From a virus (taxonomy: Duplodnaviria > Heunggongvirae > Uroviricota > Caudoviricetes > Crassvirales): a stretch of DNA of 64,000 nucleotides. The stretch lies in IMG/VR virus record IMGVR_UViG_3300035698_016817, positions 1 through 64,000 of that record; one strand, given 5' to 3'. The stretch's first letter is position 1, and each line of letters begins with the position of its first letter. Shown piece after piece: positions 1 through 64,000 of this stretch. The notes beneath the pieces are model-generated. The model saw nothing but the letters and a program-made list of their open reading frames with translations, was not told where the DNA came from and searched no databases. The position numbers and the translations under genes were made by a program.

Positions 1-311
1 AATTATCTTAATGAAAATGCATCGATGAAAGATAAAAAGAACGTCAAAATACTTGTTTCTTTTTCTTTTTCCATTAATCTACTACCAAATATACAGTACG
101 TTCCTGGTTTCTTAATCATCGCATTTCCTTTCATAGGAGTGTTAATGTTTAGGTCTTCCGAGGAAGAAAAAGAATAGTTCTATTCGTTAGTAGTCGTGAG
201 AAAGCGCTAAAATAAGAAGCCATCTTACGCAGATAACAGAATCAAGAATATCAGTGCGGCAAACTGTGATTGCCAAAAATCATTTAAAAACAATACAAAA
301 CAACAATTATC

Positions 312-911
312 ATGGCCTTAAATAAGAATGAGAAAAAAGTTAGTGACATGCTAGATGCACTACAAACCGGACAAACCCTACTTGTAGGAGCCTGGAAAAC
401 GAAAGATCCGTTAAAAGTTCAGCTTGAATTCGCTGAGAAAACTCGACAAGTGGATAGCAATCCAGGGGCCTTGTTGGCGTTGATGAATGCGGATGACCCT
501 CGTTTTTCTACCGGTGCACGTAGATCATGGTTGACTTCAAGTGTTTCTCAAGTTGGGAAAATGTTGAACATCAACGTTGGAGATGATGCTGGTTGGGAAT
601 TGAACGATCAAAGAGACAAAGAAGGTATCTTTCTTGGCGTTTTGAATCCAAAAATCATGGGAAAGCGTATCCGAGTAATTATCTCAGAAACTCTTGTTCC
701 TAATGAGTATCAAGCTAAAAACCTTCAAACATCTGCAAAACGCAAAGGAGCTGAAGGTGAGTTTATCAAGCACAATGGAAAATACATTTTTTCAAATACT
801 GACGTTGCGTTAGTAAATGAAGGGGATACAGTAGAACACGTTCTATTGCAACCAGATGCTTCTTCTGTTGTTGTTGTTACTGATAAAATCAGTGACGAAG
901 TAGGAGATTAA
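312..911 (+). CDS. hypothetical early protein (199 aa), stand-alone gene followed by a strong terminator
   Basis: Complete ORF from six-frame track. No recognisable catalytic motif. Followed by a GC-rich hairpin plus T9 at 1022-1070. Confidence 0.5.
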   Translation: MALNKNEKKVSDMLDALQTGQTLLVGAWKTKDPLKVQLEFAEKTRQVDSNPGALLALMNADDPRFSTGARRSWLTSSVSQVGKMLNINVGDDAGWELNDQRDKEGIFLGVLNPKIMGKRIRVIISETLVPNEYQAKNLQTSAKRKGAEGEFIKHNGKYIFSNTDVALVNEGDTVEHVLLQPDASSVVVVTDKISDEVGD

Positions 912-1021
912 GAATCAAGTAAGTCGCCAATGAAAAATACTTGTGGGCCTGTACAGGTCCTAATGTCCAGGCGACAGGGATGTTAAAGCGCAATCGTTGT
1001 GTAAGATTATGGTGATCATTA

Positions 1022-1070
1022 GAGGGTGGAGATAGAGTCGGCAACGAGCTCTTCCACCCTCTTTTTTTTT
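1022..1070 (+). terminator. rho-independent terminator
   Basis: GAGGGTGGA...TCCACCCTC inverted repeat followed by TTTTTTTTT, directly seen in sequence. Confidence 0.75.
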
Positions 1071-1086
1071 CAAAACAACTTAAGAA

Positions 1087-1311
1087 ATGCAAGACGCAGC
1101 AGGAAACGAATTTAAAAGAAACGATTTAGTTGGCTTTGTAAAAGGAGGTAAAAGAAACGCTTTAATTGTTTTAGGTAGAGTTCAATATTTTACTCCTTTA
1201 AAAGTCAAGATTAGATTGTGTGAGCCCGGTTATTCTGGTAGATACACTGCGAGATTTCCAAGTAATATGGTAAAGGTTTTCAAAAACAAACACGCAAAAA
1301 ATGATTTATAA
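1087..1311 (+). CDS. hypothetical small basic protein (74 aa)
   Basis: ORF immediately after the terminator. Its stop overlaps the ligase start. Confidence 0.4.
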   Translation: MQDAAGNEFKRNDLVGFVKGGKRNALIVLGRVQYFTPLKVKIRLCEPGYSGRYTARFPSNMVKVFKNKHAKNDL

Positions 1312-2374
1312 GAAAGATTCAAAAGGAAAAATCCGAACTCTTGAAATTTACTCTAACGGAGGAGAAATTGTTCAAGTTTCAGGACTTGAAAACGGTAAAA
1401 AAGTTACAAATATAAGTCAGTGTCAACCTAAAAATGAAGGAAAGGCAAACGCTACAACAGCAGAACAACAGGCTTGTAAAGAAGTAAAGGCCAAGTTAAT
1501 TAAGAAGCTTAATGAAGGTTATTTTGCTTTAAGAGAATACGCTACAAAAACCCTAGTTATAGCTCCAATGCTTGCAAAAGTTTACGGTAAAGAATCAAGT
1601 AAAATCAATTGGGATGAAGGAGTGTTCGTTCAACCTAAGCTTGATGGTATGAGAAGTTTGGGCATCAAGGATAGCTATCTTGAATCTCGTCTGGGGAATA
1701 AAATAGAGAACCTCGATCATCTTTATGTTCAACTGAATTATTTGAGAATGATAATGCCTAATACAATTCCTGATGGAGAATTGTACTCTCACGGTCGTTC
1801 TTTTCAAAATAACATGAAGATCATCAAGAAGTTTCGTGATGGAGAAAGTCAACAAGTTAATTACCATCTGTACGACTGTATTACTTCTAAGCCTTATGGT
1901 TTTGAAGAAAGATATGAGTATTTGAAAAAAGCACTTAAATCAAGTCAAGTATTTTCTTCAATTAAGCTTGTTCCAACTGTTAAAGTTCACAGTGAAGAAG
2001 AAATCATGGAGCTACATCAGAAGTACATCGGTCTAGGTTACGAAGGAACGATTGTAAGACACGGTAACGACCCTTACAAATTAAATGGTCGTAGTTCTTC
2101 ATTGCTGAAACTTAAGACGTTTCTAGACTCTCAACACAAGGTTGTTGATGTAGAACCTTCAGACTCTAGACCAGAACAAGGAGTGATTGTTTGCTACTCT
2201 GAGAAAAGCAATATGCTATTCAAAGCAAGTTTAGCGATGTCTCATAAGGAAAGAAGAGAAGTGCTTAAAAACAAAGAGAACTACATTGGCCAGTTGGCTG
2301 AGATAAGATACTTTGAAGAAACTGATCAAGGCTTGCCTAGATTTCCAGTGTGTCACGGTTTTAGAAACGACTAA
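1301..2374 (+). CDS. ATP-dependent DNA ligase
   Basis: Nucleotidyltransferase motif I KLDGMR with active-site Lys codon at 1637-1639. Downstream motifs are EGTIVRH (motif IV-like) and LLKLK (motif V-like). 357 aa, typical of phage ATP ligases. Confidence 0.85.
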   Translation: MIYKKDSKGKIRTLEIYSNGGEIVQVSGLENGKKVTNISQCQPKNEGKANATTAEQQACKEVKAKLIKKLNEGYFALREYATKTLVIAPMLAKVYGKESSKINWDEGVFVQPKLDGMRSLGIKDSYLESRLGNKIENLDHLYVQLNYLRMIMPNTIPDGELYSHGRSFQNNMKIIKKFRDGESQQVNYHLYDCITSKPYGFEERYEYLKKALKSSQVFSSIKLVPTVKVHSEEEIMELHQKYIGLGYEGTIVRHGNDPYKLNGRSSSLLKLKTFLDSQHKVVDVEPSDSRPEQGVIVCYSEKSNMLFKASLAMSHKERREVLKNKENYIGQLAEIRYFEETDQGLPRFPVCHGFRND

Positions 2375-2955
2375 TGGAAGTCATCGTAATTGAGAATATA
2401 ACCTGGATATTCAGGTATGCTGAAAACGATGACATTAATTTCTTAGGAGAGCCTTCTGTTAAAATTCCTAAAAACATGATTAAGCGTTTTGTCAAAGAGT
2501 GTAAGTGGAACGAATTAAACGTTCCTCCACACTATCATCAGGAAGATTTAAACAATGGACTTGATTTTAAATCTGACTTCATAATGGATAATCCTGACTC
2601 TTTGATTGTTTTAATGAATTGGCTGCATAAGAAGAAAAGAAAGTATGTTTTAGATTATAAAGGAACAGATCCTTTTTGGATTTATCATGACTACTTCCAT
2701 AGTAAAAACGATGTGTACGGAACGCAAGTCAATGGAATAACTGGTCATGTAGAACATGCTCGAATATTTCAAGGTCTCGCTATGGCTGAAGAAGCAGGTG
2801 TTATGCCTAAGGTTGAAACATTAGCTCAGCTTTGTAAATCTTGGGAAAGAAGATTTCCAGAAATTTATCTTAATAAAGAAGACTTTCATATCTACATAAA
2901 AGAAGAAGAATTAGAAATGTTTGAAATTATGTCGATTGATTTTGAAGACAATTAA
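2374..2955 (+). CDS. hypothetical protein (193 aa)
   Basis: ORF. Start overlaps the ligase stop (ATGA-type coupling). No motif recognised. Confidence 0.5.
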   Translation: MEVIVIENITWIFRYAENDDINFLGEPSVKIPKNMIKRFVKECKWNELNVPPHYHQEDLNNGLDFKSDFIMDNPDSLIVLMNWLHKKKRKYVLDYKGTDPFWIYHDYFHSKNDVYGTQVNGITGHVEHARIFQGLAMAEEAGVMPKVETLAQLCKSWERRFPEIYLNKEDFHIYIKEEELEMFEIMSIDFEDN

Positions 2956-2973
2956 CAAATTAAAATTATCAAT

Positions 2974-3597
2974 ATGAAAGTATCATTTTCTGGTCCAGAG
3001 GACACAGTTGAAAGACTGGCTGAAATAGAAGCTTTGCTTCCAAAAATAGATTTCATTAAGTCTATAATTGAGCCTGCAATCTTAGATAGGATGACTCCTA
3101 TTTTCGTTAAAGCGTTGAGAGCTGAACTTGAAGTTTACAGGGCTTACCCTAAAAGAACTGGAGATCCTCGCTTGATGATTAAATCGTTTGACCCAAGATC
3201 AAACAAAAGTTGCTTTATGGGCAAGGCTTTTAAAGCCAACCATCACATAACTGATATTGAGCTTGACAAGTATCGCAAAGCAATCGGAACTATTAATCAC
3301 CCAATGTGGGGAAAAGTAACGCTGCTTGAGATATGGGGTGGAGACCATTTTGTAGACTATAATTCAATGGTTCTTGCTGCTTTTAAGTATGGAATGGGAA
3401 TCAATAAGAATTGTCCAACATTAAAGTTTCATGTGAATCCTTTGTACGTCAATAAAAACACAGGGAAAACAGTTCTTGATGAAGAACAAAAGCAATACTT
3501 AAAAGATTTGAATTTGTTGCATGCTCAAGCAGAAGTTTTTGGTGCTCGAACACTAAAAGAAGCCAATGCTGCGGAGAATAAAAAAAGAAGAAGATAG
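2974..3597 (+). CDS. hypothetical protein (207 aa)
   Basis: ORF with no motif recognised. Confidence 0.5.
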   Translation: MKVSFSGPEDTVERLAEIEALLPKIDFIKSIIEPAILDRMTPIFVKALRAELEVYRAYPKRTGDPRLMIKSFDPRSNKSCFMGKAFKANHHITDIELDKYRKAIGTINHPMWGKVTLLEIWGGDHFVDYNSMVLAAFKYGMGINKNCPTLKFHVNPLYVNKNTGKTVLDEEQKQYLKDLNLLHAQAEVFGARTLKEANAAENKKRRR

Positions 3598-3602
3598 TTT
3601 TT

Positions 3603-3986
3603 ATGGCTAGAAAATTCAAGCAGCCTGTAAAAGACATTACAAGCGAAATTAAATTCACAGAGTTGTACGACAGTGAAGAAACCATAAGGTTAAATCCTTT
3701 CAAAATAAACGGAAACACCTTTAAAATAATTGGAACTGAAAAGTCAGTTAAAAATAGGTGGCTTCATCGTGTTTTGTGTGTAGAAACTGGAAAGGTTTCT
3801 CTCACTGCCGACAACTCTATTAAAGACAAAGTAATAATGGCAAAGCAAAAAAAAGCAGTTCCATTGATACCCGTAAAGAAGAAAGACAAACTAATTCCTA
3901 ATCCTACAATTGAGGAGCATAGAAAGAAGTTTCCAAATCAATCAAACATTTTCAGCATAATCCCGGACATAAAGAAAAACCCATGA
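3603..3986 (+). CDS. hypothetical basic protein (127 aa)
   Basis: ORF that is Lys-rich. Confidence 0.45.
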   Translation: MARKFKQPVKDITSEIKFTELYDSEETIRLNPFKINGNTFKIIGTEKSVKNRWLHRVLCVETGKVSLTADNSIKDKVIMAKQKKAVPLIPVKKKDKLIPNPTIEEHRKKFPNQSNIFSIIPDIKKNP

Positions 3987-4201
3987 GCGATAAAAAATTA
4001 AGAGATCATTTTGCAGGTCAAGCCATGCTTGGCTTTATGATTAATGATACAATGATGAAACAGCTTGAAGGCCTTCACAAAGGAGTTGAAAAGCTGACTA
4101 AATCACATGTTGATTTTAGTGAGTTTTTAGCAGTTTCTTGCTACAGCATGGCAGACGCTATGATTAAAGGGAGAAAAGATATAGATAAGAATGAAACTTG
4201 A
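3983..4201 (+). CDS. hypothetical protein (72 aa)
   Basis: Short ORF translationally coupled to its neighbours on both sides. Confidence 0.4.
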   Translation: MSDKKLRDHFAGQAMLGFMINDTMMKQLEGLHKGVEKLTKSHVDFSEFLAVSCYSMADAMIKGRKDIDKNET

Positions 4202-5528
4202 AGGACTCACCGAAAGAGATATAGTTCAAGAGCATGTTATTGACCTTTTAGAAAAAGATCAATACAGGGGAACTTTTATAGCTGGTACTGGATTTGGTAA
4301 GAGTAGAGTAATTGTAAAAACACTCTTGCGTATGGTTACGCAAATCAAAGTAAATAAGATACTGATTCTAGTTCCCTTTGACCACTTAAAGGATAGATTT
4401 AAAGACGAGTTCTGCAAGATTTTAGGTGTACGTAAAGGAAGATTGTTTGTTAAAAAATTCATTGACTTACAATGCTACGCTTCTATTCCAAAATTGGATC
4501 CACTAGACTACAACAGGATTATTTGTGACGAAATACACCTTGGTTTAACTGAAAAGTGTGAATCTTTTTATCAAAAAGCTAGGACTGGTGGTGTGCGGAT
4601 GATTTTCTGTACTGCAACAGTTCCGGAAGATGGAAGAATGAGAATGATTATGACCAATATGGCTCCAATCAGATTCACTATCACATTGGATGAATGCGTT
4701 GAGCGTGGATTTGTTTCTTCTTACACAATTGAGTGTGTAGCATTGAACCTTACTGACGGAGAACGCGAGCAATACGAAACAGTCAACAAGAACTTTGTCT
4801 ATTGGAAAAGTAAGCTGGTTGAATGTTCTACTGAAGAGCCTGATGGGTTATTAAAGCTTTTAAATCCTCAAGCTACAGTTTATGTGGACGCGTTTTCTGA
4901 AGCAAATAAAATTGTAGGAAAGAAAGGACAGTTTACTGCAGAACAATACAGGGCTGCAGCAGGATTTTTTAGAGCTATTAAGCAAAGAAAAGGCTTGATT
5001 GATCACGCAGTCAATAAGATTCAAATGGCTAAAATTTACGGGGCTATCACCAAAAAGAAAGGTGGTCGCATGCTTGTATTTGGAGGGGACAATCAATTTA
5101 CAAACAGGATAGCTAAGGAGTTACCTGGTTCTGTTGTTTATCATTCAAAGCTTGGAGTAAAAGTCAGGAGAAGTTCTCTTCAGGCGTTTCGTGATGGCTC
5201 AGCTTGGGTCTTATGTAGCACAAAAGCTCTGAATCAAGGTTTGGATGTTCCAGACGCTGACACGGGCTTAATATGCGGTCTTACGAGTAAGACAAACACA
5301 ATGATTCAACGTATTGGAAGATTGGTAAGGATTGATCCTAATAATCCTGACAAATGTGGCGTAATCAAGATCCTCTATGTGGAAAATTCACAAGAGCAAA
5401 AATGGCTTGAGAACGCTTTAAAAACAGTTTCAACAAAAAGAATCAAATGGACAGACGCGAAAGAATTTCTGGATTCTTTAAACTCAAAAAAGAAACGGAA
5501 ACCACGTCCAAAGCAGCCAAAACCTTAA
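4191..5528 (+). CDS. SF2 DNA helicase (DExH; UvsW/ResIII-like)
   Basis: Motif I AGTGFGKS, motif II DEIH, motif III TAT (FCTATV), motif VI QRIGRLVR. Basic C-terminal tail. Confidence 0.8.
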   Translation: MKLEGLTERDIVQEHVIDLLEKDQYRGTFIAGTGFGKSRVIVKTLLRMVTQIKVNKILILVPFDHLKDRFKDEFCKILGVRKGRLFVKKFIDLQCYASIPKLDPLDYNRIICDEIHLGLTEKCESFYQKARTGGVRMIFCTATVPEDGRMRMIMTNMAPIRFTITLDECVERGFVSSYTIECVALNLTDGEREQYETVNKNFVYWKSKLVECSTEEPDGLLKLLNPQATVYVDAFSEANKIVGKKGQFTAEQYRAAAGFFRAIKQRKGLIDHAVNKIQMAKIYGAITKKKGGRMLVFGGDNQFTNRIAKELPGSVVYHSKLGVKVRRSSLQAFRDGSAWVLCSTKALNQGLDVPDADTGLICGLTSKTNTMIQRIGRLVRIDPNNPDKCGVIKILYVENSQEQKWLENALKTVSTKRIKWTDAKEFLDSLNSKKKRKPRPKQPKP

Positions 5529-5558
5529 TTCAACTTAGTAAAGAGTCTGGAATTGTAG

Positions 5559-6011
5559 TTGTGTTTGAGTCAAAACTCAAGCGTGACCCAGAATACCTAT
5601 TTGAAGAAGAGAAACACCCTGCTTTGCACATGTACGAACAAAAACAACTTGAATATGAAGAATCCAACATTAGTGCTAGCTTCAACGGGGGAGAAGAAGC
5701 TTAGATTAACTTACCCTCAGAGGTTACTTCTTCAGCTTATCAGGAAGAAATTATTGGATAGCATGTCTATCACTAAACGTGATATTGCTCTCCTTTATAT
5801 TAACGCAGTAAAGAAGAAGAAATTTTACGTTTGGCAAGAATTAATATACAGCCATCATAAAGATTCTTACTACTACACAGGTAAGTCGTCAATAGTAAGA
5901 TGGATAGATGACCCTAAGATTTACGTAACGGCACAAAGATGGTTTAAGTCCAATATTGGAGCCTGCATAGTGAAAGGAAAGGTGCTTATCTTACCTGAAA
6001 TTGAAGTTTAA
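5559..6011 (+). CDS. hypothetical protein; true start probably the internal ATG near 5655 (MKNPTLV...)
   Basis: ORF overlaps the alternative-frame ORF 5447..5704, so the start is uncertain. Confidence 0.35.
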   Translation: MCLSQNSSVTQNTYLKKRNTLLCTCTNKNNLNMKNPTLVLASTGEKKLRLTYPQRLLLQLIRKKLLDSMSITKRDIALLYINAVKKKKFYVWQELIYSHHKDSYYYTGKSSIVRWIDDPKIYVTAQRWFKSNIGACIVKGKVLILPEIEV

Positions 6012-6016
6012 TTAAC

Positions 6017-6556
6017 ATGCTTATTGAGATCAACACGAACTTTCTCAAGAACATTGGTATGTCTCCAATGGAGTACATTTTTCTAATGCATTTGCATAAA
6101 AACGAAAAGTGTGCTTGGGACATGCCATACAAATCAGCTTTGTCTCTTCAAGAAAGAGGCTATTTGAAAATCGTCGAAATGGACGGAAAGAAAACAGCTG
6201 TTGTACGAGCCAAGTTTGCAGACCTAATTGAAGGAGACTTTGATAAGATGTTTGCAGAGTTGTGTTCGACGTATCCATCTAAAGTGGGTACGGTACATAA
6301 TTACCGTGCATTGCACCCAAGAGATCCTGACGCCCAAGGCAACAAGATTTCAAAGGCGCGATACAAGAAGATCGTTGATGGGAAACCCCAAAAACACGCT
6401 CTCATCATGAAGGCTTTAGACAGCCAACTCAAAGCGCAGAGAAGCAAATTGGACTTCCTACAGCTTTTAGAAGTTTGGATAAACAAAGCCACGTGGGATA
6501 ATTGGATGGATTTTGAAGAAGAAATAGATGACACTCGCAGAACAACTGTCTTTTGA
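6017..6556 (+). CDS. hypothetical protein, possibly helicase-associated (loader or DNA-binding)
   Basis: 179-aa ORF whose stop overlaps the start of the DnaB-like helicase gene. Functional guess rests on position only. Confidence 0.45.
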   Translation: MLIEINTNFLKNIGMSPMEYIFLMHLHKNEKCAWDMPYKSALSLQERGYLKIVEMDGKKTAVVRAKFADLIEGDFDKMFAELCSTYPSKVGTVHNYRALHPRDPDAQGNKISKARYKKIVDGKPQKHALIMKALDSQLKAQRSKLDFLQLLEVWINKATWDNWMDFEEEIDDTRRTTVF

Positions 6557-7478
6557 AGCTATACTGAGGCAAGAGAAGTTTCAAAACATGCAGAATGCAG
6601 CTAGGCAAGCTATAGCTGTTGTTGATGATGCTAGACAAGGTCGAAGGGTTTTCTTTCCTACTAAGTGGCCCAGACTAAATCGTCAACTACTAGGAGGTTT
6701 GATTCCTGGTAAGTTGTACATCATTGCTGGAAGGCCTGGCGTTGGTAAATCTGCATTCTCAAATCAAATGGTGTTTGACATGTTGGATCATGTTAAAGCA
6801 CTCGGAAAAGATGTTGTCGTATTGTATTGGTCATTTGAAATGCCTGGTTATGAGCAGATCCTGAGGGACGCAGCGAAAGACACCAGGCTAGACACGATGA
6901 GCTTATACTCTGTAGACAAAGCGTTAGACGCAAAACAATTCGAGGCTTTTAAGAAATCGGTAGCAACCAAATTTGGTTACCCGGTTTATTTCATGAACAG
7001 AACAAAAGAGGCCTCAGAGATAGAGAGAATCTGTACTGACCTCACAGCTGCTTCTCCAAAGACGGTGATCATAAACTTATTTGATCACTCAAGATTAATT
7101 CCGCAGAAAGCGGAGAAGTCTGAAATGGAAAGATTAAACACGCTGTCAAAAACCTGCATGAGAATGCAGTCAAATCTTGGAACCTTGAACATCCTTTTGT
7201 CTCAACTTAACAGAGAGATAGAGAAGGAACATAGGGCCAAGAATCAGTATCAACCAATGCTTACCGACCTTTTCGGAGGGGATAGCGTTGGTCAAGATGC
7301 GCAAGTAGTAATGATGTTGCAAAGACCTGGCGACCTCTACAACATTACCGATAAGTATTGTGGTCAGGAGCCAAAAGGGTTGCTGGCTTGCCACATTGAG
7401 AAGAACAGGCAAGGAGGATTGGGAATGGTTCCTTTTGAGTTTGATGGTTCAACATTCACAATAAAAGAAAGAAAATAA
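6528..7478 (+). CDS. DnaB-like replicative helicase (RecA-fold C-terminal ATPase domain)
   Basis: Walker A AGRPGVGKS, as in DnaB ARPxMGKT. Walker B-like IINLFDHS. Arg-finger region RQGGLG. Confidence 0.7.
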   Translation: MTLAEQLSFEAILRQEKFQNMQNAARQAIAVVDDARQGRRVFFPTKWPRLNRQLLGGLIPGKLYIIAGRPGVGKSAFSNQMVFDMLDHVKALGKDVVVLYWSFEMPGYEQILRDAAKDTRLDTMSLYSVDKALDAKQFEAFKKSVATKFGYPVYFMNRTKEASEIERICTDLTAASPKTVIINLFDHSRLIPQKAEKSEMERLNTLSKTCMRMQSNLGTLNILLSQLNREIEKEHRAKNQYQPMLTDLFGGDSVGQDAQVVMMLQRPGDLYNITDKYCGQEPKGLLACHIEKNRQGGLGMVPFEFDGSTFTIKERK

Positions 7479-7496
7479 TAACTAAAAATTGAAAAC

Positions 7497-8993
7497 ATGA
7501 TGTATGGTTTAGCTTTTGGAGGAATGATATTACTTGGCGTAATAGGCGTTTTCCTTTTTTACATTTTAATCCTTAGAAGAATTGTCCCTACAAACGAAGT
7601 TCACATCGTTCAAAGAGGCAAGAGTACGACTTCTTACGGAGTTGGTAAAGAGAGTAATGTTTATTACGAATTGCCTGCTTGGTTGCCTATTTGGGGAGTT
7701 GCAGTAAGGAAGTTGCCTGTTTCGAATTTTGACATTGCGCTTAGTGGATATGAAGCTTATGATCAAGACAAAGTTCCTTTTGAAACTGACGTTGTATCTT
7801 TCTTTCACATCTCAGATTCAACCGTTGCTTCTTCTAAAGTTGAGGATTTTGGACAGCTCAAATTACAGCTCAAGACTATCGTTCAAGGCGCTATTAGATC
7901 AATTCTTGCTAACGCTCCTATTGAAACTATTATGGAAGAGAGAGCTACGTTTGGTAAGCAGTTTACTGACGCAGTTAAGGAAGATCTTGCAAATTGGGGG
8001 GTTTCTACAACCAAGAACATTGAGTTGATGGATGTTCGTGACGCTCATGGATCACAAGTAATTGAGCAAATTCAAGCTAAAAGAATGTCTGCTATTGAAT
8101 CTGATTCTAGGAAAGAAGTTGCTAAGAACAATCAAGAAGCTGAACAAGCAGAACTTGAATCTAAAAAAGAAGTCTCTGTGAAAGAAGCAACCGCTCAGAG
8201 AGAAGCAGGCGAAGCTAAAGCTGAGTCTGATCAGGCTATTGGTATAGCTAATGCAACAGCAAATCAAAAAGCTGGTGTAGCTAATCAAGAAGCTGAATCA
8301 GCCATTGCTAAATCGGCCGCAGACACGGAAGAGAATAGAATGGCCGTTATCAGAATTACGCAGATTCGTCAAAAAGAGATTGACAGGGCAGCTGCTATAA
8401 TTCAAGCAGATCTTGAAAGAAAGCAATTAGAGATTAATGCTGATGCAAACAAGTACAATATTGAAACTCAAGCTAAAGCTGACAAATTCAATATTGAAAC
8501 TAGAGCAGAAGCCGCTCTTAAAGAGGCTAATCTTACTGCTGAAGGTATTCGGTCTATTGGTAGATCTGAAGCTTCTGTTGTTGAAGCTAATGGTCTTGCT
8601 GTTGCTGTTTCTACAAGAGAGCAAGGGCTTGCAAGAGTTGCTGCAGAAATTACTTTGTCTCAGAAAATTGGTGAGAACAAGGAGTATCAAGACTATTTGA
8701 TCCGAATAGAAGAAGTGAAGGTGACCCAAATAGTTGGCGTTGCTGAAGCTGAAGCTAAAGGAATAGCGCTTGCTTCTGCAGACCTTAAAGTCTTAGTAAA
8801 CAGTGGAGATGTTCAAACTGGATTAAACGGTTTCCAAGACATTCTTTCTTCAAAAGGAGGAAGTCAAATGAATGGCGTTCTTGAAGCCTTAGAGCAGACT
8901 CCAATGGGAGGAAAGCTTATGAGTTTCTTGAACAGTATTCCTGATGTAGTGAAAACTAAAGCCAAGGAAAAAGTAACAAAAGCGGTTAAATAA
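7497..8993 (+). CDS. SPFH/band-7 (flotillin/YqiK-like) membrane protein
   Basis: N-terminal TM helix (GGMILLGVIGVFLFYILIL) followed by a PHB-like domain, then a roughly 250-aa Ala/Glu/Gln/Lys-rich coiled coil with internal repeats (KYNIETQAKADKFNIETRAE). Confidence 0.65.
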   Translation: MMYGLAFGGMILLGVIGVFLFYILILRRIVPTNEVHIVQRGKSTTSYGVGKESNVYYELPAWLPIWGVAVRKLPVSNFDIALSGYEAYDQDKVPFETDVVSFFHISDSTVASSKVEDFGQLKLQLKTIVQGAIRSILANAPIETIMEERATFGKQFTDAVKEDLANWGVSTTKNIELMDVRDAHGSQVIEQIQAKRMSAIESDSRKEVAKNNQEAEQAELESKKEVSVKEATAQREAGEAKAESDQAIGIANATANQKAGVANQEAESAIAKSAADTEENRMAVIRITQIRQKEIDRAAAIIQADLERKQLEINADANKYNIETQAKADKFNIETRAEAALKEANLTAEGIRSIGRSEASVVEANGLAVAVSTREQGLARVAAEITLSQKIGENKEYQDYLIRIEEVKVTQIVGVAEAEAKGIALASADLKVLVNSGDVQTGLNGFQDILSSKGGSQMNGVLEALEQTPMGGKLMSFLNSIPDVVKTKAKEKVTKAVK

Positions 8994-9052
8994 TCGTATC
9001 TTTAAGAGGCAAAATAACCCCGGTATCTAGAAAGGTATCGGGGTTCATTGTC

Positions 9053-9082
9053 TATTATAAACTAGTAAACACACGACAAATG
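9053..9082 (+). promoter_or_regulatory. conserved start-proximal element TATAAAC...AAACACACGACAAATG (site 1 of 3)
   Basis: Shared with the sites at 9790-9822 and 16129-16172. Motif TATAAA(C/T), then 17-22 nt, then ATG, with the core A(C/T)ACGAC(T/A)A(T/A)ATG. Confidence 0.45.
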
Positions 9083-9796
9083 GCAAACGAAGTATTAGTA
9101 ATTGGCAACTCAGGAAGTGGAAAATCCACAAGCTATGAGCATTTAAATCCTAAAGAGACTTTTATTGTCAACGTAGGTAAGAAACCGCTTCCGTTTAAAG
9201 GATGGAAAAAGAATTACAACAATTTCAGCAAGTCTAACCCCAAAGGGAACTATTTAGAGACAGACGATGCTTCATTGATTTGTAATGCAATGGCTTACGT
9301 TGACAAAAATCGCCCTGAAATCAAGAACTTCCTTGTTGACGATGGACAGTACATCATGGCGAATGAATTCATGCGTAAAGCAAATGAAAAAGGGTATCAG
9401 AAATTCACTGATATTGCTTCTCACATGTGGAAGGTGGTTACTACCGGAAAGGCCATGCGTGAAAACATAAACTTTATTTTGGTAGGTCACGCTGACACAT
9501 CTACTGACGTTGATGGAAAAACAACTACAAGGTTCAAAACGGTTGGAAAGCTGGTTGACAATGTGGTCAACATCGAAGGCATGTTTACCGTAGTTCTTTT
9601 TACAGAAGTGAAAGTAGAACCAAACAAGACTATCAGTCATTCATTCCTGACTCAGACAGACGGCACCAATACTGCCAAAAGTCCTCGTGGCATGTTCCCA
9701 GAACTTAAGATTGAAAACGATCTTAACTATGTGATAAACACAGCGAATGCATATTACAACGATGACACAGTTGTAACAGAAACAGAATTAGTATAA
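9080..9796 (+). CDS. P-loop ATPase, Sak4-like (RecA-core recombination ATPase) candidate
   Basis: Walker A at the extreme N-terminus (VIGNSGSGKST) and Walker B-like FLVDDGQ. About 240 aa and sited near an SSB-like gene, as is typical for Sak4. Confidence 0.5.
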   Translation: MANEVLVIGNSGSGKSTSYEHLNPKETFIVNVGKKPLPFKGWKKNYNNFSKSNPKGNYLETDDASLICNAMAYVDKNRPEIKNFLVDDGQYIMANEFMRKANEKGYQKFTDIASHMWKVVTTGKAMRENINFILVGHADTSTDVDGKTTTRFKTVGKLVDNVVNIEGMFTVVLFTEVKVEPNKTISHSFLTQTDGTNTAKSPRGMFPELKIENDLNYVINTANAYYNDDTVVTETELV

Positions 9797-9822
9797 ATCA
9801 GTATCAAACATACACGACTATG
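9790..9822 (+). promoter_or_regulatory. conserved start-proximal element (site 2 of 3)
   Basis: AGTATAAATCAGTATCAAACATACACGACTATG. Confidence 0.45.
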
Positions 9823-10242
9823 ATTGAAGGACAAGAAGAACTTAACGGTTCAAAAGAAGTAAAAATGAGAGATCTTTCTACCTGCGAGGTAGTAAGCGAA
9901 GTGACAACCCGAATGATTCTTGCGGATCTTGGTGAAGGATTAACCAGAGACGAGATTGCTCTGAAATATGCTTACAAAGATCGTTTATCAGGAGAAGTGA
10001 AGGAATTTGAGAAATGGATGGTTGACATTCTTTTCAAAGATCCTGCGCTTAAAAACAAGCGTCCAGCTGCGAAAAGAAAGGTTCTTCCTTTCTTGTTCAA
10101 GTCTACTTTTCTTGAAGAAGAAGTTCAGTCGGTAGAGGAGAATGTTCTTCCTAATTTTCCAGTAGATGAAGAAGCTTCTGACGATTCAGAAGATGAAGCT
10201 TTTGATAATTCAGAAGACGAACCAATTGTTATCAATTCGTAA
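9820..10242 (+). CDS. hypothetical protein with strongly acidic C-terminal tail
   Basis: C-terminus DEEASDDSEDEAFDNSEDEP. TAATG coupling to the next gene. Confidence 0.45.
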   Translation: MIEGQEELNGSKEVKMRDLSTCEVVSEVTTRMILADLGEGLTRDEIALKYAYKDRLSGEVKEFEKWMVDILFKDPALKNKRPAAKRKVLPFLFKSTFLEEEVQSVEENVLPNFPVDEEASDDSEDEAFDNSEDEPIVINS

Positions 10243-11105
10243 TGGCTATTGAAGCCAATTCATCGGACAAAGCCGTAATCGAAGCTGGAGTGAAACACTT
10301 CACTGGAATTGCGCCTTTTCATGTGCTACTGGTCAACCCTACGTTGGCTCAGTTACACGCGGAAGGAATTATGCTTCAACAGGAGCCTAATTACAAAGAC
10401 CCGTTCAAAGACGGGAAAGCAAACAAGATTACTTTTTGGCTCGGAAACGATGTCGTAAAAGTGCCTATGGAGCTTTTCGTTAATCCTGGAGCCTGGAAGG
10501 CCAAGAAGAACGACAAAGTGAAATGGATGAATAAAATTGGTCAAGACATGTGGTCTGAAGTTCAAGCGAATGGAAAACCTAACCCTGATGACTTCAAAGA
10601 ATGGCACAAAGAGAGAGAGTCTTTCTTTCAGTGCCCAAGAGGTATTGACGACTTGATCAAGTTTATTCAAGCTTGGGCAAATGTTGCAACTGATGGAATA
10701 GTTGAACTGGACACAGTTGAAGCTATTTCTAACGGCAACGTTGCTGAATTGAAAGAGATGCTTGGTGTCTTCAAAAACAACCGAGTACGTGTACTTGTCT
10801 CAATCAGAGACGAGAAGTATCCTACTGTTTACACAAGATACTTTGGTAGAATCAATCCAGAAAGCAACGCTGGCTTCACAAAAGCCATCAACGCAGACTA
10901 TGGAGATCCTAAGGGAGAATATTCTATCGAGTGGAAAGAGTTTAAAGCGGGAGTACACACACCAGATGCTCTGGCTGATGGTGGATCTGCTAGTGGTGAA
11001 GACAACGGTTGGATGAATGCAGACGGTGACGATGAAGATGCAGAAGCAGGAGATGAAATTGCTGGGATCAATCCAGATGACATCGATGATGACCTTCCTT
11101 TCTAG
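10242..11105 (+). CDS. single-stranded DNA-binding protein-like (acidic DDDLPF C-terminal tail)
   Basis: C-terminus DDIDDDLPF mirrors the bacterial SSB partner-recruiting tail DDDIPF, and a Gly/Asp-rich linker precedes it. Confidence 0.5.
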   Translation: MAIEANSSDKAVIEAGVKHFTGIAPFHVLLVNPTLAQLHAEGIMLQQEPNYKDPFKDGKANKITFWLGNDVVKVPMELFVNPGAWKAKKNDKVKWMNKIGQDMWSEVQANGKPNPDDFKEWHKERESFFQCPRGIDDLIKFIQAWANVATDGIVELDTVEAISNGNVAELKEMLGVFKNNRVRVLVSIRDEKYPTVYTRYFGRINPESNAGFTKAINADYGDPKGEYSIEWKEFKAGVHTPDALADGGSASGEDNGWMNADGDDEDAEAGDEIAGINPDDIDDDLPF

Positions 11106-11126
11106 GAGGGGTTAGTTTTACAAACA

Positions 11127-11162
11127 AAGGGGCGTTAATTGATTTTAACGCCCCTTTTTAAT
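11127..11162 (+). terminator. rho-independent terminator
   Basis: AAAGGGGCGTTAA-ttgatt-TTAACGCCCCTTTTT. Confidence 0.75.
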
Positions 11163-11170
11163 TAGAAATC

Positions 11171-11569
11171 ATGACAAAGGATCAAGCAGAAGACATATTT
11201 AAAAACGCTTCCTTACAGAAGCCAGGTGAAGAAATTACTTATTTAGAAAGTTACGCGTTTGGATTAGGTATTAACTCTCGTAGAGAAATGATTATGTCAA
11301 TAGCAGTTGGTAGCGTTGTCGTTTTTAGGGTTATTTGTGAGATTCCAATTAGACTTGTTCTGGACGCTGACAAGGTTGCATTAACAGCTTACAGAGACAA
11401 AATGAGATGGGAGTTTGTAATCTCAATAGTAGCGGCCGGAGTTCGTAAATTAACTTTTACAGAAGAAAAAACTCTGGATTCAATTAAACCGAAAGAAGAT
11501 GATAGAGAGCCGAAACGAATCAGTAAACCTATCGTTATGCCAAATCAGATTATACCTTTCAGATTTTGA
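11171..11569 (+). CDS. hypothetical protein (132 aa)
   Basis: ORF whose 3' end overlaps the next ORF in another frame. Confidence 0.4.
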   Translation: MTKDQAEDIFKNASLQKPGEEITYLESYAFGLGINSRREMIMSIAVGSVVVFRVICEIPIRLVLDADKVALTAYRDKMRWEFVISIVAAGVRKLTFTEEKTLDSIKPKEDDREPKRISKPIVMPNQIIPFRF

Positions 11570-12470
11570 TATTTTCAAAAAGTATTGCGTGCCTTTTTCA
11601 AAAGAAGGAAAGAAGTTTAGTTCTGAATTAAGAGACGATCCTAAGCCTTCAGCGATGATCTCACAAAGAGGTGAAAAGTTGAGGTACATAGATTTTGGAT
11701 ATTCTGAGCATAGATTTGACTCAATTAGCTACGTGCAATACAAGTTTAATCTTGGCTTTATGGATGTTCTTAAGCTCATAGATCATGACTTTGCTCTTGG
11801 TCTGGGGAAAGGAACAGTACAGATGAAGAAAAGGTTTGTTGAAAGCAGGCCAAAACAAGTACCTAAAATTAAGACCGTGATACAGATAAAGGCTAGGCCC
11901 CTGACAAGATTAGATATGGAGTTTTGGGGTCAATACCATATCACCAAAGAGACGCTAAGTATGTATCACGTGGTTCCTATTAGCTACTTCTGGATTAATG
12001 GTCAAAGATTTAAAGCAGACCTGTTGGCTTACGCTTATTGTGAATACGGAAACAGAATTAAGATTTATCAACCTTTAAGCGATAGAAAATGGTTTTCAAA
12101 CGTAAACACACACGACATTCAAGGCCTATACGAGCTGCCAGTGATGGGTTCGAAAGTTATTTTGACCTCTTCCTTAAAAGATGTAATGGCTTTATCGGAA
12201 TCTACTATCCACGCTTGTGCGCTACAGTCAGAGATGATGATGCCTCACCCGAAAGCGATAAAGCTTCTTCAAAGGAAGTTTAAAGAGGTTGTCGTTTTGT
12301 ATGATAACGATTACGATAAGGACAAGAATCCTGGTCAAACAATGGCTCTTAAGATATGCGAAAAGTATAATCTTAGAAACATAGTAATACCTGAAAGATT
12401 TCAATCAAAAGATCCTTCAGATTTAATACTCACTCACGGCCCATACGTGGCCTATAATTTATTCAAATGA
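11499..12470 (+). CDS. DnaG-family primase-like protein (Toprim domain); the real start may be the ATG near 11654
   Basis: Toprim DxD motif VVVLYDNDYDKDKNPGQ and the preceding strand VILTSSLKDVMAL. No zinc-finger seen. N-terminal 70 nt overlaps the previous ORF. Confidence 0.5.
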   Translation: MIESRNESVNLSLCQIRLYLSDFDIFKKYCVPFSKEGKKFSSELRDDPKPSAMISQRGEKLRYIDFGYSEHRFDSISYVQYKFNLGFMDVLKLIDHDFALGLGKGTVQMKKRFVESRPKQVPKIKTVIQIKARPLTRLDMEFWGQYHITKETLSMYHVVPISYFWINGQRFKADLLAYAYCEYGNRIKIYQPLSDRKWFSNVNTHDIQGLYELPVMGSKVILTSSLKDVMALSESTIHACALQSEMMMPHPKAIKLLQRKFKEVVVLYDNDYDKDKNPGQTMALKICEKYNLRNIVIPERFQSKDPSDLILTHGPYVAYNLFK

Positions 12471-12769
12471 AAGACACATTATATTTTCACGGTAAAACCC
12501 AAGAAGGCAGGGCTTTTACGATTGCAGGAGAGTTTAACAACGAAGGCCTTAAGCTTGGAATAGCTCTTTGCAGCAAGAAAGATCAGCTTTACAAGAAGCT
12601 AGGTCGCAAGATTGCTAAAGGAAGAATGGAGTACAACTCAAAAGGTCAAGTAACTATAACTGGTTATTACCCAATTGAGAAAGAACGAATTGCTGTTTTT
12701 AGAGAAGTGATTGTCAAGCATTTTAACGCGAAGAAAGTAAGAGCTATTCGAATTCTCTTTCAATTGTAA
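12467..12769 (+). CDS. hypothetical protein (100 aa)
   Basis: ORF with ATGA coupling to the primase-like gene. Confidence 0.45.
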   Translation: MKDTLYFHGKTQEGRAFTIAGEFNNEGLKLGIALCSKKDQLYKKLGRKIAKGRMEYNSKGQVTITGYYPIEKERIAVFREVIVKHFNAKKVRAIRILFQL

Positions 12770-12965
12770 TGCACACTCAACAAGAAGGCGGTAACTAAAA
12801 GAAGCCACACATCATGATAGAACTAATACAAGAATTTCACTGCTTTAGCGAAGAAATAAAACTCGCATTTATCTGCTTTTCCTCTGCGCTTGGTCTTGGC
12901 CTTATTTACGCCACGATTGAAATTTCGTCAGTGTTTTTCAGGTCTATTGCTAAAATCATACGGGG

Positions 12966-13406
12966 ATGATTGGATTCAAAAAGAAAGGAAAGTCTCATAC
13001 AAAAGCAGTTAAGACTGTAGTTGATGGGATTCAATTTCAATCGAAATTAGAAGTTTACGTTTACCACGCTTTGAAAGCAGCAAAGATTCCTGCTGATTAT
13101 GAGAAGCATTCCTACGTTTTGATCCAGGGTTTTAAATCTGGTATTGAAACGTGGACGAAATGGAAAGGGGTTTACAGAGGTAGATTCAATAAAGTCCAAC
13201 CGATTACCTACAAGCCGGATTTTGTTTGTCCGACAGAACAATGGGTAATAGAAGTTAAAGGAAGAAAATTTCCAAGCTTCATGATGAGATGGAAATTGTT
13301 TCTCAGGCACTTAACAATGCGAGAGATGAACACAACCGTCTATTTAGTTTCTAGTGAAAAAGAAGCTAAAGAAGCAATTATTGACATTCAGAAATATTTT
13401 AAATGA
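12966..13406 (+). CDS. PD-(D/E)xK nuclease, DUF1064-like (resolvase-like small endonuclease)
   Basis: Pattern FQSKLEvyvYhaLK ... YKPDFVCP ... WVIEVKG matches the D ... E-x-K core of DUF1064/Vsr-like phage nucleases. Stop overlaps the GHKL ATPase start. Confidence 0.55.
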   Translation: MIGFKKKGKSHTKAVKTVVDGIQFQSKLEVYVYHALKAAKIPADYEKHSYVLIQGFKSGIETWTKWKGVYRGRFNKVQPITYKPDFVCPTEQWVIEVKGRKFPSFMMRWKLFLRHLTMREMNTTVYLVSSEKEAKEAIIDIQKYFK

Positions 13407-16123
13407 GCATAAAACAAATTGATACTCATGATGGAAAAGTGAAAGGTGTAGCAAAAAGACTTGACTCAGGTTCTGAGAAAATGATTTACGACATCCTTCA
13501 AAAGTCACAATACTCTACTCCTATACCTTCAACGGTAAGGGAGCTAGTGACTAACGCTTGCGATGCGCAACGTGAAAAAGAGATTGCAATTGATATCCTG
13601 AGCGGTAAAGCAAAGGAAGAAGACTATTACATTCGGAGGGATGGAGACGCTTACAGGTCTTCTAATTTCGATAAAGAGTACTATGATTTCAATTGGCTTG
13701 ACAAGACCATAAATCATGTTGAGATTCAATACATTAAGAATCATGGTACTGGATTTTGTGACACGTTTAAAGTCATAGATTTTGGCGTTGGTATAGGGCC
13801 TAAAAGGCTAGAAGGAATGATTTCTTTGGGTTATTCAACCAAGAGGAATACTTCTGAAGGCTTTGGTGCTTTTGGATTGGGAGCTAAAGTTGCTTTGTCA
13901 ACTAACGTTCCTTATTACACGGTTGACACGGTTTATAATGGAAAAAGGTTTTTGATAGAGTGTTCTTCATACACTACAAAGTCTAAAGTTGGAAAGTTTG
14001 ATCACGCGGGAACTGAAAGAAAATTCATCTTAATTGATGATGAAAAATTCTTTTATGAAGACGTCACAGAATTGAATCACACAATTGTAAGCTTTGGAGT
14101 TAAAAGGCATAACAGAACCGCTTTTCAGGAGGCAATTGAGGAACAATTAATTTACATTCCTGGCGTAACCTTGACCAAAATTGACACGGAGAAGAACCCA
14201 CCATCTAAAGAAAGTTCTAAGATTGAAGTTCCTACGCTGTACAATTCGAGGTCATTGGTCTTAAGCCAAGACACTGTATTTAGTAAGCCTCACATCGTTA
14301 TAGTTAAGAACTCTACTGATAAAGCCGGTATCAATTATGGGCCTGTTGACTTCAAGGAATTGGAGATGCAGGAAATGTTCGGTTCTATTGGTTTTAAATG
14401 TCCAATGCGGCAGACTTATAGAGACGATGATGGAGTTGAGCATGTAGTTCAAGAAGGAGTTTCAGTAACTCCGTCTAGGGAAAAAGTAATATGGGATGAT
14501 CCTACAAAAGCGTTTATTCAAACGGTAATTAAGTTAGCCGGAACTGAAGCCACAGCCATAGTTGAGAATGAGTTGTCTACGGAGACAGATTTCCTTGAGT
14601 GGATAAACAAGTGTCGCGAGACCTTCTCAAGAAAAGGTCATGCTTCAGTCCTCGGACGATTATCAAATATTATTGACTTGACGTCATTATCGCCAAAGTT
14701 TGGAACAAGTAAGTTCATTCGATACACTCATTTTTCAAAGATGTTTCCTGGGATTGTATTCGAGAAGATTACTGGGTATCACGGCAAAAAGCCAAAGAGA
14801 ACAGTTGTTGATTCTTGGGGTGAAATAGCTTCGCTATCAAACTTGTACGAGAAGGACGCCAATTACTCTCCAGCTAAAGACATTTATCTTTGTGTAACGA
14901 GAGGCTTAGGTTCCTTTATCACAGTGAAGCCGGTGTATCCTGAGGATGAAGCTGAATTTAACGAGCTTAATCTTTTCACTGAGGAAGAGAAAGAAGCTGC
15001 AGTAGCTAAAACCAAAGAAATTTGGTCTTACATCAAGAAAAGCAAAGCCCTTAAAAGTTACGCTGAAATTGAAGTTCCTAAAGAAGCTAAAGAAGCAATT
15101 GAGAAAGAGATTGAAGACGTTGAAGAAAAGGAAGTTGACAATCTTTCTCCTTCAGAAAGACGTAAATTAGAAAGTCGAGAAGTTGGCTACACTGTACGTT
15201 TAGATCAAAGCAAGGTGCATTCTAGTGTCAAAGCTGTTAGAGATGAGCCTTGGGTTCTGGATAAAGTAGAACCGAAAAGAATCGATTTGCTTTACACGAC
15301 CAAAGAGCTTTACTACGCTACAAGTGATGACAAAGAGCGGCTATTTGATGTAGGCCGAATGATTGAAGGTTTGATGCCCACTTCGCTTGAAGTTTACGGT
15401 CATAATAGAAACTATATGAGAAAAGAGCCATCGATGTTTGGCATCAGTAGTTCGATTCATTATCGAAATTCTAAAGATCAGTTGATTAATGTTAATGCAT
15501 TTAAAGATAAGCCTCAGTTTATCCAGATACGCAGAGATTTAGTCAAGAAGATTCCTGCTGCTTCAGAAATGATGCACATTGATGATTTCACGCTAACTAG
15601 AACACCGGAAGATGCTTACACGACACACCCGATGCTAGTACATGCTTTCACAGCTAGGATGATTGGTGAAGATTGGGCTATCAAATTTGGAAAGTTCATG
15701 GCTCACTTTAAACAAGTTGACAAGCAGATGTATGACAAATACATTAAGCTAGAAAATTACATGAAGCCTTTTCGTGACAGGAAGGGCATCACGCAAGACA
15801 CTAGCCTTACAAAAGAGCTTGACAAGTTGTGGCAATTTCAGCAATTTTGCATGTTCCATGATGAGAAAGAGATCAAGATTAGAAGCATGCAAGACTTTGT
15901 TCTTTGCGATGTGAAAGGAGCTATTGTGGTTGATATGGAATTCCTGAATCTTTACAAAGAATTGATGGATTATGCGGAAGGAGTTTCCGGATTACTTAAT
16001 ATGTTACCAGATGAAGTTTATACTGACAGCTTAGCTGTTGTAGAGATTCAAAGGTTTTTAAAAGCCTCGGACAGAAGTAATTGGAAGTGGGACGACCCTG
16101 TAAATTCCGTACCTTCAGAGTAA
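13403..16123 (+). CDS. GHKL-superfamily (Bergerat-fold) ATPase, 906 aa, Hsp90/MORC-like motif pattern
   Basis: N-box ELVTNACDA, G1 box VIDFGVGIG, G2 box GAFGLGAKVA in the first 160 aa. Long C-terminal extension with an EAKEAIEKEIEDVEEKE coiled segment. Confidence 0.7.
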   Translation: MSIKQIDTHDGKVKGVAKRLDSGSEKMIYDILQKSQYSTPIPSTVRELVTNACDAQREKEIAIDILSGKAKEEDYYIRRDGDAYRSSNFDKEYYDFNWLDKTINHVEIQYIKNHGTGFCDTFKVIDFGVGIGPKRLEGMISLGYSTKRNTSEGFGAFGLGAKVALSTNVPYYTVDTVYNGKRFLIECSSYTTKSKVGKFDHAGTERKFILIDDEKFFYEDVTELNHTIVSFGVKRHNRTAFQEAIEEQLIYIPGVTLTKIDTEKNPPSKESSKIEVPTLYNSRSLVLSQDTVFSKPHIVIVKNSTDKAGINYGPVDFKELEMQEMFGSIGFKCPMRQTYRDDDGVEHVVQEGVSVTPSREKVIWDDPTKAFIQTVIKLAGTEATAIVENELSTETDFLEWINKCRETFSRKGHASVLGRLSNIIDLTSLSPKFGTSKFIRYTHFSKMFPGIVFEKITGYHGKKPKRTVVDSWGEIASLSNLYEKDANYSPAKDIYLCVTRGLGSFITVKPVYPEDEAEFNELNLFTEEEKEAAVAKTKEIWSYIKKSKALKSYAEIEVPKEAKEAIEKEIEDVEEKEVDNLSPSERRKLESREVGYTVRLDQSKVHSSVKAVRDEPWVLDKVEPKRIDLLYTTKELYYATSDDKERLFDVGRMIEGLMPTSLEVYGHNRNYMRKEPSMFGISSSIHYRNSKDQLINVNAFKDKPQFIQIRRDLVKKIPAASEMMHIDDFTLTRTPEDAYTTHPMLVHAFTARMIGEDWAIKFGKFMAHFKQVDKQMYDKYIKLENYMKPFRDRKGITQDTSLTKELDKLWQFQQFCMFHDEKEIKIRSMQDFVLCDVKGAIVVDMEFLNLYKELMDYAEGVSGLLNMLPDEVYTDSLAVVEIQRFLKASDRSNWKWDDPVNSVPSE

Positions 16124-16128
16124 GAAAA

Positions 16129-16172
16129 AATTATAAACAAACAAATTATAAACAAACAAATACACGACTATG
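16129..16172 (+). promoter_or_regulatory. conserved start-proximal element with tandem ATTATAAACAAACAA duplication (site 3 of 3)
   Basis: AATTATAAACAAACAAATTATAAACAAACAAATACACGACTATG. Confidence 0.45.
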
Positions 16173-17345
16173 ATAACGATAAATGTTATTGATAAAATGA
16201 TCGTTGGCAGTATTGGTGAAGAGGGGTTTTCAATTCCTTACACTAAAGAGCGATACGATACCCTTGATGGTTTCGAGGAGGAGTTGGCAAAATGCGCAAC
16301 TCCAGAGGAATACAATAAAGTTTTGGCCAAGGCTAAGCAACTTTGTGCGGAAGTAACCGAGGGCATGATTGAGACAGAATGTGAATTCATTACTGTTGAT
16401 CCTAAGACTCACAAATACTTCTTGAAGTACAACAAGGTTATTTCAGACATTGCGATGCCTCAAGCGCTTGTTGATCGAATTTTGGAATCTGTAGACAAAG
16501 ATCTTCCTTTCCTTCCTCTTGTTAAGATGTGGGTACGTTTTCTTCGTAACCCTAACTTGAGAAAGAAAAACAAGGGAGGGAAGTTTGCAAAGAAATTTTT
16601 CAATTTCATTAACATTACTTACGTCAACCCAGAGTTGAAAGCTAAGTTGATGGAAGAAGGTGGTTTTAACGATGAAGTTGCTTCTAAACGTGCGACTATG
16701 TATCAAATGAAAATCACCAAGGAAGGGTTGCTAAACGGGTACAAAGTATCTTGTGAGGTAATGCACAAGTTTGAAGCTGATTCAAATGGTCAACCTCAAA
16801 GAGTTGATCGTTACTTACGTACGTTTGATGTAAACACTGGGAAGATTACTGGAACAGGTTTGCCTGACACCGTTGAAGAACGTTTGTTTGAGCCTGCTAT
16901 TCAGGGTCAGTCTGGAGATGCGTTTTCTTGTTCTGGTCAGCACGGTTTTCCTGCTGATGGACACTTCATCAAAGTTGGTTGTCTTCACGCTCTTGATAGC
17001 TGGGACAAAGTAAACATTGATGACAGCAAAAGCTGTGTTCCTGGTCTTCACGTTGGAGGCTTGAACTACATTGATGGTATCCGTGGAGAAATCCACAGCG
17101 TATTTATTGACCCAATGCATGTTGGGGCTGTTCCAGATGATTCAATAGGAGCGCTTCGTTGTAAGCAATACTTTGTACATGGGTCTCTTGCTGGTGTAAA
17201 TGGAAGCATTTACCACAGTTCAGATTACGCTTCAACAACTGATGCTGAATGGAAATCAATGCTTTCTGAAGCTATTTTGTTGAAAAACGAAGAGCTTAAA
17301 AAAGCAGAGCAAGGTTTAGACAACTTGAAAGCGCTTACTTCATAA
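16170..17345 (+). CDS. hypothetical protein (391 aa), His/Cys-rich C-terminal half
   Basis: ORF preceded by a tandem ATTATAAACAAACAA repeat and the ACACGACTATG motif, and followed by a terminator. Confidence 0.5.
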   Translation: MITINVIDKMIVGSIGEEGFSIPYTKERYDTLDGFEEELAKCATPEEYNKVLAKAKQLCAEVTEGMIETECEFITVDPKTHKYFLKYNKVISDIAMPQALVDRILESVDKDLPFLPLVKMWVRFLRNPNLRKKNKGGKFAKKFFNFINITYVNPELKAKLMEEGGFNDEVASKRATMYQMKITKEGLLNGYKVSCEVMHKFEADSNGQPQRVDRYLRTFDVNTGKITGTGLPDTVEERLFEPAIQGQSGDAFSCSGQHGFPADGHFIKVGCLHALDSWDKVNIDDSKSCVPGLHVGGLNYIDGIRGEIHSVFIDPMHVGAVPDDSIGALRCKQYFVHGSLAGVNGSIYHSSDYASTTDAEWKSMLSEAILLKNEELKKAEQGLDNLKALTS

Positions 17346-17365
17346 GTAGGTTCTATTACGGTTTT

Positions 17366-17405
17366 AAAGGGTGTAAGGGTCAAATCTTACACCCTTTTCT
17401 ATTTA
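17366..17405 (+). terminator. rho-independent terminator
   Basis: AAGGGTGTAAG-ggtcaaat-CTTACACCCTTTTCTATTT. Confidence 0.7.
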
Positions 17406-17420
17406 TTTAAAAAGAAGAAG

Positions 17421-18248
17421 ATGTTATCAATTCAAGAGAGAGGGCAGTTACATCTTATAGACAGATCGCTGTTTATGAGAGACTCTCCAATTGTTGCTTT
17501 GATAGACGCTGATAGCTTGATTTATATGTCTATGGTTAAAAACACAACCTATGAAGACGCTATATTAAAGCTTGACACTGACATGTGTAATTTATTGAAC
17601 AAGTTAAAGGTCAATAAGTACATCGCGTTTACTACGCCAAGGATGCATTTTAGGAGAGGCATTGCAAAAACAAAACCTTACAAAGGCAATAGATCTGGCA
17701 GATTAACGCCGCCTATGTTTTACGCGGTTGAAGCTTATGCAAAGCAAGAATGGGGATTCAACCCCATATTGGGAATTGAAGCAGATGATGCCGTGGGCAT
17801 ATATCAAACTAGACTTAGAAATGAAGGTGTTGACACTATCATTTGTAGTCCAGATAAAGATGTAGTCAAGCAGACTCCAGGTCGGCACTGGAATTATTTT
17901 AAGAAAGAGTGGGTTAATACTACTTCAGAAGAAGCTTGGCAATTTCTTTGGGAGCAAGCAGCAACTGGAGATAGTGTTGATCAAATACCGGGAATTCACG
18001 GAGTAGGAGCAAAGACAATGGAGAAAGCTTTTCTTAAAGTAAGAAAAGAAGATTATCCTATACGTGTTTTGCAAATGTACATTGAGAAAAGAGGAGAGAA
18101 AGAGAGCATAAAAAATGCTATTGATAGATTCAAGGAAACTTTTGATTTAGTTTACATGCTGAATGATGAGTCTGAGGCCAATAAACTTGGCATTCAAATC
18201 CCTGATACTAAAGTTCTCGACATCCAGGACATATACAATGAGCAATGA
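17421..18248 (+). CDS. FEN-family 5'-3' exonuclease / flap endonuclease (phage RNase H-like)
   Basis: PIN-domain motifs ALIDADSLIY and GIEADDAVG. H3TH motif IPGIHGVGAKTMEKAF. Confidence 0.8.
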   Translation: MLSIQERGQLHLIDRSLFMRDSPIVALIDADSLIYMSMVKNTTYEDAILKLDTDMCNLLNKLKVNKYIAFTTPRMHFRRGIAKTKPYKGNRSGRLTPPMFYAVEAYAKQEWGFNPILGIEADDAVGIYQTRLRNEGVDTIICSPDKDVVKQTPGRHWNYFKKEWVNTTSEEAWQFLWEQAATGDSVDQIPGIHGVGAKTMEKAFLKVRKEDYPIRVLQMYIEKRGEKESIKNAIDRFKETFDLVYMLNDESEANKLGIQIPDTKVLDIQDIYNEQ

Positions 18249-19008
18249 CCCGGTTATTACAGTAAAAGATCCCTTAACAGTTTTAGTATCTAATGCTCAA
18301 GACGTAAGGAAAGAAGAAGACGAGAATGGTGAGATCGTCAGTCTGGAGATACCAGATGTTCCCACTGTCAAGCTTGGCAACAAATTGATTATTGGGAGGT
18401 TTAAGCAAACTTTTAGAGTAAACAAAATCGTGTTAAAGGAAGGTATTGTTCCTCCTGTATACGAATTGAAAATTGCTTTAAGAACTAAAGCCTCTTTATT
18501 TATACTCCCTATGTTGCCAGGGGCGAAATATCGATATTACTATGACGACTTATTGTTAAACGCGTTTATTGCAACGCCAGAACACGAAGACGTTGTAGCG
18601 CTCCTTTATAGGTGGAGCGGAATTAAAGGTTTCTCTGAAATGGAGAAAGCCTTTACACAGCTAAACATATTTGTAAAGCATTACGACCCAGACAAAAAGA
18701 CAACTCTTTACGTTTTTAAGGTGCCAGAAAAGCACATTTCTGACTTCATTAAGTTTAAAGAAGGAAAGTACTCGGAGATTTCCGAAACATACAAACGTAG
18801 GATCCTTAGTTTTCATAATGTAGATAGGGAAAATGTTCTTGGCAAAATCCTTTACAAGGACAAGTCTAGAATGATGGAGCTTAAAGAAAAGTTCTGGAGT
18901 AGTGACGATAGAAGGATGAATAAGGTAGTTGACTTAATGGATGCTGAGCTATATAGCATTCCAAACTTAACTACAGAGACTTTTGATCCACACGTTTATC
19001 GTTTATGA
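18238..19008 (+). CDS. hypothetical protein (start trimmed to ATG at 18238; track ORF begins 18163)
   Basis: ORF. The upstream part of the track ORF overlaps the FEN gene, and the first in-frame ATG lying right at the FEN stop is MSNDPVITV. Confidence 0.5.
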   Translation: MSNDPVITVKDPLTVLVSNAQDVRKEEDENGEIVSLEIPDVPTVKLGNKLIIGRFKQTFRVNKIVLKEGIVPPVYELKIALRTKASLFILPMLPGAKYRYYYDDLLLNAFIATPEHEDVVALLYRWSGIKGFSEMEKAFTQLNIFVKHYDPDKKTTLYVFKVPEKHISDFIKFKEGKYSEISETYKRRILSFHNVDRENVLGKILYKDKSRMMELKEKFWSSDDRRMNKVVDLMDAELYSIPNLTTETFDPHVYRL

Positions 19009-19205
19009 CAGATATGCGAGCTATTCACGTTACGCTATCAGCAAGAGACAAAAGCTCTGTTTCTGCTGATGGAGTACGTGTCATTGAAGACGGAACCAGA
19101 GATTCGGTTTTTACAGTAATAGACACAAATAATAGAGAAGCAGTTTACAAGGAGTGGTTCGACAATCATCCTAAAATCAAACCTAGAAATTATGAAAAAC
19201 ACTGA
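19005..19205 (+). CDS. hypothetical small protein (66 aa)
   Basis: Short ORF in a translationally coupled run. Confidence 0.35.
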   Translation: MTDMRAIHVTLSARDKSSVSADGVRVIEDGTRDSVFTVIDTNNREAVYKEWFDNHPKIKPRNYEKH

Positions 19206-19434
19206 AAAGACTGTAACGGTAACGAGTAAAAATAAAGACGTTTACATCGTTACTGGTGAATATGATCACCCTAAGTTTTTAATCAATATGGTGGCAATGG
19301 GTCCTTTGAAACGCGAAGTTACCAAGTACATACACGCTGCATTACTAAGAGAGCTTGCAACGTTAGCCGTAGAGGCTTGTTGGGAAAATGTGCAAGAAGA
19401 AAAAGAATACGCTAAAGGACTTGAAAATGATTAA
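19192..19434 (+). CDS. hypothetical small protein (80 aa)
   Basis: Short ORF that is coupled. Confidence 0.35.
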   Translation: MKNTEKTVTVTSKNKDVYIVTGEYDHPKFLINMVAMGPLKREVTKYIHAALLRELATLAVEACWENVQEEKEYAKGLEND

Positions 19435-19603
19435 TCAATTAGATTTAAAAACTAAACCAAAGCCTATTTGGCCAATCAGTCTTGTTCTGTTGCTAATCTC
19501 GTTAATAGGGATTTTCAACTTGATAAAAATGAAAGAAGAATCAATTAACGTTTTAAATCACGCCAATGGAAGTGCTAATAAAGTCATTAACGTTAGACGT
19601 TGA
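19388..19603 (+). CDS. hypothetical small membrane protein (71 aa)
   Basis: Hydrophobic helix PIWPISLVLLLISLIGIFNLI. Confidence 0.35.
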   Translation: MCKKKKNTLKDLKMINQLDLKTKPKPIWPISLVLLLISLIGIFNLIKMKEESINVLNHANGSANKVINVRR

Positions 19604-19787
19604 TTATGACATCACTCCTGGACAAAAAGAAGCATATCCCTTTACACCTGCTGACCCAGACGTCATTGAAGTTACAGGAATCACTTGGACTGACAGAAGA
19701 ATGGAAGGGCACGACGTATTGGAGCTTTTCCACGACTTGGGAATGATGGAGGAAATTGAAACAGCCGTTTGCCAAAACTTAGATTAA
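19566..19787 (+). CDS. hypothetical small protein (73 aa)
   Basis: Short ORF followed by a 170-nt non-coding gap. Confidence 0.35.
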   Translation: MEVLIKSLTLDVDYDITPGQKEAYPFTPADPDVIEVTGITWTDRRMEGHDVLELFHDLGMMEEIETAVCQNLD

Positions 19788-19957
19788 TGAAGAACGGAGT
19801 TGAAGATGTTGTTTATTATTTCTTGCTTTATTGGAAGGACAAAAACCTTAAAAAATACCAAGCAATTGCAGGAAAGAAAAGGCTTTGTGATTTAACTCCA
19901 GGCGAATTGAGCATATTGTACAAATCAATAAAATTATTAACCCAGTAAATTACAATC

Positions 19958-20329
19958 ATGTCTACAGAATTAGAAGGAATGGAAGGTGCCTTAGCGGACT
20001 CGTTAAGAAGAGGGTCAAAACAGATCCGTAGCGCAAGAGCGTTGGCAATCGCTGAAAGCACCGAAATGGTGTACAAGCGTAAAATGGAAGATATTGAGAT
20101 GAAGCTTAAGCGCATGCGCAGAGAGCAAGATTCTCAACTAGATCTTAGCCCAGACAACACTACAAGTTTGATCTTGGCCAAAGATTTCGATGAGATAGCT
20201 TTCATCGACAATGATCTTGATTATAGCATCAAGATTCGCGAAGAAGAGATTCGCCTCAAACTTGCACAAGAACGTTATACATTCCTGTTTGGGACTGTAG
20301 AAGATAAATCAATAAAAACTAATTCGTAA
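19958..20329 (+). CDS. hypothetical protein (123 aa), first gene of a four-gene coupled cassette
   Basis: ORF with TAATG overlap to the vWA gene. Charged, predicted helical. Confidence 0.45.
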   Translation: MSTELEGMEGALADSLRRGSKQIRSARALAIAESTEMVYKRKMEDIEMKLKRMRREQDSQLDLSPDNTTSLILAKDFDEIAFIDNDLDYSIKIREEEIRLKLAQERYTFLFGTVEDKSIKTNS

Positions 20330-21237
20330 TGGGAGGAGGATCGTATTCAGTATCAAATTCAATATTAAGCCGTGACGCTGTAAACTCACACACCGGTAAC
20401 ACCTACAGAAATGCTCCAACAAAAGAGCTTTTTAAGGAAACAAAAATTCATCAAAATCTAGATCCTAGAGGGGTCGCATTCAGAGAGTGCCGTGACAACG
20501 CTGATCATCCAAACGCTATTCCTTTGCAGGTTTACTTGGATGTTACAGGAAGCATGGGTCACATTCCTGTTAACTTCATTCGTGATGGATTGCCAACTAT
20601 GATGGGAACTTTGCTTCAAGCTGGAGTTCCTGATACCGCTCTAATGTTTGGAGCAATTGGTGATCACGAGTATGACAGAGCCCCTCTTCAGGTTGGGCAA
20701 TTTGAAGCAGACGATGAGCTTTTAGATGTTCACCTTAAGAACACTTACCTCGAAGGTGGAGGTGGCGGAAACAGAGGAGAGAGCTACGCTTTAGCTTGGG
20801 CCTTTGCTGGAAGACACGTTAAAACTGACGCTTGGGAAAAGAGAAAACAAAAAGGATTTGTCTTCACGATTGGTGACGAAGCGTTTTTGAATCATTACCC
20901 GAAAGAAGCTTTTGACAAAATTCAAGGTGAAGTTTCGGTAGCTCAAGGTGTTTCTTCTGCAGCTCAATTGTTAGAGTTGGCTGAAGAAACAAATCACGTG
21001 TTTCACATTCATGTTGATCATGGAAGACCCGTTGATTCAGCTTGGAGAGAATTGCTTGGAGATAATCTACTTATAGTGGTAGATTATCTGAAGATTCCTG
21101 AGCTTATTGCTGAGAAGATTCTTGAATTTTCTGCAGATTTCGGTAAGAAGATTGTAGAAAGTGATCCTATCATTAAAGCTGAAGGAGCTATCACCGTAGG
21201 TGATTTGCCTTCATCTGAGACAACCATTAAGCTTTAA
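20329..21237 (+). CDS. von Willebrand factor A (vWA) domain protein
   Basis: MIDAS motif YLDVTGSMG, downstream FVFTIGDEAF (hhhhTDG-like), and a Gly-rich EGGGGGNRGE loop. Confidence 0.6.
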   Translation: MGGGSYSVSNSILSRDAVNSHTGNTYRNAPTKELFKETKIHQNLDPRGVAFRECRDNADHPNAIPLQVYLDVTGSMGHIPVNFIRDGLPTMMGTLLQAGVPDTALMFGAIGDHEYDRAPLQVGQFEADDELLDVHLKNTYLEGGGGGNRGESYALAWAFAGRHVKTDAWEKRKQKGFVFTIGDEAFLNHYPKEAFDKIQGEVSVAQGVSSAAQLLELAEETNHVFHIHVDHGRPVDSAWRELLGDNLLIVVDYLKIPELIAEKILEFSADFGKKIVESDPIIKAEGAITVGDLPSSETTIKL

Positions 21238-22350
21238 ATGAGGGCCCAAGTAGTTTTGGGTCTTGGCTATGGAGACGAGGGAAAAGGTCTTACGACTGCT
21301 TTCCTTGTTTCAAAGGCTAAGAACCCTGCAGTTATTCGATTCAATGGTGGGCATCAAGCTGGCCACACAGTTGTCAAAGACGGTATCAGTCACGTTTCTT
21401 CGTCTTATGGTTCAGGAGTTCTTTATGGGGCTCTCACGTACATCATGAACAGTTGCGTGATTTATCCAAGAGCCATAATTAATGAAAACCACGTTTTGAA
21501 GTCTAAGATGAAAGTCATCCCGCCTTTGCACGTGCACCCATTTACTCCAGTAACTACTCCTTTTGAGTTGATGGTAAATCAAAAAATGGAAGAGCTACGC
21601 GGAACAAAAAGACACGGCAGTGTGGGCGTGGGATTTGGAGAGACTCTTCAAAGAGAGGAAAATCATTATCATCTTTTTGCTCAAGACCTTCTATTTCCTT
21701 CAATTCTCAAGTTGAAATTGAAGAACATACAGGAGAATTGCTATCCCAACTTTGATTTTGGTCGGGAGAAAATGGACGAGTTCCTTGAAGAGTGTAGAAA
21801 AACAGCAGAGATCATCAAGATTGACAATGGAAACAACGTTTTCTTTGATTATGAAGAATTGATTTTTGAAGGCGCTCAAGGTGTTCTATTGGATCAAAAA
21901 TTTGGTTTCTTTCCAAACGTGACTAGGTCAAACACTACTTCTCAAAACATAAATCAATTTTTAGCAGCACTTGAAGTGGTGCCAGAGATGTATTACGTAA
22001 CGAGAAGCTATGTAACCAGACACGGAGCTGGCCCAATGCTTAACGAAGACAATGATATTCTTTTGAATAACGCAGAAAAGGAGACCAACAAATCGGACCC
22101 ATTTCAAGGCGATCTTCGTTATGGACAATTAGATGTTGAAGCTATAAATTACGCTTTAATGTGTGACATGCAGTACTCGAACTTTCCAACGATTGACCGA
22201 CATTTAGTCGTAACTTGTATGGACCAGTTTGACTTAAATTTAGCGCCTGTTTTAGACGAAATAGAAATGAACTTTACCAGCATCTTAACCTCTCATGGTC
22301 CGGAAGCCAAACATGTAACAGATTACAAACCTTTAACAATTTCAAAATGA
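21238..22350 (+). CDS. adenylosuccinate synthetase homolog (PurA family; short form, PurZ-like candidate)
   Basis: N-terminal P-loop VVLGLGYGDEGKG (PurA: VVLGTQWGDEGKG). Also RFNGGHQAGHTVV (PurA: RYQGGHNAGHTLV), FEGAQGVLLD ... VTRSNTTS (PurA: FEGAQGTLLD ... VTSSNTTA) and YVTRHGAGP. At 370 aa it lacks about 60 C-terminal residues relative to cellular PurA. Confidence 0.8.
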   Translation: MRAQVVLGLGYGDEGKGLTTAFLVSKAKNPAVIRFNGGHQAGHTVVKDGISHVSSSYGSGVLYGALTYIMNSCVIYPRAIINENHVLKSKMKVIPPLHVHPFTPVTTPFELMVNQKMEELRGTKRHGSVGVGFGETLQREENHYHLFAQDLLFPSILKLKLKNIQENCYPNFDFGREKMDEFLEECRKTAEIIKIDNGNNVFFDYEELIFEGAQGVLLDQKFGFFPNVTRSNTTSQNINQFLAALEVVPEMYYVTRSYVTRHGAGPMLNEDNDILLNNAEKETNKSDPFQGDLRYGQLDVEAINYALMCDMQYSNFPTIDRHLVVTCMDQFDLNLAPVLDEIEMNFTSILTSHGPEAKHVTDYKPLTISK

Positions 22351-22715
22351 ATAAGAAAGAACAAATCGAAGAGCTGTTGATAAATCAAAAGAAAATTTGT
22401 CAGCAAGCAATTGGTGGACAAAGCACATCTTCAAAGAACGCTCGCAAAAGAATCCTACAATCTAAGTCAGTTAACATCCCTGATTATTTGACTAAAGAAA
22501 ATCCTGTGAAGAAAGCAGCTCCAGTTGTTAAGGAAGTTGAAGTAATCAAAGAAGTTAAGGTTGAAGTTGAAGTGATTAAAGAGGTTGAAGTAATTCTCGA
22601 AACAATTGTTGAGAAAGTTGTAATTGAAAAAGTTACTAATCTTCATGTTACTGTTCTTGCAGTAGTAATCTCTGCATTACTTTCGTTTGTTGCGGGTGCA
22701 ACTTTATTCGGATAA
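22347..22715 (+). CDS. C-terminally membrane-anchored protein with tandem EVEVIKEV repeats
   Basis: Tandem roughly 24-nt repeats at 22519-22600 encode VKEVEVIKEVKVEVEVIKEVEVI. C-terminal TM helix LAVVISALLSFVAGATLF. Confidence 0.5.
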   Translation: MNKKEQIEELLINQKKICQQAIGGQSTSSKNARKRILQSKSVNIPDYLTKENPVKKAAPVVKEVEVIKEVKVEVEVIKEVEVILETIVEKVVIEKVTNLHVTVLAVVISALLSFVAGATLFG

Positions 22716-22732
22716 GACATATTAAACAAAAC

Positions 22733-22770
22733 AAAAAGCCACTCCTTCACAGGGGTGGCTTTTTTTTTTA
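22733..22770. terminator. bidirectional rho-independent terminator between convergent gene blocks
   Basis: AAAAAGCCACTCC-ttcaca-GGGGTGGCTTTTTTTTTT. A-run on one side and T-run on the other, so it can act on both strands. The stop codon of the - strand 1604-aa ORF lies inside the T-run. Confidence 0.75.
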
Positions 22771-25700
22771 CTTGAGTAACCATCTAATGTTTGAAGTTCC
22801 ATAAACAAAACTTGCAAGATAGTATCCTGGAGGAGTGGTGTCGTTTGGACTGTTTTCTCCCATTATCTTATCTCTAATCTCATCAGAGCCATTAGTAACC
22901 AAGTGGCCGAACATCTCAAGCATTCCAAATAATGGAATACCAGACTTGTTTAAGTATAAAGCTTCAAGCGGGTTGATGAACATAGCAAGTTCCATATTGA
23001 TTCTTCCCATCAAGTCCATCAGTTTAGTATGGCCCTTGTTTAAAAGCTTGTCATCTTCATCTCCGGCCGCCATACCCATTAATCCAGTTAATAGTAACCA
23101 AGAGAAAACATATCTAAGTTCGGCCAAGGCTGAGCTGATGTTTTGCTCTTGAAATTGCATGTAAGCTTCAAGATCCATGTTTTTCAATTTGGGACTTGTA
23201 GTGTTACGTTGCATCTCCTTCATTTGCTCTTCGTAAATGGCTTTGGTTTTGTCTGCTTTCTTTTGGTCTTTATCGCTCCAATTTTTATCGTCTTTAAGCT
23301 TCTGAATTTTTTTAGCTGAAGAAGTATAACCTTTTACAGAGACGAGCATCGTAACCAGCTCCTTTATGCCTTTAGCAGTAGAACCCATCACTTCATACCA
23401 AGCCATTTCTTGTAGCTCAACAGGAACATCGTCTTTATCTAGTTCTTTTCCTGAGTTTACGGTTTGTCTTATCAGAGTTCTGTATCTACCCTCCATCAAT
23501 CTGTCCGCCCAGATGTTGTATTTGATTTTTCCAAACCTATCTTGAAGCATTTCTGGCATCCAGCCTTTAAACTGCATCCCGATTGAAAACATCACGTTAG
23601 ATTCATAAAGCGCAAACATGTAAGGAGACATATTCCCCCTGACACCTTTAACCTCTTCCATAAATCTCATTTTCATTTCAAATCTTACTGCTTTTGGAAT
23701 TCCTCCCATTACGTCGTCTTTGAAAGTCGCTGTTTCAATTAAGCTCTTTTCTCCTTCTGGAAGATCTTCTAGCCTGGCCAGTTTTCCTTCCTTGCTAATT
23801 CCGTGAGTGTATAGCATAGCTATGAGCAATCTTCTGTCTCCCATTTCGTCTGCGGGAATCAACGGATAGTACAGGTAAACGCTGTCCATATACTTTGAAA
23901 GTATATCTCCCCTCATAGACTGTTCTGATTCAAATCTAAAATCCTTTGAGTGAACATCGAAGAACTTTGAGAAGGCCTTGTACTTGGCGTTGTCCTGGTG
24001 CCACAAGGTCATTCCTTTCATAAGGGTTTCTTGTGAGTAGTTAGGATTGTCAACTGCTTTAGCTCTTCTGAATGCTATAGCTGAAGTTGCTGCACCGGCT
24101 GCTGCCTTAATTGGCAAGGTCATTTTAATCTTACCGTACTGAACTTTCATTTGCATTAAAAGCTTAGCAACAGAAACTGTTTTGCCATTCATTTTAAATG
24201 AACCAAGCTCTAGCTTGCTGATGTTGCCGTAAAGCAAAACATCCATCATTGTGTCAAACTCAGACAGCGTTCCTTCAGAAAGGTCTTTTGTGTCTATTCT
24301 TCCGCCTTTATAAAGGAACTTTCCGCCCTTCATTCTTACTTCTCTTTGGATTGAGAGCAAGCTTCTAATCATTTGTATTCTTGCTTCAGCATCGTCTAAA
24401 GCAACGTGCTTGTAAATAGCGTCTCCAAACAGAAGCATCGCTCTTCCTAAGTCCATAGAGATTCGACTTTCGTCAAACTCTCCCTTGTCATTAAGAATTG
24501 GCTTAAGGTGGCCAAGAGGCACTCTTTTTACTGTGTCTTCTCCAATTTGCTCTTCGTTTTCTTCTTCAATAGTAATGCTGTGCATCATATTTTTAGCAAA
24601 CGTGCTTACTGCTCCCTTACCTTCAAATCCAGCTTCAATTGACCCAATTAATATAGAAGGTATTGTGTTTGTGTTGATGTATCTACCATCAAGCAAATCG
24701 TTAAAATCAGCAATTTGACTTTTCCAAGCAGTGTAAAAAGCTAAGAGTGGTTCATTCCCAACTTGGTTAAGTTCTCCGTATTCCTTACTGTAAAGATCTT
24801 TGGCTTTTTCTGGTTTAACTTCTAAGTACTTAAGTGAAGAGCGATGAACCCAAGCGTCAACGTTGTCCTTGTCAAAGACATCGTTGCTTTTTTCGAATTG
24901 AGCCATTTTTGTTTTATACCCATAACTCGTTTTAGTAATGAACTCTTCAATTAACTTCTTGCTTTTTCTTTCCTTGGCTTTTTTGTAACGCTCTTTAGCG
25001 CCTTCCATGATTTGGTAGTTCTCTCTGGTCCATTTAACAGCCTTTAAAACGTCTGCGTCTCTACCGGAAGCAGCGTCAGCATACATTTCTTTACGCTTGG
25101 CGTTGAACTCTTCTTTGAACATGTTTACCAATCTCATACCCATACTTGTTGGGGTAGCAAGTTTTTTCATTGCTTGCCTGGTAGACATCCCTTTTCCAGC
25201 AGCCCATTCTTCTACTTTTTTGTTAAGTGGAGTCCACTTTCTAACTAGGTCTCTATATCTTTCTTCGCGGTCTTCTTGAGCTGCAACATACACGTACATC
25301 GCTGCTTTGAAATATTCGTTGTCTACAGAAGCCACGTCAGTCATCCACTGATCATTTCTGATTGGAACTGAATTTGCGTCTAAATCAACGAAGTCAGTTG
25401 GAAGATCTTCGTAAAGTCTTTTTCTACCTTCTAATCTAAGGTCGTTTACAACCTGGTCTACTTTCTCTGATATCAAAGCCATCTTAATACGGAAAGAAGC
25501 TTTCTCTTTTTTGTCTTTGATGTCTTTTAGCTTATACCCAGTTATTGCAGTGGTATTTGCGTAAAGAGAAAGAGCGTTTTGCAACCCTACTATGTCTTTC
25601 ATTGACAAGTATTCAGGGCTGTCTTTTTTCTTGATTTTTAAACCGTCTTGAGCGTACTTGATTAAAGAACCAAGCTCACTTCTTGTTGCGACCATGCTTC

Positions 25701-27582
25701 CAACATTTGCAAGTTCTTTCAGTGTAGTTCTGATTGTATTCAACTCACGAATTACTGCTTCGGTTTTTTTCCTGCCTTTAAGCTCGTCTCTACGCTGGTG
25801 AAACTCTTGAACTTTTTTCTCCATCAATCCTTCAGGAAGTTCATTTGCAACTGGATACTGCATCAACTCTGGATCTATAGTTGAATCCATGTTAAAGTAA
25901 GCAATAGTGTCTGTAATGCCGGCTCCTTTAGCGTACGCCATTCGTACGTGTCCGGGAATAAGCCTAGAGGTTTTAACTCCGCTCACGTTGTACATTTCTA
26001 TTACTGTTCGAACGTAAAACATCATTTGATCTTCGTACCCTTCGCCTTTGGGCCCACGAAATGGATCTAAACGCAGAAGGTATTCCCCTCCGACCAATTC
26101 AGATTCCGTGTTTTTGGGAGAAATAAACTTGTAGTCATAAACGTGAGCGTATCCATCAGGGTCTACAAATAGCAAATCCACGGTTCCTGCAGTCTTTTCC
26201 TTTTTAGAGTAAAGCTTAATCTCTTGATATATGTTGACTTTTTCTTTTGGCCCAAGTCCTTTGGCCCTGTCTTTCAATATTGCTTTTAGAGTGTCAGTCG
26301 TATGATGAAACATAGACTCTGGAATGCCAGACTCTTTCTTGATTTGCGCCAAGGTTTTTTTTGGGCTCTCCTCGAATAAGATAAGGTTAAACTTGCCTTT
26401 AAATTCTTTTTCCTGAACCATTAAAGGAATCAGAGCTTCCATTGTCCCGTGCAATTTTGTTCCATTGCTACTAAGTATTCTAGAACGTTTTCTACTTCCA
26501 ATTTCTTTAGCCTCCTCAATTCCACCTACACTCCACATAAAAGCAATAGAAGATCTGTCTGTAGCTCTTCTTTCTATCGGAACTCCATCAATATGATATC
26601 TAGCAACCAAGCTATCTTCATCCTCGAATAAATCAAGGTATTTAGTATCGATCTTACCAGCATAATAATCTTTTTTAAATGATTCAATTCCAACTCGTTT
26701 CTGAGTATCTGCGATTAAATCATTCACTCTTTCTTGAATGTTTCCTGCAGAACGAAATATTGTGTTTCTTTCCCAACCATTCAGCGCTTCTCTGTGTGCT
26801 CCTAGGTCTTTATTGAGCATCTCTAATGAAGCTCTCTTATATGGGTCAGATAGATTGAGTTTGTCCTTAAGCCATTGAACAGCTCGTTTCCACCACCTGG
26901 CTTCTCTTTGCTGTTCGGCTTCTTTCATCATCCCTGGCTCAAGAATAGTTTTCAAGACTCGTTTAGTGATTGCTTCGTCTATAAAGTCTTGCTCAGTATA
27001 TCCCATTCCTTCATGAGAACCGAGCACTTCAGTATACTCTTCAGTTCCTAGTATTCTAGTAGCCATGCTCTTGTAAAGAGGACTATCCATCACAGACAGA
27101 GCTGCGATATAGAAGTGAATGTATTCTTCAGTAGGCCTATCAGCGTTTCCTTGTAAATACTGAATTGATCTATTTGTAATGTCAGCTGCAGCCACTCCTT
27201 TTAAAGGGTTTCCATCCTTGTCTTTCAAGCTCTCAACGATATTCTCGTCAATCTTAAAGTCTCTGAATACTTGTCTGAGGGAAGAAAGAACTTCTTCTTC
27301 TAAAGAGTCTGCAACTACGTCTTGAAGAGGCTTTTTAGAGAGTATTTCTCTTCTTGTATCTACTTGAAAGGCAATCTTTTCATCTACGATTACTTGACCT
27401 TGAACTACGGTAAATGGAATTCCATCGATGTCTTCTTCCCTAGCCAAATCAATAGCCATCTTCATGGCTTCTTGCACAAGCAAAGACTCTGGAGCTGTAA
27501 CTATTAAAGTGTTTCCAACTTCCTTGGCTAGTTTGTTTTCTATCAATCGGTTTTTTACCTGAGTATTTAAGCTACAAGCCAT
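22768..27582 (-). CDS. very large virion-associated protein (1604 aa), last gene of the - strand operon; possible ejected or RNAP-associated protein
   Basis: Uninterrupted 4.8-kb ORF whose start ATG abuts the stop of the 4191-aa ORF (TAAATG). Possible PD-(D/E)xK-like pattern VDLLFVDPDG...VYDYK near aa 469-485. Confidence 0.65.
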   Translation of the reverse strand: MACSLNTQVKNRLIENKLAKEVGNTLIVTAPESLLVQEAMKMAIDLAREEDIDGIPFTVVQGQVIVDEKIAFQVDTRREILSKKPLQDVVADSLEEEVLSSLRQVFRDFKIDENIVESLKDKDGNPLKGVAAADITNRSIQYLQGNADRPTEEYIHFYIAALSVMDSPLYKSMATRILGTEEYTEVLGSHEGMGYTEQDFIDEAITKRVLKTILEPGMMKEAEQQREARWWKRAVQWLKDKLNLSDPYKRASLEMLNKDLGAHREALNGWERNTIFRSAGNIQERVNDLIADTQKRVGIESFKKDYYAGKIDTKYLDLFEDEDSLVARYHIDGVPIERRATDRSSIAFMWSVGGIEEAKEIGSRKRSRILSSNGTKLHGTMEALIPLMVQEKEFKGKFNLILFEESPKKTLAQIKKESGIPESMFHHTTDTLKAILKDRAKGLGPKEKVNIYQEIKLYSKKEKTAGTVDLLFVDPDGYAHVYDYKFISPKNTESELVGGEYLLRLDPFRGPKGEGYEDQMMFYVRTVIEMYNVSGVKTSRLIPGHVRMAYAKGAGITDTIAYFNMDSTIDPELMQYPVANELPEGLMEKKVQEFHQRRDELKGRKKTEAVIRELNTIRTTLKELANVGSMVATRSELGSLIKYAQDGLKIKKKDSPEYLSMKDIVGLQNALSLYANTTAITGYKLKDIKDKKEKASFRIKMALISEKVDQVVNDLRLEGRKRLYEDLPTDFVDLDANSVPIRNDQWMTDVASVDNEYFKAAMYVYVAAQEDREERYRDLVRKWTPLNKKVEEWAAGKGMSTRQAMKKLATPTSMGMRLVNMFKEEFNAKRKEMYADAASGRDADVLKAVKWTRENYQIMEGAKERYKKAKERKSKKLIEEFITKTSYGYKTKMAQFEKSNDVFDKDNVDAWVHRSSLKYLEVKPEKAKDLYSKEYGELNQVGNEPLLAFYTAWKSQIADFNDLLDGRYINTNTIPSILIGSIEAGFEGKGAVSTFAKNMMHSITIEEENEEQIGEDTVKRVPLGHLKPILNDKGEFDESRISMDLGRAMLLFGDAIYKHVALDDAEARIQMIRSLLSIQREVRMKGGKFLYKGGRIDTKDLSEGTLSEFDTMMDVLLYGNISKLELGSFKMNGKTVSVAKLLMQMKVQYGKIKMTLPIKAAAGAATSAIAFRRAKAVDNPNYSQETLMKGMTLWHQDNAKYKAFSKFFDVHSKDFRFESEQSMRGDILSKYMDSVYLYYPLIPADEMGDRRLLIAMLYTHGISKEGKLARLEDLPEGEKSLIETATFKDDVMGGIPKAVRFEMKMRFMEEVKGVRGNMSPYMFALYESNVMFSIGMQFKGWMPEMLQDRFGKIKYNIWADRLMEGRYRTLIRQTVNSGKELDKDDVPVELQEMAWYEVMGSTAKGIKELVTMLVSVKGYTSSAKKIQKLKDDKNWSDKDQKKADKTKAIYEEQMKEMQRNTTSPKLKNMDLEAYMQFQEQNISSALAELRYVFSWLLLTGLMGMAAGDEDDKLLNKGHTKLMDLMGRINMELAMFINPLEALYLNKSGIPLFGMLEMFGHLVTNGSDEIRDKIMGENSPNDTTPPGYYLASFVYGTSNIRWLLK

Positions 27583-30500
27583 TTAACATTCTTCTTTAGA
27601 TACAGTTTTTCTTGAGTCCATTTCCAACCCAGTTGGCGCAGAGTAAGTGTTCATTTGACCCTTAAGTCTTTTATGATTTCCTGCGTCTAATTTGACAACA
27701 TCTTGTCGTCCTTCTAGTGCCGAAGATATGGACTTTCCTCTGTTGACTATTTTAAAGAGTTTTTGTCCGATCACCGCGCCCATTTCTGATTTAACATTTT
27801 GCTTAACAAACAAATGGTGAGCAACGTCTTGGTCGTCTTGACTTCTTATTGGAGGTACGGTGTAGTTATTCCAGATAAAGTTTTCTGCAAACTTTAAAGA
27901 AAATACTTCGTCTGCTCCTTGAGTGCTAGAGAAAGGAGTTAGGCCTTCCATGTTCCCTTTGTAGTTAGGTAAGATTGAGTTTGTCAATCTAGCGTAAGCT
28001 TCTCCTGGTATTCTATCCAAGAAAGAAAATGGAGAATTTATTGTCCCAGACTGCAATATGGCTGCCTGAAGGACCTTGTAAGCAATATTCGTGTTGTTTA
28101 TTGCGTCATACTCAATTAATGCGTTGTAAGCATCTACAAGTATAGCGTCATCCCACATATTCATTGCTTTGAATTGAGGCTCAACATAATCGTTTTGACC
28201 GGTGTTTTTAGGGTCTTCTTCTATGTAAGGAATTAAGAAGTCTAAAAGCTCATTTTTGTTTAGTGGATGAGACTCATCGTTTTGAATTTTAGATACAAGC
28301 TTTGCAAACGTTTTTGAACCATACATTGAAGCGTGGGCCGTGTCTTTTAAAGCCACTCCATCATCGTTATTAATGTTTTGCAGAATAGTTGTAATGTAGT
28401 ACTGCTCTAGTCTCTCTAAGACTCTAATTTTCTCATCCATAGACATTTTAAAGTTCTTAGGGTGAGTCAGAGAGAAAACAAATTCAGAGTATACTTGACG
28501 GAAATTATCGACAAGTCTTTGATCATTTAAGAACTTATTGTAATCCTGTTTGAAAGATTCTTCTTGATCTTTCTCTGTGAAAAACATGTTCTTAAATATG
28601 TCATCGGCCATGTTGGTAAAGTCTTTCATTGCAGACATGTATGACACTCCTTTTTCAAGAATTTTTTCAACGCCAGGGAAGACATTTCTTCCAATAACGT
28701 TTTCGTATTGAGAACGAACTAGTCTAGCGTGCGCTCTACTTTTAATCAATTTAGTGTCAACTGATTGAGCCGTAATTACAGACGTTATGTCTTCTCCAAC
28801 TTGAATGTAAGCTAGAAAGCTGTCAAGTATTTGAGACTGAAGCGTTCTTTGAGTGTCATCCAAATCTTCAATTGGAGTCTCAATCATCGCAGTCATAATT
28901 TCATCAGTAAGATATTGCTCTTCAGCACTTATTTTGCTTTCTGAAGAAGGAGCAAAAGTTTTAAGCGTTTCATTGTATACATCAACGTCTGTTTGATTTT
29001 GTTCTCCGTTTTTGCCTTTGATAGACGTCCTGGCTACAGAAGTTCTAGAATCTCTTTTTTTTATAAACTCGCGGATAATTGGTTGATTAAAGAACAGCGC
29101 AGTTGTTTCAAGTGGAACTCCATTTCTCAATAAAGAGAAGTATGCTGGAGCCGTTCCTGGAGTAATGTTTAGAATGTGCAAGTAAGGGTTTGCCACAACA
29201 TCTACCGCTAAGTTCAAGAACTCAGATAGTATTTCAGTGATCTTAACTCCGTTGACGTTCTCGATCTCTCCCATGGTAGAAAAAGGATTTGCTATTTCTC
29301 CCATTTCGTTAAATTCAACATGAAATTTATTCATCTCTGCTTCTACCCCCTGAGGATTAAACCATAGAATAGGACGGATTTTATTTCCATCAGGAAGTTC
29401 GTAAACAGTTTCCATGTTTAGGCTAGTTCCAGCAAGTTGTGATTGAACGTGATGCTTAGCCGTAACAGCTGCAATACCAAGCACTTTATCCGCTTGAGTG
29501 TAAGCTCTACCAACTTCAGCCATGTAGGGAATTGTTGTTTCCTTGTGCATGTTTACAACGTTTCCTAACTGAACAATATCAAACCCAGACTTTTCAAACA
29601 TCAGCAATAGACTGTCCTTCATGTTTTCCACGTTAGGAATAGCTACTGGATTCAGGTGCTCTTCTCTCCTTCCTTTATCAGAAAGAAGCTTAATTGAAGT
29701 CTCGATTACTCCGTTCTCTAGGGCTTTGATGCTTTGAACATCAAAGACTCCTTTGTCAGGGTTTTCGTTTCTCCACGTTTCGAAAGGCTTAGGGTAAAGC
29801 ATCTCTTTTTCTTCAGTCATAAACTCAGGAACAGCCTTTCTAATCTCGTCCATCTGAGCTATTAACTCGTCTATTTCTTCTTGATCAGCGTTTTCCGGTA
29901 CTTCTTCAGGAGTATACTCTTCGTTTGCTATACCTGGAAAACTGTTTAAAAACAGCACTGCCATTCTATCAGCTTCAATTGGCATGTCTTGAAGCCTATT
30001 CAATTTGGCTCTCAATCCTTTGAAATCAATGTAGTGATGCATGAACTTTCTTACAGTTCTGTCAACATTTGACTTGTACCAGTCCTCGATATTAGTGTAA
30101 AACTGCTCTTTTTGAGGAGCACCGTTCTTCATGTAATAGTTCAAGAACATTGTCGTCATCTTATCAATGTCGAAGTCACTACCAGACTTGAACACAACGC
30201 CAGGCGGGATTACAATTTTGGTCCCTGCATGCTTAGGTAAGAAAGCTTTGATCCTTAGGATTTCAATTGAGTGAATACCATCTGTTGGAATACGAATTCC
30301 AATAGCGTCAAGCAATTCACTAGAGTTAGGAACTGGAACGCCGTTGATAGTGATTTCTCCATCTTTAATTTGCACGTCAGTACCCGGAGCAATAAGCTCT
30401 TTGTACATGTGTGGCATCATGGTTTCAACTACGTAGTTCCCGTCTTCTTCGTACACTTTTAGTTCTTCACTGTAAAGTATACCGTTTTCATTTTCGCTTA

Positions 30501-33500
30501 CTTCAAATCCTAAACTTGAGATTTGAGTAAGGTTTTCTCCAAAGACTTTAGGCTTTACTACGCTTTTACTGAATGCGCTGTAATGCATCGCTTCAATACG
30601 GTATCTGTCAACGAAGTTTTCTAGTACAAACTCGCCTCCTTTATCAGAAAGATATTTTACAGTGTCCATTAAAGCCGCTCCAATACCTACTCGCAAGCCT
30701 TCTGCTTCAAGGTCTTTTAGGATTTTCCCATAAGACGCTTCAGTAAAGACAAACTTTGTATTCCCTTTATCATCAAATTCTTCGTTGATTCCGTACTTGA
30801 CAAGAGCTTTTTGAAGGTATTTTCCAGTTAAAGTTTCAATAACAGAATTATACGTGTCTACCGTTTCTTTGTACCCTGGCCTAGCAACTCCGTTTCTGTG
30901 AGTGTTAGCTAAAACTTGAGTCTTGTACTGAACAGCTGTTGAGACGGTGTTCTTAGGGTCTCCGGCCACAGGCATTTGTCTTCCCATAAAGTTCATGTCA
31001 AAGTTGACTATGCTGCCTTCAGGTGCTACTGCGTTTAGCCCGCCTTTACTGAAGTCCATGGTTTTTAAACCATTTTTGTCAGTACTCATAAATTGAGTTC
31101 TGGCAGTGGGTGCTCCAAGCTTCATGCCTGAAGGAAGAACCAATGAAGAAACTTTTTGATCGTCCATAAACTTGACCATCTTAAGAATGTTTGGGTACTT
31201 TTTACCCCCGACATGTCCAAGCTGATTGTATATCGGTATCATAGACATCTTAAGTGCACCTAAGCCTTGGAAGATCTCATCCTTACCGACCTCAATTGTT
31301 GTGGGGCCAAAGAACAAGTACTTACCAGATTGGAACGTAGCCCCTTTATTGTAGTCAAAATTCCCAGTTCCTTCTTTGTCTTCAATAAGCTTCCAGTACA
31401 GCTCTTCTTTTTTGATTCCCCAATCATCTGTAAGAATGCTAAAGAACCTGTAAGTCGGAAGCGAAACGTAATAAGAACCATCGGCGTACTCGACTCCTTT
31501 GTCTGCTAAATTTTTAAGTTGTTTCTTAGAAAGAGATTGTCTGTAAACTTGCATTAACGATTCTCCTAGCTGAGCTATTGGCTCTTCAAGCACAGCTCCA
31601 GAGAATGTTCCTTCCTCAATATTAATGTGAAGATTTTCGTTTAAGAACTTAGTACCGTCTTGAGTTTTTGTTCCTTGAGAAAAATACTTCATCATTCTGT
31701 CGGATGTATCAAGAGGTGTTTTTGTACTCGATGCCATAGCCATTCTCTTGAACAAATCAGAGAAGAACGCTGGATCTCGGAAGTACATTTTAAACATTTC
31801 GTGCTTACCCATTAATTGACGAACAACAACCTTTGTCAAGAGCTTCTTGATTTCAGCATCGTTGTGCATGGTTGTGTCTTTTTCAGTTCCAAAATGGTGA
31901 GGAGAAATACCTTGTACACGTCTACTTCCAGCCCCTACATTTTCAGTAATAAGCTTGTTTTTAGTCAAGTAATCGTCCATTTCCTGAACGTCTCTTTCAA
32001 TTCCTGCAGTAAATGCTGCGTCTAGTTCAGCAGTTAACCCTGATATTGACTCTATCAGTGAAGGGCTAATTCCGTCTTTGGCGATCTCTTCTCTGACCTT
32101 ACCTTGGAATTCGCTATTGAACATAAGTTCTGCGATGTCTTTTAGTATCCCAGCTTTTTCATCAACGTCTTCGCTTAGCAATCCGGCAAGTAATCTTAGG
32201 CTTTGAATTTTGTCTTTGTATTTAGACACTTCTTTTCCATTGACTCCATTGACCGCGGATTCTGCAACTTCATCGTATAGGTAATCTCGAAGAATAGGAA
32301 GCATTTCATTGACGGTATCAACGTACTTCATTGGTAGTTTAACACCGTACTCAGTTTTCTTGTTTCCCATACGTATAGGGATAGAGATTCCTCTTAAGTA
32401 TGCGTCAATGTGCGAAGTCATAATATCAGCTTCGTTCATATCCACAAACATCTTTCCTCTTGAATCTCCTGTGTCAGATCCAAGTCCGGCCATAGAGACA
32501 ACTTTAAAATCAAGCTCTCCTTCTTTCCATCCTTGTACCGCTCTACTGTGAGTGATGTACGGGCTAGTCTTAGGGTTGTAATATTTTGCAAGCGCTACAT
32601 ATCCAAGTCCAGGTATTGTAGACAAGTGATTAGGTTGAACCACACTATAACTCTGCTTGTTCTTAGCGTTTAAGTATCCGTGCTCAATTGCAGCGTCAGT
32701 TGACATTTCCAGTTTAATCATGTTATTCACACGAGTAACTGCGTTTGTGTTCTCTTTATTGAAGAGCGTTGCTAACGGGTTTTCTGCTTGCGCTATATCT
32801 GCAAAAATGGTTGTTGCGTCTTCAAAAAACTGAGCTTCTAATTCTTCGTCTTCTTGAAGCATAGAAGTCAATTTGGCTTCATCGCTAAATTCAATACCGA
32901 TTAGCTTTAGGTAGCCAATTGTGTCTGGTATGTTTCTGAACTTTTCAATTTGTCTGGAGAGAAATTTAAGCTTGATTGTAGCTGTTTCGCCTTTCTCTCC
33001 CGGTACTTGACTTCTCTTCATATACGTGAAGTCTTTCTCAACGTCAAATACAATTTGGCCTTTGTCGTTATTATTCACATACCCGTACCTTCTTTTTCCA
33101 GCGTTAGCTTTTAATATAGACCCCCATTTGATTTGGATCTTTTTCATCCTAGAGATTTCTGCAGGGTCTAACAAGTAAACCGTTCCATCTTCAGCGATTT
33201 TTTGAAGAGCTATGTCAAGATTAGCCTTGGCAAATGTGCTTCTAAAAGCAGTCATTCTTTCTAGGTTTTCGAAACGCTCTTTTTCTGGATTCAAATCAAC
33301 CATATCAATCACGGTTTGGACCCATTCATTTCCTTTTATCCCCTTGATAGACTCAAGTTGATCAAGTTGTGCGTCAATAGTCATCTTACCGGCAAGCTCG
33401 TTGTACAGAGTAATCAAAAGCTTTGGCATGTTGTAAACGTCAGGCAAGCCTATAGACGTGTTTTCTTTGCTCTGGATGGTGGATAGCATCATTCTCACTA

Positions 33501-36500
33501 ATAAAGGAGACTCAGTCACCGCAGACTCCTCCAGGGCGTCTCTTTCGTCAACAAAATCACGCTGAAACTTCTCAGTTTCCATTTCGTTTTCGTAATAGTT
33601 GTCTTCTAACGATTCAGCTTGATTAGTAAGAAACAAGCTTTGAAGCTTATCCATAGTACCAAGCACTGTCTTTGGATTGTTCTTGATGTAGTCATAAGCT
33701 TCAGTTACTCTTTCAAGTTCTTCTGCGTTTTCTCCAGACTTCGTTAAATCATCTTTTCTAAGAGCCAGGTCACGATACATGTCTCTTATAACAGTTTTGT
33801 AGAAAGCCCTAACTATAGTAGTTCTTGCTTCGCTTCCTTTTTTGTTATAAATGACAGAGTGAGTAACTGGAGCTTGAGGTTTTCCGCCGTATTTCCACGG
33901 CTTGTACATTCTTTTTCCAATGTAAGCAGACATAGATCTTACCATTCCTCTGGTAAATTTGTTATCTTTTTCCGGGATCTTAGTAAGCATGTCATAAGGA
34001 CCTGCAGGCTTATTTCTAGCGTCAAGTTTTACATACTTTCCTTGAGCTAAATTTTCGAATATGTCAGAAATAGACTCAGACTCTATATTAACTCCAAAAC
34101 TGTTATCTAGATTAAGTAACCTCCTCATCATGTTTTTGATGAAGTCAATAATCTTATTGAAGAAAGTCTTCTCTTCTGGAGAAGCTTCTGTCATGTACTC
34201 ATCAGTGTTTCCGTAAATCATTTTATGACGGAACCCTTCTGCTAACCACTCTTCAGCTTCTAGATCTGTAAGCTCAGAAAACAACTTATCCTTACCTAAG
34301 TAGGTAGTCGTCTTTCCTTTCATTTTTTTCACTTTACCGTAGATTCTCTTTCTGTCTTTGATAGAGATTCCGTAAATAGAAAAATCATGATAAGCTTCGT
34401 GAAATACGGTTCCTCCAGGGGCCAATGAGCTTAGAAGGACCTTTCCTTGCTCAACTAACCTGCCAATAGATTCTCCATCTTTACTCTTCATTGTTCCTTG
34501 AACCATTTTGACATCTAGCTTACGCATCTTAAGCGCTTGCGCAATCTGTTCTAGAACTTCGTCTTCAGTAGCAGAAACTTCTTCATTTTGAAGCAAGTCT
34601 AAAGAAGGCAAATCACCGTCGTCTTCTTCTTCGTTGAAAACATTGTCTTCTCTTTCCTTTTCTTTTTGCTCTAATTCAGCTAAGCGAGCTTCGTCTACTT
34701 TTCTTTTTGCTTCAATTGCTCTAAGAGCAGCCATTTGCTCTATCGTAATTGAAACATGATTAGCTTCAGACCACGCTTCAATTTCCTCATCGGTTAAGTC
34801 AGCGTCTTCTACCATGGAGTCCATAGTGGTGCCTGTCTCAGCGTCTGGGGCGATATCAACGAATTCAACGCTTTCGTTTATCTCTTCCTGAATTTTAATT
34901 TCTTGAGCAGCTTCATTTGCCTCATCGTTTACTTCTTCGCTTGCTTTTGCTTCTTCAGCAACTGCGTCATAAGAATCAAATTCCGACTCGCTTTCAGAGT
35001 ATCCACTTCCAGGAATATCCTCTCCTGGTTCATCTTGCTTTAAGAATCTAAATGGAGTGTTTGAAAGCCCATCTAAATCAACTCTAGTGTAAGCACCGTA
35101 AACTCTTGGGCGATCATAGTTTTCAAAGTCTTTTCCAAGAATTGTTCCTTTTATGCTTCTTGCTGCAGTTCTTAATGGAGCGTAAGAACCGTTTTTATCA
35201 GTCTTTTTTTGAAGAAGATATTCGTTGTACCCTGAATAACTTTTAAAGCCTTTAACGGTTAAGTCATCGTTTAAATCTATAAGAGCCCAACCTTTTTTCA
35301 GTGACGTGTATTTGCTGTTTTTGTATGCAGTAGTTCCAATCAATGTTGATGAATTAACGTTATGATACTTGTTCAATAAGAACGAGTTAAACGCTTCCAT
35401 TTTCTCTTCGTTATCAAAGTCTTCTAGATTAAGCTCTGTGCTGTCTAATCCGTAAACAACCCCAAAACCACCTTTAACCAATTGATATTTAAGAGTAAAC
35501 TTACTTCCTTCTAAACCGTGAGTGTAAACAAGGTCTTGAATTTGCTCGTTAATTTTTGGAGGGTTGTTTAGCCCTTTTGCTTCAAGCAACGTAGAGGCAG
35601 CAAGAGAAACAGCCTCTCCTTTAGCCGATCCGGCCGCTATATGCCCAGCGTACTCTGTAAGCATTTTCTTGTAAAGAAGAGTAACCTTAGTTGCTAGATC
35701 TTGATTTAAGAATGCTTTCCTCATTGGAATAGCAACTTGACGCACGTGATCATAAGCCCCTACTTGTCCAGGTCTTAACGTAAGTTCATGTTTCCCCCAG
35801 ACAAGTGTTTGCACAGAAGCAACGTTCTTTCCCTTAAGTGGGTTAGCCGTTTTAATTGAAACGTTAGGAAGTCCTTTTGACCCCATTACAGCGTCTTCAG
35901 CAAAGCTTAGTCCTTGCTCTTCAATTTCTTGTAGAGACATAAGGTTGATTGTTCCTTGGGCTTTTCCGTTTACCTCAGACATCTGCAAATCAGTGTTCTT
36001 AAGGATCTCGTCCCTGAAGGCTCTCATCTTGTTCTCTTCCCTTTTAATCTCAACTGGAGACATAGGAATATCACTACTATTAGAGTACCTAGCAACTCCT
36101 TGCTCGTTTAAGTAGAACGGTTCGACTAAGCTAGTAAACACATACCTATTGTTTTTATCCTTTACGAACGTCAAGGTTGTTTTCCCATTCTTCTTTCCAA
36201 TCTTGGCCAAGACACCTTTAATGTCTCTGTGGTCCGATGGAATATCTTTAAGGGGAGTAGTTCTGTTGTATTTTAAATCTTTCTTTTTGGCTGTTTCTTC
36301 AGTGTAAATCTGATTAAAGAACATGTCCTTCATCTCATTCTTCAACACCTTTGGAACGTTCCCTTGATGAACGTACACCATAACGGTTTTTTCACCTCTA
36401 AACCTGTTTTTATGCACGACCTGAGTTCCTTCTGAGTTCAAGTAATTGAACCAAACAAGTCTACTCTTGTGGTAAGCCAGCTCTCTATTTTGCTCGTCAT

Positions 36501-39500
36501 TTCTGTCCTTCACTTCTGAAAGAGACTTGTAAATCTGCATCGATCCTCCAACTGTTCCTCCTTCGTCTAATGCGTACGTTACGTGAGAACCACCGGTCTT
36601 GTTAAGGCCTTTGTTTACGTCAGGCTTAATCAGGTTTCTTTGTTCCGTAGTCAACTTAACTGGGTTGTCTATGTCTTCTTCTAAGGAGTCTGTATCTACG
36701 AAGTCACCTACTCTTGTTGGGACAAAATTCTTAATCCTGTCAAGGGTAGTCATGAAGAGTAATCTCACTCTTGAGCGCTCAGCATTATCTCTTTTTATCT
36801 CTTGTTCTTGAAGCTTTGCCTGCAGCTCTTTGAGCGCAGTTTCCATTCCCAAAATAGTTTGAGTTCCGTCAGTGTCTCCATCAACAAATTTCCACCTTCC
36901 TTTTCGGTCGATTACGTTTACATCAGGAAAGTCTTCTAAGAATCGCTTTAGAGTAGCAATCATTTCTTCAACAATAGATATTCTCTCTTCTAAGCCTTCG
37001 TTTTCAATGAAGTCAGAAACGTTTTTGACTTCCACACTTAAGTCAACCATTAATTTTTGAAAAGCCTCTTCTTCAGAGATACCCTCTTGTTTAGCTTTCT
37101 CAATAACCATGGTCCTAACATCAGTAAAATCGTCCTCCACGATCTCTTCTCCTGCAGCAAGGATTCCCTCCATTACGGCCAACTCAGTCTTAAGAAACTG
37201 TTCAGTCAGGGCGGCTTGTTTTTTTAAGTCAAATACTTTTTTCTTTACAACTGCAATCTCAGTTTCCAAGTAATTGAATTGCTTCATAAGCTCTTCTCTG
37301 GTAATGAATTTCTTCTTACCGTTGACTCCGTCTACTAGGAATTTATTTTGATTTAGGTTTTTCTTAGCCCTTTCAACAAGAGGCTTCATTCCTGTAATCA
37401 ATTCTTTAATCCAGTCTACTTCAGCTTCAAACTCTTCAATATGTTCTTCTGCTTCTTTTTGATTCTCAGTGAGATCGTACTTGTACTTTTTGATCTGATT
37501 TTTAAGCTCTATCCATTTAGAAGCTTTTTTCTCTTGTTTCTCCTTCCCTTCATTAGTTTGAGCTTCTAAAGCGTCATCTTCAGCTTTAATTTCGCCTTGT
37601 ATCTTAACTAAGCCAGCTATGTATGTTTTCAGATATTCTGGGTTCTGTAAAGAATTAAACAAGCGAGACGCATCGTGCATAGAAGCGCTAACTCTTCTGA
37701 TGTCCATTAATAATTTAACGGCGTCATCCATGTTTACAGCAGCATCATCTGGGCTTCTGTCCACCCAATCCTGAAGAAGGTCTTTGTCGTACTCCGCCCC
37801 GTTTTCTGGAAATATCCCTAGAATAGAAGTGTCTTTATCATTTACTTCTTCCATCTTGGCGATGAAAGCTTTGTGATCACTAATCTTCTTCTCTACTTCT
37901 TGCTTGCTTTCATTGTAAGCAAATGGGTCTCTTTCAATTTGAGCTAAGTATTCTTTTGCGTCCTCCAAGTTCTTAGCTACACTATTGTAAGGGCTTTGCT
38001 CTGTCAGGTTAATAGTTATTTTTTCACCTTCTTTATCAGTAAAAGTTAAGCTATTATATGTGTCAGAAAGATCGTTTACTTTGGCCCCCATGATCTTACC
38101 AAGGTCAGCAGTCATTTCATCAAGACGTTTCTCAGAGATGTCTACTGTTGCAGCGTGTCTGATTAGCTGAGTTCGCATCCAGCCTTTGTAATCTCCGTTT
38201 GATTCTGAAGGTGGATTTCTGCTAAGCTTTTCGTTTTCAGTCATAGGAAGCAACCTATCAACTTTGCTTTTAGCTTTTAGAATTCTTTGAATTGTTTCTC
38301 CTGTTCTTTTTTGAACTTCAGCTACACGCTCTTTAACTTGAGCTTCAGTCATGTCCTTGTCGTACCTGAACCATTTCTTGAACTCTTCTGTTGAAGCGTT
38401 GTCAATTGTTTTTTGAAGGTCTTCAAGGCTTCCTAAAGCTTCCATGTCAGAACGTAAAAGAACGTCTGCTATCAATACGTCTGTTTCTAGGTCTTTAGCT
38501 AGTTTGATATCTTTTTCCTCGTAAGCTTTTGATATGGCAGGACCGGCCGCAGACATCAAAGACATCATATAGGCCCTTTGGTCCATGTTTTTCAAGTCAG
38601 GATTTTTCTCTTTAATCTTTTCCCAATCAGCCATTCTTTTGGAAAGCTTCTTCTTTTGATCTAAAAACTTGATTCGGTCTTCTTCGTTATTGATATCACG
38701 ACTCATTGCGAACCCGGTTGCTCCAGGTAAACCTAGCGCAGCTGCAAGCGAACCAATTAAGACTTCTTTCATCCCCTCAGTGGTTCCGTAAGTGTCTCTC
38801 ATGGCGTCTTCCATGGCGTCAATATTGTTCTGGATGTACCCAATAGAACCTTCTTTCCCAATGACAGACATTTCTGCAAAGTTCTGAGCCATTCTCTGCA
38901 TAGAACCCTGGCCACCTTCTTCTACCAAACCTTCCCAAGCTGCTCTACCTGCCCAAGATGCGGTTCCCATTCCAATTGCACGTGCACCTTTAGATACGCC
39001 CATAGAGCCCAACTTGGCGCTGATTTTGTCTCCGATCGGACGAGACATTCGCTGCAGCATCTTAGGTGAGTAAAGATGTCCAAGCGTAATCATATTGCCC
39101 AATCCAACAAGAGCTAGGTTTCCAGCAAATACAGAATTTGAAAGTCCAGTAGCCTCGTTATCTAGATTGGTTCTCTCTTCTGGGGTAAGAAGTTCAAGCT
39201 TTTGTTCTCTGGATAGGTTTTCTCCTCGTCTTAATTCTTCCTCATTAATCTTGTCTTCGTAATGCGCAGATAAAAACGCGTCTACTGTTGAGTCATAGCT
39301 TTGACGGGCTTCAACTGAAGCTTCATATCCAGCACCAGTCCAAACTTGTCTTCCTACAGTTCCAGTCTCAGCAAGCAAAGACTTGGTCTTTGAACTCATT
39401 GCTGCTACTTCTGAAAGTCTGCTGGCCATTCTACCGGCTCTATTTAAAGCGCCTGCAGTACTGTTTGCTTTTGAAAACATCCTAGAAGCAAGAGCTGCAT

Positions 39501-40158
39501 TTCTTACACTTGCAGCAGCTGTACCAAGTCCTCCAGTAAGAGCTGTAGCAGCCATTTCTGTAAGCACGGCAGAAGTGATAAAGCTTAACCCGTTTGCAAA
39601 ATCGTTTGCCCAAAAGTTAAGAGTGCCCATTTGGCCCATAAGTCCTTTTTCTCTTTCTGCATTACTGTAATACATAGGAAAAGTCTTCTTTGTAGCGTCT
39701 TCAAAACTATCAAGAACATTAAAAACTGCGTTGTCGTATAAGTACCTGACTGAGTTTTCACCGTCACCACCAATTTCATTGTAAATACCCTGCATGGCTC
39801 CGGCCGTCAATCCAACCAATCCTCCTGCAGTGTGGCCAACAACACTTGTAACGAAATTCACTGACCCGTTTGCAATTTTATCTAAGCTGCTTTGTTTCCC
39901 GCCTCTAGAATTCCCTAGATCTTGAAGATCAAGGTAGTTTGTAATGTTTTTGTCAGTCTTTGAACTACCAAAATCCAAACTGTAATCTATTGTTTCAGCT
40001 TCAGGTCTATAACTCTTTAATTCGGCCGCTTCCATTTCGCCAAAAATCCCAGCCCCTAGGCTAAGATTATCTTGGTTTTTAGTAGGAGAATCAAGTGACC
40101 CAGAATCTAACGCTGTGATTAGATCGTTTTCGTCAAGAAGGTTTTTGTTATCTCTCAC
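27583..40158 (-). CDS. giant 4191-aa protein containing a crAss-type virion RNA polymerase module
   Basis: Uninterrupted 12.6-kb ORF. Near aa 3327-3333 is RIPTDGIHSIEILRIKAFLPKHAGTKIVIPPGVVFKSGSDFDIDKM, which parallels the multisubunit RNAP beta-prime NADFDGD double-psi beta-barrel metal-binding loop. N-terminal 500 aa is Gly/Ala/Ser/Met-rich. Acidic low-complexity stretch at about aa 1715-1870. HEAYH motif at aa 1920-1924. Confidence 0.8.
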   Translation of the reverse strand: MRDNKNLLDENDLITALDSGSLDSPTKNQDNLSLGAGIFGEMEAAELKSYRPEAETIDYSLDFGSSKTDKNITNYLDLQDLGNSRGGKQSSLDKIANGSVNFVTSVVGHTAGGLVGLTAGAMQGIYNEIGGDGENSVRYLYDNAVFNVLDSFEDATKKTFPMYYSNAEREKGLMGQMGTLNFWANDFANGLSFITSAVLTEMAATALTGGLGTAAASVRNAALASRMFSKANSTAGALNRAGRMASRLSEVAAMSSKTKSLLAETGTVGRQVWTGAGYEASVEARQSYDSTVDAFLSAHYEDKINEEELRRGENLSREQKLELLTPEERTNLDNEATGLSNSVFAGNLALVGLGNMITLGHLYSPKMLQRMSRPIGDKISAKLGSMGVSKGARAIGMGTASWAGRAAWEGLVEEGGQGSMQRMAQNFAEMSVIGKEGSIGYIQNNIDAMEDAMRDTYGTTEGMKEVLIGSLAAALGLPGATGFAMSRDINNEEDRIKFLDQKKKLSKRMADWEKIKEKNPDLKNMDQRAYMMSLMSAAGPAISKAYEEKDIKLAKDLETDVLIADVLLRSDMEALGSLEDLQKTIDNASTEEFKKWFRYDKDMTEAQVKERVAEVQKRTGETIQRILKAKSKVDRLLPMTENEKLSRNPPSESNGDYKGWMRTQLIRHAATVDISEKRLDEMTADLGKIMGAKVNDLSDTYNSLTFTDKEGEKITINLTEQSPYNSVAKNLEDAKEYLAQIERDPFAYNESKQEVEKKISDHKAFIAKMEEVNDKDTSILGIFPENGAEYDKDLLQDWVDRSPDDAAVNMDDAVKLLMDIRRVSASMHDASRLFNSLQNPEYLKTYIAGLVKIQGEIKAEDDALEAQTNEGKEKQEKKASKWIELKNQIKKYKYDLTENQKEAEEHIEEFEAEVDWIKELITGMKPLVERAKKNLNQNKFLVDGVNGKKKFITREELMKQFNYLETEIAVVKKKVFDLKKQAALTEQFLKTELAVMEGILAAGEEIVEDDFTDVRTMVIEKAKQEGISEEEAFQKLMVDLSVEVKNVSDFIENEGLEERISIVEEMIATLKRFLEDFPDVNVIDRKGRWKFVDGDTDGTQTILGMETALKELQAKLQEQEIKRDNAERSRVRLLFMTTLDRIKNFVPTRVGDFVDTDSLEEDIDNPVKLTTEQRNLIKPDVNKGLNKTGGSHVTYALDEGGTVGGSMQIYKSLSEVKDRNDEQNRELAYHKSRLVWFNYLNSEGTQVVHKNRFRGEKTVMVYVHQGNVPKVLKNEMKDMFFNQIYTEETAKKKDLKYNRTTPLKDIPSDHRDIKGVLAKIGKKNGKTTLTFVKDKNNRYVFTSLVEPFYLNEQGVARYSNSSDIPMSPVEIKREENKMRAFRDEILKNTDLQMSEVNGKAQGTINLMSLQEIEEQGLSFAEDAVMGSKGLPNVSIKTANPLKGKNVASVQTLVWGKHELTLRPGQVGAYDHVRQVAIPMRKAFLNQDLATKVTLLYKKMLTEYAGHIAAGSAKGEAVSLAASTLLEAKGLNNPPKINEQIQDLVYTHGLEGSKFTLKYQLVKGGFGVVYGLDSTELNLEDFDNEEKMEAFNSFLLNKYHNVNSSTLIGTTAYKNSKYTSLKKGWALIDLNDDLTVKGFKSYSGYNEYLLQKKTDKNGSYAPLRTAARSIKGTILGKDFENYDRPRVYGAYTRVDLDGLSNTPFRFLKQDEPGEDIPGSGYSESESEFDSYDAVAEEAKASEEVNDEANEAAQEIKIQEEINESVEFVDIAPDAETGTTMDSMVEDADLTDEEIEAWSEANHVSITIEQMAALRAIEAKRKVDEARLAELEQKEKEREDNVFNEEEDDGDLPSLDLLQNEEVSATEDEVLEQIAQALKMRKLDVKMVQGTMKSKDGESIGRLVEQGKVLLSSLAPGGTVFHEAYHDFSIYGISIKDRKRIYGKVKKMKGKTTTYLGKDKLFSELTDLEAEEWLAEGFRHKMIYGNTDEYMTEASPEEKTFFNKIIDFIKNMMRRLLNLDNSFGVNIESESISDIFENLAQGKYVKLDARNKPAGPYDMLTKIPEKDNKFTRGMVRSMSAYIGKRMYKPWKYGGKPQAPVTHSVIYNKKGSEARTTIVRAFYKTVIRDMYRDLALRKDDLTKSGENAEELERVTEAYDYIKNNPKTVLGTMDKLQSLFLTNQAESLEDNYYENEMETEKFQRDFVDERDALEESAVTESPLLVRMMLSTIQSKENTSIGLPDVYNMPKLLITLYNELAGKMTIDAQLDQLESIKGIKGNEWVQTVIDMVDLNPEKERFENLERMTAFRSTFAKANLDIALQKIAEDGTVYLLDPAEISRMKKIQIKWGSILKANAGKRRYGYVNNNDKGQIVFDVEKDFTYMKRSQVPGEKGETATIKLKFLSRQIEKFRNIPDTIGYLKLIGIEFSDEAKLTSMLQEDEELEAQFFEDATTIFADIAQAENPLATLFNKENTNAVTRVNNMIKLEMSTDAAIEHGYLNAKNKQSYSVVQPNHLSTIPGLGYVALAKYYNPKTSPYITHSRAVQGWKEGELDFKVVSMAGLGSDTGDSRGKMFVDMNEADIMTSHIDAYLRGISIPIRMGNKKTEYGVKLPMKYVDTVNEMLPILRDYLYDEVAESAVNGVNGKEVSKYKDKIQSLRLLAGLLSEDVDEKAGILKDIAELMFNSEFQGKVREEIAKDGISPSLIESISGLTAELDAAFTAGIERDVQEMDDYLTKNKLITENVGAGSRRVQGISPHHFGTEKDTTMHNDAEIKKLLTKVVVRQLMGKHEMFKMYFRDPAFFSDLFKRMAMASSTKTPLDTSDRMMKYFSQGTKTQDGTKFLNENLHINIEEGTFSGAVLEEPIAQLGESLMQVYRQSLSKKQLKNLADKGVEYADGSYYVSLPTYRFFSILTDDWGIKKEELYWKLIEDKEGTGNFDYNKGATFQSGKYLFFGPTTIEVGKDEIFQGLGALKMSMIPIYNQLGHVGGKKYPNILKMVKFMDDQKVSSLVLPSGMKLGAPTARTQFMSTDKNGLKTMDFSKGGLNAVAPEGSIVNFDMNFMGRQMPVAGDPKNTVSTAVQYKTQVLANTHRNGVARPGYKETVDTYNSVIETLTGKYLQKALVKYGINEEFDDKGNTKFVFTEASYGKILKDLEAEGLRVGIGAALMDTVKYLSDKGGEFVLENFVDRYRIEAMHYSAFSKSVVKPKVFGENLTQISSLGFEVSENENGILYSEELKVYEEDGNYVVETMMPHMYKELIAPGTDVQIKDGEITINGVPVPNSSELLDAIGIRIPTDGIHSIEILRIKAFLPKHAGTKIVIPPGVVFKSGSDFDIDKMTTMFLNYYMKNGAPQKEQFYTNIEDWYKSNVDRTVRKFMHHYIDFKGLRAKLNRLQDMPIEADRMAVLFLNSFPGIANEEYTPEEVPENADQEEIDELIAQMDEIRKAVPEFMTEEKEMLYPKPFETWRNENPDKGVFDVQSIKALENGVIETSIKLLSDKGRREEHLNPVAIPNVENMKDSLLLMFEKSGFDIVQLGNVVNMHKETTIPYMAEVGRAYTQADKVLGIAAVTAKHHVQSQLAGTSLNMETVYELPDGNKIRPILWFNPQGVEAEMNKFHVEFNEMGEIANPFSTMGEIENVNGVKITEILSEFLNLAVDVVANPYLHILNITPGTAPAYFSLLRNGVPLETTALFFNQPIIREFIKKRDSRTSVARTSIKGKNGEQNQTDVDVYNETLKTFAPSSESKISAEEQYLTDEIMTAMIETPIEDLDDTQRTLQSQILDSFLAYIQVGEDITSVITAQSVDTKLIKSRAHARLVRSQYENVIGRNVFPGVEKILEKGVSYMSAMKDFTNMADDIFKNMFFTEKDQEESFKQDYNKFLNDQRLVDNFRQVYSEFVFSLTHPKNFKMSMDEKIRVLERLEQYYITTILQNINNDDGVALKDTAHASMYGSKTFAKLVSKIQNDESHPLNKNELLDFLIPYIEEDPKNTGQNDYVEPQFKAMNMWDDAILVDAYNALIEYDAINNTNIAYKVLQAAILQSGTINSPFSFLDRIPGEAYARLTNSILPNYKGNMEGLTPFSSTQGADEVFSLKFAENFIWNNYTVPPIRSQDDQDVAHHLFVKQNVKSEMGAVIGQKLFKIVNRGKSISSALEGRQDVVKLDAGNHKRLKGQMNTYSAPTGLEMDSRKTVSKEEC
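30160..30180 (-). other. RNAP catalytic aspartate-triad motif (SDFDIDK) within the giant ORF
   Basis: The reverse complement of 30160-30180 reads agt gac ttc gac att gat aag. Confidence 0.7.
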
Positions 40159-42268
40159 GGGGTCTTGTTTGATTCTTAAATGCGTTTGCCATTACGTTAT
40201 TGTCTGTCTGTAATGTATTCATGTAGATTTCCGAAAGATCGTCATAAACTGTCCAAGCAGACTCTTTATGCAATAATTCTCCTTTTTGATAGTAATTCAA
40301 TATAGGTTGAAACTCTCCTCTTATGATTTCATTTTGAAGAACAATCTTGACTTCTTTACCAGGCTCAAACATATATCTTTCTTGTGAAGAAAGACTTGAC
40401 AAGAATCTAGATTTCTCTGGCATTGTTGAACCAAGCGTTTGAGGGGTCATTTTTTTAGAGTTGAAATTGTCTTGAATGACCTTCATGACTTTGGCTCCCT
40501 GATAATCACTGTAATTCTCAAAAGGTTGAGCGTCAAACTCTATTTCCTGCCCACTTGAAAATATAGTTCTGAAGTGAATACTACCAGTTTTAGTTCCTGT
40601 AACGTTGTAGTTTATAAAGGTCTGAGGCACACCTTCTGTTCTTATGTTATTTGCTACGTTAGCCATTCCCATTCCAATTTCTTTATGGGCTAGTTTGTTG
40701 TTGTCAAGATTTGCAAATCCAAGATCATCGTCTTGGTCTTCAATCCATTCTGAGAACTTTATGTCTTCTCCTTTAGAACCTAGAATATTAAAGTTTTCAA
40801 ATGAAGGAATTGCGTTACTTAAAACCATGGCAATTTTAGGCATTGAACCAGGTTCAAACTGAGCTCTTTTTACCATGGTTACTTGCGTCATGATCCCGTG
40901 AACTGCCTTTACAAACTCTTTGTCGTTCATTGGAACTTCAGCCCCGTTTACCACTTTAGTAAAATTCTTTCTATTCTCTGGCTTGTTGTATTCAGATTTC
41001 TCCATGATCCAAGGAATCATATAATCACTGTTTGCTGACAGCTTGTCCTTTGTTCCTAAGTCTAGATTAGACAAATCGTAATCAATTTCTTTTAGAATCA
41101 AGTCGTACTTTTTAGCGCCTGCTGAAGAAGATTCGCTTTTCACTTCTTTTCCAGTTAGAAGTTCCTTACCGGTGACTTCTGATAAATGTGATTGGTAACT
41201 TCCATCTGCATTAAAGTGCTTTTGACCAGTGTATCTGTCAATAGACTCAGAAAGATCAGGATACGCAAACTTAAAAGTACTTGCTCTATCGTTGTTTAAT
41301 TCTCCGCTTTTAGTGTAAAGAATATCGTTTTCTGGATTCTCTTCCACTCCATTCATAGCTTTTTCTACGAATGGATTTACCTCCATATTGTAATTGTAAT
41401 GTTGTTGCGGAGCCGCAGCGTCTTTCAAATAACCAAGCAGCTTTGCTTCTGCTTGCATTTCGTCGTGCAAGTTTCCGTCTTTGTTTTGACTAAGCTCCAT
41501 CAGCACTCTCATTTGCTGATCTCCTTCCGTTGTTGCTTTGAACATAGGAAGCAACGCTTTAGCAATACGTTCAATTTTATCATTACTAACGCCACTACCT
41601 TTTTCTAAATAAAGCTTTATGTCGCCAGGCAACACTCCTGCCGCATCAGAAAGTTGTTTAATTCTGTAATCGTCACTTTGGATTCCTTGAATTAATTGTC
41701 TTGCTTTTCCAGCAAAATCAAGTTGCTTTTCAAACTTAGTGTTGTAAACTCCGTCTCTTTCTGTTACGTGTGTTTTGGCTTTAGAATCAAACATCAAATT
41801 ACCATCAGCGTCACGCATGTCTTGACCGGCAGCGTCTTTCATTACAACCTGGTCAAAGTCGTGATATATCAATCCTTGAGCCAGAGCTTCAGATTTCATC
41901 TTTTCTCCGGCCATGAAGTTTTCCCTAGACTCAATAGAGTTGACAAGCAAATGGTCACTCATTAATCCAGTCATTGAATCGTCAACAAGCATTTTGCTAT
42001 TCTCAAAAGCACCTGACTCAACGAACCCGTTAAGTTGGTCTTTAATAATGTTTGTGCGATTGTTTAGGGTGTAGCTGTCTCCTTCAAGTGTTTGAATAGA
42101 ACCTAGCGCTCTGTTAAGAACGTTATAATCCTCAACCCCTTGATCGTATCTCCCTCTTTGAACTTTGGCTCTGTCAACTACTCCCATGTCTTGACTAAAA
42201 CTCATTCTTGGAGAAGAAACATAAGACCCAGTGTTACCTCCTAACTGATATTTTTTAAGCTTCTCCAT
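40148..42268 (-). CDS. virion structural/internal protein (706 aa)
   Basis: ORF overlapping both neighbours by a few nt, indicating translational coupling. No motif recognised. Confidence 0.55.
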   Translation of the reverse strand: MEKLKKYQLGGNTGSYVSSPRMSFSQDMGVVDRAKVQRGRYDQGVEDYNVLNRALGSIQTLEGDSYTLNNRTNIIKDQLNGFVESGAFENSKMLVDDSMTGLMSDHLLVNSIESRENFMAGEKMKSEALAQGLIYHDFDQVVMKDAAGQDMRDADGNLMFDSKAKTHVTERDGVYNTKFEKQLDFAGKARQLIQGIQSDDYRIKQLSDAAGVLPGDIKLYLEKGSGVSNDKIERIAKALLPMFKATTEGDQQMRVLMELSQNKDGNLHDEMQAEAKLLGYLKDAAAPQQHYNYNMEVNPFVEKAMNGVEENPENDILYTKSGELNNDRASTFKFAYPDLSESIDRYTGQKHFNADGSYQSHLSEVTGKELLTGKEVKSESSSAGAKKYDLILKEIDYDLSNLDLGTKDKLSANSDYMIPWIMEKSEYNKPENRKNFTKVVNGAEVPMNDKEFVKAVHGIMTQVTMVKRAQFEPGSMPKIAMVLSNAIPSFENFNILGSKGEDIKFSEWIEDQDDDLGFANLDNNKLAHKEIGMGMANVANNIRTEGVPQTFINYNVTGTKTGSIHFRTIFSSGQEIEFDAQPFENYSDYQGAKVMKVIQDNFNSKKMTPQTLGSTMPEKSRFLSSLSSQERYMFEPGKEVKIVLQNEIIRGEFQPILNYYQKGELLHKESAWTVYDDLSEIYMNTLQTDNNVMANAFKNQTRPRER

Positions 42269-44537
42269 TGTAATTTGCTTTTGCCATGTCGTCTCTCAAC
42301 CACTCTTGGTATTGTTTCTGAGTTCCGTTTGGATGTAAACTGTCAAATATTTTTCTAGCCTTTTTGTAGTTGTAACCATCGACTCTATCGGTTAGCCCCT
42401 GACCTCTAATTTCATCAGCAAGGCCTTCTTGACCTATAGTTTGACCAATGGCCATACCGATGTCAGAAATCTTTCCTGATGTATCAGCAATCTGAGCATT
42501 TCTAGTAGAGACTTTATTTTGCTCTAGAGCTATAACCTTGTTGTCATATTCGTTTTGCATTCTTCTGTCAAACTCAGCGCTTTCCTGTCTCATTTTTTGG
42601 TTTGCCATTTCTTCTCTAGTTGACTGACCAAGGTTTATTTCATCAACTCTGCCTTTTTCTTGAGCCACTGTTTCAGCAAGAACTCTTTGAGTATTATTTA
42701 GGTTGGCGTTCATTCCAACACCTGCTCCCGATCTTAATTGAGCGTCAACAGTTCTAGCAGCCAAAGCTCTTTCTGAAGTAAAGTCTGTTTTAGCTCTTTC
42801 AAGTCTTACTTTATTAGAACTAGGCATTCTTCTATATCCAGGGATATCGTAGTCGGGGGCTTTTTGCATTGCTCCCCCTACAACTGCGCTAATCCCAGCC
42901 AATGTTGCAGGAAAATATTTTCCGTAACGGTTTAGGGCTGCCCCAGCTTTACTTCTTTGACCAAGTGAATTACCGCCTCCTTCTCCGCCTAACTCTGGAG
43001 GAAGAGTTGTTATTTCATTGTCAAATCCAGGCATTCCGTCAAGAGGACTAGGCCCGTATTCCGGTTGTTCAGTTGTGTACCTAGGATATCTAGGCGGGTC
43101 TGTTGGTACAGGAGCCCCATATTTGGCTGCTGGCGCTGGCGCTTTTGCTGCTGCTTTTGGTGCGGCCGCTTGTGGTGTAGCTGCTACAGCCTTGCTTCCT
43201 TGGGGATATTTAAGAGCTATTAACCTGTTTGTTTCAGCTTCTTTTCTTTTTTCATGAGGAATTGCTTGAAGATCTTCTAAAGTTGTACTAGCAAGCCAAT
43301 CATTGTATCCTTTCACTTCATCTTTGTAATCTTGATTGTAAAGCATAGACCCGTCTGAAGGAGCGCTTAAAGCTCTGTTTACTGGCTTGTATTTTGGAGT
43401 ACCAAGATTGCTTTGACTTGTCCATCTTGGCTTTTCCATTGCGTCATAAAACTCTTGGATAGGAGGATTTGAAAGAAAGTTGTAAGCGGCTCCATAAGGA
43501 TCTCGAGCATTTGGCGATCCTGTAAGTCTGTCACTTGGAAAGCCACCTGATTGAGCGTAATTCTGTCCTTCAGCATTTACTTCACTTCCGCCTTCAGCTT
43601 CGGCATCAGCAAGTTGCATGTTTCTAATTTCTTCAATTGCTTTGTTTTTTTCAACATCAGAAAACTTATCGCTTTCTTTTATTGACTTGTACCAATCAGC
43701 GTAACTCTTTCCGTTGTGTTTTAGGTGATCAGACCAAACAAAATCTCCTTGAGCAAGATGTTCATCGACACCGCCTTGTTCGTGAGAAGGAAGGCTTTTA
43801 GACAGATACTTGTCTCTTCCTCCATTTCTTTCGATTATTTCTCCACCTTCTAGTTCAGAGTTTTTAGCGTTATTGGATTGAGTTCCTAGCTTGTATTTAG
43901 GAATATTATATCCGCCATTTTTCCCTATTGGGTAACCGTAATTTTGACCGTATTGGCCAGTGCCAAAATTTTGCTGATCTATACGATACTTTTTCTGTGC
44001 ATCTCTTTGTCTGTCTTCCATTCTGGAAGCATACATTTCGTTAAGATCTTTTTCTTCCTCATTCCACATAGCAGTACCAACGGCTCCACCGCCTGCTACA
44101 ACACCACCTGCAATTGCTGGAATAAACGCAAATGGACCAGCTAAAGCAGAAAGACTACTTATGGTTGCTCCGGTAGTTGTTGCTATTGAAGAAGCTTTTT
44201 TACCTCTTTGAATCTTTTCAAACTGAGCGCTTTCAGCGTCACTGTATTGCTTTGGAGCGTCCATGTCCATTCCGAATGCTGCCATTCCTCCAGTTACTGC
44301 AGTAGTTACGCCTCCAATTGCTCCTGAAGCTACAGCTTCTCCGCTTACTCCTCCTGAGTTTGTTTTTGGAGCATATCCTCCTCCTCCAGATCCAGACTTA
44401 GCTTGATCAAATCCAGAAAAGTTTTGATTTTGATAAGCTTGGTATCCCGGAGTGTTGTACCCAACATTTGGATTGTACCCTCCACCTCCCTGGTATTTTT
44501 TGAACTTACTTCTTGTACTTGTTAATGCTGTTCTCAT
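42255..44537 (-). CDS. virion protein with Gly/Tyr/Asn-rich low-complexity N-terminus and Ala/Pro/Lys-rich segment (760 aa)
   Basis: YQGGGGYNPNVGYNTPGYQAYQNQ ... SGSGGGGYAPK at the N-terminus, and AAPKAAAKAPAPAAKYGAPVP mid-protein. ATGA coupling to the upstream gene. Confidence 0.55.
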   Translation of the reverse strand: MRTALTSTRSKFKKYQGGGGYNPNVGYNTPGYQAYQNQNFSGFDQAKSGSGGGGYAPKTNSGGVSGEAVASGAIGGVTTAVTGGMAAFGMDMDAPKQYSDAESAQFEKIQRGKKASSIATTTGATISSLSALAGPFAFIPAIAGGVVAGGGAVGTAMWNEEEKDLNEMYASRMEDRQRDAQKKYRIDQQNFGTGQYGQNYGYPIGKNGGYNIPKYKLGTQSNNAKNSELEGGEIIERNGGRDKYLSKSLPSHEQGGVDEHLAQGDFVWSDHLKHNGKSYADWYKSIKESDKFSDVEKNKAIEEIRNMQLADAEAEGGSEVNAEGQNYAQSGGFPSDRLTGSPNARDPYGAAYNFLSNPPIQEFYDAMEKPRWTSQSNLGTPKYKPVNRALSAPSDGSMLYNQDYKDEVKGYNDWLASTTLEDLQAIPHEKRKEAETNRLIALKYPQGSKAVAATPQAAAPKAAAKAPAPAAKYGAPVPTDPPRYPRYTTEQPEYGPSPLDGMPGFDNEITTLPPELGGEGGGNSLGQRSKAGAALNRYGKYFPATLAGISAVVGGAMQKAPDYDIPGYRRMPSSNKVRLERAKTDFTSERALAARTVDAQLRSGAGVGMNANLNNTQRVLAETVAQEKGRVDEINLGQSTREEMANQKMRQESAEFDRRMQNEYDNKVIALEQNKVSTRNAQIADTSGKISDIGMAIGQTIGQEGLADEIRGQGLTDRVDGYNYKKARKIFDSLHPNGTQKQYQEWLRDDMAKANYNGEA

Positions 44538-47500
44538 CTTTCTTGGGGTCTGAAATTGGTGAAGGAATTATACAAATTTATTAATTTGTTGTCAGAGTTG
44601 TTTGATATCAATCTCACAGCTAAGAACAAGTCAGTAAACTTTCCTTGTTTGTACCAAACTTTAGTTGGGTCAATATAGTTCGGGTTTAGGTCTTCGTTCA
44701 TGCCTTCAATATTGAACATATCAATGTTTGCTGTCGTAGGAACTTCGTTTGTAATTCCCCCTGACAAGTTGACATTCGGGATATTGTAGTTGCCTCCAGC
44801 ATGCGGCCCAACGTAATAAGGCGATACATTTGCAATTTCAGAAGACATGTCCCTAAATTGATTAATCTTCCATCTACCTTCTGTTTTTCTAACGTTGATC
44901 ATGTACTCAATCAAAGTGTCTCCTGAATTTGCGTCTGAGTTGTATATGATAAAATTGTTGAACCCTGCGTGCAGATCTTTCCTGGTAAACTTTCCGTTTA
45001 CATTATCATAAACGTCAACTAAATACTCAAGAGAACTATAAAGCTTGTTTACTCCTGCAGGTTGGTTGTGCACCATTTCCACTTCAAAATTGTAACGCTC
45101 GCCATAAAATACACCCATGGCCTCATCGTTATTATGTCTGTGGATGTATTCGTTTCCTTGATTAAAACTATGAATGTCAATTCCAGAATGAGTGTAAAGC
45201 AAAGGAGTGTAATCGTGAAAGCTTTCCCAAACTCCAACTCCTTGTTCAGACCTATTTGTTACAAAAGACACAGTCCAATCCGCTCTTTTAAAATACTCGT
45301 TTTCTTTTATTGGAAATGCTTTCCAACCAAAATTAGGAGCGTCTCTTAATATCTCAAAGTTTCCATTGGCCGCTCTAATGCTTCCAATAGTTGTTGTGTA
45401 AGATTCTACAAAATTGTCAAGGAATAGTTGAGTTGGTTTAAGGTCTTTCTTGGTCATGATAACCCTTTGGTATCTCTCATCCCATATAGCGTGGACTCCC
45501 ATGCCGTTTACTGGCTGATCGATGTTTCCATCAAACCCGTATTCTTGAAGATAAAAAGGAAGGTTCAGTCTGAACCATTGTTCCATACCATATCTCTTGC
45601 CGGTTAAATCTTCAGCTCCTTTTCCTACTAAGAAAACTCTAGCGTTTCTGTTATCCACACAGAAATATCCGTGCGGAGTTACTGTGCCTGCCCATTGAGA
45701 TCTGGTGCCTAAATATCCGGCGTCAGTGTGAACAATTTCGTCTGGAGTTTGAGCAAAGATATCTCCTTGGCCAATGTAAGCGTCTCCTTCATCACTGGTC
45801 TTCATTTTCTGCTTACCCTTGGTTTTATACAAGCTGTTCTCCATGTGGAAAAGCAACATGTTGTCTAAGGATATCATCTTCCATAGTTCTCCTCTTTGAT
45901 TGTTGATGATTGCAATCTCATCATATTGAAACAATCTAAAATTGTCAATCACTGAGTTTGCTGAAGTTTGCGCAGATCTAATAACCGTAGTTGGAAAAGA
46001 CACTGGCTGAATCAATCTTAAAGGAAGAGGGAGTATCTTCTTAATATCGTTTAGCCTTGAGTAGTCTTCGTTGTACTTAATGTTTCCAGTTTCTAAATCT
46101 GGATTGTAAGTAAGGTCAACATCTGCTAACGGCTTTAAAGTGTCAGACAAAGAGGCCCCTGGAAAATAAGGCCTGTTGTTTGTGTCTTCTTCAATGTCTG
46201 CCGCCACAGATGATTCAACTTGAACTTGAGAATCAATGTGTCTAAAGTTGATGTTCTCCGTACTTTCCACGATAGTGTACATTACAGACTTGTGATCGAT
46301 TGATCCCATGTTTGGCTCTCCCGTAGAGTTTACCTCTTCACGGTGAGTCATTCTGTATCCATACCTGCAGATGTAGGTGTCTCCACCATAAATGTCATCT
46401 GTTTGAAATTTCTTGTCAGGCCCTCCGTAAATAGAGTTTCCGTCCTTGTCTACCACAAACTTGTCTAGATCATCACCAAGAACCTCGTAACCAGTCCACA
46501 CTAAGTCTTGAGTGTCTAGGGGACTAAATACATCTGTTTTGAAAGCTTGAAGATTAGCAGTATACAATTGCAATCCATCTTCCCTTCCTTCTTCTCCTTG
46601 TGTGTTTAAGTATGGGCCGTGAAACAATGGATTTGAATGGTCAGACCTTAAGGTTCTCCAAGCAGCGTTTTCCGGACTTACTAAATACTCAAGATTCCTT
46701 TGCGTTCTAAGAGCTATTAGTGTTTCTCCACCTACATTGTAAATGGCTTTTTGAAACCCTATTTGACTTGAATCATAAATAGTTCCTCCGACAACATAAG
46801 CGCGTCCTTTGTTTTCAAGAACTTTATTTAAGTGCTCTTTCTTTCTAAAGAAATCACCAGCAGCGTGAAAAGAAGTAAGTACTTGAGGCTTGTAACAAGA
46901 GCCGTTGACATTGTCGGAATTCTCTTCGTCCGTGTCTACTTTTGAAGGGTAATAGCTAGTGGTTCCGCTCCAGTTAAAGAAGCTTGTAACGTATTGCAAT
47001 CGAACGTGAGTTGCGTTTGCCAAGGACATCGTTCTGTTCAATAAGTAAAAGTCATGAAACCCAAACATTTGTCTAGGTTCATTTTCAGTAGTCATAACGG
47101 GAAGCCCTGAAGCTAACCAGTAATCAATTAGACCAACAGTGTCGCCTTCAGAATCACAACCAGAAATATCCATGCTTTCCCTGTCTTTCATTCCGTGAAG
47201 AATTGACTGGCCTAAAACAGTACGGTTTTCATGCGTTCTTTTTGCGTAAAAGATTTTAAACCCTTGAACCTTATCTGCAATTTCTTTTGGAATTTTAATG
47301 TCAGACAAACAAATACCTAGAGCTTGAACTTCGTGTTCAATGGGAGCTGTAGAAACAACCCTGTCTTCGCATTCAACCCAAGCTGCCCAGCCTGGTCTTG
47401 GGTCCCAAGATTTAATAGGCTCGTCATTTCTAGAAAGGCTTGTTACGGGAGTTGGAAAATATTGATTAGTTATAACTGAGTGTTCCCAGGTTACACTTTC

Positions 47501-49645
47501 TATTCGAACTGAATTTGCTTCTGCTTCAGTAGAAGTTCCTATTCCCATAAAACCACATGCTGGAGCCATCCTCCATAATTCACCTAATTGATCTCCGAGT
47601 GATGGTGGATCATAGCAAATAACAGCTTCAACGCCTTCAGGCATGTTTGAGTCATATTGCCATTCTATTTCATCGTAATCATTACATCCAATTTTGTTTT
47701 CTTGAATAAAACGCAAGAGTCTTGTGTTTCCTTCTGGAAGACAAGACCATGCATTGTTTCCAAAAATTTCTGGATTATTAAATCCTGGAGGAAGTGATAA
47801 TTGTGTTTCCCCCATTCCTACTGGAGAAATACCCGCTTGCCAGTCTTGAGCCGCTTGAGCGTCATCATTTCCCCATTTACCTCTTAAAGTCCACTTGTCT
47901 GGCTCGTTGTCTATCCCTCCAAACCAATACCAGTGTACTACGGCGATCCTAGTTGTTTGAACTTCAAGCTCAGAAGCATTACTATCTTTAATAGTCGTCA
48001 AGTCAGCATTTACGTTTGAAGCAAACTTATGGTGCCTGACGTTTACTGGGTTGCCGTTGTTTCCTTGAGGCCTAAGTTGATTTCCTATAACTCCAGGATT
48101 TTCTGCATCGCAAACATTAAAGTCGTCGCTGTCCGGGTAGAACTCATTCATGTTCTCCCAGTAGTTCATTCCAGTAGGAGTTAACATTGAAAAATCATAC
48201 CAGTGGAAAAACATAGATTGATTTTTACCAGCTTTTCCAATTACGTCCCAAGCCCTATTGTTTGCGCTGTTTTGCAATTGATTTTCATTAACTCCAGTTG
48301 GAAACGAAGCTCCATCGTGGTCCCTTACGTCTTCAGTTAAATCCTCTGTATTAATATTTTCTAAAGGTTCTCTTCCAGGTATGTGATAAGCGTAAGACAT
48401 CCTCCCATTATTAAGAACGAATCCTATGTAGAAAGCGTAAATTTCATTACGCGTGTATCCTTTGTAATTAACTATATTCAAAGGGTCTCTGTACCCGTTT
48501 TCAATTACGTCAGTTCCTCCCTTTTTCTTTTCTAAGAAATCGTTATTCATAACCCAAGGATCAAATGGATTTAGAGGTTTAATTGCTGCGCAAGATTTAA
48601 TGTTGTTTGCGTAGCACTGATATCCTAAGTCAAGGGAACCGCTTAAATTTCCAACGTAAAGCGTGTTGTCAAGTTGAGCTATCGTTTTAGCTGTTTCGTA
48701 ATGTGGTGGATCAATTACCAGCTCATCAACAGAAGCCAATCTCCCTGCAGACTCATTTTCAAAGCTAATGCTGAAGCTGCTTCTTCCGCTAATATTGATA
48801 TCGTTAAGCCTCAAAGCAGTTTCTTCGCCTCCTTTGATTATGATTATACCAACAGACAAGTACTCCATGTCTGTATTGATGTTGCTTACTTCCCATTTAA
48901 TGGACTTTCCAGACAACACGTTTGGCTTTGATCCATCGTAGCTTTCAATAGGTACTACGTGTTCTGGAGCGTCTACAATAGGCACTGGATTGGCCACTGT
49001 TGAAAACGGAGTAGTTGTATTGTCGAGATCTGTATACCCCAGACATAGATAATAAACTCCTGTCATCAAGCCTCCTCCCATAAAGACACCTTTGAAGTCT
49101 GCTTTAGGAATAGGTCCAGTGTGTGGAAACAAGTTCAGCCTATCAATAAATTTTCTGTCCGAGCTGTCAATTGGATCGATTCCATAAAGCTTTACTTCTG
49201 AAGATCTTTTTTGACGAGTAAGATTTAATGTTCTTGGAGGATTCAAATTATCCGTCCAGTAAATGACCATGTCTCCGTCTGACTGTAATCTAAAAACACC
49301 TTCAATACCGTGAGTTACTTGAAGGTTTAGATTTGTGTCAGGAATTGGAAGAACAACTAGATTTAAAATAACGTTTATCTGCCCGTTAGAAAAGATAGAC
49401 ACGGTTGATCTGTTTCCGTATTTAGAAAACAGTACTACGCTTTCATTTTCAATAGCTATCGCTCCTATGATGACAGACCCTGGCAATAACCTAGCCAACG
49501 CTTTAGTTCCCGCTTCATTTGTGTAGGCGCCAGAAGTCCTCTGGGTCACTGCGTTTTTTGCAAAACGAACCGCGTCCTGAGGTTGATCATTATGAGATGT
49601 GTCCTTAAACATCCCTCGCACATATCTTAAAACTCCTTTTGCCAT
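44534..49645 (-). CDS. large virion structural protein (1703 aa), tail or baseplate-type
   Basis: 5.1-kb ORF rich in Asn/Gly/Trp/Tyr beta-type composition, placed between the tail-fibre-like genes and the internal proteins. Confidence 0.6.
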   Translation of the reverse strand: MAKGVLRYVRGMFKDTSHNDQPQDAVRFAKNAVTQRTSGAYTNEAGTKALARLLPGSVIIGAIAIENESVVLFSKYGNRSTVSIFSNGQINVILNLVVLPIPDTNLNLQVTHGIEGVFRLQSDGDMVIYWTDNLNPPRTLNLTRQKRSSEVKLYGIDPIDSSDRKFIDRLNLFPHTGPIPKADFKGVFMGGGLMTGVYYLCLGYTDLDNTTTPFSTVANPVPIVDAPEHVVPIESYDGSKPNVLSGKSIKWEVSNINTDMEYLSVGIIIIKGGEETALRLNDINISGRSSFSISFENESAGRLASVDELVIDPPHYETAKTIAQLDNTLYVGNLSGSLDLGYQCYANNIKSCAAIKPLNPFDPWVMNNDFLEKKKGGTDVIENGYRDPLNIVNYKGYTRNEIYAFYIGFVLNNGRMSYAYHIPGREPLENINTEDLTEDVRDHDGASFPTGVNENQLQNSANNRAWDVIGKAGKNQSMFFHWYDFSMLTPTGMNYWENMNEFYPDSDDFNVCDAENPGVIGNQLRPQGNNGNPVNVRHHKFASNVNADLTTIKDSNASELEVQTTRIAVVHWYWFGGIDNEPDKWTLRGKWGNDDAQAAQDWQAGISPVGMGETQLSLPPGFNNPEIFGNNAWSCLPEGNTRLLRFIQENKIGCNDYDEIEWQYDSNMPEGVEAVICYDPPSLGDQLGELWRMAPACGFMGIGTSTEAEANSVRIESVTWEHSVITNQYFPTPVTSLSRNDEPIKSWDPRPGWAAWVECEDRVVSTAPIEHEVQALGICLSDIKIPKEIADKVQGFKIFYAKRTHENRTVLGQSILHGMKDRESMDISGCDSEGDTVGLIDYWLASGLPVMTTENEPRQMFGFHDFYLLNRTMSLANATHVRLQYVTSFFNWSGTTSYYPSKVDTDEENSDNVNGSCYKPQVLTSFHAAGDFFRKKEHLNKVLENKGRAYVVGGTIYDSSQIGFQKAIYNVGGETLIALRTQRNLEYLVSPENAAWRTLRSDHSNPLFHGPYLNTQGEEGREDGLQLYTANLQAFKTDVFSPLDTQDLVWTGYEVLGDDLDKFVVDKDGNSIYGGPDKKFQTDDIYGGDTYICRYGYRMTHREEVNSTGEPNMGSIDHKSVMYTIVESTENINFRHIDSQVQVESSVAADIEEDTNNRPYFPGASLSDTLKPLADVDLTYNPDLETGNIKYNEDYSRLNDIKKILPLPLRLIQPVSFPTTVIRSAQTSANSVIDNFRLFQYDEIAIINNQRGELWKMISLDNMLLFHMENSLYKTKGKQKMKTSDEGDAYIGQGDIFAQTPDEIVHTDAGYLGTRSQWAGTVTPHGYFCVDNRNARVFLVGKGAEDLTGKRYGMEQWFRLNLPFYLQEYGFDGNIDQPVNGMGVHAIWDERYQRVIMTKKDLKPTQLFLDNFVESYTTTIGSIRAANGNFEILRDAPNFGWKAFPIKENEYFKRADWTVSFVTNRSEQGVGVWESFHDYTPLLYTHSGIDIHSFNQGNEYIHRHNNDEAMGVFYGERYNFEVEMVHNQPAGVNKLYSSLEYLVDVYDNVNGKFTRKDLHAGFNNFIIYNSDANSGDTLIEYMINVRKTEGRWKINQFRDMSSEIANVSPYYVGPHAGGNYNIPNVNLSGGITNEVPTTANIDMFNIEGMNEDLNPNYIDPTKVWYKQGKFTDLFLAVRLISNNSDNKLINLYNSFTNFRPQER

Positions 49646-49646
49646 C

Positions 49647-50615
49647 TTAAATGTTGTCAGGGGTGAATTGCTCTCTAGTGTTTAAGTCCTTGAAGAATGT
49701 TGAATGTGAATTCATGTTTGGAACTAGTCTTACCCACTGGTCCATGAAAGATTGGTATCTATCTATGTCGGGATAGTTTGCTGCGTTTCTAGCTTGCGTG
49801 CAGTAGTTTCTCCACTCGTTTTCTGCGTACTCATAACTGATTTTTTCATTGGCTAGTTTATAGCCTCCAAGCTTAAGTTTCTTTACGATGTACCACATCA
49901 TCGCTTCTCTGTAAGAAATATCATCCGGAACCATTGGCCAGCAATTCTCATCAACAGGAAAGGCCATGTAGCTAATGCATATCTGACCGGTCACAAAAGA
50001 AGTCTTGATTGCTCCGCAATTCACGATGTAAGTTTCTTCTGATTTAGCGAATTCATTCACGCAATCTTCGCAATGAAGTGAGCTATGAAATGTGTCTGTT
50101 CCATATTGTAAAGGAGACAGGCAGTTTCCGTTTTGATTAAAATAACTGCTTTGTAGTATCGCCATAGAAGAGTTAAGCTCTCTGAGCTGAAGCCTGTTTG
50201 ACTGATCCTGACTGTCAAAGGCCTCTAAGTCTTCTGGGGTTAAGGTAGAGTTGTAAGTCCCGTTTGCTGAAAGAGTAACGTCTTTGTTTAGCTCGGTGTA
50301 ATAAAGATGAAGGTTGCTGTTAAGAGCAGATATCTGAGATGAAATTTTGTTCATCCTGCTTACGGTGGCTGGGCTTACGCACGTGTTTATAGCAACTTGG
50401 TTTATGAAGTATAAATCACCTGGTAATTTTCCTGTGTAATTTTCAATGTCAATCACGCATTTTTTCATGCATAATTGAGACGAAGCCCCTATGTGTTCTA
50501 GCGCTTCACCAATCCATTCTATGCCATCATGAAGCCAATCGGCCGTGGCCGGCTTAAGGTCTCTAAACACCTTTCGAATGATTTCTTTGCTTGATACATG
50601 TTTATAGATTGCCAT
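49647..50615 (-). CDS. virion structural protein (322 aa)
   Basis: ORF that is coupled to its neighbours. Confidence 0.5.
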   Translation of the reverse strand: MAIYKHVSSKEIIRKVFRDLKPATADWLHDGIEWIGEALEHIGASSQLCMKKCVIDIENYTGKLPGDLYFINQVAINTCVSPATVSRMNKISSQISALNSNLHLYYTELNKDVTLSANGTYNSTLTPEDLEAFDSQDQSNRLQLRELNSSMAILQSSYFNQNGNCLSPLQYGTDTFHSSLHCEDCVNEFAKSEETYIVNCGAIKTSFVTGQICISYMAFPVDENCWPMVPDDISYREAMMWYIVKKLKLGGYKLANEKISYEYAENEWRNYCTQARNAANYPDIDRYQSFMDQWVRLVPNMNSHSTFFKDLNTREQFTPDNI

Positions 50616-51111
50616 TTTTTGAACTCATTAAGGGTTTGTAATCCAAGTACGCAAGATCGTCTTTATTTATAATAGCTGTTAAGCGCTCTACCGGACTATT
50701 TCCTTTTGCGCCTCTTGCTGCATCAAATCTATAAACGAACTTGTTTGATACTTTGCACTGCTCTTTAACCCACCTAAATCTTAAGTAGTATTCAGAAGTG
50801 TAGTATACAAAGTACTTATGCCCCTCCCCTGTTTCGTGATCGTATAGCTTTTTTCCTTCAGCTAACAATTCAGCTTTAAGTTCTAGCGTTGTCTTCCAAT
50901 TTACTTTTAGATTTGCTGGATCTCTTTTATTTCTTACAACACTCAAAGTAGACATGTTGTGTTTCATGTTAAACACTTTCCCTTCTAACAAGAGTTGAGT
51001 CACGTTTTTGTTAAACTTGCAAATTAGCTCGACAAAAACATTGTAAGTGATTACGTGCTCACCGTTCTCTTTACAGAACAGCTGATACATTTCTTTCCTA
51101 CCTCTTGGCAT
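50602..51111 (-). CDS. virion structural protein (169 aa)
   Basis: ORF that is coupled to its neighbours. Confidence 0.45.
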   Translation of the reverse strand: MPRGRKEMYQLFCKENGEHVITYNVFVELICKFNKNVTQLLLEGKVFNMKHNMSTLSVVRNKRDPANLKVNWKTTLELKAELLAEGKKLYDHETGEGHKYFVYYTSEYYLRFRWVKEQCKVSNKFVYRFDAARGAKGNSPVERLTAIINKDDLAYLDYKPLMSSKNGNL

Positions 51112-51790
51112 TTTGAGGGGCTGTTTCTACATGAGAGTCTTCAATATTGTCATTCTCTGTGTCTGACCTTGTCTGAGCAATCATCATGAACGACCCTTTA
51201 AGAAGGTTGTCTGTAATGACAGGGACTAAGTCTGCAGAGATAGGGTAATCACTATCCTCGTCAAAACAATCGCTTCCGTCACAATCAAATTTAGCGGCCT
51301 CCATTGGTTGCTCTAGTATACCTCTTACATTGATTGTGTCCATTCCTTTAGGATTGTGCACGTACAAGTAATCTTCAATCATATACGCCTTTGTCTCGTT
51401 CTTTGTGAATCGATCAAAAGGCAAGAATTGAATAGCAACGTTATCAATTACCGGTATTGTATTTAGCCCACCGATGTCCTGAACTGTTATTGCCTCAGAC
51501 TGATTGAATCTAATCATTCTTGGAAGCTTAACGACCGTTCTTGATACGACACAGTCAAGAGGTAAATTGCAACACTTTGAAGCGTTTACGCTAGTAAGCT
51601 CTATGCATCCTAAATCTTGCTCAAAATGCCTAGTGACTATTCCGTTTCTTTGAAAGTCCCTGCGTATCAGCATGGCCCTGTAATAATCCACGTTGAACTC
51701 TACTTGACGTAAAGAAATGTGATCGTTATTAGTTGATCTACCTCCCCTAAGGGTGTTTAAGATATTGTATGCGATTTCCTTACGTGTCAT
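51098..51790 (-). CDS. virion structural protein (230 aa)
   Basis: ORF that is coupled to its neighbours. Confidence 0.45.
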   Translation of the reverse strand: MTRKEIAYNILNTLRGGRSTNNDHISLRQVEFNVDYYRAMLIRRDFQRNGIVTRHFEQDLGCIELTSVNASKCCNLPLDCVVSRTVVKLPRMIRFNQSEAITVQDIGGLNTIPVIDNVAIQFLPFDRFTKNETKAYMIEDYLYVHNPKGMDTINVRGILEQPMEAAKFDCDGSDCFDEDSDYPISADLVPVITDNLLKGSFMMIAQTRSDTENDNIEDSHVETAPQNAKR

Positions 51791-52473
51791 TACAAGCTTT
51801 TAAGTTCACCTTTTGCAATTACATACACTAAGTCTTCTACGCTTGCTAGCTTTATTCTTAAGCTAAAAGTTTCTCCTTGAGTAAAGTTTATATTACCGTC
51901 AAAATCAGAACCTTGATAGTAAACAGAAGTTGCGCCATATTTTGTTTTGCAAACTTCCACGACGAAGTCTACAATAGCGTTTCCTGGGGTAACGCTAATA
52001 TTATGCAAAACAAATATTTTACCTTTTGGAACTGTGTATCTACAAGATTGAGAAGCTCCCATTTCAATAGGAATTAAATCGTAAACTACGTCTGGAACTC
52101 CTGAAGTAAAGTTTCCGGTTCCGACAGATATAACTCCTTTGTTAACTCCTAAGGAACCGCATTCTACAATTTCAATTGACTCTATAGCCGTTAAATTATT
52201 TGGCAACTCGACTGGAGTTGTACCATTAAGAGCGAGCAAGTAATCAGATTCTTGAAGGTTACTGTTTAGACATCTTATTCGTACAAAGCGAGCCCCAGTG
52301 CCATTCACTGAGTCTTCAGCATCAGAGCTCGCAAAACTATACGAAAGCATGTTTTCCGGAATACTCAAAATAGAGTTGCCAGGCCAAACCGTGCGAAGAG
52401 CAGAAGCTGCTTCGCCTTGACCTGATATTGAAAGTTCAGTGCGACCTACTATATTTTGAGTTTTCCAAATCAT
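51790..52473 (-). CDS. virion structural protein (227 aa)
   Basis: ORF that is coupled to its neighbours. Confidence 0.45.
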   Translation of the reverse strand: MIWKTQNIVGRTELSISGQGEAASALRTVWPGNSILSIPENMLSYSFASSDAEDSVNGTGARFVRIRCLNSNLQESDYLLALNGTTPVELPNNLTAIESIEIVECGSLGVNKGVISVGTGNFTSGVPDVVYDLIPIEMGASQSCRYTVPKGKIFVLHNISVTPGNAIVDFVVEVCKTKYGATSVYYQGSDFDGNINFTQGETFSLRIKLASVEDLVYVIAKGELKSL

Positions 52474-52474
52474 T

Positions 52475-52975
52475 TTAGTACAAAAGATCTTCTAGTGCAA
52501 GAATCTGTCTTGCATTAATTCCTGCAGGAAGACAACTTCTTGGAATTCCGTAAAGCTTTAATTGGATTTTGTTTGCAAGCATTTCTCTAGTGCTAGCAAT
52601 TTGCTCTCCTCTTGCTTTTACAACTTCAGAATGATCTGCTTCAATTGCTGCAATTTTCTGAGGGTCTCCACCGGCTTCAGTTTGAACTCTCTGAATTACC
52701 TTTTCAAATTCTTTTGAAGGCTTCATCATTTCATTCAGCGGGTCAAGTGCGACCGTTAGCTTCTTAATGTTTGAAGCTACCTTCTCAGCAAATTTCTTGC
52801 CTGGAAGATCCATTGTTCCTTGTAAAGCATTCATTACGTCAACGTAATATTGCAATGATTTGCCCTCCCCGACAGCTTCTTTTGTGTCTTCTTTTTCAAC
52901 TACTTCTAAGCTCATTATAATTTTTTTAGGTGTGATCAGGCTATTACTATATTGTTTTGTCCAACGACAAACCAT
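52475..52975 (-). CDS. hypothetical virion protein (166 aa)
   Basis: ORF. Confidence 0.45.
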   Translation of the reverse strand: MVCRWTKQYSNSLITPKKIIMSLEVVEKEDTKEAVGEGKSLQYYVDVMNALQGTMDLPGKKFAEKVASNIKKLTVALDPLNEMMKPSKEFEKVIQRVQTEAGGDPQKIAAIEADHSEVVKARGEQIASTREMLANKIQLKLYGIPRSCLPAGINARQILALEDLLY

Positions 52976-54312
52976 AGCCCATTTGTGAACATCAAATGTA
53001 CAGTATCTCCGACAGCATTAAAAGTGATGTTTGAACCTCCAGCTAAATTGTCTGGGGTAAGAACCCCTGATCCGCCCCCACCTGCTATGTGCATGATGTA
53101 TTTGTGTTGTCCTTCTGTACCGTCTTCAAGAGTCAAAGCGTTTGCTCCAGTATCGGTAAAATGAGACTTAGAAGAAACGATGTCAATTGCTCCAGCACCA
53201 ACAAGATTTTGAGCTGTTTTGGTTTCAGCTAAGAAACCGGCTGCAACATTAACGTTTCCGTTCTTGTCTGCAACAAGAGACTCTATTGCTAATCCTGCTT
53301 TGTAGATTCTAAGCTTTACTGCTCCTCCGATAATTGGAGCGTTTGCAACTCCAGCGTCTAGAATCACATCTCCAGATTGCCCAGCGCCTGTTCCTGCTCC
53401 TGCTCTAAGATAGAAGTCTCCACCGTCTTGGTCTCCAGTACCTCCGGTTCCCGCAATAATACTTAAGTCAGCTCCTGCAACTCCATCATTTGGGGATTTT
53501 ACTACAATAAACTGGTTCTTGTAATTGTTTGGATTTCCAAGTGCTAACGCTGTACTAGCGTCTCCGCCAAGAGTAAGTTGGGCTGACAAAGATGGAATTG
53601 TAGGTAAATTATCTCCAATAAAAACTCGACCTGAAGCGTTTACAGTCATACCCATGTCTGTTCCGTTTCCTGAGATCCAAGAAACTCCAGCTGAGTAATT
53701 TAGATTTATCCCAAATCCAGCAGTGTTTAATTCTTCAGCTAATTGAGATAAGTTTGCAGCAATTTCAATTGTTCCTGGTCCATTAGTGATAGTAACGTTA
53801 GAACCCGCTGTCAAAGTACCTATTGAAGGAATTCCTGTTGAGGAATTACCAATTGGAAGAACTCCGTTTAAATTCATTTCGCTTGAAGCAGCAATAGAAT
53901 CTATTTCGTCACTGTAAAGAAGACACCCTTTTGGAATAGTGTTTAATCCAGTTCCTCCATTTGCAACTCCTAACAATCCTTCGGCCGCACTAAGATCAAC
54001 TGTTTTTAAGAAGCCAGCAACTGAGTTGTCACACAAATCTAAATCTAAGTCAGCAGGAACCAAATTTAAAGTAATTGCCGAAGTGTCATCTGCGGAAGTG
54101 ATGGTTATTACTGAAGTTCCTGAAGCAAGAGCCTTTAAATTAATTTGGTTCTTGTTTGTAATTGGAGCGTATAACGCAACCCCTATTCCAACAGCGGCTA
54201 CCGCAGGAAACAAAGACATTAATTGGAACTTTTTCTTGCCTGTAATAGCAAGATAATCGTTGCTAGCTACATCTGTTTTAAGCAGTGACGCCCATTGTGA
54301 TACTTCTGACAT
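52936..54312 (-). CDS. tail-fibre-like protein (458 aa)
   Basis: Gly/Thr/Ala-rich repetitive beta-type sequence (GGTGLNTIP, GTGGTGDQDGGDFYLRAGAGTGAGQSGD), typical of phage fibre or beta-helix proteins. Confidence 0.5.
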   Translation of the reverse strand: MSEVSQWASLLKTDVASNDYLAITGKKKFQLMSLFPAVAAVGIGVALYAPITNKNQINLKALASGTSVITITSADDTSAITLNLVPADLDLDLCDNSVAGFLKTVDLSAAEGLLGVANGGTGLNTIPKGCLLYSDEIDSIAASSEMNLNGVLPIGNSSTGIPSIGTLTAGSNVTITNGPGTIEIAANLSQLAEELNTAGFGINLNYSAGVSWISGNGTDMGMTVNASGRVFIGDNLPTIPSLSAQLTLGGDASTALALGNPNNYKNQFIVVKSPNDGVAGADLSIIAGTGGTGDQDGGDFYLRAGAGTGAGQSGDVILDAGVANAPIIGGAVKLRIYKAGLAIESLVADKNGNVNVAAGFLAETKTAQNLVGAGAIDIVSSKSHFTDTGANALTLEDGTEGQHKYIMHIAGGGGSGVLTPDNLAGGSNITFNAVGDTVHLMFTNGLWFVVGQNNIVIA

Positions 54313-54322
54313 GGTGGTTTAT

Positions 54323-57300
54323 TTAAAAAATTGGTTCGTCATTATTTATAGATATGGCGCTTCCTTGCATAGTCGCTCCACTTGAAATTGAAATAGTTTC
54401 CACAGGTACTCTAGGGGCCGCAGCTCCAGGAAGACCACAATCTTTACAGATTTTTTCTATCCAAGCAATATAAGAATCGATTCTGTTTATACCTCCTTCA
54501 ACTCCTATGGTCTCTGTTGGTTCTGGACATAAAGACCAAGAATCAGATCCAACTACATTTTTAGAGGGAGGTGATGAAGCCGTGTCAATCCAAGTATAGT
54601 AATTGTCTTCGAACAGCACCATTTGACCGGTACTATAAGCACTTGATTGGTTCCAAACTAAAGAACCACCTAGAATCCATTGATCCTTACAAGTGCTAAG
54701 TCCTGGAGCCAAAGAACCAATTTCAGGAGTTAATGAATCTGCACAATTATACAGGCATTCGAGTCCTTTTCTTGAGAATAAATACTTTATCAAACTCAGC
54801 AACCTTGTTGAGTTGTCGTTGCAATCCGTTACTCTTCCAGACTTAAGGTTTGTAAGGAACTTAGACGTAAGAGAGCTTAAACACGCATTGATGTTGTTTT
54901 CAATAACATTTATTTCTGTTGGTATACAAGGGGATGGTTTAATTCTGTATTCACAAACTCCGGTATAAGTGTCTGCGGGATACCTGACTACATCGTAATA
55001 CTCTGCTGGAATATTAGCTGTCAAGTCGTGATTAGAAGCGTTTTTATCCATGCAACCAAACACTATGCCTTTTGTTTTTCCAAACCAAAACATATCAGTA
55101 CAGCCTTCTAAAGTTGTCAATACTACGTTCCAAACTCCGTTATCAAGAGACGGTGGCGTATCTCCGTAAGTAACGACCACTGTTTCTCCTGTTGTCGTGT
55201 TGGTGTACAAAAGACTATAAGAAGCAGGAGCTGCACCTACAAATATGATTGACGGAACTCCAGATCCAGTTAAAGAAATGGCCAATATGTAAGTTGCATC
55301 ACATTCAGGAAGACAAAGTCCGCTGTCTACGTTTGCAAGAGGGTCAAAGTTTGGAGACAATGGGTTTGTGCAACCCGTTATTCCATAAATACAAGTCCCG
55401 TTTTCAATTGTAGCTGTTGGGTCATAGTTTGCAGCGGTTATGTCCGTGCACCCAGGAACCCCGTAAAAACAAGAGCCATCATTAAATGTTGGAACTACGC
55501 TAAAGTTTACAGCTGCAGGGTCCGTGCATCCTCCAATCTCTGTCGGGGGCAAAACCTCCTCACACTCAAGCATTTCTGCTGTTACGTCAAACTCTTCGTA
55601 ATAGTCAATGCACTCTGGGTTTGTGTAGTTAATTCTAACAACAAATTGATCTCCTGCGCCAACAACTGGCGGAGCGGGGACAACAGTACCATTTAAAGTA
55701 AATATGGTTTCAGTGATGCTGTTATTCGCAGAATTAGCAATGTTTAAAGAAGATTGTCCGCTGCAAGGGTTAATTGCAAATACTAAATTTGGATTGCAAA
55801 CTTCTGGAGTTACTTCTTCTTCTGTTAATTCAAACCTGTAAGAGCTTACACATAAATCTCCTTTAGAAAATATTTGAATTACGTAATGCCCGGCTGGTAA
55901 ATTGTCAAAAGTGTAGTTTGGAGAACTAACTGAATTTCCGTCTTGAATTGCAGGGTCTGTTGGATTTCCAGTAGGACCTACTACTTCGTACAAATACATG
56001 TTAAATTCTCCATTTAAAAAAGAGAAAATGTTTGGATAAGTTCCTCCTCCAAAGGTGTTGTTTACAATTCCGTTGAACACAATTGAACCGTCAGAAGCTC
56101 CGTTTATGCTTGGGTTGTTTGTAGTTGAATTCGTGTTTAGAATAAGGTTGTCTCCTGTTTGAACTCCGTCTACAGTAATGTATCCTTCTGCGCAACTAAG
56201 ACATATTCCGCAAGGATCTAAATCTGCAGGGTCTCCTGCGGGCGCTTGGTAGTTTAAAGACCCTTCTACGTTGCAAACGCAGGTCTGTCTTTTGTCTAAA
56301 ATTTCAGGTACAACAAAAGGTATTCTGTCTTTGGTCTGAGTAGCGTCATCAACTATTTCGATAACGTAAGGGCGTTCAGCGTGAGGAAGATCTGTCCATT
56401 TTATATTGGTGTGGTTTACGCCATTAAAAGTAGTTGTCCCTCCGTATGTTACCCCTGGTGGTACAATAAGGTTGTAACTGAATGTAGAATCGTTTAGAGG
56501 CGGATAAATTGGTCTCTTGTAAATCTCTTCAGATGTATTTGAGTCAAGCTGTGTTTTTGCTGGTGACGCTGCGTTACTGTAAACTATAGCTTCAACAACA
56601 ACTTGAGCGCCATCATCAGTATCTATTTTCAGATACGTTTGAAATGGAATTGAATTAACTGCGCACGTCCCCTCAGACCAGATTACAGGATATTTTCCAT
56701 CCAAGTAATCTTGAGGAATTGTGCTTCCTGCAGAGTCAAGGCCAGTAGTTCTAAAGTAACTTGGAGAAGACGATTCGGTGCAGACGTCAAAAACTCTTTT
56801 GTTACCTTCTTTTGTTTGACTGAGAACTCCTTTAGACCAAGTAAAGAAAGAAAAAACCGTTAGGCCTTCGTTTTCTAAAGCAGACATAAATAATTCTGCT
56901 CCAGAAGCGTATTCGTTTACATTGTCCAACACATGCATAAAAGTTGCGTGTTGGATTTGATTTGTTTCAGAAGAAGGAACTCCTCCGTCAAATCCATTTT
57001 TAGCCCACAGCTTTCTTATGTTAGTTGAGTCATGAACTGCAAACGTTCTACCTCCACCAGACCTCCAGACCTTTTCAAAACCAAAGGCATTATCTGGATC
57101 GCTGTGAGCCATAACAGCAACTTGCGCTTCAGGAAAGCTTTTGTCTTGGGCTGTTACTAATTCAGTTCTAGAAGCAAATAAAGACTCTCCTCCGTTGACA
57201 AATCCCGGTAATAATTGAATTAGATCGTTGTCAGGAAGCCCTCTTTTTAAGGGAGGAAGCATAATCGTGATTTCTTCTTCGTCACCAGACTTAAAGTAAA

Positions 57301-57544
57301 TTCGAAACGTTTTCTGTCCTACTGCTTTAGTGTTCTTGTAGGTTATAGAAATGCTTTGTCTTGAATAAAAAATTTCAAAAGTCTCCTTTGAACTTGGCGA
57401 GCCTATTTCTGTAATAGACGCCATTTCATCATAGCCTTTGTCTTTAGCAAAGGAGAATCTAATCCCAAGACCTTGGTCTTTTGTTCCTCTTACAACAGAT
57501 CCTATTATGTGTTTTGGCTTTTCCATTAGCATCCGCATCCGCAA
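54323..57544 (-). CDS. tail fibre / receptor-binding-like protein (about 1070 aa) with tandem Cys-pair repeats; start probably at the internal ATG near 57526
   Basis: Three tandem roughly 22-aa repeats GCT(D/N)xxAxN(F/Y)(D/S)P.A....G.C at aa 671-745 (nt about 55309-55534). Many paired cysteines. The N-terminal MRMRM overlaps the upstream gene. Confidence 0.55.
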   Translation of the reverse strand: MRMRMLMEKPKHIIGSVVRGTKDQGLGIRFSFAKDKGYDEMASITEIGSPSSKETFEIFYSRQSISITYKNTKAVGQKTFRIYFKSGDEEEITIMLPPLKRGLPDNDLIQLLPGFVNGGESLFASRTELVTAQDKSFPEAQVAVMAHSDPDNAFGFEKVWRSGGGRTFAVHDSTNIRKLWAKNGFDGGVPSSETNQIQHATFMHVLDNVNEYASGAELFMSALENEGLTVFSFFTWSKGVLSQTKEGNKRVFDVCTESSSPSYFRTTGLDSAGSTIPQDYLDGKYPVIWSEGTCAVNSIPFQTYLKIDTDDGAQVVVEAIVYSNAASPAKTQLDSNTSEEIYKRPIYPPLNDSTFSYNLIVPPGVTYGGTTTFNGVNHTNIKWTDLPHAERPYVIEIVDDATQTKDRIPFVVPEILDKRQTCVCNVEGSLNYQAPAGDPADLDPCGICLSCAEGYITVDGVQTGDNLILNTNSTTNNPSINGASDGSIVFNGIVNNTFGGGTYPNIFSFLNGEFNMYLYEVVGPTGNPTDPAIQDGNSVSSPNYTFDNLPAGHYVIQIFSKGDLCVSSYRFELTEEEVTPEVCNPNLVFAINPCSGQSSLNIANSANNSITETIFTLNGTVVPAPPVVGAGDQFVVRINYTNPECIDYYEEFDVTAEMLECEEVLPPTEIGGCTDPAAVNFSVVPTFNDGSCFYGVPGCTDITAANYDPTATIENGTCIYGITGCTNPLSPNFDPLANVDSGLCLPECDATYILAISLTGSGVPSIIFVGAAPASYSLLYTNTTTGETVVVTYGDTPPSLDNGVWNVVLTTLEGCTDMFWFGKTKGIVFGCMDKNASNHDLTANIPAEYYDVVRYPADTYTGVCEYRIKPSPCIPTEINVIENNINACLSSLTSKFLTNLKSGRVTDCNDNSTRLLSLIKYLFSRKGLECLYNCADSLTPEIGSLAPGLSTCKDQWILGGSLVWNQSSAYSTGQMVLFEDNYYTWIDTASSPPSKNVVGSDSWSLCPEPTETIGVEGGINRIDSYIAWIEKICKDCGLPGAAAPRVPVETISISSGATMQGSAISINNDEPIF

Positions 57545-58026
57545 TTGTCAAAACATAAATCTAAAGCTTTTTTGTATTTATTTTCAGCGTTAACGTACAG
57601 CGCTATATTCTGAGCGTTATTTGTTTCTAAGTACGCTAAATCAGACCTAATGCCTGAAATTAGAAGAAGAACTCTTTCGGCTTGAGTTAATTTGTCATTG
57701 CATTTAGAACAACCACACCCACACCCAATCAATGAATCTACTTTTTTAGCTATGCAACAATCAAGAGAACACGACCCTAAAACTCCAGAGTAAGCTTCTT
57801 TGTAATTACTGTCAGTTCCTTTGATTCGAAATACACCAACGTTTGTTTCTATTGTGCTTTCAAGATGAACTAAGTGATTAGTGGTTCCGCTTGAAGAAAC
57901 TAAAACATCCACACTGTAAGTGTTAGTTCCGTTAGTAATGTCAATGGTTACGCTTCCTGGAGTGGCGCTACTCAAAACAATATTCAAGTATTTGCAGTCT
58001 CCAGTTATGGTTGATATAATGTTCAT
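57526..58026 (-). CDS. small Cys-rich protein (166 aa)
   Basis: Motifs GCGCGCSKC and terminal CFDNCGCGC. Gene starts just after the - strand terminator hairpin. Confidence 0.5.
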   Translation of the reverse strand: MNIISTITGDCKYLNIVLSSATPGSVTIDITNGTNTYSVDVLVSSSGTTNHLVHLESTIETNVGVFRIKGTDSNYKEAYSGVLGSCSLDCCIAKKVDSLIGCGCGCSKCNDKLTQAERVLLLISGIRSDLAYLETNNAQNIALYVNAENKYKKALDLCFDNCGCGC

Positions 58027-58033
58027 GAGCTCT

Positions 58034-58076
58034 TTTTATAAAAAAAGCCAGGGGGAGATAGAATCCCCCTCTGGCC
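58034..58076 (-). terminator. rho-independent terminator/attenuator on - strand
   Basis: The - strand reads GCCAGAGGGGG-attctatct-CCCCCTGGC followed by TTTTTTT. It lies directly after the 320-aa structural gene. Confidence 0.65.
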
Positions 58077-58103
58077 ATTTCAGATGTATAATTAACAACT
58101 CTC

Positions 58104-59066
58104 TTACAATGTAACTGCTGCAAAAGCACCAGGACAAGAAGCAAGATAACCGTTCATGTCAGCTTCAAAGTTTGCCTGATCGGCACCACCATCAACGTAA
58201 GCGATAGTAATGTTTCTGAAATTGTCAACTCCAGCAATTGTTCCTGGATGGTTATTCTTTACTCGAATAGTGTAAACGCTGTATTCAGACGCAAGGTTAA
58301 CATAAGTGTTTGGTGTATTCGGTTGGCTGATTCGGTTGTAGTAAGAACGATCTCCTTGAAGACTATTCTCCATTTGTTGAAGAACGAATGCATCACCAGC
58401 ACCAAGGTCCGGAGTGGCTACAGAAGCTACAGTTACAAGAGCACCGTTTGAACCATTAAGTCCATCAGCAGCAGTTCTAAAACTTGAAAGATCAGTATTA
58501 GATGGAAGACTGAAAGTCGTTCCTGTTACTGTGATAATTGAGGCTGCACTGTAATTTGCAACTGCCCAAGTAATTCCTGAAATAGGGTAGTCTTGACCGT
58601 TAACTGGAACAAATGTGCTTGGTTTTCCAATAAGAGCGTTGAAAAGTTTTACTGAATAACTAGCAACTGTTGCAGCAGCAAGCACCGCAATTGTAACTGA
58701 TTTTCTGTTGAATTTTTCAATTCCTTGTTCTGAACTGATAAGCTTGATTGATACCTCTCCGTCCGCTACCGGAACAGCAGAAAATGTCAATGTAGATTGC
58801 TGAGGTGTTTGTGCTCGGAATGTTGTTCCTGCCCATCCTACAACGTCAACTCCTTTGATCCAAGGCGAAACAATGTTTGCGTTATCACCTGGTAAACCTG
58901 CTTGAACTAAACGAATTGCTGGAGAGTCTGATAATAGACCACCACCAAGACTGTTTAGTTCTTCGAATCCGCCTTCGGTTTCACCTACGATAGCGAGCTG
59001 TCCCGCTCCTAATAGACTGTCGACAAAAGTCGGAGCTGTACCGTTACTAAAAATTAATTGTTTCAT
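58104..59066 (-). CDS. abundant-type virion structural protein (320 aa), Thr/Ser/Ala-rich
   Basis: ORF followed by a strong terminator, as expected for a highly expressed structural gene. Beta-rich composition. Confidence 0.5.
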   Translation of the reverse strand: MKQLIFSNGTAPTFVDSLLGAGQLAIVGETEGGFEELNSLGGGLLSDSPAIRLVQAGLPGDNANIVSPWIKGVDVVGWAGTTFRAQTPQQSTLTFSAVPVADGEVSIKLISSEQGIEKFNRKSVTIAVLAAATVASYSVKLFNALIGKPSTFVPVNGQDYPISGITWAVANYSAASIITVTGTTFSLPSNTDLSSFRTAADGLNGSNGALVTVASVATPDLGAGDAFVLQQMENSLQGDRSYYNRISQPNTPNTYVNLASEYSVYTIRVKNNHPGTIAGVDNFRNITIAYVDGGADQANFEADMNGYLASCPGAFAAVTL

Positions 59067-59095
59067 GACTCTGATTTTGTTGAGAGATTTAAGGG

Positions 59096-60238
59096 TTACT
59101 CTCGGTTGATTACTTCGCCAAGGTTAGTTTTATACCTCGGATCTGAAATTTCTTCTAGAATTGCGCTGCCTGTCATTGCTACAATTTCTTGATGCGTATG
59201 ATCAGGCAATTCGCAATCATACCCCAAAGATAGAGATATAGTTCTTGGTTTGCGTATGTATATGATTTTTACACTTTCTATAATGAACATAGCATTTGTG
59301 TACAGATCTATGTTTGACGCCCTGATCGTAGTCATAGGCTCATTCATTTCTGTAGTGTTAAAAGGATCTTCCAATAACTTATAAATATCGTCTTGTTGTG
59401 AAAAACGATTTAGCACCTGATCTTTAGTTGCTATTATTGAAGGGGCCGGAATTCTTCTAGACTGCCCTAGGTCTTTAGCTTTAGGGTTAGTTGTGGTTAC
59501 TGAGCTTCCTCCTATTTTTCCTACTAAAGGAGTTACTAGGTTTATTGAAGCGTCCCACTCAAACCATGGATACGTGTTTACCACATCAACTACAACTATG
59601 AATTCACCAGGTAAATACATGTTATTGTAATACTCATAGTATATCTGGAATCCAGGCTCTGGATTTGCAAGAATATCATCAATTAATTGCTGAGTGTATT
59701 GCGGGTAGTTAAGCGGGCTATAACCAGCAGCTAAAAGCGCTGGAGATGGGCTCCAGACTAATACTTCTGATTGAGTATTTGGATCTATCATAGCCAGGTT
59801 ATCCACGTATCTTCCGTTTGAAACAAGAAGGTTTTCAAATTGAAACGAAAAATAATTTACAATTGGAACAGCCTCTAATACAAAAGGCAACTTAAAGCAT
59901 TTGTTTTTAAATATTGTTGACCTCTGGTTTACTAAGTACATGTAATTAGCCGGAAGTTCAAAAGTGTCAATATAAAGCCTGCCAGTTCTCAATTCTTCTT
60001 TGAAAAAAACTACGTTCTCATACTCAGTGAGCAGAGAACGTAGTTCATCAATACGTTTTTGGCTTTCTTCAAAACCTTCTCCGTATACATTATTCTTTCC
60101 ATAACGTTGATTTATGAAACGCATATAAGCACGGTTCAATTCAAGGTCAATCTCTTCCGGTTTAAGGTTGTCAGATTTTGCTGAATTGATTTTGCCAACA
60201 ATTTGGCGCACGCTTATTTGCATCTCAAGAACCGTCAT
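59096..60238 (-). CDS. virion structural protein (380 aa)
   Basis: ORF. Confidence 0.5.
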   Translation of the reverse strand: MTVLEMQISVRQIVGKINSAKSDNLKPEEIDLELNRAYMRFINQRYGKNNVYGEGFEESQKRIDELRSLLTEYENVVFFKEELRTGRLYIDTFELPANYMYLVNQRSTIFKNKCFKLPFVLEAVPIVNYFSFQFENLLVSNGRYVDNLAMIDPNTQSEVLVWSPSPALLAAGYSPLNYPQYTQQLIDDILANPEPGFQIYYEYYNNMYLPGEFIVVVDVVNTYPWFEWDASINLVTPLVGKIGGSSVTTTNPKAKDLGQSRRIPAPSIIATKDQVLNRFSQQDDIYKLLEDPFNTTEMNEPMTTIRASNIDLYTNAMFIIESVKIIYIRKPRTISLSLGYDCELPDHTHQEIVAMTGSAILEEISDPRYKTNLGEVINRE

Positions 60239-61137
60239 TATCGAATTTTTTCTTTGTATTTGACTCTCAAAGTATTTAGCAACCCAGAATTTTTAGGGTT
60301 TTTAAACACGGTAATGCATTCGTCAATGTTGTCAGCAATTGTTTCATCCAAGTGAATGATAGTGTTGCCAATTTGAGTAAGAACATTCATTTCAATGAAG
60401 CTAGAAACCTCAGCTCTAATGTCAAGATTTTTATCCATTGCCGCTTCCAAGAACTTCATAGGAGAAGTATTCTTGATGTCGTAAAGCATGTTCTCCACTG
60501 TAATATGCTTCATGTTGTCCACACGTACGTTAGCAACAACTCTAAGAAGATTCCTCATTCTCTCTGGGTTGTCAGCTGCTTTAATAAACGCACGGTCAGC
60601 AAGCTTCATTAACTGAACCTTATCGTTTTTCTTCACAACATCTTTTGACGGATCTTGAATGTAAAACTTCTTCTCCCTGAACTTACGCATGTCTTCCACG
60701 GAATCTGCAACGTGAGGGTGTGACTTTGTCCAAGTGTATTGGATGTGGTCAATTACGTTAAGAACTTCTCCTGACTCATCAGTTCCGATTTCAAATGGCT
60801 TTCCTGCATAAGGCACGAGAATCCTCATTTCTTTCCAATAGTCGTTCACCGTCTTAGACCATTTAACGTCTTGAAAAGATACATCTAGAATTGTAGAAAG
60901 GTATTTGATTTCTTCTGGTGATCCAGCAGGCCAAGCTCTGTGCGGTTGGCGATTAACGAACACACTTCCTAAACGGATTTTGGCATCAGCCAGTAATTCT
61001 TTGGGAAGGTTTCCTTCGTTTAACTCTTGTCTTCGGAGAAATACATTTTTACTTCCGAAGTTAGGCTCTTTGATAACTGTCTCTTTGACAATTACTTGTT
61101 CTTGGACAGCAGTGTCCTTTTCATTTTCTGTGCTCAT
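60238..61137 (-). CDS. virion structural / head-associated protein (299 aa)
   Basis: ORF with ATG overlap to the downstream gene. Confidence 0.5.
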   Translation of the reverse strand: MSTENEKDTAVQEQVIVKETVIKEPNFGSKNVFLRRQELNEGNLPKELLADAKIRLGSVFVNRQPHRAWPAGSPEEIKYLSTILDVSFQDVKWSKTVNDYWKEMRILVPYAGKPFEIGTDESGEVLNVIDHIQYTWTKSHPHVADSVEDMRKFREKKFYIQDPSKDVVKKNDKVQLMKLADRAFIKAADNPERMRNLLRVVANVRVDNMKHITVENMLYDIKNTSPMKFLEAAMDKNLDIRAEVSSFIEMNVLTQIGNTIIHLDETIADNIDECITVFKNPKNSGLLNTLRVKYKEKIR

Positions 61138-61159
61138 ATTTTAGTTCTTTTGTTAAGTT

Positions 61160-61216
61160 AGTCCGGGGAAGAATAACCCCGGGGTGGGGCAAGGACGGGA
61201 TATTATCCCGCCCTCA
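61160..61216 (-). terminator. two GC-rich hairpins downstream of the putative major capsid gene (terminator/attenuator or RNA stability element)
   Basis: CCGGGG-aagaataa-CCCCGG and GGACGGGAT-attat-CCCGCC inverted repeats. No clear U-tract on the - strand. Confidence 0.4.
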
Positions 61217-61229
61217 CAAATATTCATCT

Positions 61230-62681
61230 CTAGCTGGCGTTACACGTCAGGTCAAGGCTAGTGTCAAATCGCTTAAGAGCAATCGCACCAGTTTTAAGCA
61301 TGTGCACTGAAGCACCATCAACATCAGATGCTCTCAGCATGCTGTCTCCAAATCCACGAGGAACTGTAGAACCTGCAACTGCCCATCTAAGGTGCTCACG
61401 GCCTTTCTTAGTAATCAACTGAAGGTTGTTCTGACCATCGTATGATGATTGGTCAACGAAAACCATTCTGTATGACTCTAAAGACCACCCTGTTACTGGG
61501 TGAAGATCTCTTGCTCTCGCAACAGGACCGTGATCAAACAATGGTACTTTAACAACATTGACAGTATGCCCATCAACGTGGTCATAACGCTTGAAGTATC
61601 CAGTCAAGCCTAGGCTACGTCCTGATCCAGTAATGAATTCAGTAGAAGCAGATACTTGCCATTGATTTGCTCCGAAGTAGTTTTTCAACGCTTCGTCAAA
61701 TTCGCGGATACCACCTGACCCTGTAAACAGCGTCACGTTTTTCTTATTTCCATCAGTCATACCGTAGAACAAGTCTCCGATAATTGTCTTCAAGAAATTC
61801 TCAGTCAATGAAGAGTAAGACTCTCTGTTGATGATTTGTTGAAGAAGACCAGGACCGATTACAACCGGTTGTCCGTTCTCATCCTTCATATCAACAACGC
61901 CATTCACTCCATAAGTACGCTCTCCGTACCAGTAGTACATCTCACATTCTTCCTTGAAATCAAGGTAGTGTTGGTACTCTTCGTAGTCCATCCACTTCTT
62001 AGTAGTACCTCCGCCTTTCTTTGGAAGAGTAAACTCAGCAACAAAGTCTTTGGCATTACCAGACATGTTGTAAGATTTACGGATGGTAGTAAGCTTGTTA
62101 CGTACCTTTCCTGGTACTGACCAGTTACTAGCATTACCAGTAGAGAAGTCTACCCCAACAGGTGCAAACAATTGAGCCCATAGGTCTCCTTGAGTCGTGC
62201 CATTTGAAAGAACAGATGCTCCGTCTGGGTTTACCAGTTGAAGAGTGTACTTGTACCCAGAACCTCCAGTTACTTCCTCAGGTTTCTTCATGATACGAGC
62301 TTGCTCGCCAATTCCGTTTACAAGAACGTAAGGGAAGATGAAGAATTGATCTGGGAAAATTAACTCGAAAGTTGACCCTCCTTGTCCTAGGTTAGCAACA
62401 GCGTTGGTAACGGCTAGTGGACGGGTTGATAATTTTCTTGTCTGAATCCTATATTCATACTCCAAACGGTCAATCGCCTTTGTGTTTCCAATTCCTTCCG
62501 ATAGGAAAGATAAAGGAAAACGCATGTCGTCTTTACCCGCAAGGTGCGTGATAATAGGAGAAAGCTCAGACGGGTTGCTTGACAACGCGTTCGAGAGGCT
62601 ATTCATATCCGTCATCCCACTATCGTTGTAGATAGTTCTTTGAACGGAAATGTTATTTCCTCCAATTGGTGTACTAATCAT
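61230..62681 (-). CDS. putative major capsid protein (HK97-like; 483 aa)
   Basis: Size, composition and position are right for a major capsid protein: it follows an acidic scaffold-like gene and is followed by hairpins. Not verifiable without a search. Confidence 0.5.
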   Translation of the reverse strand: MISTPIGGNNISVQRTIYNDSGMTDMNSLSNALSSNPSELSPIITHLAGKDDMRFPLSFLSEGIGNTKAIDRLEYEYRIQTRKLSTRPLAVTNAVANLGQGGSTFELIFPDQFFIFPYVLVNGIGEQARIMKKPEEVTGGSGYKYTLQLVNPDGASVLSNGTTQGDLWAQLFAPVGVDFSTGNASNWSVPGKVRNKLTTIRKSYNMSGNAKDFVAEFTLPKKGGGTTKKWMDYEEYQHYLDFKEECEMYYWYGERTYGVNGVVDMKDENGQPVVIGPGLLQQIINRESYSSLTENFLKTIIGDLFYGMTDGNKKNVTLFTGSGGIREFDEALKNYFGANQWQVSASTEFITGSGRSLGLTGYFKRYDHVDGHTVNVVKVPLFDHGPVARARDLHPVTGWSLESYRMVFVDQSSYDGQNNLQLITKKGREHLRWAVAGSTVPRGFGDSMLRASDVDGASVHMLKTGAIALKRFDTSLDLTCNAS

Positions 62682-62720
62682 TTTACTTCTAATTTACTTC
62701 GGGGTGGTTCAACTCCCTAT

Positions 62721-63827
62721 TTAAAAAATTGCGCCCAAATCCACATCGCTTTGTGATGGCTCACTTAGTCTTTGTGTTCCTGAACTTTTTGCTCTTGGCT
62801 TTTTGCCGCTTAATCTTTGCCTAAGGGTTTCAGTTTCCTTAGTCCTTCCTTTTGTAGCTGCAAACTTGCTTAAATCAACTCCTCTCATGATTAGCATGTC
62901 TAATCCTAATTGTTGATCTAACGTAAGTTTAGCTGCATCTACGTCTCTTTTGGTTTGTCCTTGGCTATTAACAGGCTTTGAAATGTATGCTTCAAAATCT
63001 ATTTTTTCGCTTTCACTAACCGAAATACCTGCGAATGAAGAAGACCTTCTAATAGTGTCTTGAACTTCTTTCCAGTCGTCTTGAGCTGCTTTTTCATCAC
63101 TTGCTCTTTGGTTTGCTTGATTAGAAAGAGTCTCTAACTTCTTTTTGTCTTGCGCTCCAACTAGCTTGCTTTGCATAATCCCTGACTTACTAAACAGGAC
63201 CCCTTTGTCTTCGTACTGCTCAATGATGTCGTTAATAAAGTCATCATCGTTACCAGTAGCTTTTAAGTATTTGCCTACAACAAATTTTTGTTGCTCAATA
63301 CCTTCTTTTGAATCTTCTAGCTTAATCCTTGCGAAGTCAATTGGAGGAGCAAATGCAGCTGCAAAATTTTGTGGGTCACCACCGTTTTGTAAATACTCCA
63401 TGTGCGCTTTTACCGTAGGCATGCTTTCGAATAACTTGTCAAGCGTAGTGCCTGCTAGTTCTCGACCCGCGTCCATGGTTAATCGCTTAATTCCTTCTGC
63501 GCTGTCTTCGTAATCTTCAGCGTTTAAATTTTCAAATCCAAGTCCTTCTATAAGCTCTGATACGAATGTAGACTCTTCCTCAACGTTTGGGTCTACGTTA
63601 GAATCTACTTTAGGGTCTACGTCTATGTTCGTATCACCTTTATTCTCAGGATTTACTATTGGGTCAATAGCGTCATCGTTTTCATCACCATCGTCTCCAT
63701 TATTGTTTTCTGGAGGATTAATAGGATCATCATTTTCTTCTCCGCCCCCGGAAGTCAACGCATCTTCGAATCCTCCGAAAGAGATTTCGATTTCTTCTTG
63801 TGTTGTGTCTGTTGAATTGTCTAACAT
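62721..63827 (-). CDS. putative scaffolding-like protein with highly acidic N-terminal region (368 aa)
   Basis: N-terminal 90 aa is Asp/Glu/Asn/Pro-rich (ENDDPINPPENNNGDDGDENDD). The rest is helical and charged. Sits immediately upstream of the capsid candidate. Confidence 0.4.
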   Translation of the reverse strand: MLDNSTDTTQEEIEISFGGFEDALTSGGGEENDDPINPPENNNGDDGDENDDAIDPIVNPENKGDTNIDVDPKVDSNVDPNVEEESTFVSELIEGLGFENLNAEDYEDSAEGIKRLTMDAGRELAGTTLDKLFESMPTVKAHMEYLQNGGDPQNFAAAFAPPIDFARIKLEDSKEGIEQQKFVVGKYLKATGNDDDFINDIIEQYEDKGVLFSKSGIMQSKLVGAQDKKKLETLSNQANQRASDEKAAQDDWKEVQDTIRRSSSFAGISVSESEKIDFEAYISKPVNSQGQTKRDVDAAKLTLDQQLGLDMLIMRGVDLSKFAATKGRTKETETLRQRLSGKKPRAKSSGTQRLSEPSQSDVDLGAIF

Positions 63828-64000
63828 CTGTTTACAAATTTAATATGGACAGTTCGTTCTGCCACTTCCTAACGGTTTTTTGGGATGTCCGTTAACTACA
63901 TCACATTTTATTTTATTTTTTTTGCCTGTTTGGCTTCCAATTTCGCATGTTTTTAGAGTAGCCACCTAGTTGATATGATGGATTTTCAGTGGTTTCTATT

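Follow-up and report, generated by a model that had tools for sequence, protein, structure and literature searches.

The early promoters of the virion RNA polymerase (RNAP) of phage N4 are DNA hairpins with 5-7-bp stems and 3-nt loops. T7-group promoters conserve ~23 bp in a fixed register (−17 to +6) and are used by a single-subunit RNAP. In phage T4, the operators through which RegA represses the translation of several early mRNAs, among them that of rIIB, overlap the AUG and are A/U-rich and poorly conserved; T4 early promoter/stem-loop cassettes are found at gene boundaries, at the borders of exchangeable gene cassettes. Bacteroidetes primary-sigma promoters are made of a −33 TTTG and a −7 TAnnTTTG, a consensus reportedly established by Bayley et al. 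in 2000 and Chen et al. in 2007. For the virion RNAP of crAss-like phages, we know of no promoter sequence.

In phage phi14:2, all of the replication module belongs to the early class and its transcription is only moderately affected by rifampicin, which is consistent with a virion RNAP; this enzyme is gp66 (Drobysheva et al.), and no common motif was found by the authors upstream of the early transcripts (bioRxiv 10.1101/2020.03.07.982082). The window, i.e., the whole stretch of 64,000 nucleotides analysed here, comes from an uncultured crAss-like phage. Its layout is that of phi14:2: a rightward replication module, then a leftward block whose first genes encode an RNAP-associated protein and a giant protein with DFDID (cf. 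g065/g066). Long stretches without coding sequence mark the left end of the early module in both phages, whose middle and late genes have host-type promoters. They differ in their early motifs, a box class and a three-copy element being conspicuous here and none having been found in phi14:2, and in the RNAP, which is here a single 4191-aa ORF (27583-40158, − strand), with DFDID at residue 3328. This protein is a candidate virion RNAP of the crAss type and a possible reader of the early elements.

The three-copy element and its neighbouring genes

Three copies of a signal of ~30 bases are localized directly upstream of three genes of the replication module. The element has the form TATAAA(C/T), 16-21 nt, ATG, with a core ACACGAC 1-2 nt before the ATG, and is found exactly three times in 88 kb of phage. 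S1 (9053-9082, + strand) contains a TTATAAAC box (9055-9062), a spacer, ACACGAC (9071-9077), AA and the ATG (9080) of a Sak4-like gene. S2 (9788-9822, +) contains a GTATAAAT box (9791-9798), a spacer, ACACGAC (9812-9818), T and the ATG (9820) of orf140. S3 (16128-16172, +) contains two TTATAAAC boxes (16131-16138 and 16146-16153), ACACGAC (16162-16168), T and the ATG (16170) of a rIIB-like gene. A sequence-only model run over the 88 kb retrieves exactly S1 (28 bits, E 2e-7), S2 (24.3 bits, E 3e-6) and S3 (22.7 bits, E 1e-5), the next match having an E of 0.24.

All three copies have the orientation of the gene that follows, and these genes are non-homologous. About 13 nt are conserved across the copies, with a 5-nt indel, the spacer of S2 being 5 nt longer than those of S1 and S3. 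S2 and S3 have the exact 15-mer ATACACGACTATGAT in common, and the TATAAA of S2 contains the stop codon of Sak4 (TAA, 9794-9796). At S3, the unit ATTATAAACAAACAA is duplicated in tandem (16130-16144 and 16145-16159; TRF: 16128-16161, period 15, 2.3 copies, 100% match). The first-pass annotation had placed the element upstream of the genes at 9080, 9820 and 16170, where it is indeed present, and had described the duplicated upstream half at S3, which TRF supports with coordinates shifted by one base. Its core expression, ACACGAC(T/A)A(T/A)ATG, rightly abuts the starts but literally matches no site, the real forms being ACACGAC-T-ATG (S2 and S3) and ACACGAC-AA-ATG (S1).

A chance origin of the element is unlikely. 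TATAAA-N(3-22)-CACGAC gives 3 matches vs. 0.14 expected (none of 100 shuffles reaches 3), and S1 and S3, anchored on the ATG, have 20 ungapped identities out of 26, the best of 300 shuffles having 19; a repeat finder aligns them over 24 nt (83%). The 7-mer common to the three upstream regions is, taken alone, not rare, since more than half of the shuffles give one. Other odd stretches in common are found upstream of starts, e.g., at 22347 and 50615 (22 of 26 identities).

S1 is preceded by a SPFH/Band-7 gene (7500-8993, +; PF01145, 6e-17) and by a terminator-like hairpin (9016-9045, +; 13-bp stem), which starts 23 nt after the stop codon of that gene. This hairpin folds at −22.1 kcal/mol (z −4.4; none of 200 shuffles folds equally well) and is the top terminator-like site of the module; its stem-loop and its position at a gene end are those of an intrinsic terminator, defined by a G+C-rich stem-loop with a T-rich tract behind it, and the T tract is weak here (TTCATTGTCTAT). 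S1 lies 10 nt beyond it, so that a restart of transcription would be needed there; no element follows any of the three remaining terminator-like sites in the module. Gene and hairpin form an insertion between DnaB and Sak4 that is missing from 10 relatives, none of which has a match to the SPFH gene.

The Sak4-like ssDNA-annealing ATPase (9080-9796, +; phrog_2872, 6e-63), between S1 and S2, is 54-62% identical to its counterpart in a group of phages with which the remaining shared genes have ~28% identity; in the rIIB-clade relatives, which share the rest of the module, Sak4 has at most 28% identity or is undetectable. Judged by these identities, it is a horizontally exchanged, mosaic allele with S1 and S2 on its two sides. 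Directly after S2, orf140 (9820-10242, +) encodes an acidic 140-aa protein with no assigned function; an indexed search returns only itself, and homologues with 48-57% identity are found in L081, L084, L085 and L131. Further on, 46 nt separate the stop codon of a rIIA-like gene (13403-16123, +; profile matches) from the start of the rIIB-like gene (16170-17345, +; phrog_609 and phrog_2886; 774 homologues, best 62%), and S3 occupies this gap, where no obvious mosaic boundary is seen.

The exact bordering of the foreign Sak4 allele by S1 and S2, next to an inserted SPFH gene and terminator, is what neutral or nearly neutral recombination might leave behind, i.e., a short intergenic segment copied to gene boundaries (microhomology scars) whose A/C-rich sequence is tolerated and not selected. 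Such scars would also suit the uniqueness of the element to this phage, the S3 duplication, which is perfect and hence recent, and the other odd common stretches before starts (22347 vs. 50615). They would hardly give three copies in one orientation and in one 1-2-nt register to the starts of unrelated genes, one of them (S3) away from any obvious mosaic boundary, nor a box half that belongs to a strand-specific over-represented class. Moreover, every contig of this phage, across several samples, has identical S1-S3 with no sign of decay, an agreement of little power as the contigs are 99.75-100% identical overall. On balance, the scar origin is considered unlikely.

Early boxes and late host-type boxes

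The upstream half of the element is part of a wider TTATAAAC box class of the early module. On the sense strand of this module TTATAAAC is found 7 times vs. 0.96 expected (0 of 300 shuffles reach 7), and elsewhere once antisense and once in the late module. TATAAA is the most enriched hexamer of early intergenic DNA (11 in 4.7 kb vs. 7 in 27.8 kb of coding DNA). The remaining boxes of the class are localized 9-19 nt upstream of ORF starts, except one at 76 nt.

On the opposite strand, the box of S1 and S3 reads GTTTATAAT and that of S2 ATTTATACT. Both come very close to a −10 hexamer of the sigma-70 type, with an exact TATAAT at S1 and in the two boxes of S3, and could belong to antisense promoters directed into the 3' ends of the preceding genes. 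This is very improbable: the early intergenic sense strand contains TTATAAAC 6 times and GTTTATAA not once, i.e., box orientation follows the genes; a sigma-70 consensus scan gives no site here on either strand; the presumed host type uses TAnnTTTG rather than TATAAT; and the ACACGAC core and its constant position before the ATG are left unexplained. On the sense strand too, a sigma-70-type promoter (TTGACA, 16-18 nt, TATAAT) at S1-S3 was rejected, TATAAA having A where the conserved T is required (the scan gives 44 sites in the whole module vs. 46.6 expected). A Bacteroidetes sigma-A promoter was likewise rejected: the three sites read T(T/G)ATAAA(C/T), without the TTTG of the −7 TAnnTTTG, and have no −33 TTTG at the proper distance (~19-21 nt upstream of the −7 box).

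True host-type boxes do exist in this genome. The late genes carry Bacteroidetes-type TAAATTTGTA boxes (TAnnTTTG type), TA..TTTG matches near starts are found solely before late genes, and no TAAATTTGTA/TAnnTTTG-type box is found on the early sense strand. One −7 box TAAATTTGTA (63833-63842, −) ends 5 nt, and its TAAATTTG core 7 nt, before the ATG of a 368-aa gene that lies upstream of the capsid gene; a second one (44571-44580, −) is 43 nt, from its first base, upstream of the ATG of a 760-aa gene. The host is presumed to be of Bacteroidetes type. The early sites resemble Bacteroidetes promoters by a short A/T-rich box a few to ~25 nt upstream of start codons lacking a Shine-Dalgarno sequence, and relatives have TAAATTTG or TATCTTTA exactly at the S3 position; they differ from them in that TTATAAAC/TATAAAT has no TTTG half, the true TAnnTTTG boxes of the phage (TAAATTTGTA) being confined to the late module. 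Since the early box departs from the host −7 consensus that this phage has upstream of late genes, another enzyme probably reads the early class.

In diverged relatives, the S3 position holds a conserved promoter-like box (CGTATCTTTA or TAAATTTG) while the flanking coding sequence varies; the rIIA/rIIB junction is therefore a conserved regulatory site. No strand bias of TATAAA is observed in relatives, and the ACACGAC core is not conserved upstream of their orthologous genes. The absence of the motif from related genomes, which the first-pass annotation would have taken as a refutation, is formally observed (0 matches of the full element in ~1 Mb of related loci), but the test is weak, the closest relatives having only ~60% amino-acid identity. 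Searches for the full element in viral, metagenome and genome collections give nothing above chance level.

The core, the start codon and the candidate polymerase

A Shine-Dalgarno core is lacking in 49 of 50 genes (1 of 50 has even a 4-mer, vs. 13% in the background), and the upstream regions are A-rich at −12 and −11; other features of the leader must thus guide initiation. That a ribosome-binding site would find no space beside the element, as argued earlier, is therefore moot. Box-to-core spacing is variable (16, 16 and 21 nt for S1, S3 and S2), whereas the core-to-ATG distance is constant (1-2 nt), which is easier to reconcile with a translation-linked signal than with a bipartite promoter. 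ACACGAC could thus be a translational operator or initiation enhancer, read by the ribosome or by an RNA-binding protein of phage or host, co-regulating Sak4, orf140 and rIIB post-transcriptionally with a logic comparable to that of T4 RegA.

Besides this constant register and the start context, several observations agree with such a signal: (i) the site regions are unstructured, folding of the three sites giving no stable RNA structure in common; (ii) S2 is within a transcription unit, separated from the stop codon of Sak4 by only 23 nt without a terminator and from S1 by only 740 nt, and thus looks redundant as a promoter; (iii) in phi14:2 a leader-like motif, TAAAACTA, is found near several early ATGs in a strand-specific manner (8 sense vs. 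1 antisense). As in T4, a short sequence is present at the AUG of several early mRNAs including that of rIIB, and repeats border exchangeable cassettes; unlike RegA sites, the core is exact here, and no RegA-like protein was found (no Pfam/PHROG family of RNA-binding repressors among the early proteins scanned, where many small ORFs are without annotation). Moreover, the core is present at only 3 of ~45 early genes and is not conserved at the orthologous genes of relatives, and the TTATAAAC class, the S3 tandem duplication and the position of S1 after a terminator are left unexplained. A purely translational role appears rather unlikely. In positions 1-23000 of the window, Rfam gives only sub-threshold matches on terminator hairpins and none above the gathering score at the sites.

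Two phage promoter types were also compared. Like T7-group promoters, the element is multi-copy, phage-specific, strongly conserved and directly upstream of genes, and contains the ACGACT string; unlike them, it has 6 bases in common with the T7 consensus, three copies and a variable internal spacing. A T7-like promoter was rejected, with ~13 conserved nt and a 5-nt indel against ~23 bp in fixed register. The likeness is probably coincidental, as the first-pass annotation had held; the scanned early proteins include no T7-like RNAP family, and a scan of early and large late proteins (genes on L262 in part), within the 88 kb covered of a genome ~19 kb longer, gave no single-subunit RNAP family. 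With N4 the element shares the small number of early-promoter copies, and the N4 reader is an injected giant RNAP; it differs in that S2 and S3 have no hairpin and the 13-bp hairpin before S1 is terminator-like. The N4-type hairpin promoter was rejected for S2 and S3, whose folds are insignificant (z −0.2 to −0.7, with RNA and not DNA parameters).

An early promoter with a short leader, a plausible and fairly ordinary arrangement, appears the most likely reading of the sequence, and an early promoter followed by a conserved leader of 10-17 nt is given a chance a little short of even. The phage-specific promoter with very short leaders proposed by the first-pass annotation is thus partly supported, by the early sense enrichment of TTATAAAC, the hairpin before S1, the box of relatives at S3, the restriction of host-type boxes to late genes and the DFDID protein, though not by the ribosome-binding argument; the presence of three copies only, in one phage, speaks against a promoter. 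The element would be a promoter-leader cassette, with three copies in the replication (early) module of this crAss-like phage, whose host is of Bacteroidetes type. The TTATAAAC/TATAAAT box would be the recognition or melting element, and transcription would start, from the geometry, ~6-8 nt downstream of it. The leaders would have only ~10-17 nt, nearly all of each being the conserved AA(C/U)ACACGAC(U/AA) that ends at the AUG; unstructured and A/C-rich, they would suit Shine-Dalgarno-independent initiation. As the copies are at module boundaries (after the SPFH gene and terminator, on both sides of Sak4, at the rIIA/rIIB junction), the cassette was probably spread by recombination, or helped it.

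By analogy with phi14:2, S1-S3 are possibly read by the injected DFDID virion RNAP. Early promoters of such an enzyme are defined operationally, by rifampicin-resistant early 5' ends that require the DFDID protein; of this, the polymerase signature and the position in the early module are seen here. The more precise proposal that TTATAAAC(N8)ACACGAC and the wider TTATAAAC class are the promoter of the crAss-type DFDID virion RNAP, with mRNAs starting ~10 nt before the AUG, is doubtful.

Implications for crAss-like phages

The practical weight of the element is modest, with three copies in one uncultured phage. If it were only a leader or translation signal, it would still add a little to what is known of Shine-Dalgarno-independent initiation in Bacteroidetes phages. 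The presence of the element around an exchanged Sak4, and after an inserted gene and terminator, suggests that promoter-leader cassettes can travel with mosaic exchange or enable it. One genome is split between a non-host TTATAAAC class in the early module and host-type TAAATTTGTA boxes at late genes, and this split provides a concrete sequence to synthesise as template for in vitro transcription by a crAss-type RNAP. If the reading by the DFDID RNAP is true, the element would give that enzyme family its first promoter defined by sequence.

Three copies of the element

The element consists of a TATAAA(C/T) box, a spacer and the core ACACGAC placed 1-2 nt before an ATG. Its three copies lie on the + strand: S1 (9055-9082, TTATAAAC-tagtaaac-ACACGAC-aa-ATG) before the Sak4-like gene (9080), S2 (9791-9822, GTATAAAT-cagtatcaaacat-ACACGAC-t-ATG) before orf140 (9820) and S3 (16146-16172, TTATAAAC-aaacaaat-ACACGAC-t-ATG) before the rIIB-like gene (16170). 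All three sites claimed in the first-pass annotation are present as described; the regular expression it gave for the core has no literal match at them. The tandem duplication claimed at the third site is real, with coordinates one base off: a perfect 15-nt tandem copy (TRF, 16128-16161) adds a second TTATAAAC before S3.

ACACGAC by itself proves nothing, since over half of the shuffles also yield a 7-mer common to the upstream regions of three genes at comparable offsets. The composite box-plus-core pattern has 3 matches vs. 0.14 expected. Anchored on the ATG, S1 and S3 share 20/26 identities, exceeding all 300 shuffles, and they form a repeat of 24 nt at 83% identity; S2 and S3 have an exact 15-mer in common. 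With a sequence-only profile over 88 kb, S1-S3 are recovered with E-values of 2e-7 to 1e-5, and no other site falls below E 0.24. The three-copy element is real, non-random and phage-specific. Gene duplication is excluded as its cause because the genes downstream are mutually unrelated. No RNA structure common to the three sites was found.

Further candidates were rejected: (i) a weaker fourth copy at L262:9754 (TATAAATATTAACAACGACTCT; L262 is a contig of the same phage), with no adjoining ATG and below noise in the profile search, was not counted; (ii) ACGAC(1-3 nt)ATG at the start of gene 2374 and AAACACGCAAAAAATG at 1301 are probably due to chance.

Other repeats were observed in the window. 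The most similar pre-ATG pair is 22318-22346 (+) vs. 50616-50645 (-), i.e., GATTACAAACCTTTAACAATTTCAAA-ATG vs. GATTACAAACCCTTAATGAGTTCAAAAA-ATG, with 22/26 identities. Both lie within the 3' ends of genes, those of the PurZ-like protein and of a 169-aa late protein, and encode a shared C-terminal DYKPL..SK peptide, just before the overlapping starts of a 122-aa gene and of tail ring protein 1. The perfect 21-nt direct repeat AAAGAAGCTAAAGAAGCAATT (13359-13379 and 15080-15100, +) lies in the 3' end of the DUF1064 gene and in rIIA. The 12-mer GACGAACCAATT is found at 10215-10226 (+) and 54332-54343 (-), at nearly equal distances from the starts downstream, 26 nt for the SSB gene (10242) and 28 nt for a 458-aa late gene (54312); a third gene (44537) has ACCAATTT at offset 23.

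Early and late modules and their box classes

The window belongs to an uncultured crAss-like phage. Same-phage contigs from other samples are 99.75-100% identical to the window, thus there is no polymorphism to read. They extend the sequence by 11 kb leftward (L262) and 6.4 kb rightward (L258), so that the early module can be examined in full (L262:1100 to window:22715). The rightward module (1-22715) encodes a DNA ligase, SNF2 helicase, DnaB, SPFH/Band-7 protein, Sak4-like ATPase, SSB, primase, DUF1064 nuclease, rIIA- and rIIB-like proteins, a FEN-type exonuclease and an adenylosuccinate-synthetase (PurZ-like) protein. The 287-aa protein at 10242-11105 (+), without Pfam or PHROG match, is probably the phage SSB, its C-terminus ...DDIDDDLPF being an acidic tail typical of bacterial and phage SSBs. 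The adenylosuccinate-synthetase homologue (21238-22350, +) matches PF00709 at 6e-45 and, as best PHROG, phrog_1211 (PurZ-type enzymes) at 8e-61; its neighbours (19958-21237 and 22347-22715) have no Pfam family. Given this gene, the phage might produce Z (2-aminoadenine) DNA; if true, this would be out of the ordinary for a crAss-like phage.

The leftward module (22768-64000) begins with a 1604-aa protein followed by a 4191-aa protein with DFDID, the motif of a candidate crAss-type virion RNAP, at residue 3328; a crAss tail-ring protein and a crAss capsid protein are also encoded there. Cellulophaga phage phi14:2 has the same module layout. In phi14:2 the whole rightward replication module is early, the effect of rifampicin on its transcription is only moderate, consistent with the virion RNAP gp66, and the leftward genes depend on the host RNAP (10.1101/2020.03.07.982082).

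TATAAA is the most enriched hexamer of early intergenic DNA. On the early sense strand there are 7 copies of TTATAAAC vs. 0.96 expected (0/300 dinucleotide shuffles reach 7); a single copy is antisense, and one more lies in the late module. For TATAAA(C/T) the values are 17 vs. 7.0. That the element is an antisense promoter is very improbable. Beyond the element, TTATAAAC is located 9-10 nt before small membrane ORFs (L262:2101 and L262:8954), 19 nt before a gene (L262:2311) and 76 nt before another (L262:7948). That the distance from box to ATG varies is more in keeping with a promoter element than with a translation signal. It must be added that S2 and L262:7948 are weakened as boxes, since the TAA within them terminates the gene upstream. 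TATAAA as an oriented box across the clade was rejected (69 forward vs. 65 reverse in the relatives' intergenic DNA).

TAAATTTGTA has three copies in late orientation and none on the early sense strand: window 63833-63842 (-), its first base 15 nt upstream of the start codon of gene 63827; L258 1028-1037 (+), its first base 12 nt before the portal ATG (L258:1040); and window 44571-44580 (-), 43 nt upstream of gene 44537. The box matches the Bacteroidetes -7 consensus, TAnnTTTG. Two of these boxes end 2-5 nt before the ATG (their TAAATTTG cores, 4-7 nt before), which implies that the late mRNAs behind them would be leaderless or nearly so. There are thus two box classes partitioned by module, the pattern expected if two polymerases are in use.

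In the early intergenic DNA of phi14:2 (NC_021806, 1-40937), TAAAACTA is strand-specific (8 sense vs. 1 antisense) and often lies 8-12 nt before the ATG, e.g., ACAATTAAAACTAAAGAATAA-ATG. The published study yielded no early motif for this phage, i.e., no common motif at early 5' ends (10.1101/2020.03.07.982082), and no crAss early promoter consensus was found in the literature searched.

Several non-coding features were observed in the early module. A Pistol self-cleaving ribozyme (L262 2519-2586, +, ~8.5 kb left of the window start; 66 bits vs. a gathering value of 34.5, E 1.5e-10) is intergenic, 20 nt before a gene, and contains one TATAAAT "box". An 800-nt non-coding stretch (L262 6560-7160, +) carries a tRNA-Ile with the unusual anticodon AAT (ARAGORN; Rfam tRNA 50 bits), along with other tRNA-like fragments and a weak match resembling Y RNA. 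Other long non-coding stretches are L262 1458-2117 and 8632-10000; they recall the early non-coding RNAs that are abundant in phi14:2.

Genomic setting and searches outside this phage

A 13-bp terminator-like hairpin (z -4.4), stronger than any other in the module, is found 10 nt upstream of S1. The SPFH/Band-7 gene and this hairpin (7500-9045, +) are inserted between DnaB and Sak4; both are absent in 10/10 relatives examined, and in L084, the relative read at this junction, the next gene begins 3 nt past DnaB. One phage group matches the Sak4 allele at 54-62% identity, but the helicase, DnaB and primase at only ~28-32%; in the clade sharing DnaB, primase and rIIB at 43-62%, Sak4 is at most 28% identical or undetectable. 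The allele is thus foreign, its phylogenetic affinity differing from that of the remaining module, and S1 and S2 flank an exchanged cassette.

S3 lies at the rIIA/rIIB junction. In diverged, marine relatives (L082-L131, e.g., L092 5724-5748) this junction carries a near-invariant box plus leader of 25-30 nt, TAATTT(C)GTAT(C/A)TTTA or a TAAATTTG box (TAATTTCGTATCTTTATAGTAAATAATTAAAC-ATG and variants), while the flanking coding sequence varies; the junction thus appears to be a conserved regulatory site. Within 10 kb, GTAT(C/A)TTTA stands before a gene start at rIIB only (14 relatives checked), with few other copies away from starts, which points to a rIIB-specific regulatory element. The sequence of the window phage at this junction differs from the relatives' box.

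A motif search in related genomes, where absence was held by the first-pass annotation to count against its promoter, was run with the element profile and gave 0 matches in 57 loci (~1 Mb). The phage database contains no nucleotide match and no rIIB protein match, and the closest rIIB homologue in a search of 5.8 billion proteins has 62% identity: no relatives close enough for conservation analysis exist among the collections searched. Pattern scans gave (i) single chance matches in a first viral scan (loose pattern); (ii) 41 single matches at chance level and no multi-copy locus in metagenomes (JGI), with a gap of 9-10 nt that could not detect the S1- and S3-type spacing (8 nt); (iii) with the correct pattern, 2 matches in IMG/VR, both in a single, unrelated phage lineage of Bacteroidetes type and upstream of a capsid-like virion structural gene; (iv) with the correct pattern, 8 scattered matches in bacterial genomes (GTDB). 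All these outside matches are at chance level. Uniqueness to the window phage is compatible with a neutral recombination scar, an origin that we consider unlikely.

Proposed promoter and leader, and translation

The first-pass annotation had also argued that the element leaves no room for a ribosome-binding site. This argument is void: a Shine-Dalgarno core, even as a 4-mer, is present between -18 and -4 in 1/50 genes (13% background), and A occupies positions -12 and -11 in 33/50. Initiation is of Bacteroidetes style, and since the same norm holds for nearly all genes here, the missing space is uninformative for the three element genes. In the otherwise SD-less relatives L090 (9850-10937), L091 and L123, the same perfect AAGGAGGTGACAA-ATG, a canonical Shine-Dalgarno sequence, marks the starts of 2-3 small genes lying side by side; this gene set may have been acquired from a source that uses SD, or duplicated, recently.

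The proposal of a phage-specific promoter with a short leader stands in part. It is favoured by (i) the box class, which is specific to strand and module; (ii) the restart needed past the terminator-like hairpin before S1; (iii) the conserved regulatory position at rIIB; (iv) the tandem box duplication and the lack of a shared RNA structure. Against it, the core-ATG register is fixed at 1-2 nt while the box-core spacing is variable, S2 seems redundant as a promoter, and three other terminator-like sites have no element after them. These same points speak for a translational operator, which is about as likely as the scar and thus still rather improbable. An early promoter-leader cassette is tentatively preferred, at somewhat short of an even chance. 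If transcription starts ~6-8 nt past the box, the leaders would be 10-17 nt long and almost wholly conserved core, so that one cassette would explain both halves of the element.

The kind of the element is ordinary and its sequence is new. That it is read by the virion RNAP is suggested by the mismatch to the host consensus and by analogy with phi14:2, and is doubtful; if confirmed, this reading would raise the otherwise modest weight of the finding.

What the first reader, a model, noticed from the sequence alone, without database searches (positions are those of the whole stretch)
12966..16123. PD-(D/E)xK nuclease translationally coupled to a 906-aa GHKL (Bergerat-fold) ATPase
A small DUF1064-like nuclease (D...EVK core) ends with its stop overlapping the start (ATGA) of a large protein. 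The first 160 aa of that protein carry the canonical GHKL N-box (ELVTNACDA), G1 (DFGVGIG) and G2 (GAFGLGAK) motifs, patterned most like Hsp90/HtpG or MORC rather than GyrB or MutL. Large GHKL ATPases are uncommon in phage replication modules. A nuclease plus GHKL pair could be a DNA-topology or anti-defence module, or a phage chaperone.
Basis: partly seen in the sequence, partly recalled or inferred. Interest (0 to 1): 0.6.

Follow-up and report, generated by a model that had tools for sequence, protein, structure and literature searches.

The report
Divergent rIIA/rIIB pair, crAss-like phage
The large ATPase is a very divergent copy of the classic phage gene rIIA, and its real partner is the rIIB-like gene just downstream rather than the small nuclease upstream, so this is a known and widespread phage gene pair found in an uncultured marine crAss-like phage.

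Summary
ORFs 12966..13406 (146 aa, DUF1064 PD-(D/E)xK nuclease) and 13403..16123 (906 aa) overlap by ATGA, and the large protein has intact GHKL N-box, G1 and G2 motifs. Its predicted fold is closest to Hsp90-family proteins.

The interpretation misses the identity of the large protein. It is an rIIA homologue: five PHROG RIIA families match, and the profile-profile comparison with rIIA of seven cultured phages gives 98.5-99% probability. The next gene (16170..17345, 391 aa) is an rIIB homologue (97.7% probability).

T4 rIIA has the same GHKL domain. rIIA homologues occur in 2,927 of 50,697 GenBank phage records, so large GHKL ATPases are not rare in phages. In six unrelated cultured phages rIIA is directly followed by rIIB, and DUF1064 is never nearby.

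Among 73 distinct metagenomic relatives, another ORF separates the nuclease from rIIA in 51 of 69 loci. ATGA overlaps are routine in this gene block (4 of 17 junctions).

The window is a marine crAss-like phage. No cultured crAss-like phage matched these proteins in the searches run. Best reading: a counter-defence and membrane/replisome-associated rIIAB module, next to an unrelated Holliday-junction-resolvase-type nuclease. New member of a known kind; modest interest.

The parts
12966..13406 (+). DUF1064-family PD-(D/E)xK nuclease (146 aa), Holliday-junction-resolvase type. It is a neighbour in the replication/recombination module, not part of the rII pair.
   Evidence: Pfam DUF1064 E 2.5e-9. 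phrog_190 'Holliday junction resolvase' 2e-17. E29, D85, E96 and K98 conserved in 67 relatives.
13403..16123 (+). rIIA homologue (906 aa): N-terminal GHKL ATPase, a middle (transducer-like) domain, and a lineage-specific C-terminal region.
   Evidence: Five PHROG RIIA families, best phrog_612 at 6e-15 spanning aa 121-810. hhalign against 7 cultured-phage rIIA: 98.5% probability, E 1.5e-15. It is the only window ORF hit by the rIIA HMM, E 5e-11.
13520..14152 (+). GHKL (Bergerat-fold) ATP-binding domain, about aa 40-250. N-box RELVTNACDA at 13538-13567, G1 DFGVGIG at 13778-13798, G2 GAFGLGAK at 13865-13888.
14165..14557 (+). Beta-rich middle domain (about aa 255-385) shared with rIIA proteins. 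It ends in the invariant PSREK motif (P357-K361, nt 14471-14485), which matches S277-R278-E279 of T4 rIIA.
14558..16120 (+). C-terminal region (aa 386-906), mixed alpha/beta and specific to this lineage.
   Evidence: No profile similarity to the C-termini of cultured-phage rIIA (probability 0.1%). This fits the published 'highly variable C-terminal domain' (PMC7824862). Modelled at pLDDT mostly 70-90.
16124..16169 (+). 46-nt A-rich spacer between rIIA and rIIB. It holds a perfect 15-nt tandem duplication, ATTATAAACAAACAA, at 16130-16144 and 16145-16159.
   Evidence: Read directly from the sequence.
16170..17345 (+). rIIB homologue (391 aa). The conserved core is about aa 76-338, with an invariant C289-x-x-G-L-H294 motif (nt 17034-17051). 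The N-terminus differs from T4 rIIB (no HTH). The C-terminus is a long helix, aa 350-390.
   Evidence: PHROG RIIB families phrog_609 7e-7 and phrog_2886 3.5e-5. hhalign against 7 cultured-phage rIIB: 97.7% probability, E 2e-12. It is the only window ORF hit by the rIIB HMM, E 1e-8. Weak tblastn hits fall on annotated RIIB genes.

Best explanation

Shown here:
- The 906-aa protein is homologous to rIIA over its first ~385 residues. This covers a complete GHKL ATP-binding domain and a second, beta-rich domain ending in the invariant PSRE motif.
- The predicted fold of this part is closest to the N+M domains of Hsp90-family proteins.
- The 391-aa protein shares the conserved core of rIIB.
- The two genes keep the order rIIA then rIIB, as in T4-like, N4-like, FelixO1-like, Vi1-like and jumbo phages.

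Inferred from what is established for T4 (PMC10312443, PMC8594841, bioRxiv 10.1101/2025.11.20.689424):
- The pair is expressed early, together with the replication genes around it.
- It acts as a unit at the inner face of the host membrane or replisome. Neither protein has a transmembrane segment.
- It lets infection proceed in hosts that carry abortive-infection systems which collapse membrane energetics (RexAB-type).
- The price is that RIIB becomes a trigger that other host defences can sense (CARD-gasdermin, Tmn).

Inferred mechanism: rIIA works as a GHKL clamp. ATP binding closes the lid and dimerises the N-domains, and a middle-domain residue (probably R359 of PSREK, by analogy with the Hsp90 middle-domain arginine and the GyrB/MutL lysine) completes the active site. 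The divergent C-terminal region and rIIB would supply target specificity.

The upstream DUF1064 nuclease is a separate recombination enzyme of Holliday-junction-resolvase type. Its ATGA overlap with rIIA reflects operon compaction after loss of a small gene that most relatives still have at that position.
For: rIIA identity:
- Five PHROG RIIA families match.
- hhalign of the window family against 7 cultured-phage rIIA gives 98.5% probability, E 1.5e-15, over 275 columns. For the N-terminal halves alone it gives 99.0%, E 7e-18.
- BLASTP against T4 rIIA aligns the N-box at identical positions, aa 28-56.
- The reciprocal HMM hits this ORF only.
- Weak tblastn hits fall almost only on annotated rIIA genes.

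rIIB identity.

GHKL is a property of rIIA in general: T4 rIIA scores on the same Pfam model, and PMC7824862 describes it.

Pairing:
- rIIA is directly followed by rIIB in six unrelated cultured phages, and the two genes are neighbours across the T4 genome ends.
- In 65 distinct relatives where the downstream region was recovered, rIIB was always found. It is the direct neighbour in 44, and one inserted gene lies between them in 21.

Fold.

The nuclease is not the partner.

Function in T4 and related phages: PMC10312443, PMC8594841, PMC13001434 and bioRxiv 10.1101/2025.11.20.689424.
Against: - Similarity to characterised rIIA and rIIB is remote. There is no tblastn hit at E<=1e-5 to any GenBank phage, and pairwise BLASTP to T4 rIIA reaches only E 0.001.
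- The C-terminal 520 residues of the rIIA-like protein match no known rIIA C-terminus.
- The rIIB-like protein lacks the N-terminal HTH seen in T4 RIIB.
- No function of rII genes has been tested in any Bacteroidota phage. RexAB itself is a lambda/E. coli system, so the actual host target here is unknown.
- Even in T4 the molecular mechanism is unresolved (PMC10312443).
- The pair sits inside the replication module, which fits a DNA-replication role as well as a defence role.
Confidence: 0.85

Rival explanations
1. One reading: the DUF1064 nuclease and the GHKL ATPase form a translationally coupled two-protein machine. This could be a DNA-topology or DNA-cleaving module resembling TopoVI or MutL, or a GHKL-plus-nuclease anti-defence pair.
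For: - The ATGA overlap is real.
- Both genes are present, in this order, in all 80 related loci where the upstream region was recovered.
- GHKL ATPases do partner with nucleases in other systems (MutL, TopoVI). This point rests on established knowledge.
Against: - Only 1 of 69 distinct relatives has overlapping genes, and 51 of 69 have another ORF between them. That ORF varies from one lineage to another.
- The whole replication module is syntenic in these phages, so co-occurrence within the clade says little.
- In T4 and six other cultured phage lineages rIIA has no DUF1064 neighbour.
- The 906-aa protein has no Toprim, MutL C-terminal or other nuclease-partner domain.
- ATGA overlaps occur at 4 of 17 junctions in this block.
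Confidence: 0.05
2. The large protein is a phage-encoded Hsp90-type chaperone that folds or assembles phage proteins, for example the giant virion proteins encoded in this window. On this view it would have no defence-related role, and rIIB would act as a co-chaperone or client adaptor.
For: - T4 rIIA's only PDB sequence hits are Hsp90 N-domains.
- Some database records label rIIA 'HSP90 family molecular chaperone'.
- The window encodes proteins of 4,191, 1,703 and 1,604 aa.
Against: - There is no match to the Pfam HSP90 family.
- The C-terminal region is unrelated to the Hsp90 C-domain, since matches end within about 340 residues.
- T4 rII mutants assemble normal virions on permissive hosts (classical genetics). 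Both genes are non-essential without RexAB (bioRxiv 10.1101/2025.11.20.689424).
Confidence: 0.05
3. The rIIA/rIIB pair acts mainly in DNA replication in this lineage, for example by anchoring the replisome to the membrane. Any counter-defence phenotype would be secondary.
For: - The pair lies between the primase/resolvase genes and the FEN exonuclease inside the replication module, in every one of about 80 relatives.
- RIIB is described as a membrane-anchoring replisome component expressed before replication (PMC13001434).
Against: - T4 rII genes are dispensable for replication on hosts without RexAB.
- The cultured marine crAss-like phage phi14:2 shares the crAss-type primase and replication-module genes but has no rIIA or rIIB in the 25-kb region examined.
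- In other phages the pair sits among unrelated early genes.
Confidence: 0.05

Closest known systems
Bacteriophage T4 rIIA / rIIB (RIIA and RIIB 'lysis inhibitor' / protector from prophage-induced early lysis), with their homologues in N4-like (gp33/gp34-like), FelixO1-like, Vi1-like, Streptomyces and jumbo phages
   Same: - Two adjacent genes on the same strand, in the order rIIA then rIIB.
- rIIA has an N-terminal GHKL domain with identical N-box, G1 and G2 residues, then a second domain ending in the invariant SRE motif.
- rIIA has a variable C-terminus.
- rIIB has the conserved core with the CxxGLH motif.
- Neither protein has a transmembrane segment.
- The genes lie among early/replication genes.
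   Different: - Sequence identity is very low; homology is visible only with profiles.
- There is a ~45-residue insertion between the N-box and G1 (window aa 57-105).
- The rIIA-like protein is 906 aa against 725 in T4, and its 520-aa C-terminal region is unrelated.
- The rIIB-like protein lacks the T4 N-terminal HTH and adds a C-terminal long helix.
- The host is probably a Bacteroidota species and the phage is crAss-like.
- A third of relatives carry an extra gene between the two.
Hsp90 family (HtpG, GRP94, TRAP1)
   Same: Best structural match for the first ~340 residues: a GHKL N-domain followed by a middle domain.
   Different: - No sequence-level membership (no Pfam HSP90 hit).
- The C-terminal part is different.
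- No evidence of chaperone function.
- Partnered with rIIB.
GHL ATPase modules of type II topoisomerases, MutL and MORC/SMCHD1
   Different: No Toprim, no MutL C-terminal endonuclease domain, and no CW or coiled-coil modules. The neighbouring nuclease is not a conserved partner.
DUF1064 / phrog_190 phage Holliday-junction-resolvase-type nucleases (the upstream gene)
   Same: Passes the Pfam cut-off, has a conserved E...D...ExK active site, and is located in a replication/recombination module.
   Different: Nothing notable. Cellulophaga phi14:2 has a RusA-type resolvase at the comparable position instead.

Membership tests
rIIA | N-terminal GHKL ATPase domain with N-box, G1 and G2 motifs | tested here: met
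   Pfam HATPase_c_3 above cut-off. Motif residues invariant in 30 relatives and aligned to the same residues in 7 cultured-phage rIIA. T4 rIIA scores on the same model.
rIIA | Homology to bona fide rIIA beyond the generic GHKL core (second domain with the SRE motif) | tested here: met
   hhalign 98.5-99.0% probability, E 1.5e-15 and 7e-18, covering window aa 24-385 against T4 aa 24-300. PHROG phrog_612 match spans aa 121-810. The rIIA HMM hits only this ORF in the window.
rIIA | Encoded immediately upstream of rIIB on the same strand | tested here: met
   The spacer to the rIIB homologue is 46 nt. The same arrangement is seen in 6 unrelated cultured phages and in 44 of 65 distinct relatives; the other 21 have one inserted gene.
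rIIA | Highly variable C-terminal region (PMC7824862) | tested here: met
   The C-terminal 520 aa show no profile similarity to the C-termini of cultured-phage rIIA.
rIIA/rIIB | Needed for growth on hosts with a RexAB-type abortive-infection system; membrane-associated | not testable with these tools
   Only a hydropathy scan was possible. It found no transmembrane segment in either protein. Function is known only from T-even phages.
rIIB | Conserved rIIB core domain with the invariant C-x-x-G-L-H motif | tested here: met
   hhalign 97.7% probability, E 2e-12, window aa 76-338 against T4 aa 140-305. C289, G292, L293 and H294 are invariant in the window family, and C252, G255, L256 and H257 in cultured-phage rIIB. 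PHROG RIIB hits.
rIIB | N-terminal helix-turn-helix as in T4 RIIB | tested here: not met
   T4 RIIB hits HTH_7 and HTH_28 at aa 7-50. The window protein has no HTH hit. Its modelled N-terminus is three beta strands plus a helical hairpin. The alignment to T4 starts only at T4 aa 140. rIIB lengths range from 247 to 527 aa in cultured phages, so this feature may not be general.
Hsp90 | Sequence membership (Pfam HSP90), middle and C-terminal dimerisation domains | tested here: not met
Type IIA/IIB topoisomerase B subunit | Toprim domain or a partner DNA-cleavage subunit | tested here: not met
   No Toprim hit in the 906-aa protein. The only Toprim in the neighbourhood belongs to the primase at 11499..12470.
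MutL | C-terminal dimerisation/endonuclease domain | tested here: not met
DUF1064 (PD-(D/E)xK nuclease) | Pfam model above cut-off with conserved D...ExK catalytic residues | tested here: met
   38 bits against a cut-off of 24.7. E29, D85, E96 and K98 are at least 90% conserved in 67 sequences.

The most novel reading that the evidence does not exclude
In this large clade of marine crAss-like phages the rIIAB pair has been built into the replication/recombination module, between the Holliday-junction resolvase and the flap exonuclease, and has acquired a new 520-residue C-terminal region. It may therefore work as an Hsp90-like ATP-driven clamp acting on the replisome or on recombination intermediates, possibly together with the DUF1064 nuclease, rather than as a RexAB-type counter-defence. 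The invariant Cys-x-x-Gly-Leu-His motif of rIIB could be a catalytic or metal-binding site that has not been recognised. If so, this lineage would offer a route to the long-unresolved biochemical activity of rII proteins.
Probability: 0.1. Interest if true: 0.6.

Novelty: new member of a known kind. Interest (0 to 1): 0.25.

Why it matters
rIIA and rIIB are among the most famous genes in molecular biology, yet their molecular mechanism is still unresolved. They are now known to counter one host defence (RexAB) and to trigger others (CARD-gasdermin, Tmn).

This work shows that an abundant, completely unannotated family from marine metagenomes belongs to the rIIA/rIIB pair. At least 551 rIIA-like and 774 rIIB-like protein clusters were found, none of which carried a functional name (only 'hypothetical protein' where a source gave any). 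That extends the pair to crAss-like phages of probable Bacteroidota hosts, corrects their annotation, and adds very divergent sequences that sharpen the list of truly invariant residues: the GHKL motifs and PSRE in rIIA, and CxxGLH in rIIB.

It does not reveal a new kind of system. The nuclease-GHKL 'pair' that prompted the finding is a product of gene packing.

Tried and rejected
- Nucleotide (megablast) and tblastn (E<=1e-5) searches of the region and the 906-aa protein against 50,697 GenBank phages found nothing. Only permissive thresholds gave weak hits, which fell on rIIA and rIIB genes.
- A sequence search of the PDB with the 906-aa protein and with the nuclease found nothing.
- NCBIfam gave only a sub-threshold sacsin-like GHKL hit.
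- The search for homologous proteins with T4 rIIA returned only 98-100% identical T-even copies and was useless for building a profile. I built the rIIA and rIIB profiles from seven annotated cultured-phage loci instead.
- The exact-sequence look-up of the window's own protein found no contig.
- A single-sequence scan of viral contigs found one locus only. The alignment-based scan gave 80.
- C-terminal region against rIIA C-termini: no similarity.
- A search for the relatives' intervening small gene elsewhere in the window found nothing.
- I considered and rejected topoisomerase-like, MutL-like and true Hsp90 membership. There is no Toprim, MutL_C or HSP90 Pfam match.
- I did not use the search of protein representatives. 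Its top 150 hits would all have been close relatives and would not have changed the verdict.
Full report
**Observation.** The sequence reads AAATGAGC at the junction, so the nuclease stop and the ATG of the large ORF overlap by four bases.

The small protein passes Pfam's cut-off for DUF1064 and matches PHROG 190, annotated 'Holliday junction resolvase'. Its E29, D85, E96 and K98 are at least 90% conserved in 67 relatives.

The large protein passes the cut-off of Pfam HATPase_c_3 over aa 45-187. The residues of the N-box (E47, N51, D54), G1 (D126, G128, G130) and G2 (G155, G158, G160, K162) are invariant in a 30-member family alignment.

**Identity of the large protein.** PHROGs gave the first lead. 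Five different 'RIIA lysis inhibitor' families match the 906-aa protein, the best (phrog_612, E 6e-15) across aa 121-810. The next gene downstream, 16170..17345 (391 aa), matches three 'RIIB' families.

I tested this in several independent ways:
- T4 rIIA itself scores on the same Pfam GHKL model at the same N-terminal position. BLASTP of the window protein against T4 rIIA aligns the N-box at identical residue numbers, 28-56.
- I built profiles from rIIA and rIIB of seven cultured phages from unrelated lineages: T4, Dinoroseobacter DFL12phi1, Shigella Sf17, Salmonella PST-D24, Pseudomonas MIJ3, Rhizobium RHph_Y2_11 and Vibrio 1.081.O. I compared these with family alignments of the window proteins.
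- For rIIA, hhalign gives 98.5% probability, E 1.5e-15, over 275 columns, window aa 24-385 against T4 aa 24-300. For the N-terminal halves alone it gives 99.0%.
- For rIIB, hhalign gives 97.7% probability, E 2e-12, window aa 76-338 against T4 aa 140-305.
- In the reciprocal direction, HMMs of the cultured-phage rIIA and rIIB, run against all six-frame ORFs of the window, hit only these two ORFs (E 5e-11 and 1e-8).
- At permissive thresholds, the window proteins' weak tblastn hits in GenBank phages fall almost entirely on genes annotated rIIA or rIIB.

The alignment extends well beyond the generic GHKL core, up to an invariant P-S-R-E motif (window P357-E360; T4 S277-E279).

**Fold.** An AlphaFold2 model of the 906-aa protein (mean pLDDT 76; the ATP lid, aa 143-160, is disordered) was compared with solved structures.
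- Histidine kinases score no higher than 7.1.
- Foldseek's top nine hits are all full-length Hsp90-family chains.

The protein has no Toprim, HSP90 or MutL C-terminal Pfam match. It resembles these families in architecture but is not a member of any of them.

The C-terminal 520 residues have no profile similarity to the C-termini of cultured-phage rIIA. [quoted passage not shown]

**Which gene is the partner?** In the six cultured phages fetched with flanks, rIIA is always immediately followed by rIIB on the same strand. The upstream neighbour is different in each case: thioredoxin, a small membrane protein, a hypothetical protein, a P-loop NTPase and others. An HMM of the DUF1064 family finds nothing in any of these loci. 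In T4 the two rII genes are neighbours across the ends of the genome record.

For close relatives I collected 84 metagenomic loci. In every locus with enough flanking sequence the order is primase ... DUF1064 ... rIIA-like ... rIIB-like ... FEN exonuclease. After removing duplicates, 73 distinct proteins remain:
- The nuclease is the direct upstream neighbour in 18 of 69 loci, and overlaps rIIA in only 1.
- In 51 of 69 loci another ORF lies between them. That ORF is not the same in all lineages, and it has no counterpart anywhere in the window.
- rIIB is the direct downstream neighbour in 44 of 65 loci.
- In the other 21, a single ~286-aa gene is inserted between the two, annotated as Pfam SPL in one relative.

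Within the window's + strand block, 10 of 17 junctions overlap or abut. Four are the same ATGA overlap, including the one between the 51-aa ORF and the nuclease gene. The 'translational coupling' is therefore a general property of a compact operon, made possible here by loss of a small gene. It is not evidence for a nuclease-ATPase machine.

**How common is this?** T4 rIIA finds 2,927 of 50,697 GenBank phage records by tblastn, across T4-like, N4-like, FelixO1-like, Vi1-like, Streptomyces and jumbo phages. Some are labelled 'histidine kinase-like ATPase', 'GHKL domain containing protein' or 'HSP90 family'. The statement that large GHKL ATPases are uncommon in phages does not hold.

**Genomic context.** The major capsid protein and the primase of the window have their best matches, at about 30-33% identity, in crAss-like phages of Bacteroides, Flavobacterium and Cellulophaga. 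Relatives' contigs reach 80-94 kb and many come from Tara Oceans and other marine samples. The window also carries giant minus-strand ORFs. So this is an uncultured marine crAss-like phage, probably infecting Bacteroidota.

The cultured marine crAss-like phage Cellulophaga phi14:2 has, downstream of its primase, a RusA resolvase, a small ORF and an exonuclease. It has no rIIA, rIIB or DUF1064 homologue in that 25-kb region. No crAss-like or Bacteroides phage appeared among the listed weak rIIA hits. No relevant paper in the searched library links crAss-like phages with rIIA. None of the listed members of either protein family carries a functional name (only 'hypothetical protein' where a source gave any).

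**Mechanism.**
- Shown: homology, domain architecture, intact ATP-binding residues, conserved gene order, and absence of transmembrane segments.
- Inferred from T-even phages: rIIA and rIIB act together. They are dispensable on ordinary hosts but required on hosts expressing the RexAB abortive-infection system (PMC8594841; bioRxiv 10.1101/2025.11.20.689424). The way they block RexAB is still unclear (PMC10312443).
- RIIB is also the trigger that activates CARD-gasdermin and Tmn defences. It has been described as a membrane-associated replisome component (PMC10312443, PMC13001434).
- My mechanistic proposal is inference by analogy with other GHKL ATPases. I propose an ATP-driven N-terminal dimerising clamp, with R359 of the PSREK motif completing the active site, and with the C-terminal region and rIIB giving specificity. 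This is untested.

**Verdict.** The finding is a real and correctly described sequence feature, but its interpretation should be replaced. It is a very divergent rIIA/rIIB pair, lying next to an unrelated resolvase-type nuclease. It is a new member of a known kind. Its value is in annotation and in adding distant sequences to a classic but mechanistically unsolved gene pair. Interest is modest.

Noticed in passing
window 21238..22350 (+), with neighbour 20329..21237 (+): A 370-aa adenylosuccinate-synthetase homologue (Pfam Adenylsucc_synt 6e-45) whose best PHROG is phrog_1211, the PurZ-type '2-amino...adenylosuccinate synthetase' family (8e-61). The phage may replace adenine with 2-aminoadenine (Z-DNA base). 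The abutting 302-aa gene belongs to an unknown-function family (phrog_2971). A relative (L005) carries a MazG/PRA-PH-like gene in the same module.
   Followed up: partly
window 22768..49645 (-): A run of giant minus-strand ORFs of 1,604, 4,191, 706, 760 and 1,703 aa. The 4,191-aa protein has no Pfam hit and only one unknown-function PHROG match, at aa 45-476. Together with the crAss-like capsid protein (61230..62681) and primase, this marks the window as a marine crAss-like phage. The giant proteins may include the virion RNA polymerase typical of that group, but this was not tested.
   Followed up: partly
window 16130..16159 (+): A perfect 15-nt tandem duplication (ATTATAAACAAACAA, twice) fills most of the 46-nt spacer between rIIA and rIIB. 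The spacer is A-rich and has no obvious Shine-Dalgarno sequence, as expected for Bacteroidota hosts.
   Followed up: no
relatives, e.g. L006 10733..11596; 21 of 65 distinct loci: About a third of relatives carry one extra ~286-aa gene inserted between rIIA and rIIB. In L006 it is recorded as Pfam PF20903 (SPL). The window lacks it.
   Followed up: partly
window 12814..12969 (+): A 51-aa ORF with one strongly hydrophobic, transmembrane-like segment (aa 17-35). Its stop overlaps the start of the nuclease gene by ATGA, just as the nuclease gene overlaps rIIA.
   Followed up: no
window 17034..17051 (+); T4 rIIB aa 252-257: A Cys-x-x-Gly-Leu-His motif is invariant in both the window's rIIB-like family (28 sequences) and seven rIIB proteins from unrelated cultured phages. 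It may be a catalytic or metal-binding site in a domain that has no Pfam model and no solved structural relative.
   Followed up: partly
L093 (Cellulophaga phage phi14:2, NC_021806 9037-33990): Downstream of its primase, the cultured marine crAss-like phage has a RusA-type resolvase, then a small ORF, then an exonuclease. There is no rIIA/rIIB pair and no DUF1064 gene in that region. Resolvase type and presence of rII therefore both differ between these crAss-like lineages.
   Followed up: yes
window 13571..13717 (+), aa 57-105 of the rIIA-like protein: Relative to cultured-phage rIIA, this family has a ~45-residue insertion between the N-box and the G1 box (REKEIAIDILSGK...NWLDKTI). Many of its positions are invariant within the family, and part of it is modelled with low confidence.
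   Followed up: no

Follow-up and report, generated by a model that had tools for sequence, protein, structure and literature searches.

A conserved gene triad of large phages and Flavobacteriia pairs a vWA-fold protein with a divergent PurA-family enzyme

Three consecutive genes in the phage DNA analysed here (a single 64-kb stretch, hereafter the window) form a widespread module that recurs in many large, mutually unrelated phages and on Flavobacteriia chromosomes. The triad consists of a predicted helical-hairpin protein (g1), a protein of predicted vWA fold (g2) and a divergent PurA-family enzyme (g3) whose sequence sets it apart from PurZ as well as from ordinary PurA. The best hint at the function of the triad is that its genomic surroundings tie it to NAD+/ADP-ribose genes and not to DNA base modification, a connection that the earlier note on this DNA missed. 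In our preferred reading, to which we give about an even chance, the triad is a NAD+/ADP-ribose-linked module whose core is a GTP-dependent purine-C6 ligase that uses an acceptor other than aspartate, and a fourth gene (g4) is an unrelated extra.

We read the cassette from the sequence as four ORFs (Table 1), with the junctions TAATG between g1 and g2 (overlap of 1 nt), TAAATG between g2 and g3 (stop and start codons abutting) and ATGA between g3 and g4 (overlap of 4 nt). The ORFs and junctions are present as first described, as are the intergenic gap upstream and the bidirectional terminator at the cassette end. Overlapping gene junctions are ordinary in phage operons. The gap contains a weak sigma-70-like match and a sole, unconserved ORF that starts with TTG; this ORF is probably spurious because just 37 nt separate g1 from its upstream gene in the closest relative contig (L168). 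The terminator is a strong hairpin (folding energy –21.4 kcal/mol, z = –6.6) that separates a + strand replication/auxiliary operon from a – strand structural operon. No DNA similarity to known phages was found for the cassette.

Table 1. Features of the cassette and its flanks (positions in the 64-kb window)
Feature	Position	Strand	Description
ORF in gap	19769..19948		59 aa, TTG start
Intergenic gap before module	19788..19957	+	170 nt
Sigma-70-like match in gap	19907..19934		weak
Cassette	19958..22715	+	four ORFs
g1	19958..20329	+	123 aa
g2	20329..21237	+	302 aa
g3	21238..22350	+	370 aa
g4	22347..22715	+	122 aa
Bidirectional intrinsic terminator	22733..22764	.	14-bp stem, A-run on 5' side, T-run on 3' side

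We compared gene order in 80 IMG/VR phage loci, found through g2, and in 80 bacterial loci. The g2 and g3 genes are adjacent in every untruncated locus (i.e. 77/80 phage loci, the remaining three ending before g3, and 80/80 bacterial loci), and g1 is the gene immediately preceding g2 in 67/80 phage loci and in 75/80 bacterial ones. The order g1–g2–g3 on one strand, usually with overlaps of 1 or 4 nt, characterizes the IMG/VR loci, and the bacterial loci share this order. We could not detect g1 in ∼16% of the phage loci or in the cultured phage lineages. Gene order conserved in ∼160 independent loci exceeds chance, the 80 bacterial loci being dominated by two genera. Among GenBank phages, counts of g2 and g3 match in three lineages (201 vs 202 in Mycobacterium, 10/10 in Rhizobium and 6/6 in Vibrio phages), with one copy of each in Mycolicibacterium phages, and in each of the three lineages one representative phage has the two genes side by side; the pair is found in Bixzunavirus, with the model phage Bxz1 as a carrier. 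In total, 297 viral contigs and at least 473 stretches in species-representative bacterial genomes were confirmed as relatives. Inteins occur within g3 of one contig (L046) and within g2 of phage Cane17, which suggests that both genes are under strong selection. The triad is autonomous in phages because no other neighbour is shared, the next commonest family occurring in just 9/85 loci. The gene-neighbourhood check proposed in the earlier note thus finds the genes kept together rather than scattered in related phages. Its view that the module is absent from described phage systems also holds: literature searches on adenylosuccinate synthetase with vWA, NADAR, ADP-ribose or (anti-)defence returned no description of it.

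The fourth gene behaves differently. Its product carries a duplicated EVEVIKEV motif and a hydrophobic anchor at the C-terminus, in agreement with its first description as a repeat-bearing, tail-anchored protein, and the 4-nt overlap couples its start to g3 (translational coupling). However, phmmer found no homologue of g4 in 87 loci, and the genes 3' of g3 vary among relatives. These observations rule out the four-gene complex and reduce the originally claimed four-gene unit to a conserved g1–g2–g3 part, with g4 as a predicted lineage-specific membrane gene outside the module. A conserved membrane-associated complex, also raised in the earlier note, is unlikely because g4 is lineage-specific.

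The g1 product is modelled by AF2 as a helical hairpin (pLDDT 86), with helices at residues 20–59 and 79–111 joined by a conserved loop (LDLSP...DFD) in which Asp62 is the sole invariant column of an alignment of 91 sequences. The family comprises 626 representative clusters and has no match in Pfam, PHROG or NCBIfam; a fold search against the PDB gave no match with E < 1, the insignificant matches being helical. Longer proteins that contain g1 are mostly HNH endonuclease fusions or mis-calls and are uninformative. None of g1, g2 and g3 matches a PADLOC anti-phage defence model.

For g2, alignments reveal an invariant MIDAS-type motif of the DxTxS variant (D71-x-T73-x-S75) and a T180-x-GDE element with invariant T180, G182, D183 and E184, in addition to a GGGGN-GESY loop, an invariant N-terminal Met1-Gly2 and a disordered tail (residues 275–302) with an invariant final Leu. 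The AF2 model has a vWA Rossmann-like fold (pLDDT 79.9), and its top Foldseek matches in the PDB, all at probability 1.0, are integrin beta-I, collagen VI vWA, NorD and MDN1 MIDAS domains. All of these fold-search matches are generic to vWA. Model and motif agree with the vWA (MIDAS) identity first proposed for this product and indicate a vWA-fold protein with an intact MIDAS-type motif and predicted metal binding. By sequence, g2 matches no curated vWA model in Pfam or NCBIfam and nothing in a profile search against the PDB; its sole family match is phrog_2971, of unknown function in PHROG, and more than 7000 relatives score, none informatively named among the matches listed.

Pfam assigns the g3 product to the PurA family (PF00709, E = 6e-45), and its best sequence matches in the PDB are bacterial PurA. 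We conducted a census of 156 g3 sequences with positions aligned to PurA. The catalytic residues are almost uniformly retained (D13 and K16 in 155/156, H41 and Q224 in 156/156), Thr239 of the purine site is invariant, and the GTP site is kept with its GDEGKG P-loop and with equivalents of both guanine-specificity elements retained in the C-terminal alignment (TCxD for TKLD and SxxP for STGP). The first half-reaction of g3 is therefore probably PurA-like (i.e. GTP-dependent phosphorylation of the purine C6 carbonyl), given the retained P-loop, catalytic, purine and guanine-specificity residues. Among the changed positions, T301 is replaced by Q in 155/156 and V273 by an invariant His in 156/156.

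The pairing of such an enzyme with a vWA protein could instead indicate an NTPase–vWA remodelling or assembly chaperone of the MoxR–vWA, NorQ–NorD or CbbQ–CbbO kind, with g3 a mere GTPase switch and the vWA protein binding ADP-ribosylated or misfolded clients. Pairing of vWA proteins with NTPases is common, PurA is a P-loop NTPase, the structural matches of g2 include NorD and MDN1 MIDAS domains, and vWA 'peptide-binding chaperones' have been proposed in NrtR/ARG-centred ADP-ribose operons (Iyer et al. 2022, PMC9503650). Nevertheless, we consider a chaperone unlikely: g3 is not an AAA+ protein, and ligase chemistry is favoured over a mere switch because the purine-acting D13, Q224 and T239 are invariant and the new invariant Q301 and H273 line the second-substrate site.

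The genomic context points to NAD+ and ADP-ribose. On chromosomes of Chryseobacterium and Flavobacterium, the triad is embedded in NrtR-linked NAD+/ADP-ribose operons, with predicted ADP-ribosyltransferases and NARP1-like genes among the members. Neighbours in the 80 cellular loci include NrtR (73), Macro/ARH (65), DUF4291 (59), PARG (57), NADAR (54), SIR2 (48), Tpt1 (39), PRPP-synthetase-like (16) and NAMPT-like (12) genes; the listed loci are mostly from the two genera named above, and 80 operons are not 80 independent observations. NADAR, PRPP-synthetase-like plus NAMPT, NMNAT/Nudix and Ro60/TROVE genes also neighbour the triad in phages, where NAD-related neighbours are a minority (4–9/85 loci). 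Auxiliary genes cluster in large phages anyway. No NAD/ADP-ribose gene was recognized in the window with Pfam or PHROG, about half of its ORFs being without a family match and the genome being longer than the window. Independently, PF00709 genes have been reported in 60% of the neighbourhoods of a DarT-like ADP-ribosyltransferase family (PMC12522546).

Part of this context would also suit a module that acts on nucleic acid as a repair or editing system, for example one that re-aminates inosine or modifies a 6-oxopurine of RNA or DNA as a step of NAD+-dependent RNA repair. Tpt1/KptA genes adjoin 39/80 cellular loci, Ro60/TROVE occurs in 9/85 phage loci and in phiKT1024, a polynucleotide kinase is found in Cane17 and HIRAN in RHph_TM39, 2OG-Fe(II) oxygenase and DarT-like DUF2971 genes are further neighbours, and a polymer substrate would fit the lost 5'-phosphate contacts of g3 described below. 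The same neighbours, however, also fit soluble ADP-ribose metabolism, no nucleic-acid-binding domain was recognized in g1, g2 or g3, and PurA-family enzymes are not known to act on polymers. We regard nucleic-acid repair as unlikely.

A more conventional reading, which we rate as improbable, is that g3 is an ordinary host-acquired auxiliary purA that boosts AMP synthesis, with the vWA and g1 genes as unrelated neighbours. It would accord with the PF00709 match, the retained D13, K16, H41, Q224 and GTP motifs, the bacterial PurA enzymes as nearest solved structures and the database name adenylosuccinate synthase. In E. coli PurA, Thr301 and Arg303 of the TTGRRRR loop bind aspartate, and R143 (from the partner subunit) and T129 contact the IMP 5'-phosphate. 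In g3, by contrast, the aspartate loop has given way to a clade-specific (Y/F)-Q-(G/K)-(E/D)-(F/L)-R motif (F-Q-G-D-L-R in the window); R303 is changed to E or D in 93/156 sequences, with K or N next and Arg never among the commonest residues. The phosphate contacts are lost, with T129 changed to C (132) or V (22) and R143 to P, H or F across the census, and g3 lacks the C-terminal insert of ∼75 residues that bacterial PurA has. Scores against the purA equivalog models reach about one third of their cut-offs (NF002223, 133.6 bits vs 402; TIGR00184, 117.9 bits vs 395.6). Linkage to g2 is near-obligate in ∼160 loci and three cultured phage lineages, and on chromosomes the gene is found in ADP-ribose operons instead of purine operons. 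The residue census and scores also argue against the refuting outcome named in the earlier note, an ordinary host-derived purA. Taken together, the sequence features suggest that g3 resembles adenylosuccinate synthetase but probably performs a different reaction.

That g3 is PurZ or PurZ0 and the cassette part of a 2-aminoadenine (dZ) genome pathway is scarcely credible: PHROG labels its family (phrog_1211) '2-aminooxy adenylosuccinate synthetase', RefSeq phage homologues are labelled likewise, and g3 is short, as are PurZ and archaeal PurA, but the pathway is contradicted by the Asp13 criterion (Asp is kept by g3 and in 155/156 relatives, whereas Ser occupies this position in all 147 phage PurZ/PurZ0 sequences (PMC12884076) and S14D abolishes PurZ selectivity (bioRxiv 10.1101/2025.10.22.683976)), by the NCBIfam PurZ score (NF038379, 49.3 bits vs a cut-off of 300) and by the lack of identified Z-cluster genes (no ORF was identified with Pfam or PHROG as DatZ, MazZ, DUF550, DpoZ, DutZ or DmtZ within the window, where many ORFs are unmatched and beyond which the genome extends), while the PDB matches include zero PurZ chains and the constant partners of g3 are the vWA protein and g1, not Z-cluster genes. 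Of the 'PurA/PurZ-like' label first given to g3, the PurA half thus stands and the PurZ half falls.

For the NAD+/ADP-ribose-linked ligase module that we prefer, conserved residues and gene order are the basis of the proposed substrate, amine acceptor and g1–g2–g3 complex. The g3 enzyme would phosphorylate, at the expense of GTP, the 6-oxo group of a purine of hypoxanthine or guanine type, probably other than a plain 5'-monophosphate, and would then link purine C6 to an amine other than aspartate. The g1 and g2 proteins may bind each other in such a way that Asp62, the invariant residue of the g1 loop, would complete the MIDAS metal site of g2; the g2 tail, which is disordered and ends in Leu, and/or the invariant N-terminal Gly of g2 may contact g3, and both proteins may serve g3 as adaptor, regulator or substrate. 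The phage would express the module at the end of its replication operon. The most likely benefit would be coping with host NAD+-depleting or ADP-ribosylating immunity, or restoring a damaged adenine or NAD-related nucleotide. Its products would include neither adenylosuccinate nor 2-aminoadenine DNA.

A more specific and distinctly more tentative proposal is that the triad constitutes a new enzymatic system: a GTP-dependent ligase derived from PurA would join a 6-oxopurine nucleotide, at its C6, to an amine other than aspartate. It has two versions: (i) the substrate could be a hypoxanthine analogue of ADP-ribose, NAD or ATP that arises from deaminase-type immunity and would be directly re-aminated; or (ii) the amine could be a protein amine (e.g. 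the invariant N-terminal Gly of the vWA partner). Either version, if true, would be a new reaction in the NAD+/ADP-ribose conflicts of phages and Flavobacteria, would give the PurA fold a role outside purine biosynthesis and would account for the obligatory coupling of a MIDAS protein to g3.

The triad is large and unnamed, and g3-type enzymes are routinely mislabelled 'adenylosuccinate synthase' or 'PurZ', so that purine auxiliary genes and dZ-genome phages are overcounted. Its bacterial context places it in NAD+/ADP-ribose systems, a field that is still yielding new phage counter-defence pathways. As three small soluble proteins, the triad is directly testable, and hosts are in culture for the phages (M. 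smegmatis, Vibrio and Rhizobium), while Chryseobacterium and Flavobacterium are cultivable.

Among known systems, PurA (EC 6.3.4.4; PF00709; E. coli 1ADE) shares its fold family with g3, including GDEGKG, Asp13, His41, Gln224, Thr239 and equivalents of TKLD and STGP. The g3 enzyme differs in its new aspartate loop, the invariant His at V273, the missing IMP 5'-phosphate contacts, the deleted C-terminal insert and its constant pairing with a vWA protein. PurZ/PurZ0 (PDB 6FM1, 7ODX and 7VF6) are, like g3, short phage-borne PurA homologues under the same PHROGs annotation; however, PurZ has Ser where g3 has Asp13, and it travels with DatZ/MazZ/DpoZ or DutZ/DmtZ (PMC12884076), whereas g3 has no identified Z-cluster neighbours. 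In the Lmac_3114 family (DarT-like ART, PMC12522546), a PF00709 gene likewise lies near ADP-ribosylation genes, with AAA and Nudix genes in P. aeruginosa, but no vWA or g1 is reported there and the PurA-like clade may differ from that of g3. The AAA+–vWA pairs (i.e. MoxR–vWA, NorQ–NorD, CbbQ–CbbO and Mg-chelatase) also couple an NTPase gene to a MIDAS vWA gene. The triad instead has a PurA-fold partner without an AAA+ ring and an extra helical-hairpin protein, and neighbour counts in phages and cells show no conserved AAA+ gene beside it.

The closest parallels in context are two NAD-related systems. A 292-kb phage contig (L004) and Flavivirga (L090) have PRPP-synthetase-like and NAMPT-like genes flanking the triad, an arrangement that recalls NARP1 (Adps + Namat). 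NARP1-like genes adjoin the triad in some other loci only (L004, L090, L109 and L138), and neither Adps nor Namat was recognized in the window. The triad goes unmentioned in the papers on NARP1 and NARP3; NARP1 and the triad are both autonomous auxiliary modules of large phages, with unrelated proteins. The NrtR/ARG-centred operons (Iyer, Burroughs, Anantharaman and Aravind 2022, PMC9503650) share with bacterial triad loci the NrtR-type Nudix regulator, ADP-ribosylglycohydrolase, Macro, NADAR and phosphoesterases, and a vWA 'chaperone' was noted in their neighbourhoods. A word search of that paper returned no PurA-family gene and nothing g1-like, and the module is not described there in phages. 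The defining genes occur in the bacterial loci (NrtR in 73/80 and Macro/ARH in 65/80), not in the phage window itself. Compared with those operons, the bacterial triad operons also hold the writers SIR2, Tpt1, DUF4291 and DUF2971 and are not eraser-only.

The conserved unit of the cassette is a triad of genes, i.e. g1, g2 and g3, which encode a helical hairpin, a MIDAS vWA protein and a divergent PurA-family enzyme, respectively. An IMG/VR search with g2 gave 297 confirmed loci, 80 of which were fetched. In 77/80, g3 lies directly downstream of g2 on the same strand (the other three loci end at the stretch edge), often with g2–g3 overlaps of 1 or 4 nt, and g1 lies directly upstream of g2 in 67/80. 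The gene-neighbourhood check proposed in the earlier note thereby finds the triad genes together, not scattered, in homologous phages. Some phage loci that appear to lack g1 contain a diverged helical protein at its position, and a few contain none. In GenBank, g2 and g3 match the same three phage lineages with agreeing counts, i.e. Mycobacterium (201 for g2 vs 202 for g3, plus one Mycolicibacterium each), Rhizobium (10/10) and Vibrio phages (6/6); surplus g3 matches fall on canonical purA, in records that are bacterial or short. The two genes adjoin in all three lineages (one representative inspected per lineage), in which g1 was not detected. Besides the triad, the commonest family, Ro60/TROVE, occurs in 9/85 phage loci (L051 and eight others) and no other family exceeds this number; this makes the triad an autonomous module that moves between otherwise unrelated genomes (contigs of 15–675 kb). 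The Ro60/TROVE neighbours carry a Ro60-type vWA domain. Inteins were also found: a LAGLIDADG intein interrupts one g3 homologue (L046), and the Bixzunavirus g2 homologue of Mycobacterium phage Cane17 (L002) is 605 aa long because of a Hint-domain intein. Such elements tend to survive where the gene is important and the insertion site conserved.

The window comes from a crAss-like phage, the host of which is probably a member of the Bacteroidota and perhaps of the Flavobacteriia. The cassette lies at the 3' end of a replication block that contains an ATP-dependent ligase, two helicases, a Sak4-like protein, a primase, an RIIA-like protein and a 5'–3' exonuclease; an RIIB-like PHROG match is also present in the crAss-like replication block. 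The four ORFs (123, 302, 370 and 122 aa) and their junctions (TAATG, TAA-ATG and ATGA) are as the earlier note described them, and the 170-nt gap ahead of them is real. The sole ORF in this gap fills most of it, and is probably not a gene because it is missing from the closest relative contig (L168), where a spacer of only 37 nt precedes g1. The hairpin after g4 folds at -21.4 kcal/mol (z = -6.6). The observation of a coupled cassette is real, but its boundary was drawn wrongly, the conserved unit being three genes rather than four. The fourth product does carry the duplicated EVEVIKEV motif and C-terminal hydrophobic membrane anchor attributed to it, but the search of the fetched loci gave no homologue of g4, and the genes after g3 differ among relatives. 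This orphan tail-anchored protein may serve in lysis, membrane anchoring or something else.

Coordinates of features in the window and in selected homologous loci
Sequence	Feature	Position	Strand	Remark
Window	Replication block	~300 to 19800	+	
Window	RIIA-like protein, 906 aa	13403-16123	+	phrog_612; inside replication block
Window	ORF, 59 aa	19769-19948		TTG start
Window	170-nt gap	19788-19957		
Window	g4, 122 aa	22347-22715		
Window	Hairpin	22733-22764		A-run on one flank, T-run on the other
Window	- strand block	22768-63827	-	Structural side
Window	Giant ORF, 1604 aa	22768-27582	-	
Window	Giant ORF, 4191 aa	27583-40158	-	
Window	Giant ORF, 1703 aa	44534-49645	-	
Window	Capsid-related ORF	61230-62681	-	~30% identity to crAssphage and cr8_1 major capsid proteins
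L001 (phiKT1024)	TROVE protein	8388-9896		
L002 (Cane17)	g2 homologue with intein	2906-4723		
L046	g3 homologue with intein	5913-8321		
L051	Ro60/TROVE	805-2259		

Relatives of g2 are also found in bacteria (at least 473 among genomes scanned at one per GTDB species). Among the best 80 of these at least 473 loci, mostly from Chryseobacterium and Flavobacterium and also from Flavivirga and Cellulophaga, the g2–g3 pair is present in 80/80 and g1 in 75/80; lepA flanks 56/80, so these triads are chromosomal copies. They are located inside operons of NAD+/ADP-ribose genes, and their neighbours in these best 80 loci, which represent mainly two genera, include an NrtR-type Nudix regulator (73/80), Macro/ADP-ribosylglycohydrolase (65/80), DUF4291 (59/80), PARG (57/80), NADAR (54/80), SIR2 (48/80), Tpt1/KptA (39/80), 2OG-Fe(II) oxygenase (38/80), PRPP-synthetase-like and metallophosphoesterase (16/80 each), NAMPT-like (12/80) and DUF2971 (11/80) genes. 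The gene order in Flavivirga is PRPP-synthetase-like ... ARH–Tpt1–g1–g2–g3–NAMPT-like. DUF4291 and DUF2971 are predicted ADP-ribosyltransferases (ARTs), and PF00709 genes were independently reported to accompany a DarT-like ART family in 60% of the neighbourhoods (PMC12522546). Flavobacterium, Chryseobacterium and Flavivirga chromosomes (L138, L148 and L090) contain large NrtR-linked operons with erasers (i.e. Macro, ARH, PARG and NADAR), writers (i.e. SIR2, Tpt1 and the predicted ARTs DUF4291 and DUF2971), a 2OG-Fe(II) oxygenase and NARP1-like genes; in Chryseobacterium, these operons are conserved beside lepA.

The pattern recurs in part around phage copies, with NAD-related neighbours in a minority of loci: in a 292-kb contig, the triad is preceded by PRPP-synthetase-like and NADAR genes and followed by NAMPT, RHph_TM39 has a phosphoribosyltransferase and NMNAT/Nudix near the g2–g3 pair, Vibrio phage phiKT1024 has NADAR and a TROVE protein near the pair, and in several loci NADAR directly follows g3. 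No NAD-related gene was recognised in the 64-kb window. The genomic link of the triad to NAD+/ADP-ribose biology is consistent. The RNA-repair genes that recur as triad neighbours would fit a nucleic acid substrate equally well.

The only match of g2 is phrog_2971, annotated as function unknown, and more than 7000 relatives lack an informative name. Its AF2 model (pLDDT 80) matches integrin beta-I, collagen VI vWA, NorD and MDN1 MIDAS domains in Foldseek (probability 1.0), and the MIDAS-type D71-x-T73-x-S75 and T180-x-G-D-E are invariant; the predicted fold and these motifs identify g2 as a true vWA/MIDAS protein, as had been proposed. Also invariant are Met1-Gly2 and the final Leu, though the latter ends a disordered, otherwise variable tail. 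The g1 protein has no Pfam, PHROG, NCBIfam or PADLOC family match. In an exhaustive profile search, its family comprises 626 representative clusters, and almost all of these proteins stand alone, at a length of 110–150 aa. Its AF2 model (91 sequences, pLDDT 86) is a helical hairpin (helices 20–59 and 79–111) with a conserved loop, 'LDLSP...DFD', between the helices, in which Asp62 is the only invariant column of the 91-sequence alignment; a fold search against solved structures returned nothing at E < 1. HNH endonuclease genes are often inserted beside g1 or fused with it.

The g3 protein matches PF00709 (profile positions 1–316), and its closest solved relatives in a PDB sequence search are bacterial PurA, with no PurZ chain matched. 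In an alignment of 156 triad-associated sequences with PurA from E. coli and Salmonella, the retained positions are D13 and K16 (155/156 each), H41 and Q224 (156/156 each) and T239 (152/156), and the guanine-specificity elements TKLD and STGP, found as TCxD and SxxP, were counted as retained. Changed positions are T301 (Q in 155/156), R303 (E or D in 93/156, K or N next), T300 (aromatic), V273 (H in 156/156), N38 (Q in 154/156), T129 (C or V) and R143 (P, H or F), and the ∼75-residue insert of bacterial PurA is absent. In E. coli PurA, we take T301 and R303 to be aspartate contacts, and T129 and R143 to be IMP 5'-phosphate contacts. Judged from these residues, (i) the first half-reaction, i.e. 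GTP-dependent activation of the purine C6 carbonyl, is probably kept in g3; (ii) we infer an amine acceptor other than aspartate; and (iii) the purine substrate is probably other than a plain 5'-monophosphate.

An ordinary PurA, including the host-derived purA that the earlier note considered, is improbable because the aspartate-loop and 5'-phosphate positions are changed and the NCBIfam purA score is 134 bits vs a cut-off of 402; the module would be partly PurA-like in its working, yet several defining PurA features are missing. PurZ, the phage PurA relative of the 2-aminoadenine DNA pathway, fails on every criterion tested, with the catalytic Asp kept and a score of 49 bits vs a cut-off of 300, so that only the PurA half of the 'PurA/PurZ-like' label stands. 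Phage PurZ and PurZ0 have Ser instead of the catalytic Asp13 in 147/147 sequences (PMC12884076), and S14D abolishes PurZ selectivity (bioRxiv 10.1101/2025.10.22.683976). Triad-type PurA-like genes (e.g. NC_054716.1 gp253 and in NC_070966.1) carry the label '2-aminooxy adenylosuccinate synthetase' in RefSeq, a PurZ-type label also used in PHROGs; with the catalytic Asp kept, this is probably a systematic mis-annotation.

We propose that g3 would act as a purine-C6 ligase that depends on GTP and uses a new acceptor, while g1 and g2 could pair through the MIDAS site, for which Asp62 of g1 would supply the acidic ligand, much as the acid-centred motifs LDV and IDSP do in integrin ligands. The g2 tail and/or N-terminal Gly may contact g3. 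The phage module would be made along with the replication genes, and its target could be an ADP-ribose-related substrate or a product of host immunity of the NAD+/ADP-ribose-centred or deaminase type.

In brief, the triad is a widespread, uncharacterised module, not an ordinary one, and its enzyme is generally mis-annotated. No description of it was found in the literature searched, in agreement with the view that it is not a module from described phage systems; De Souza and Aravind 2012 may still mention it. MoxR-/NorQD-type systems differ in that their vWA partner is an AAA+ ATPase, which the g2 partner is not. The bacterial triad operons appear similar to the NrtR/ARG-centred ADP-ribose systems that Iyer et al. 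2022 (PMC9503650) predicted; a vWA 'chaperone' is mentioned in that paper, and word searches of it gave no PurA-family gene. Truly new chemistry seems rather unlikely, and we rate the triad as a variant among the known NAD+/ADP-ribose conflict systems.
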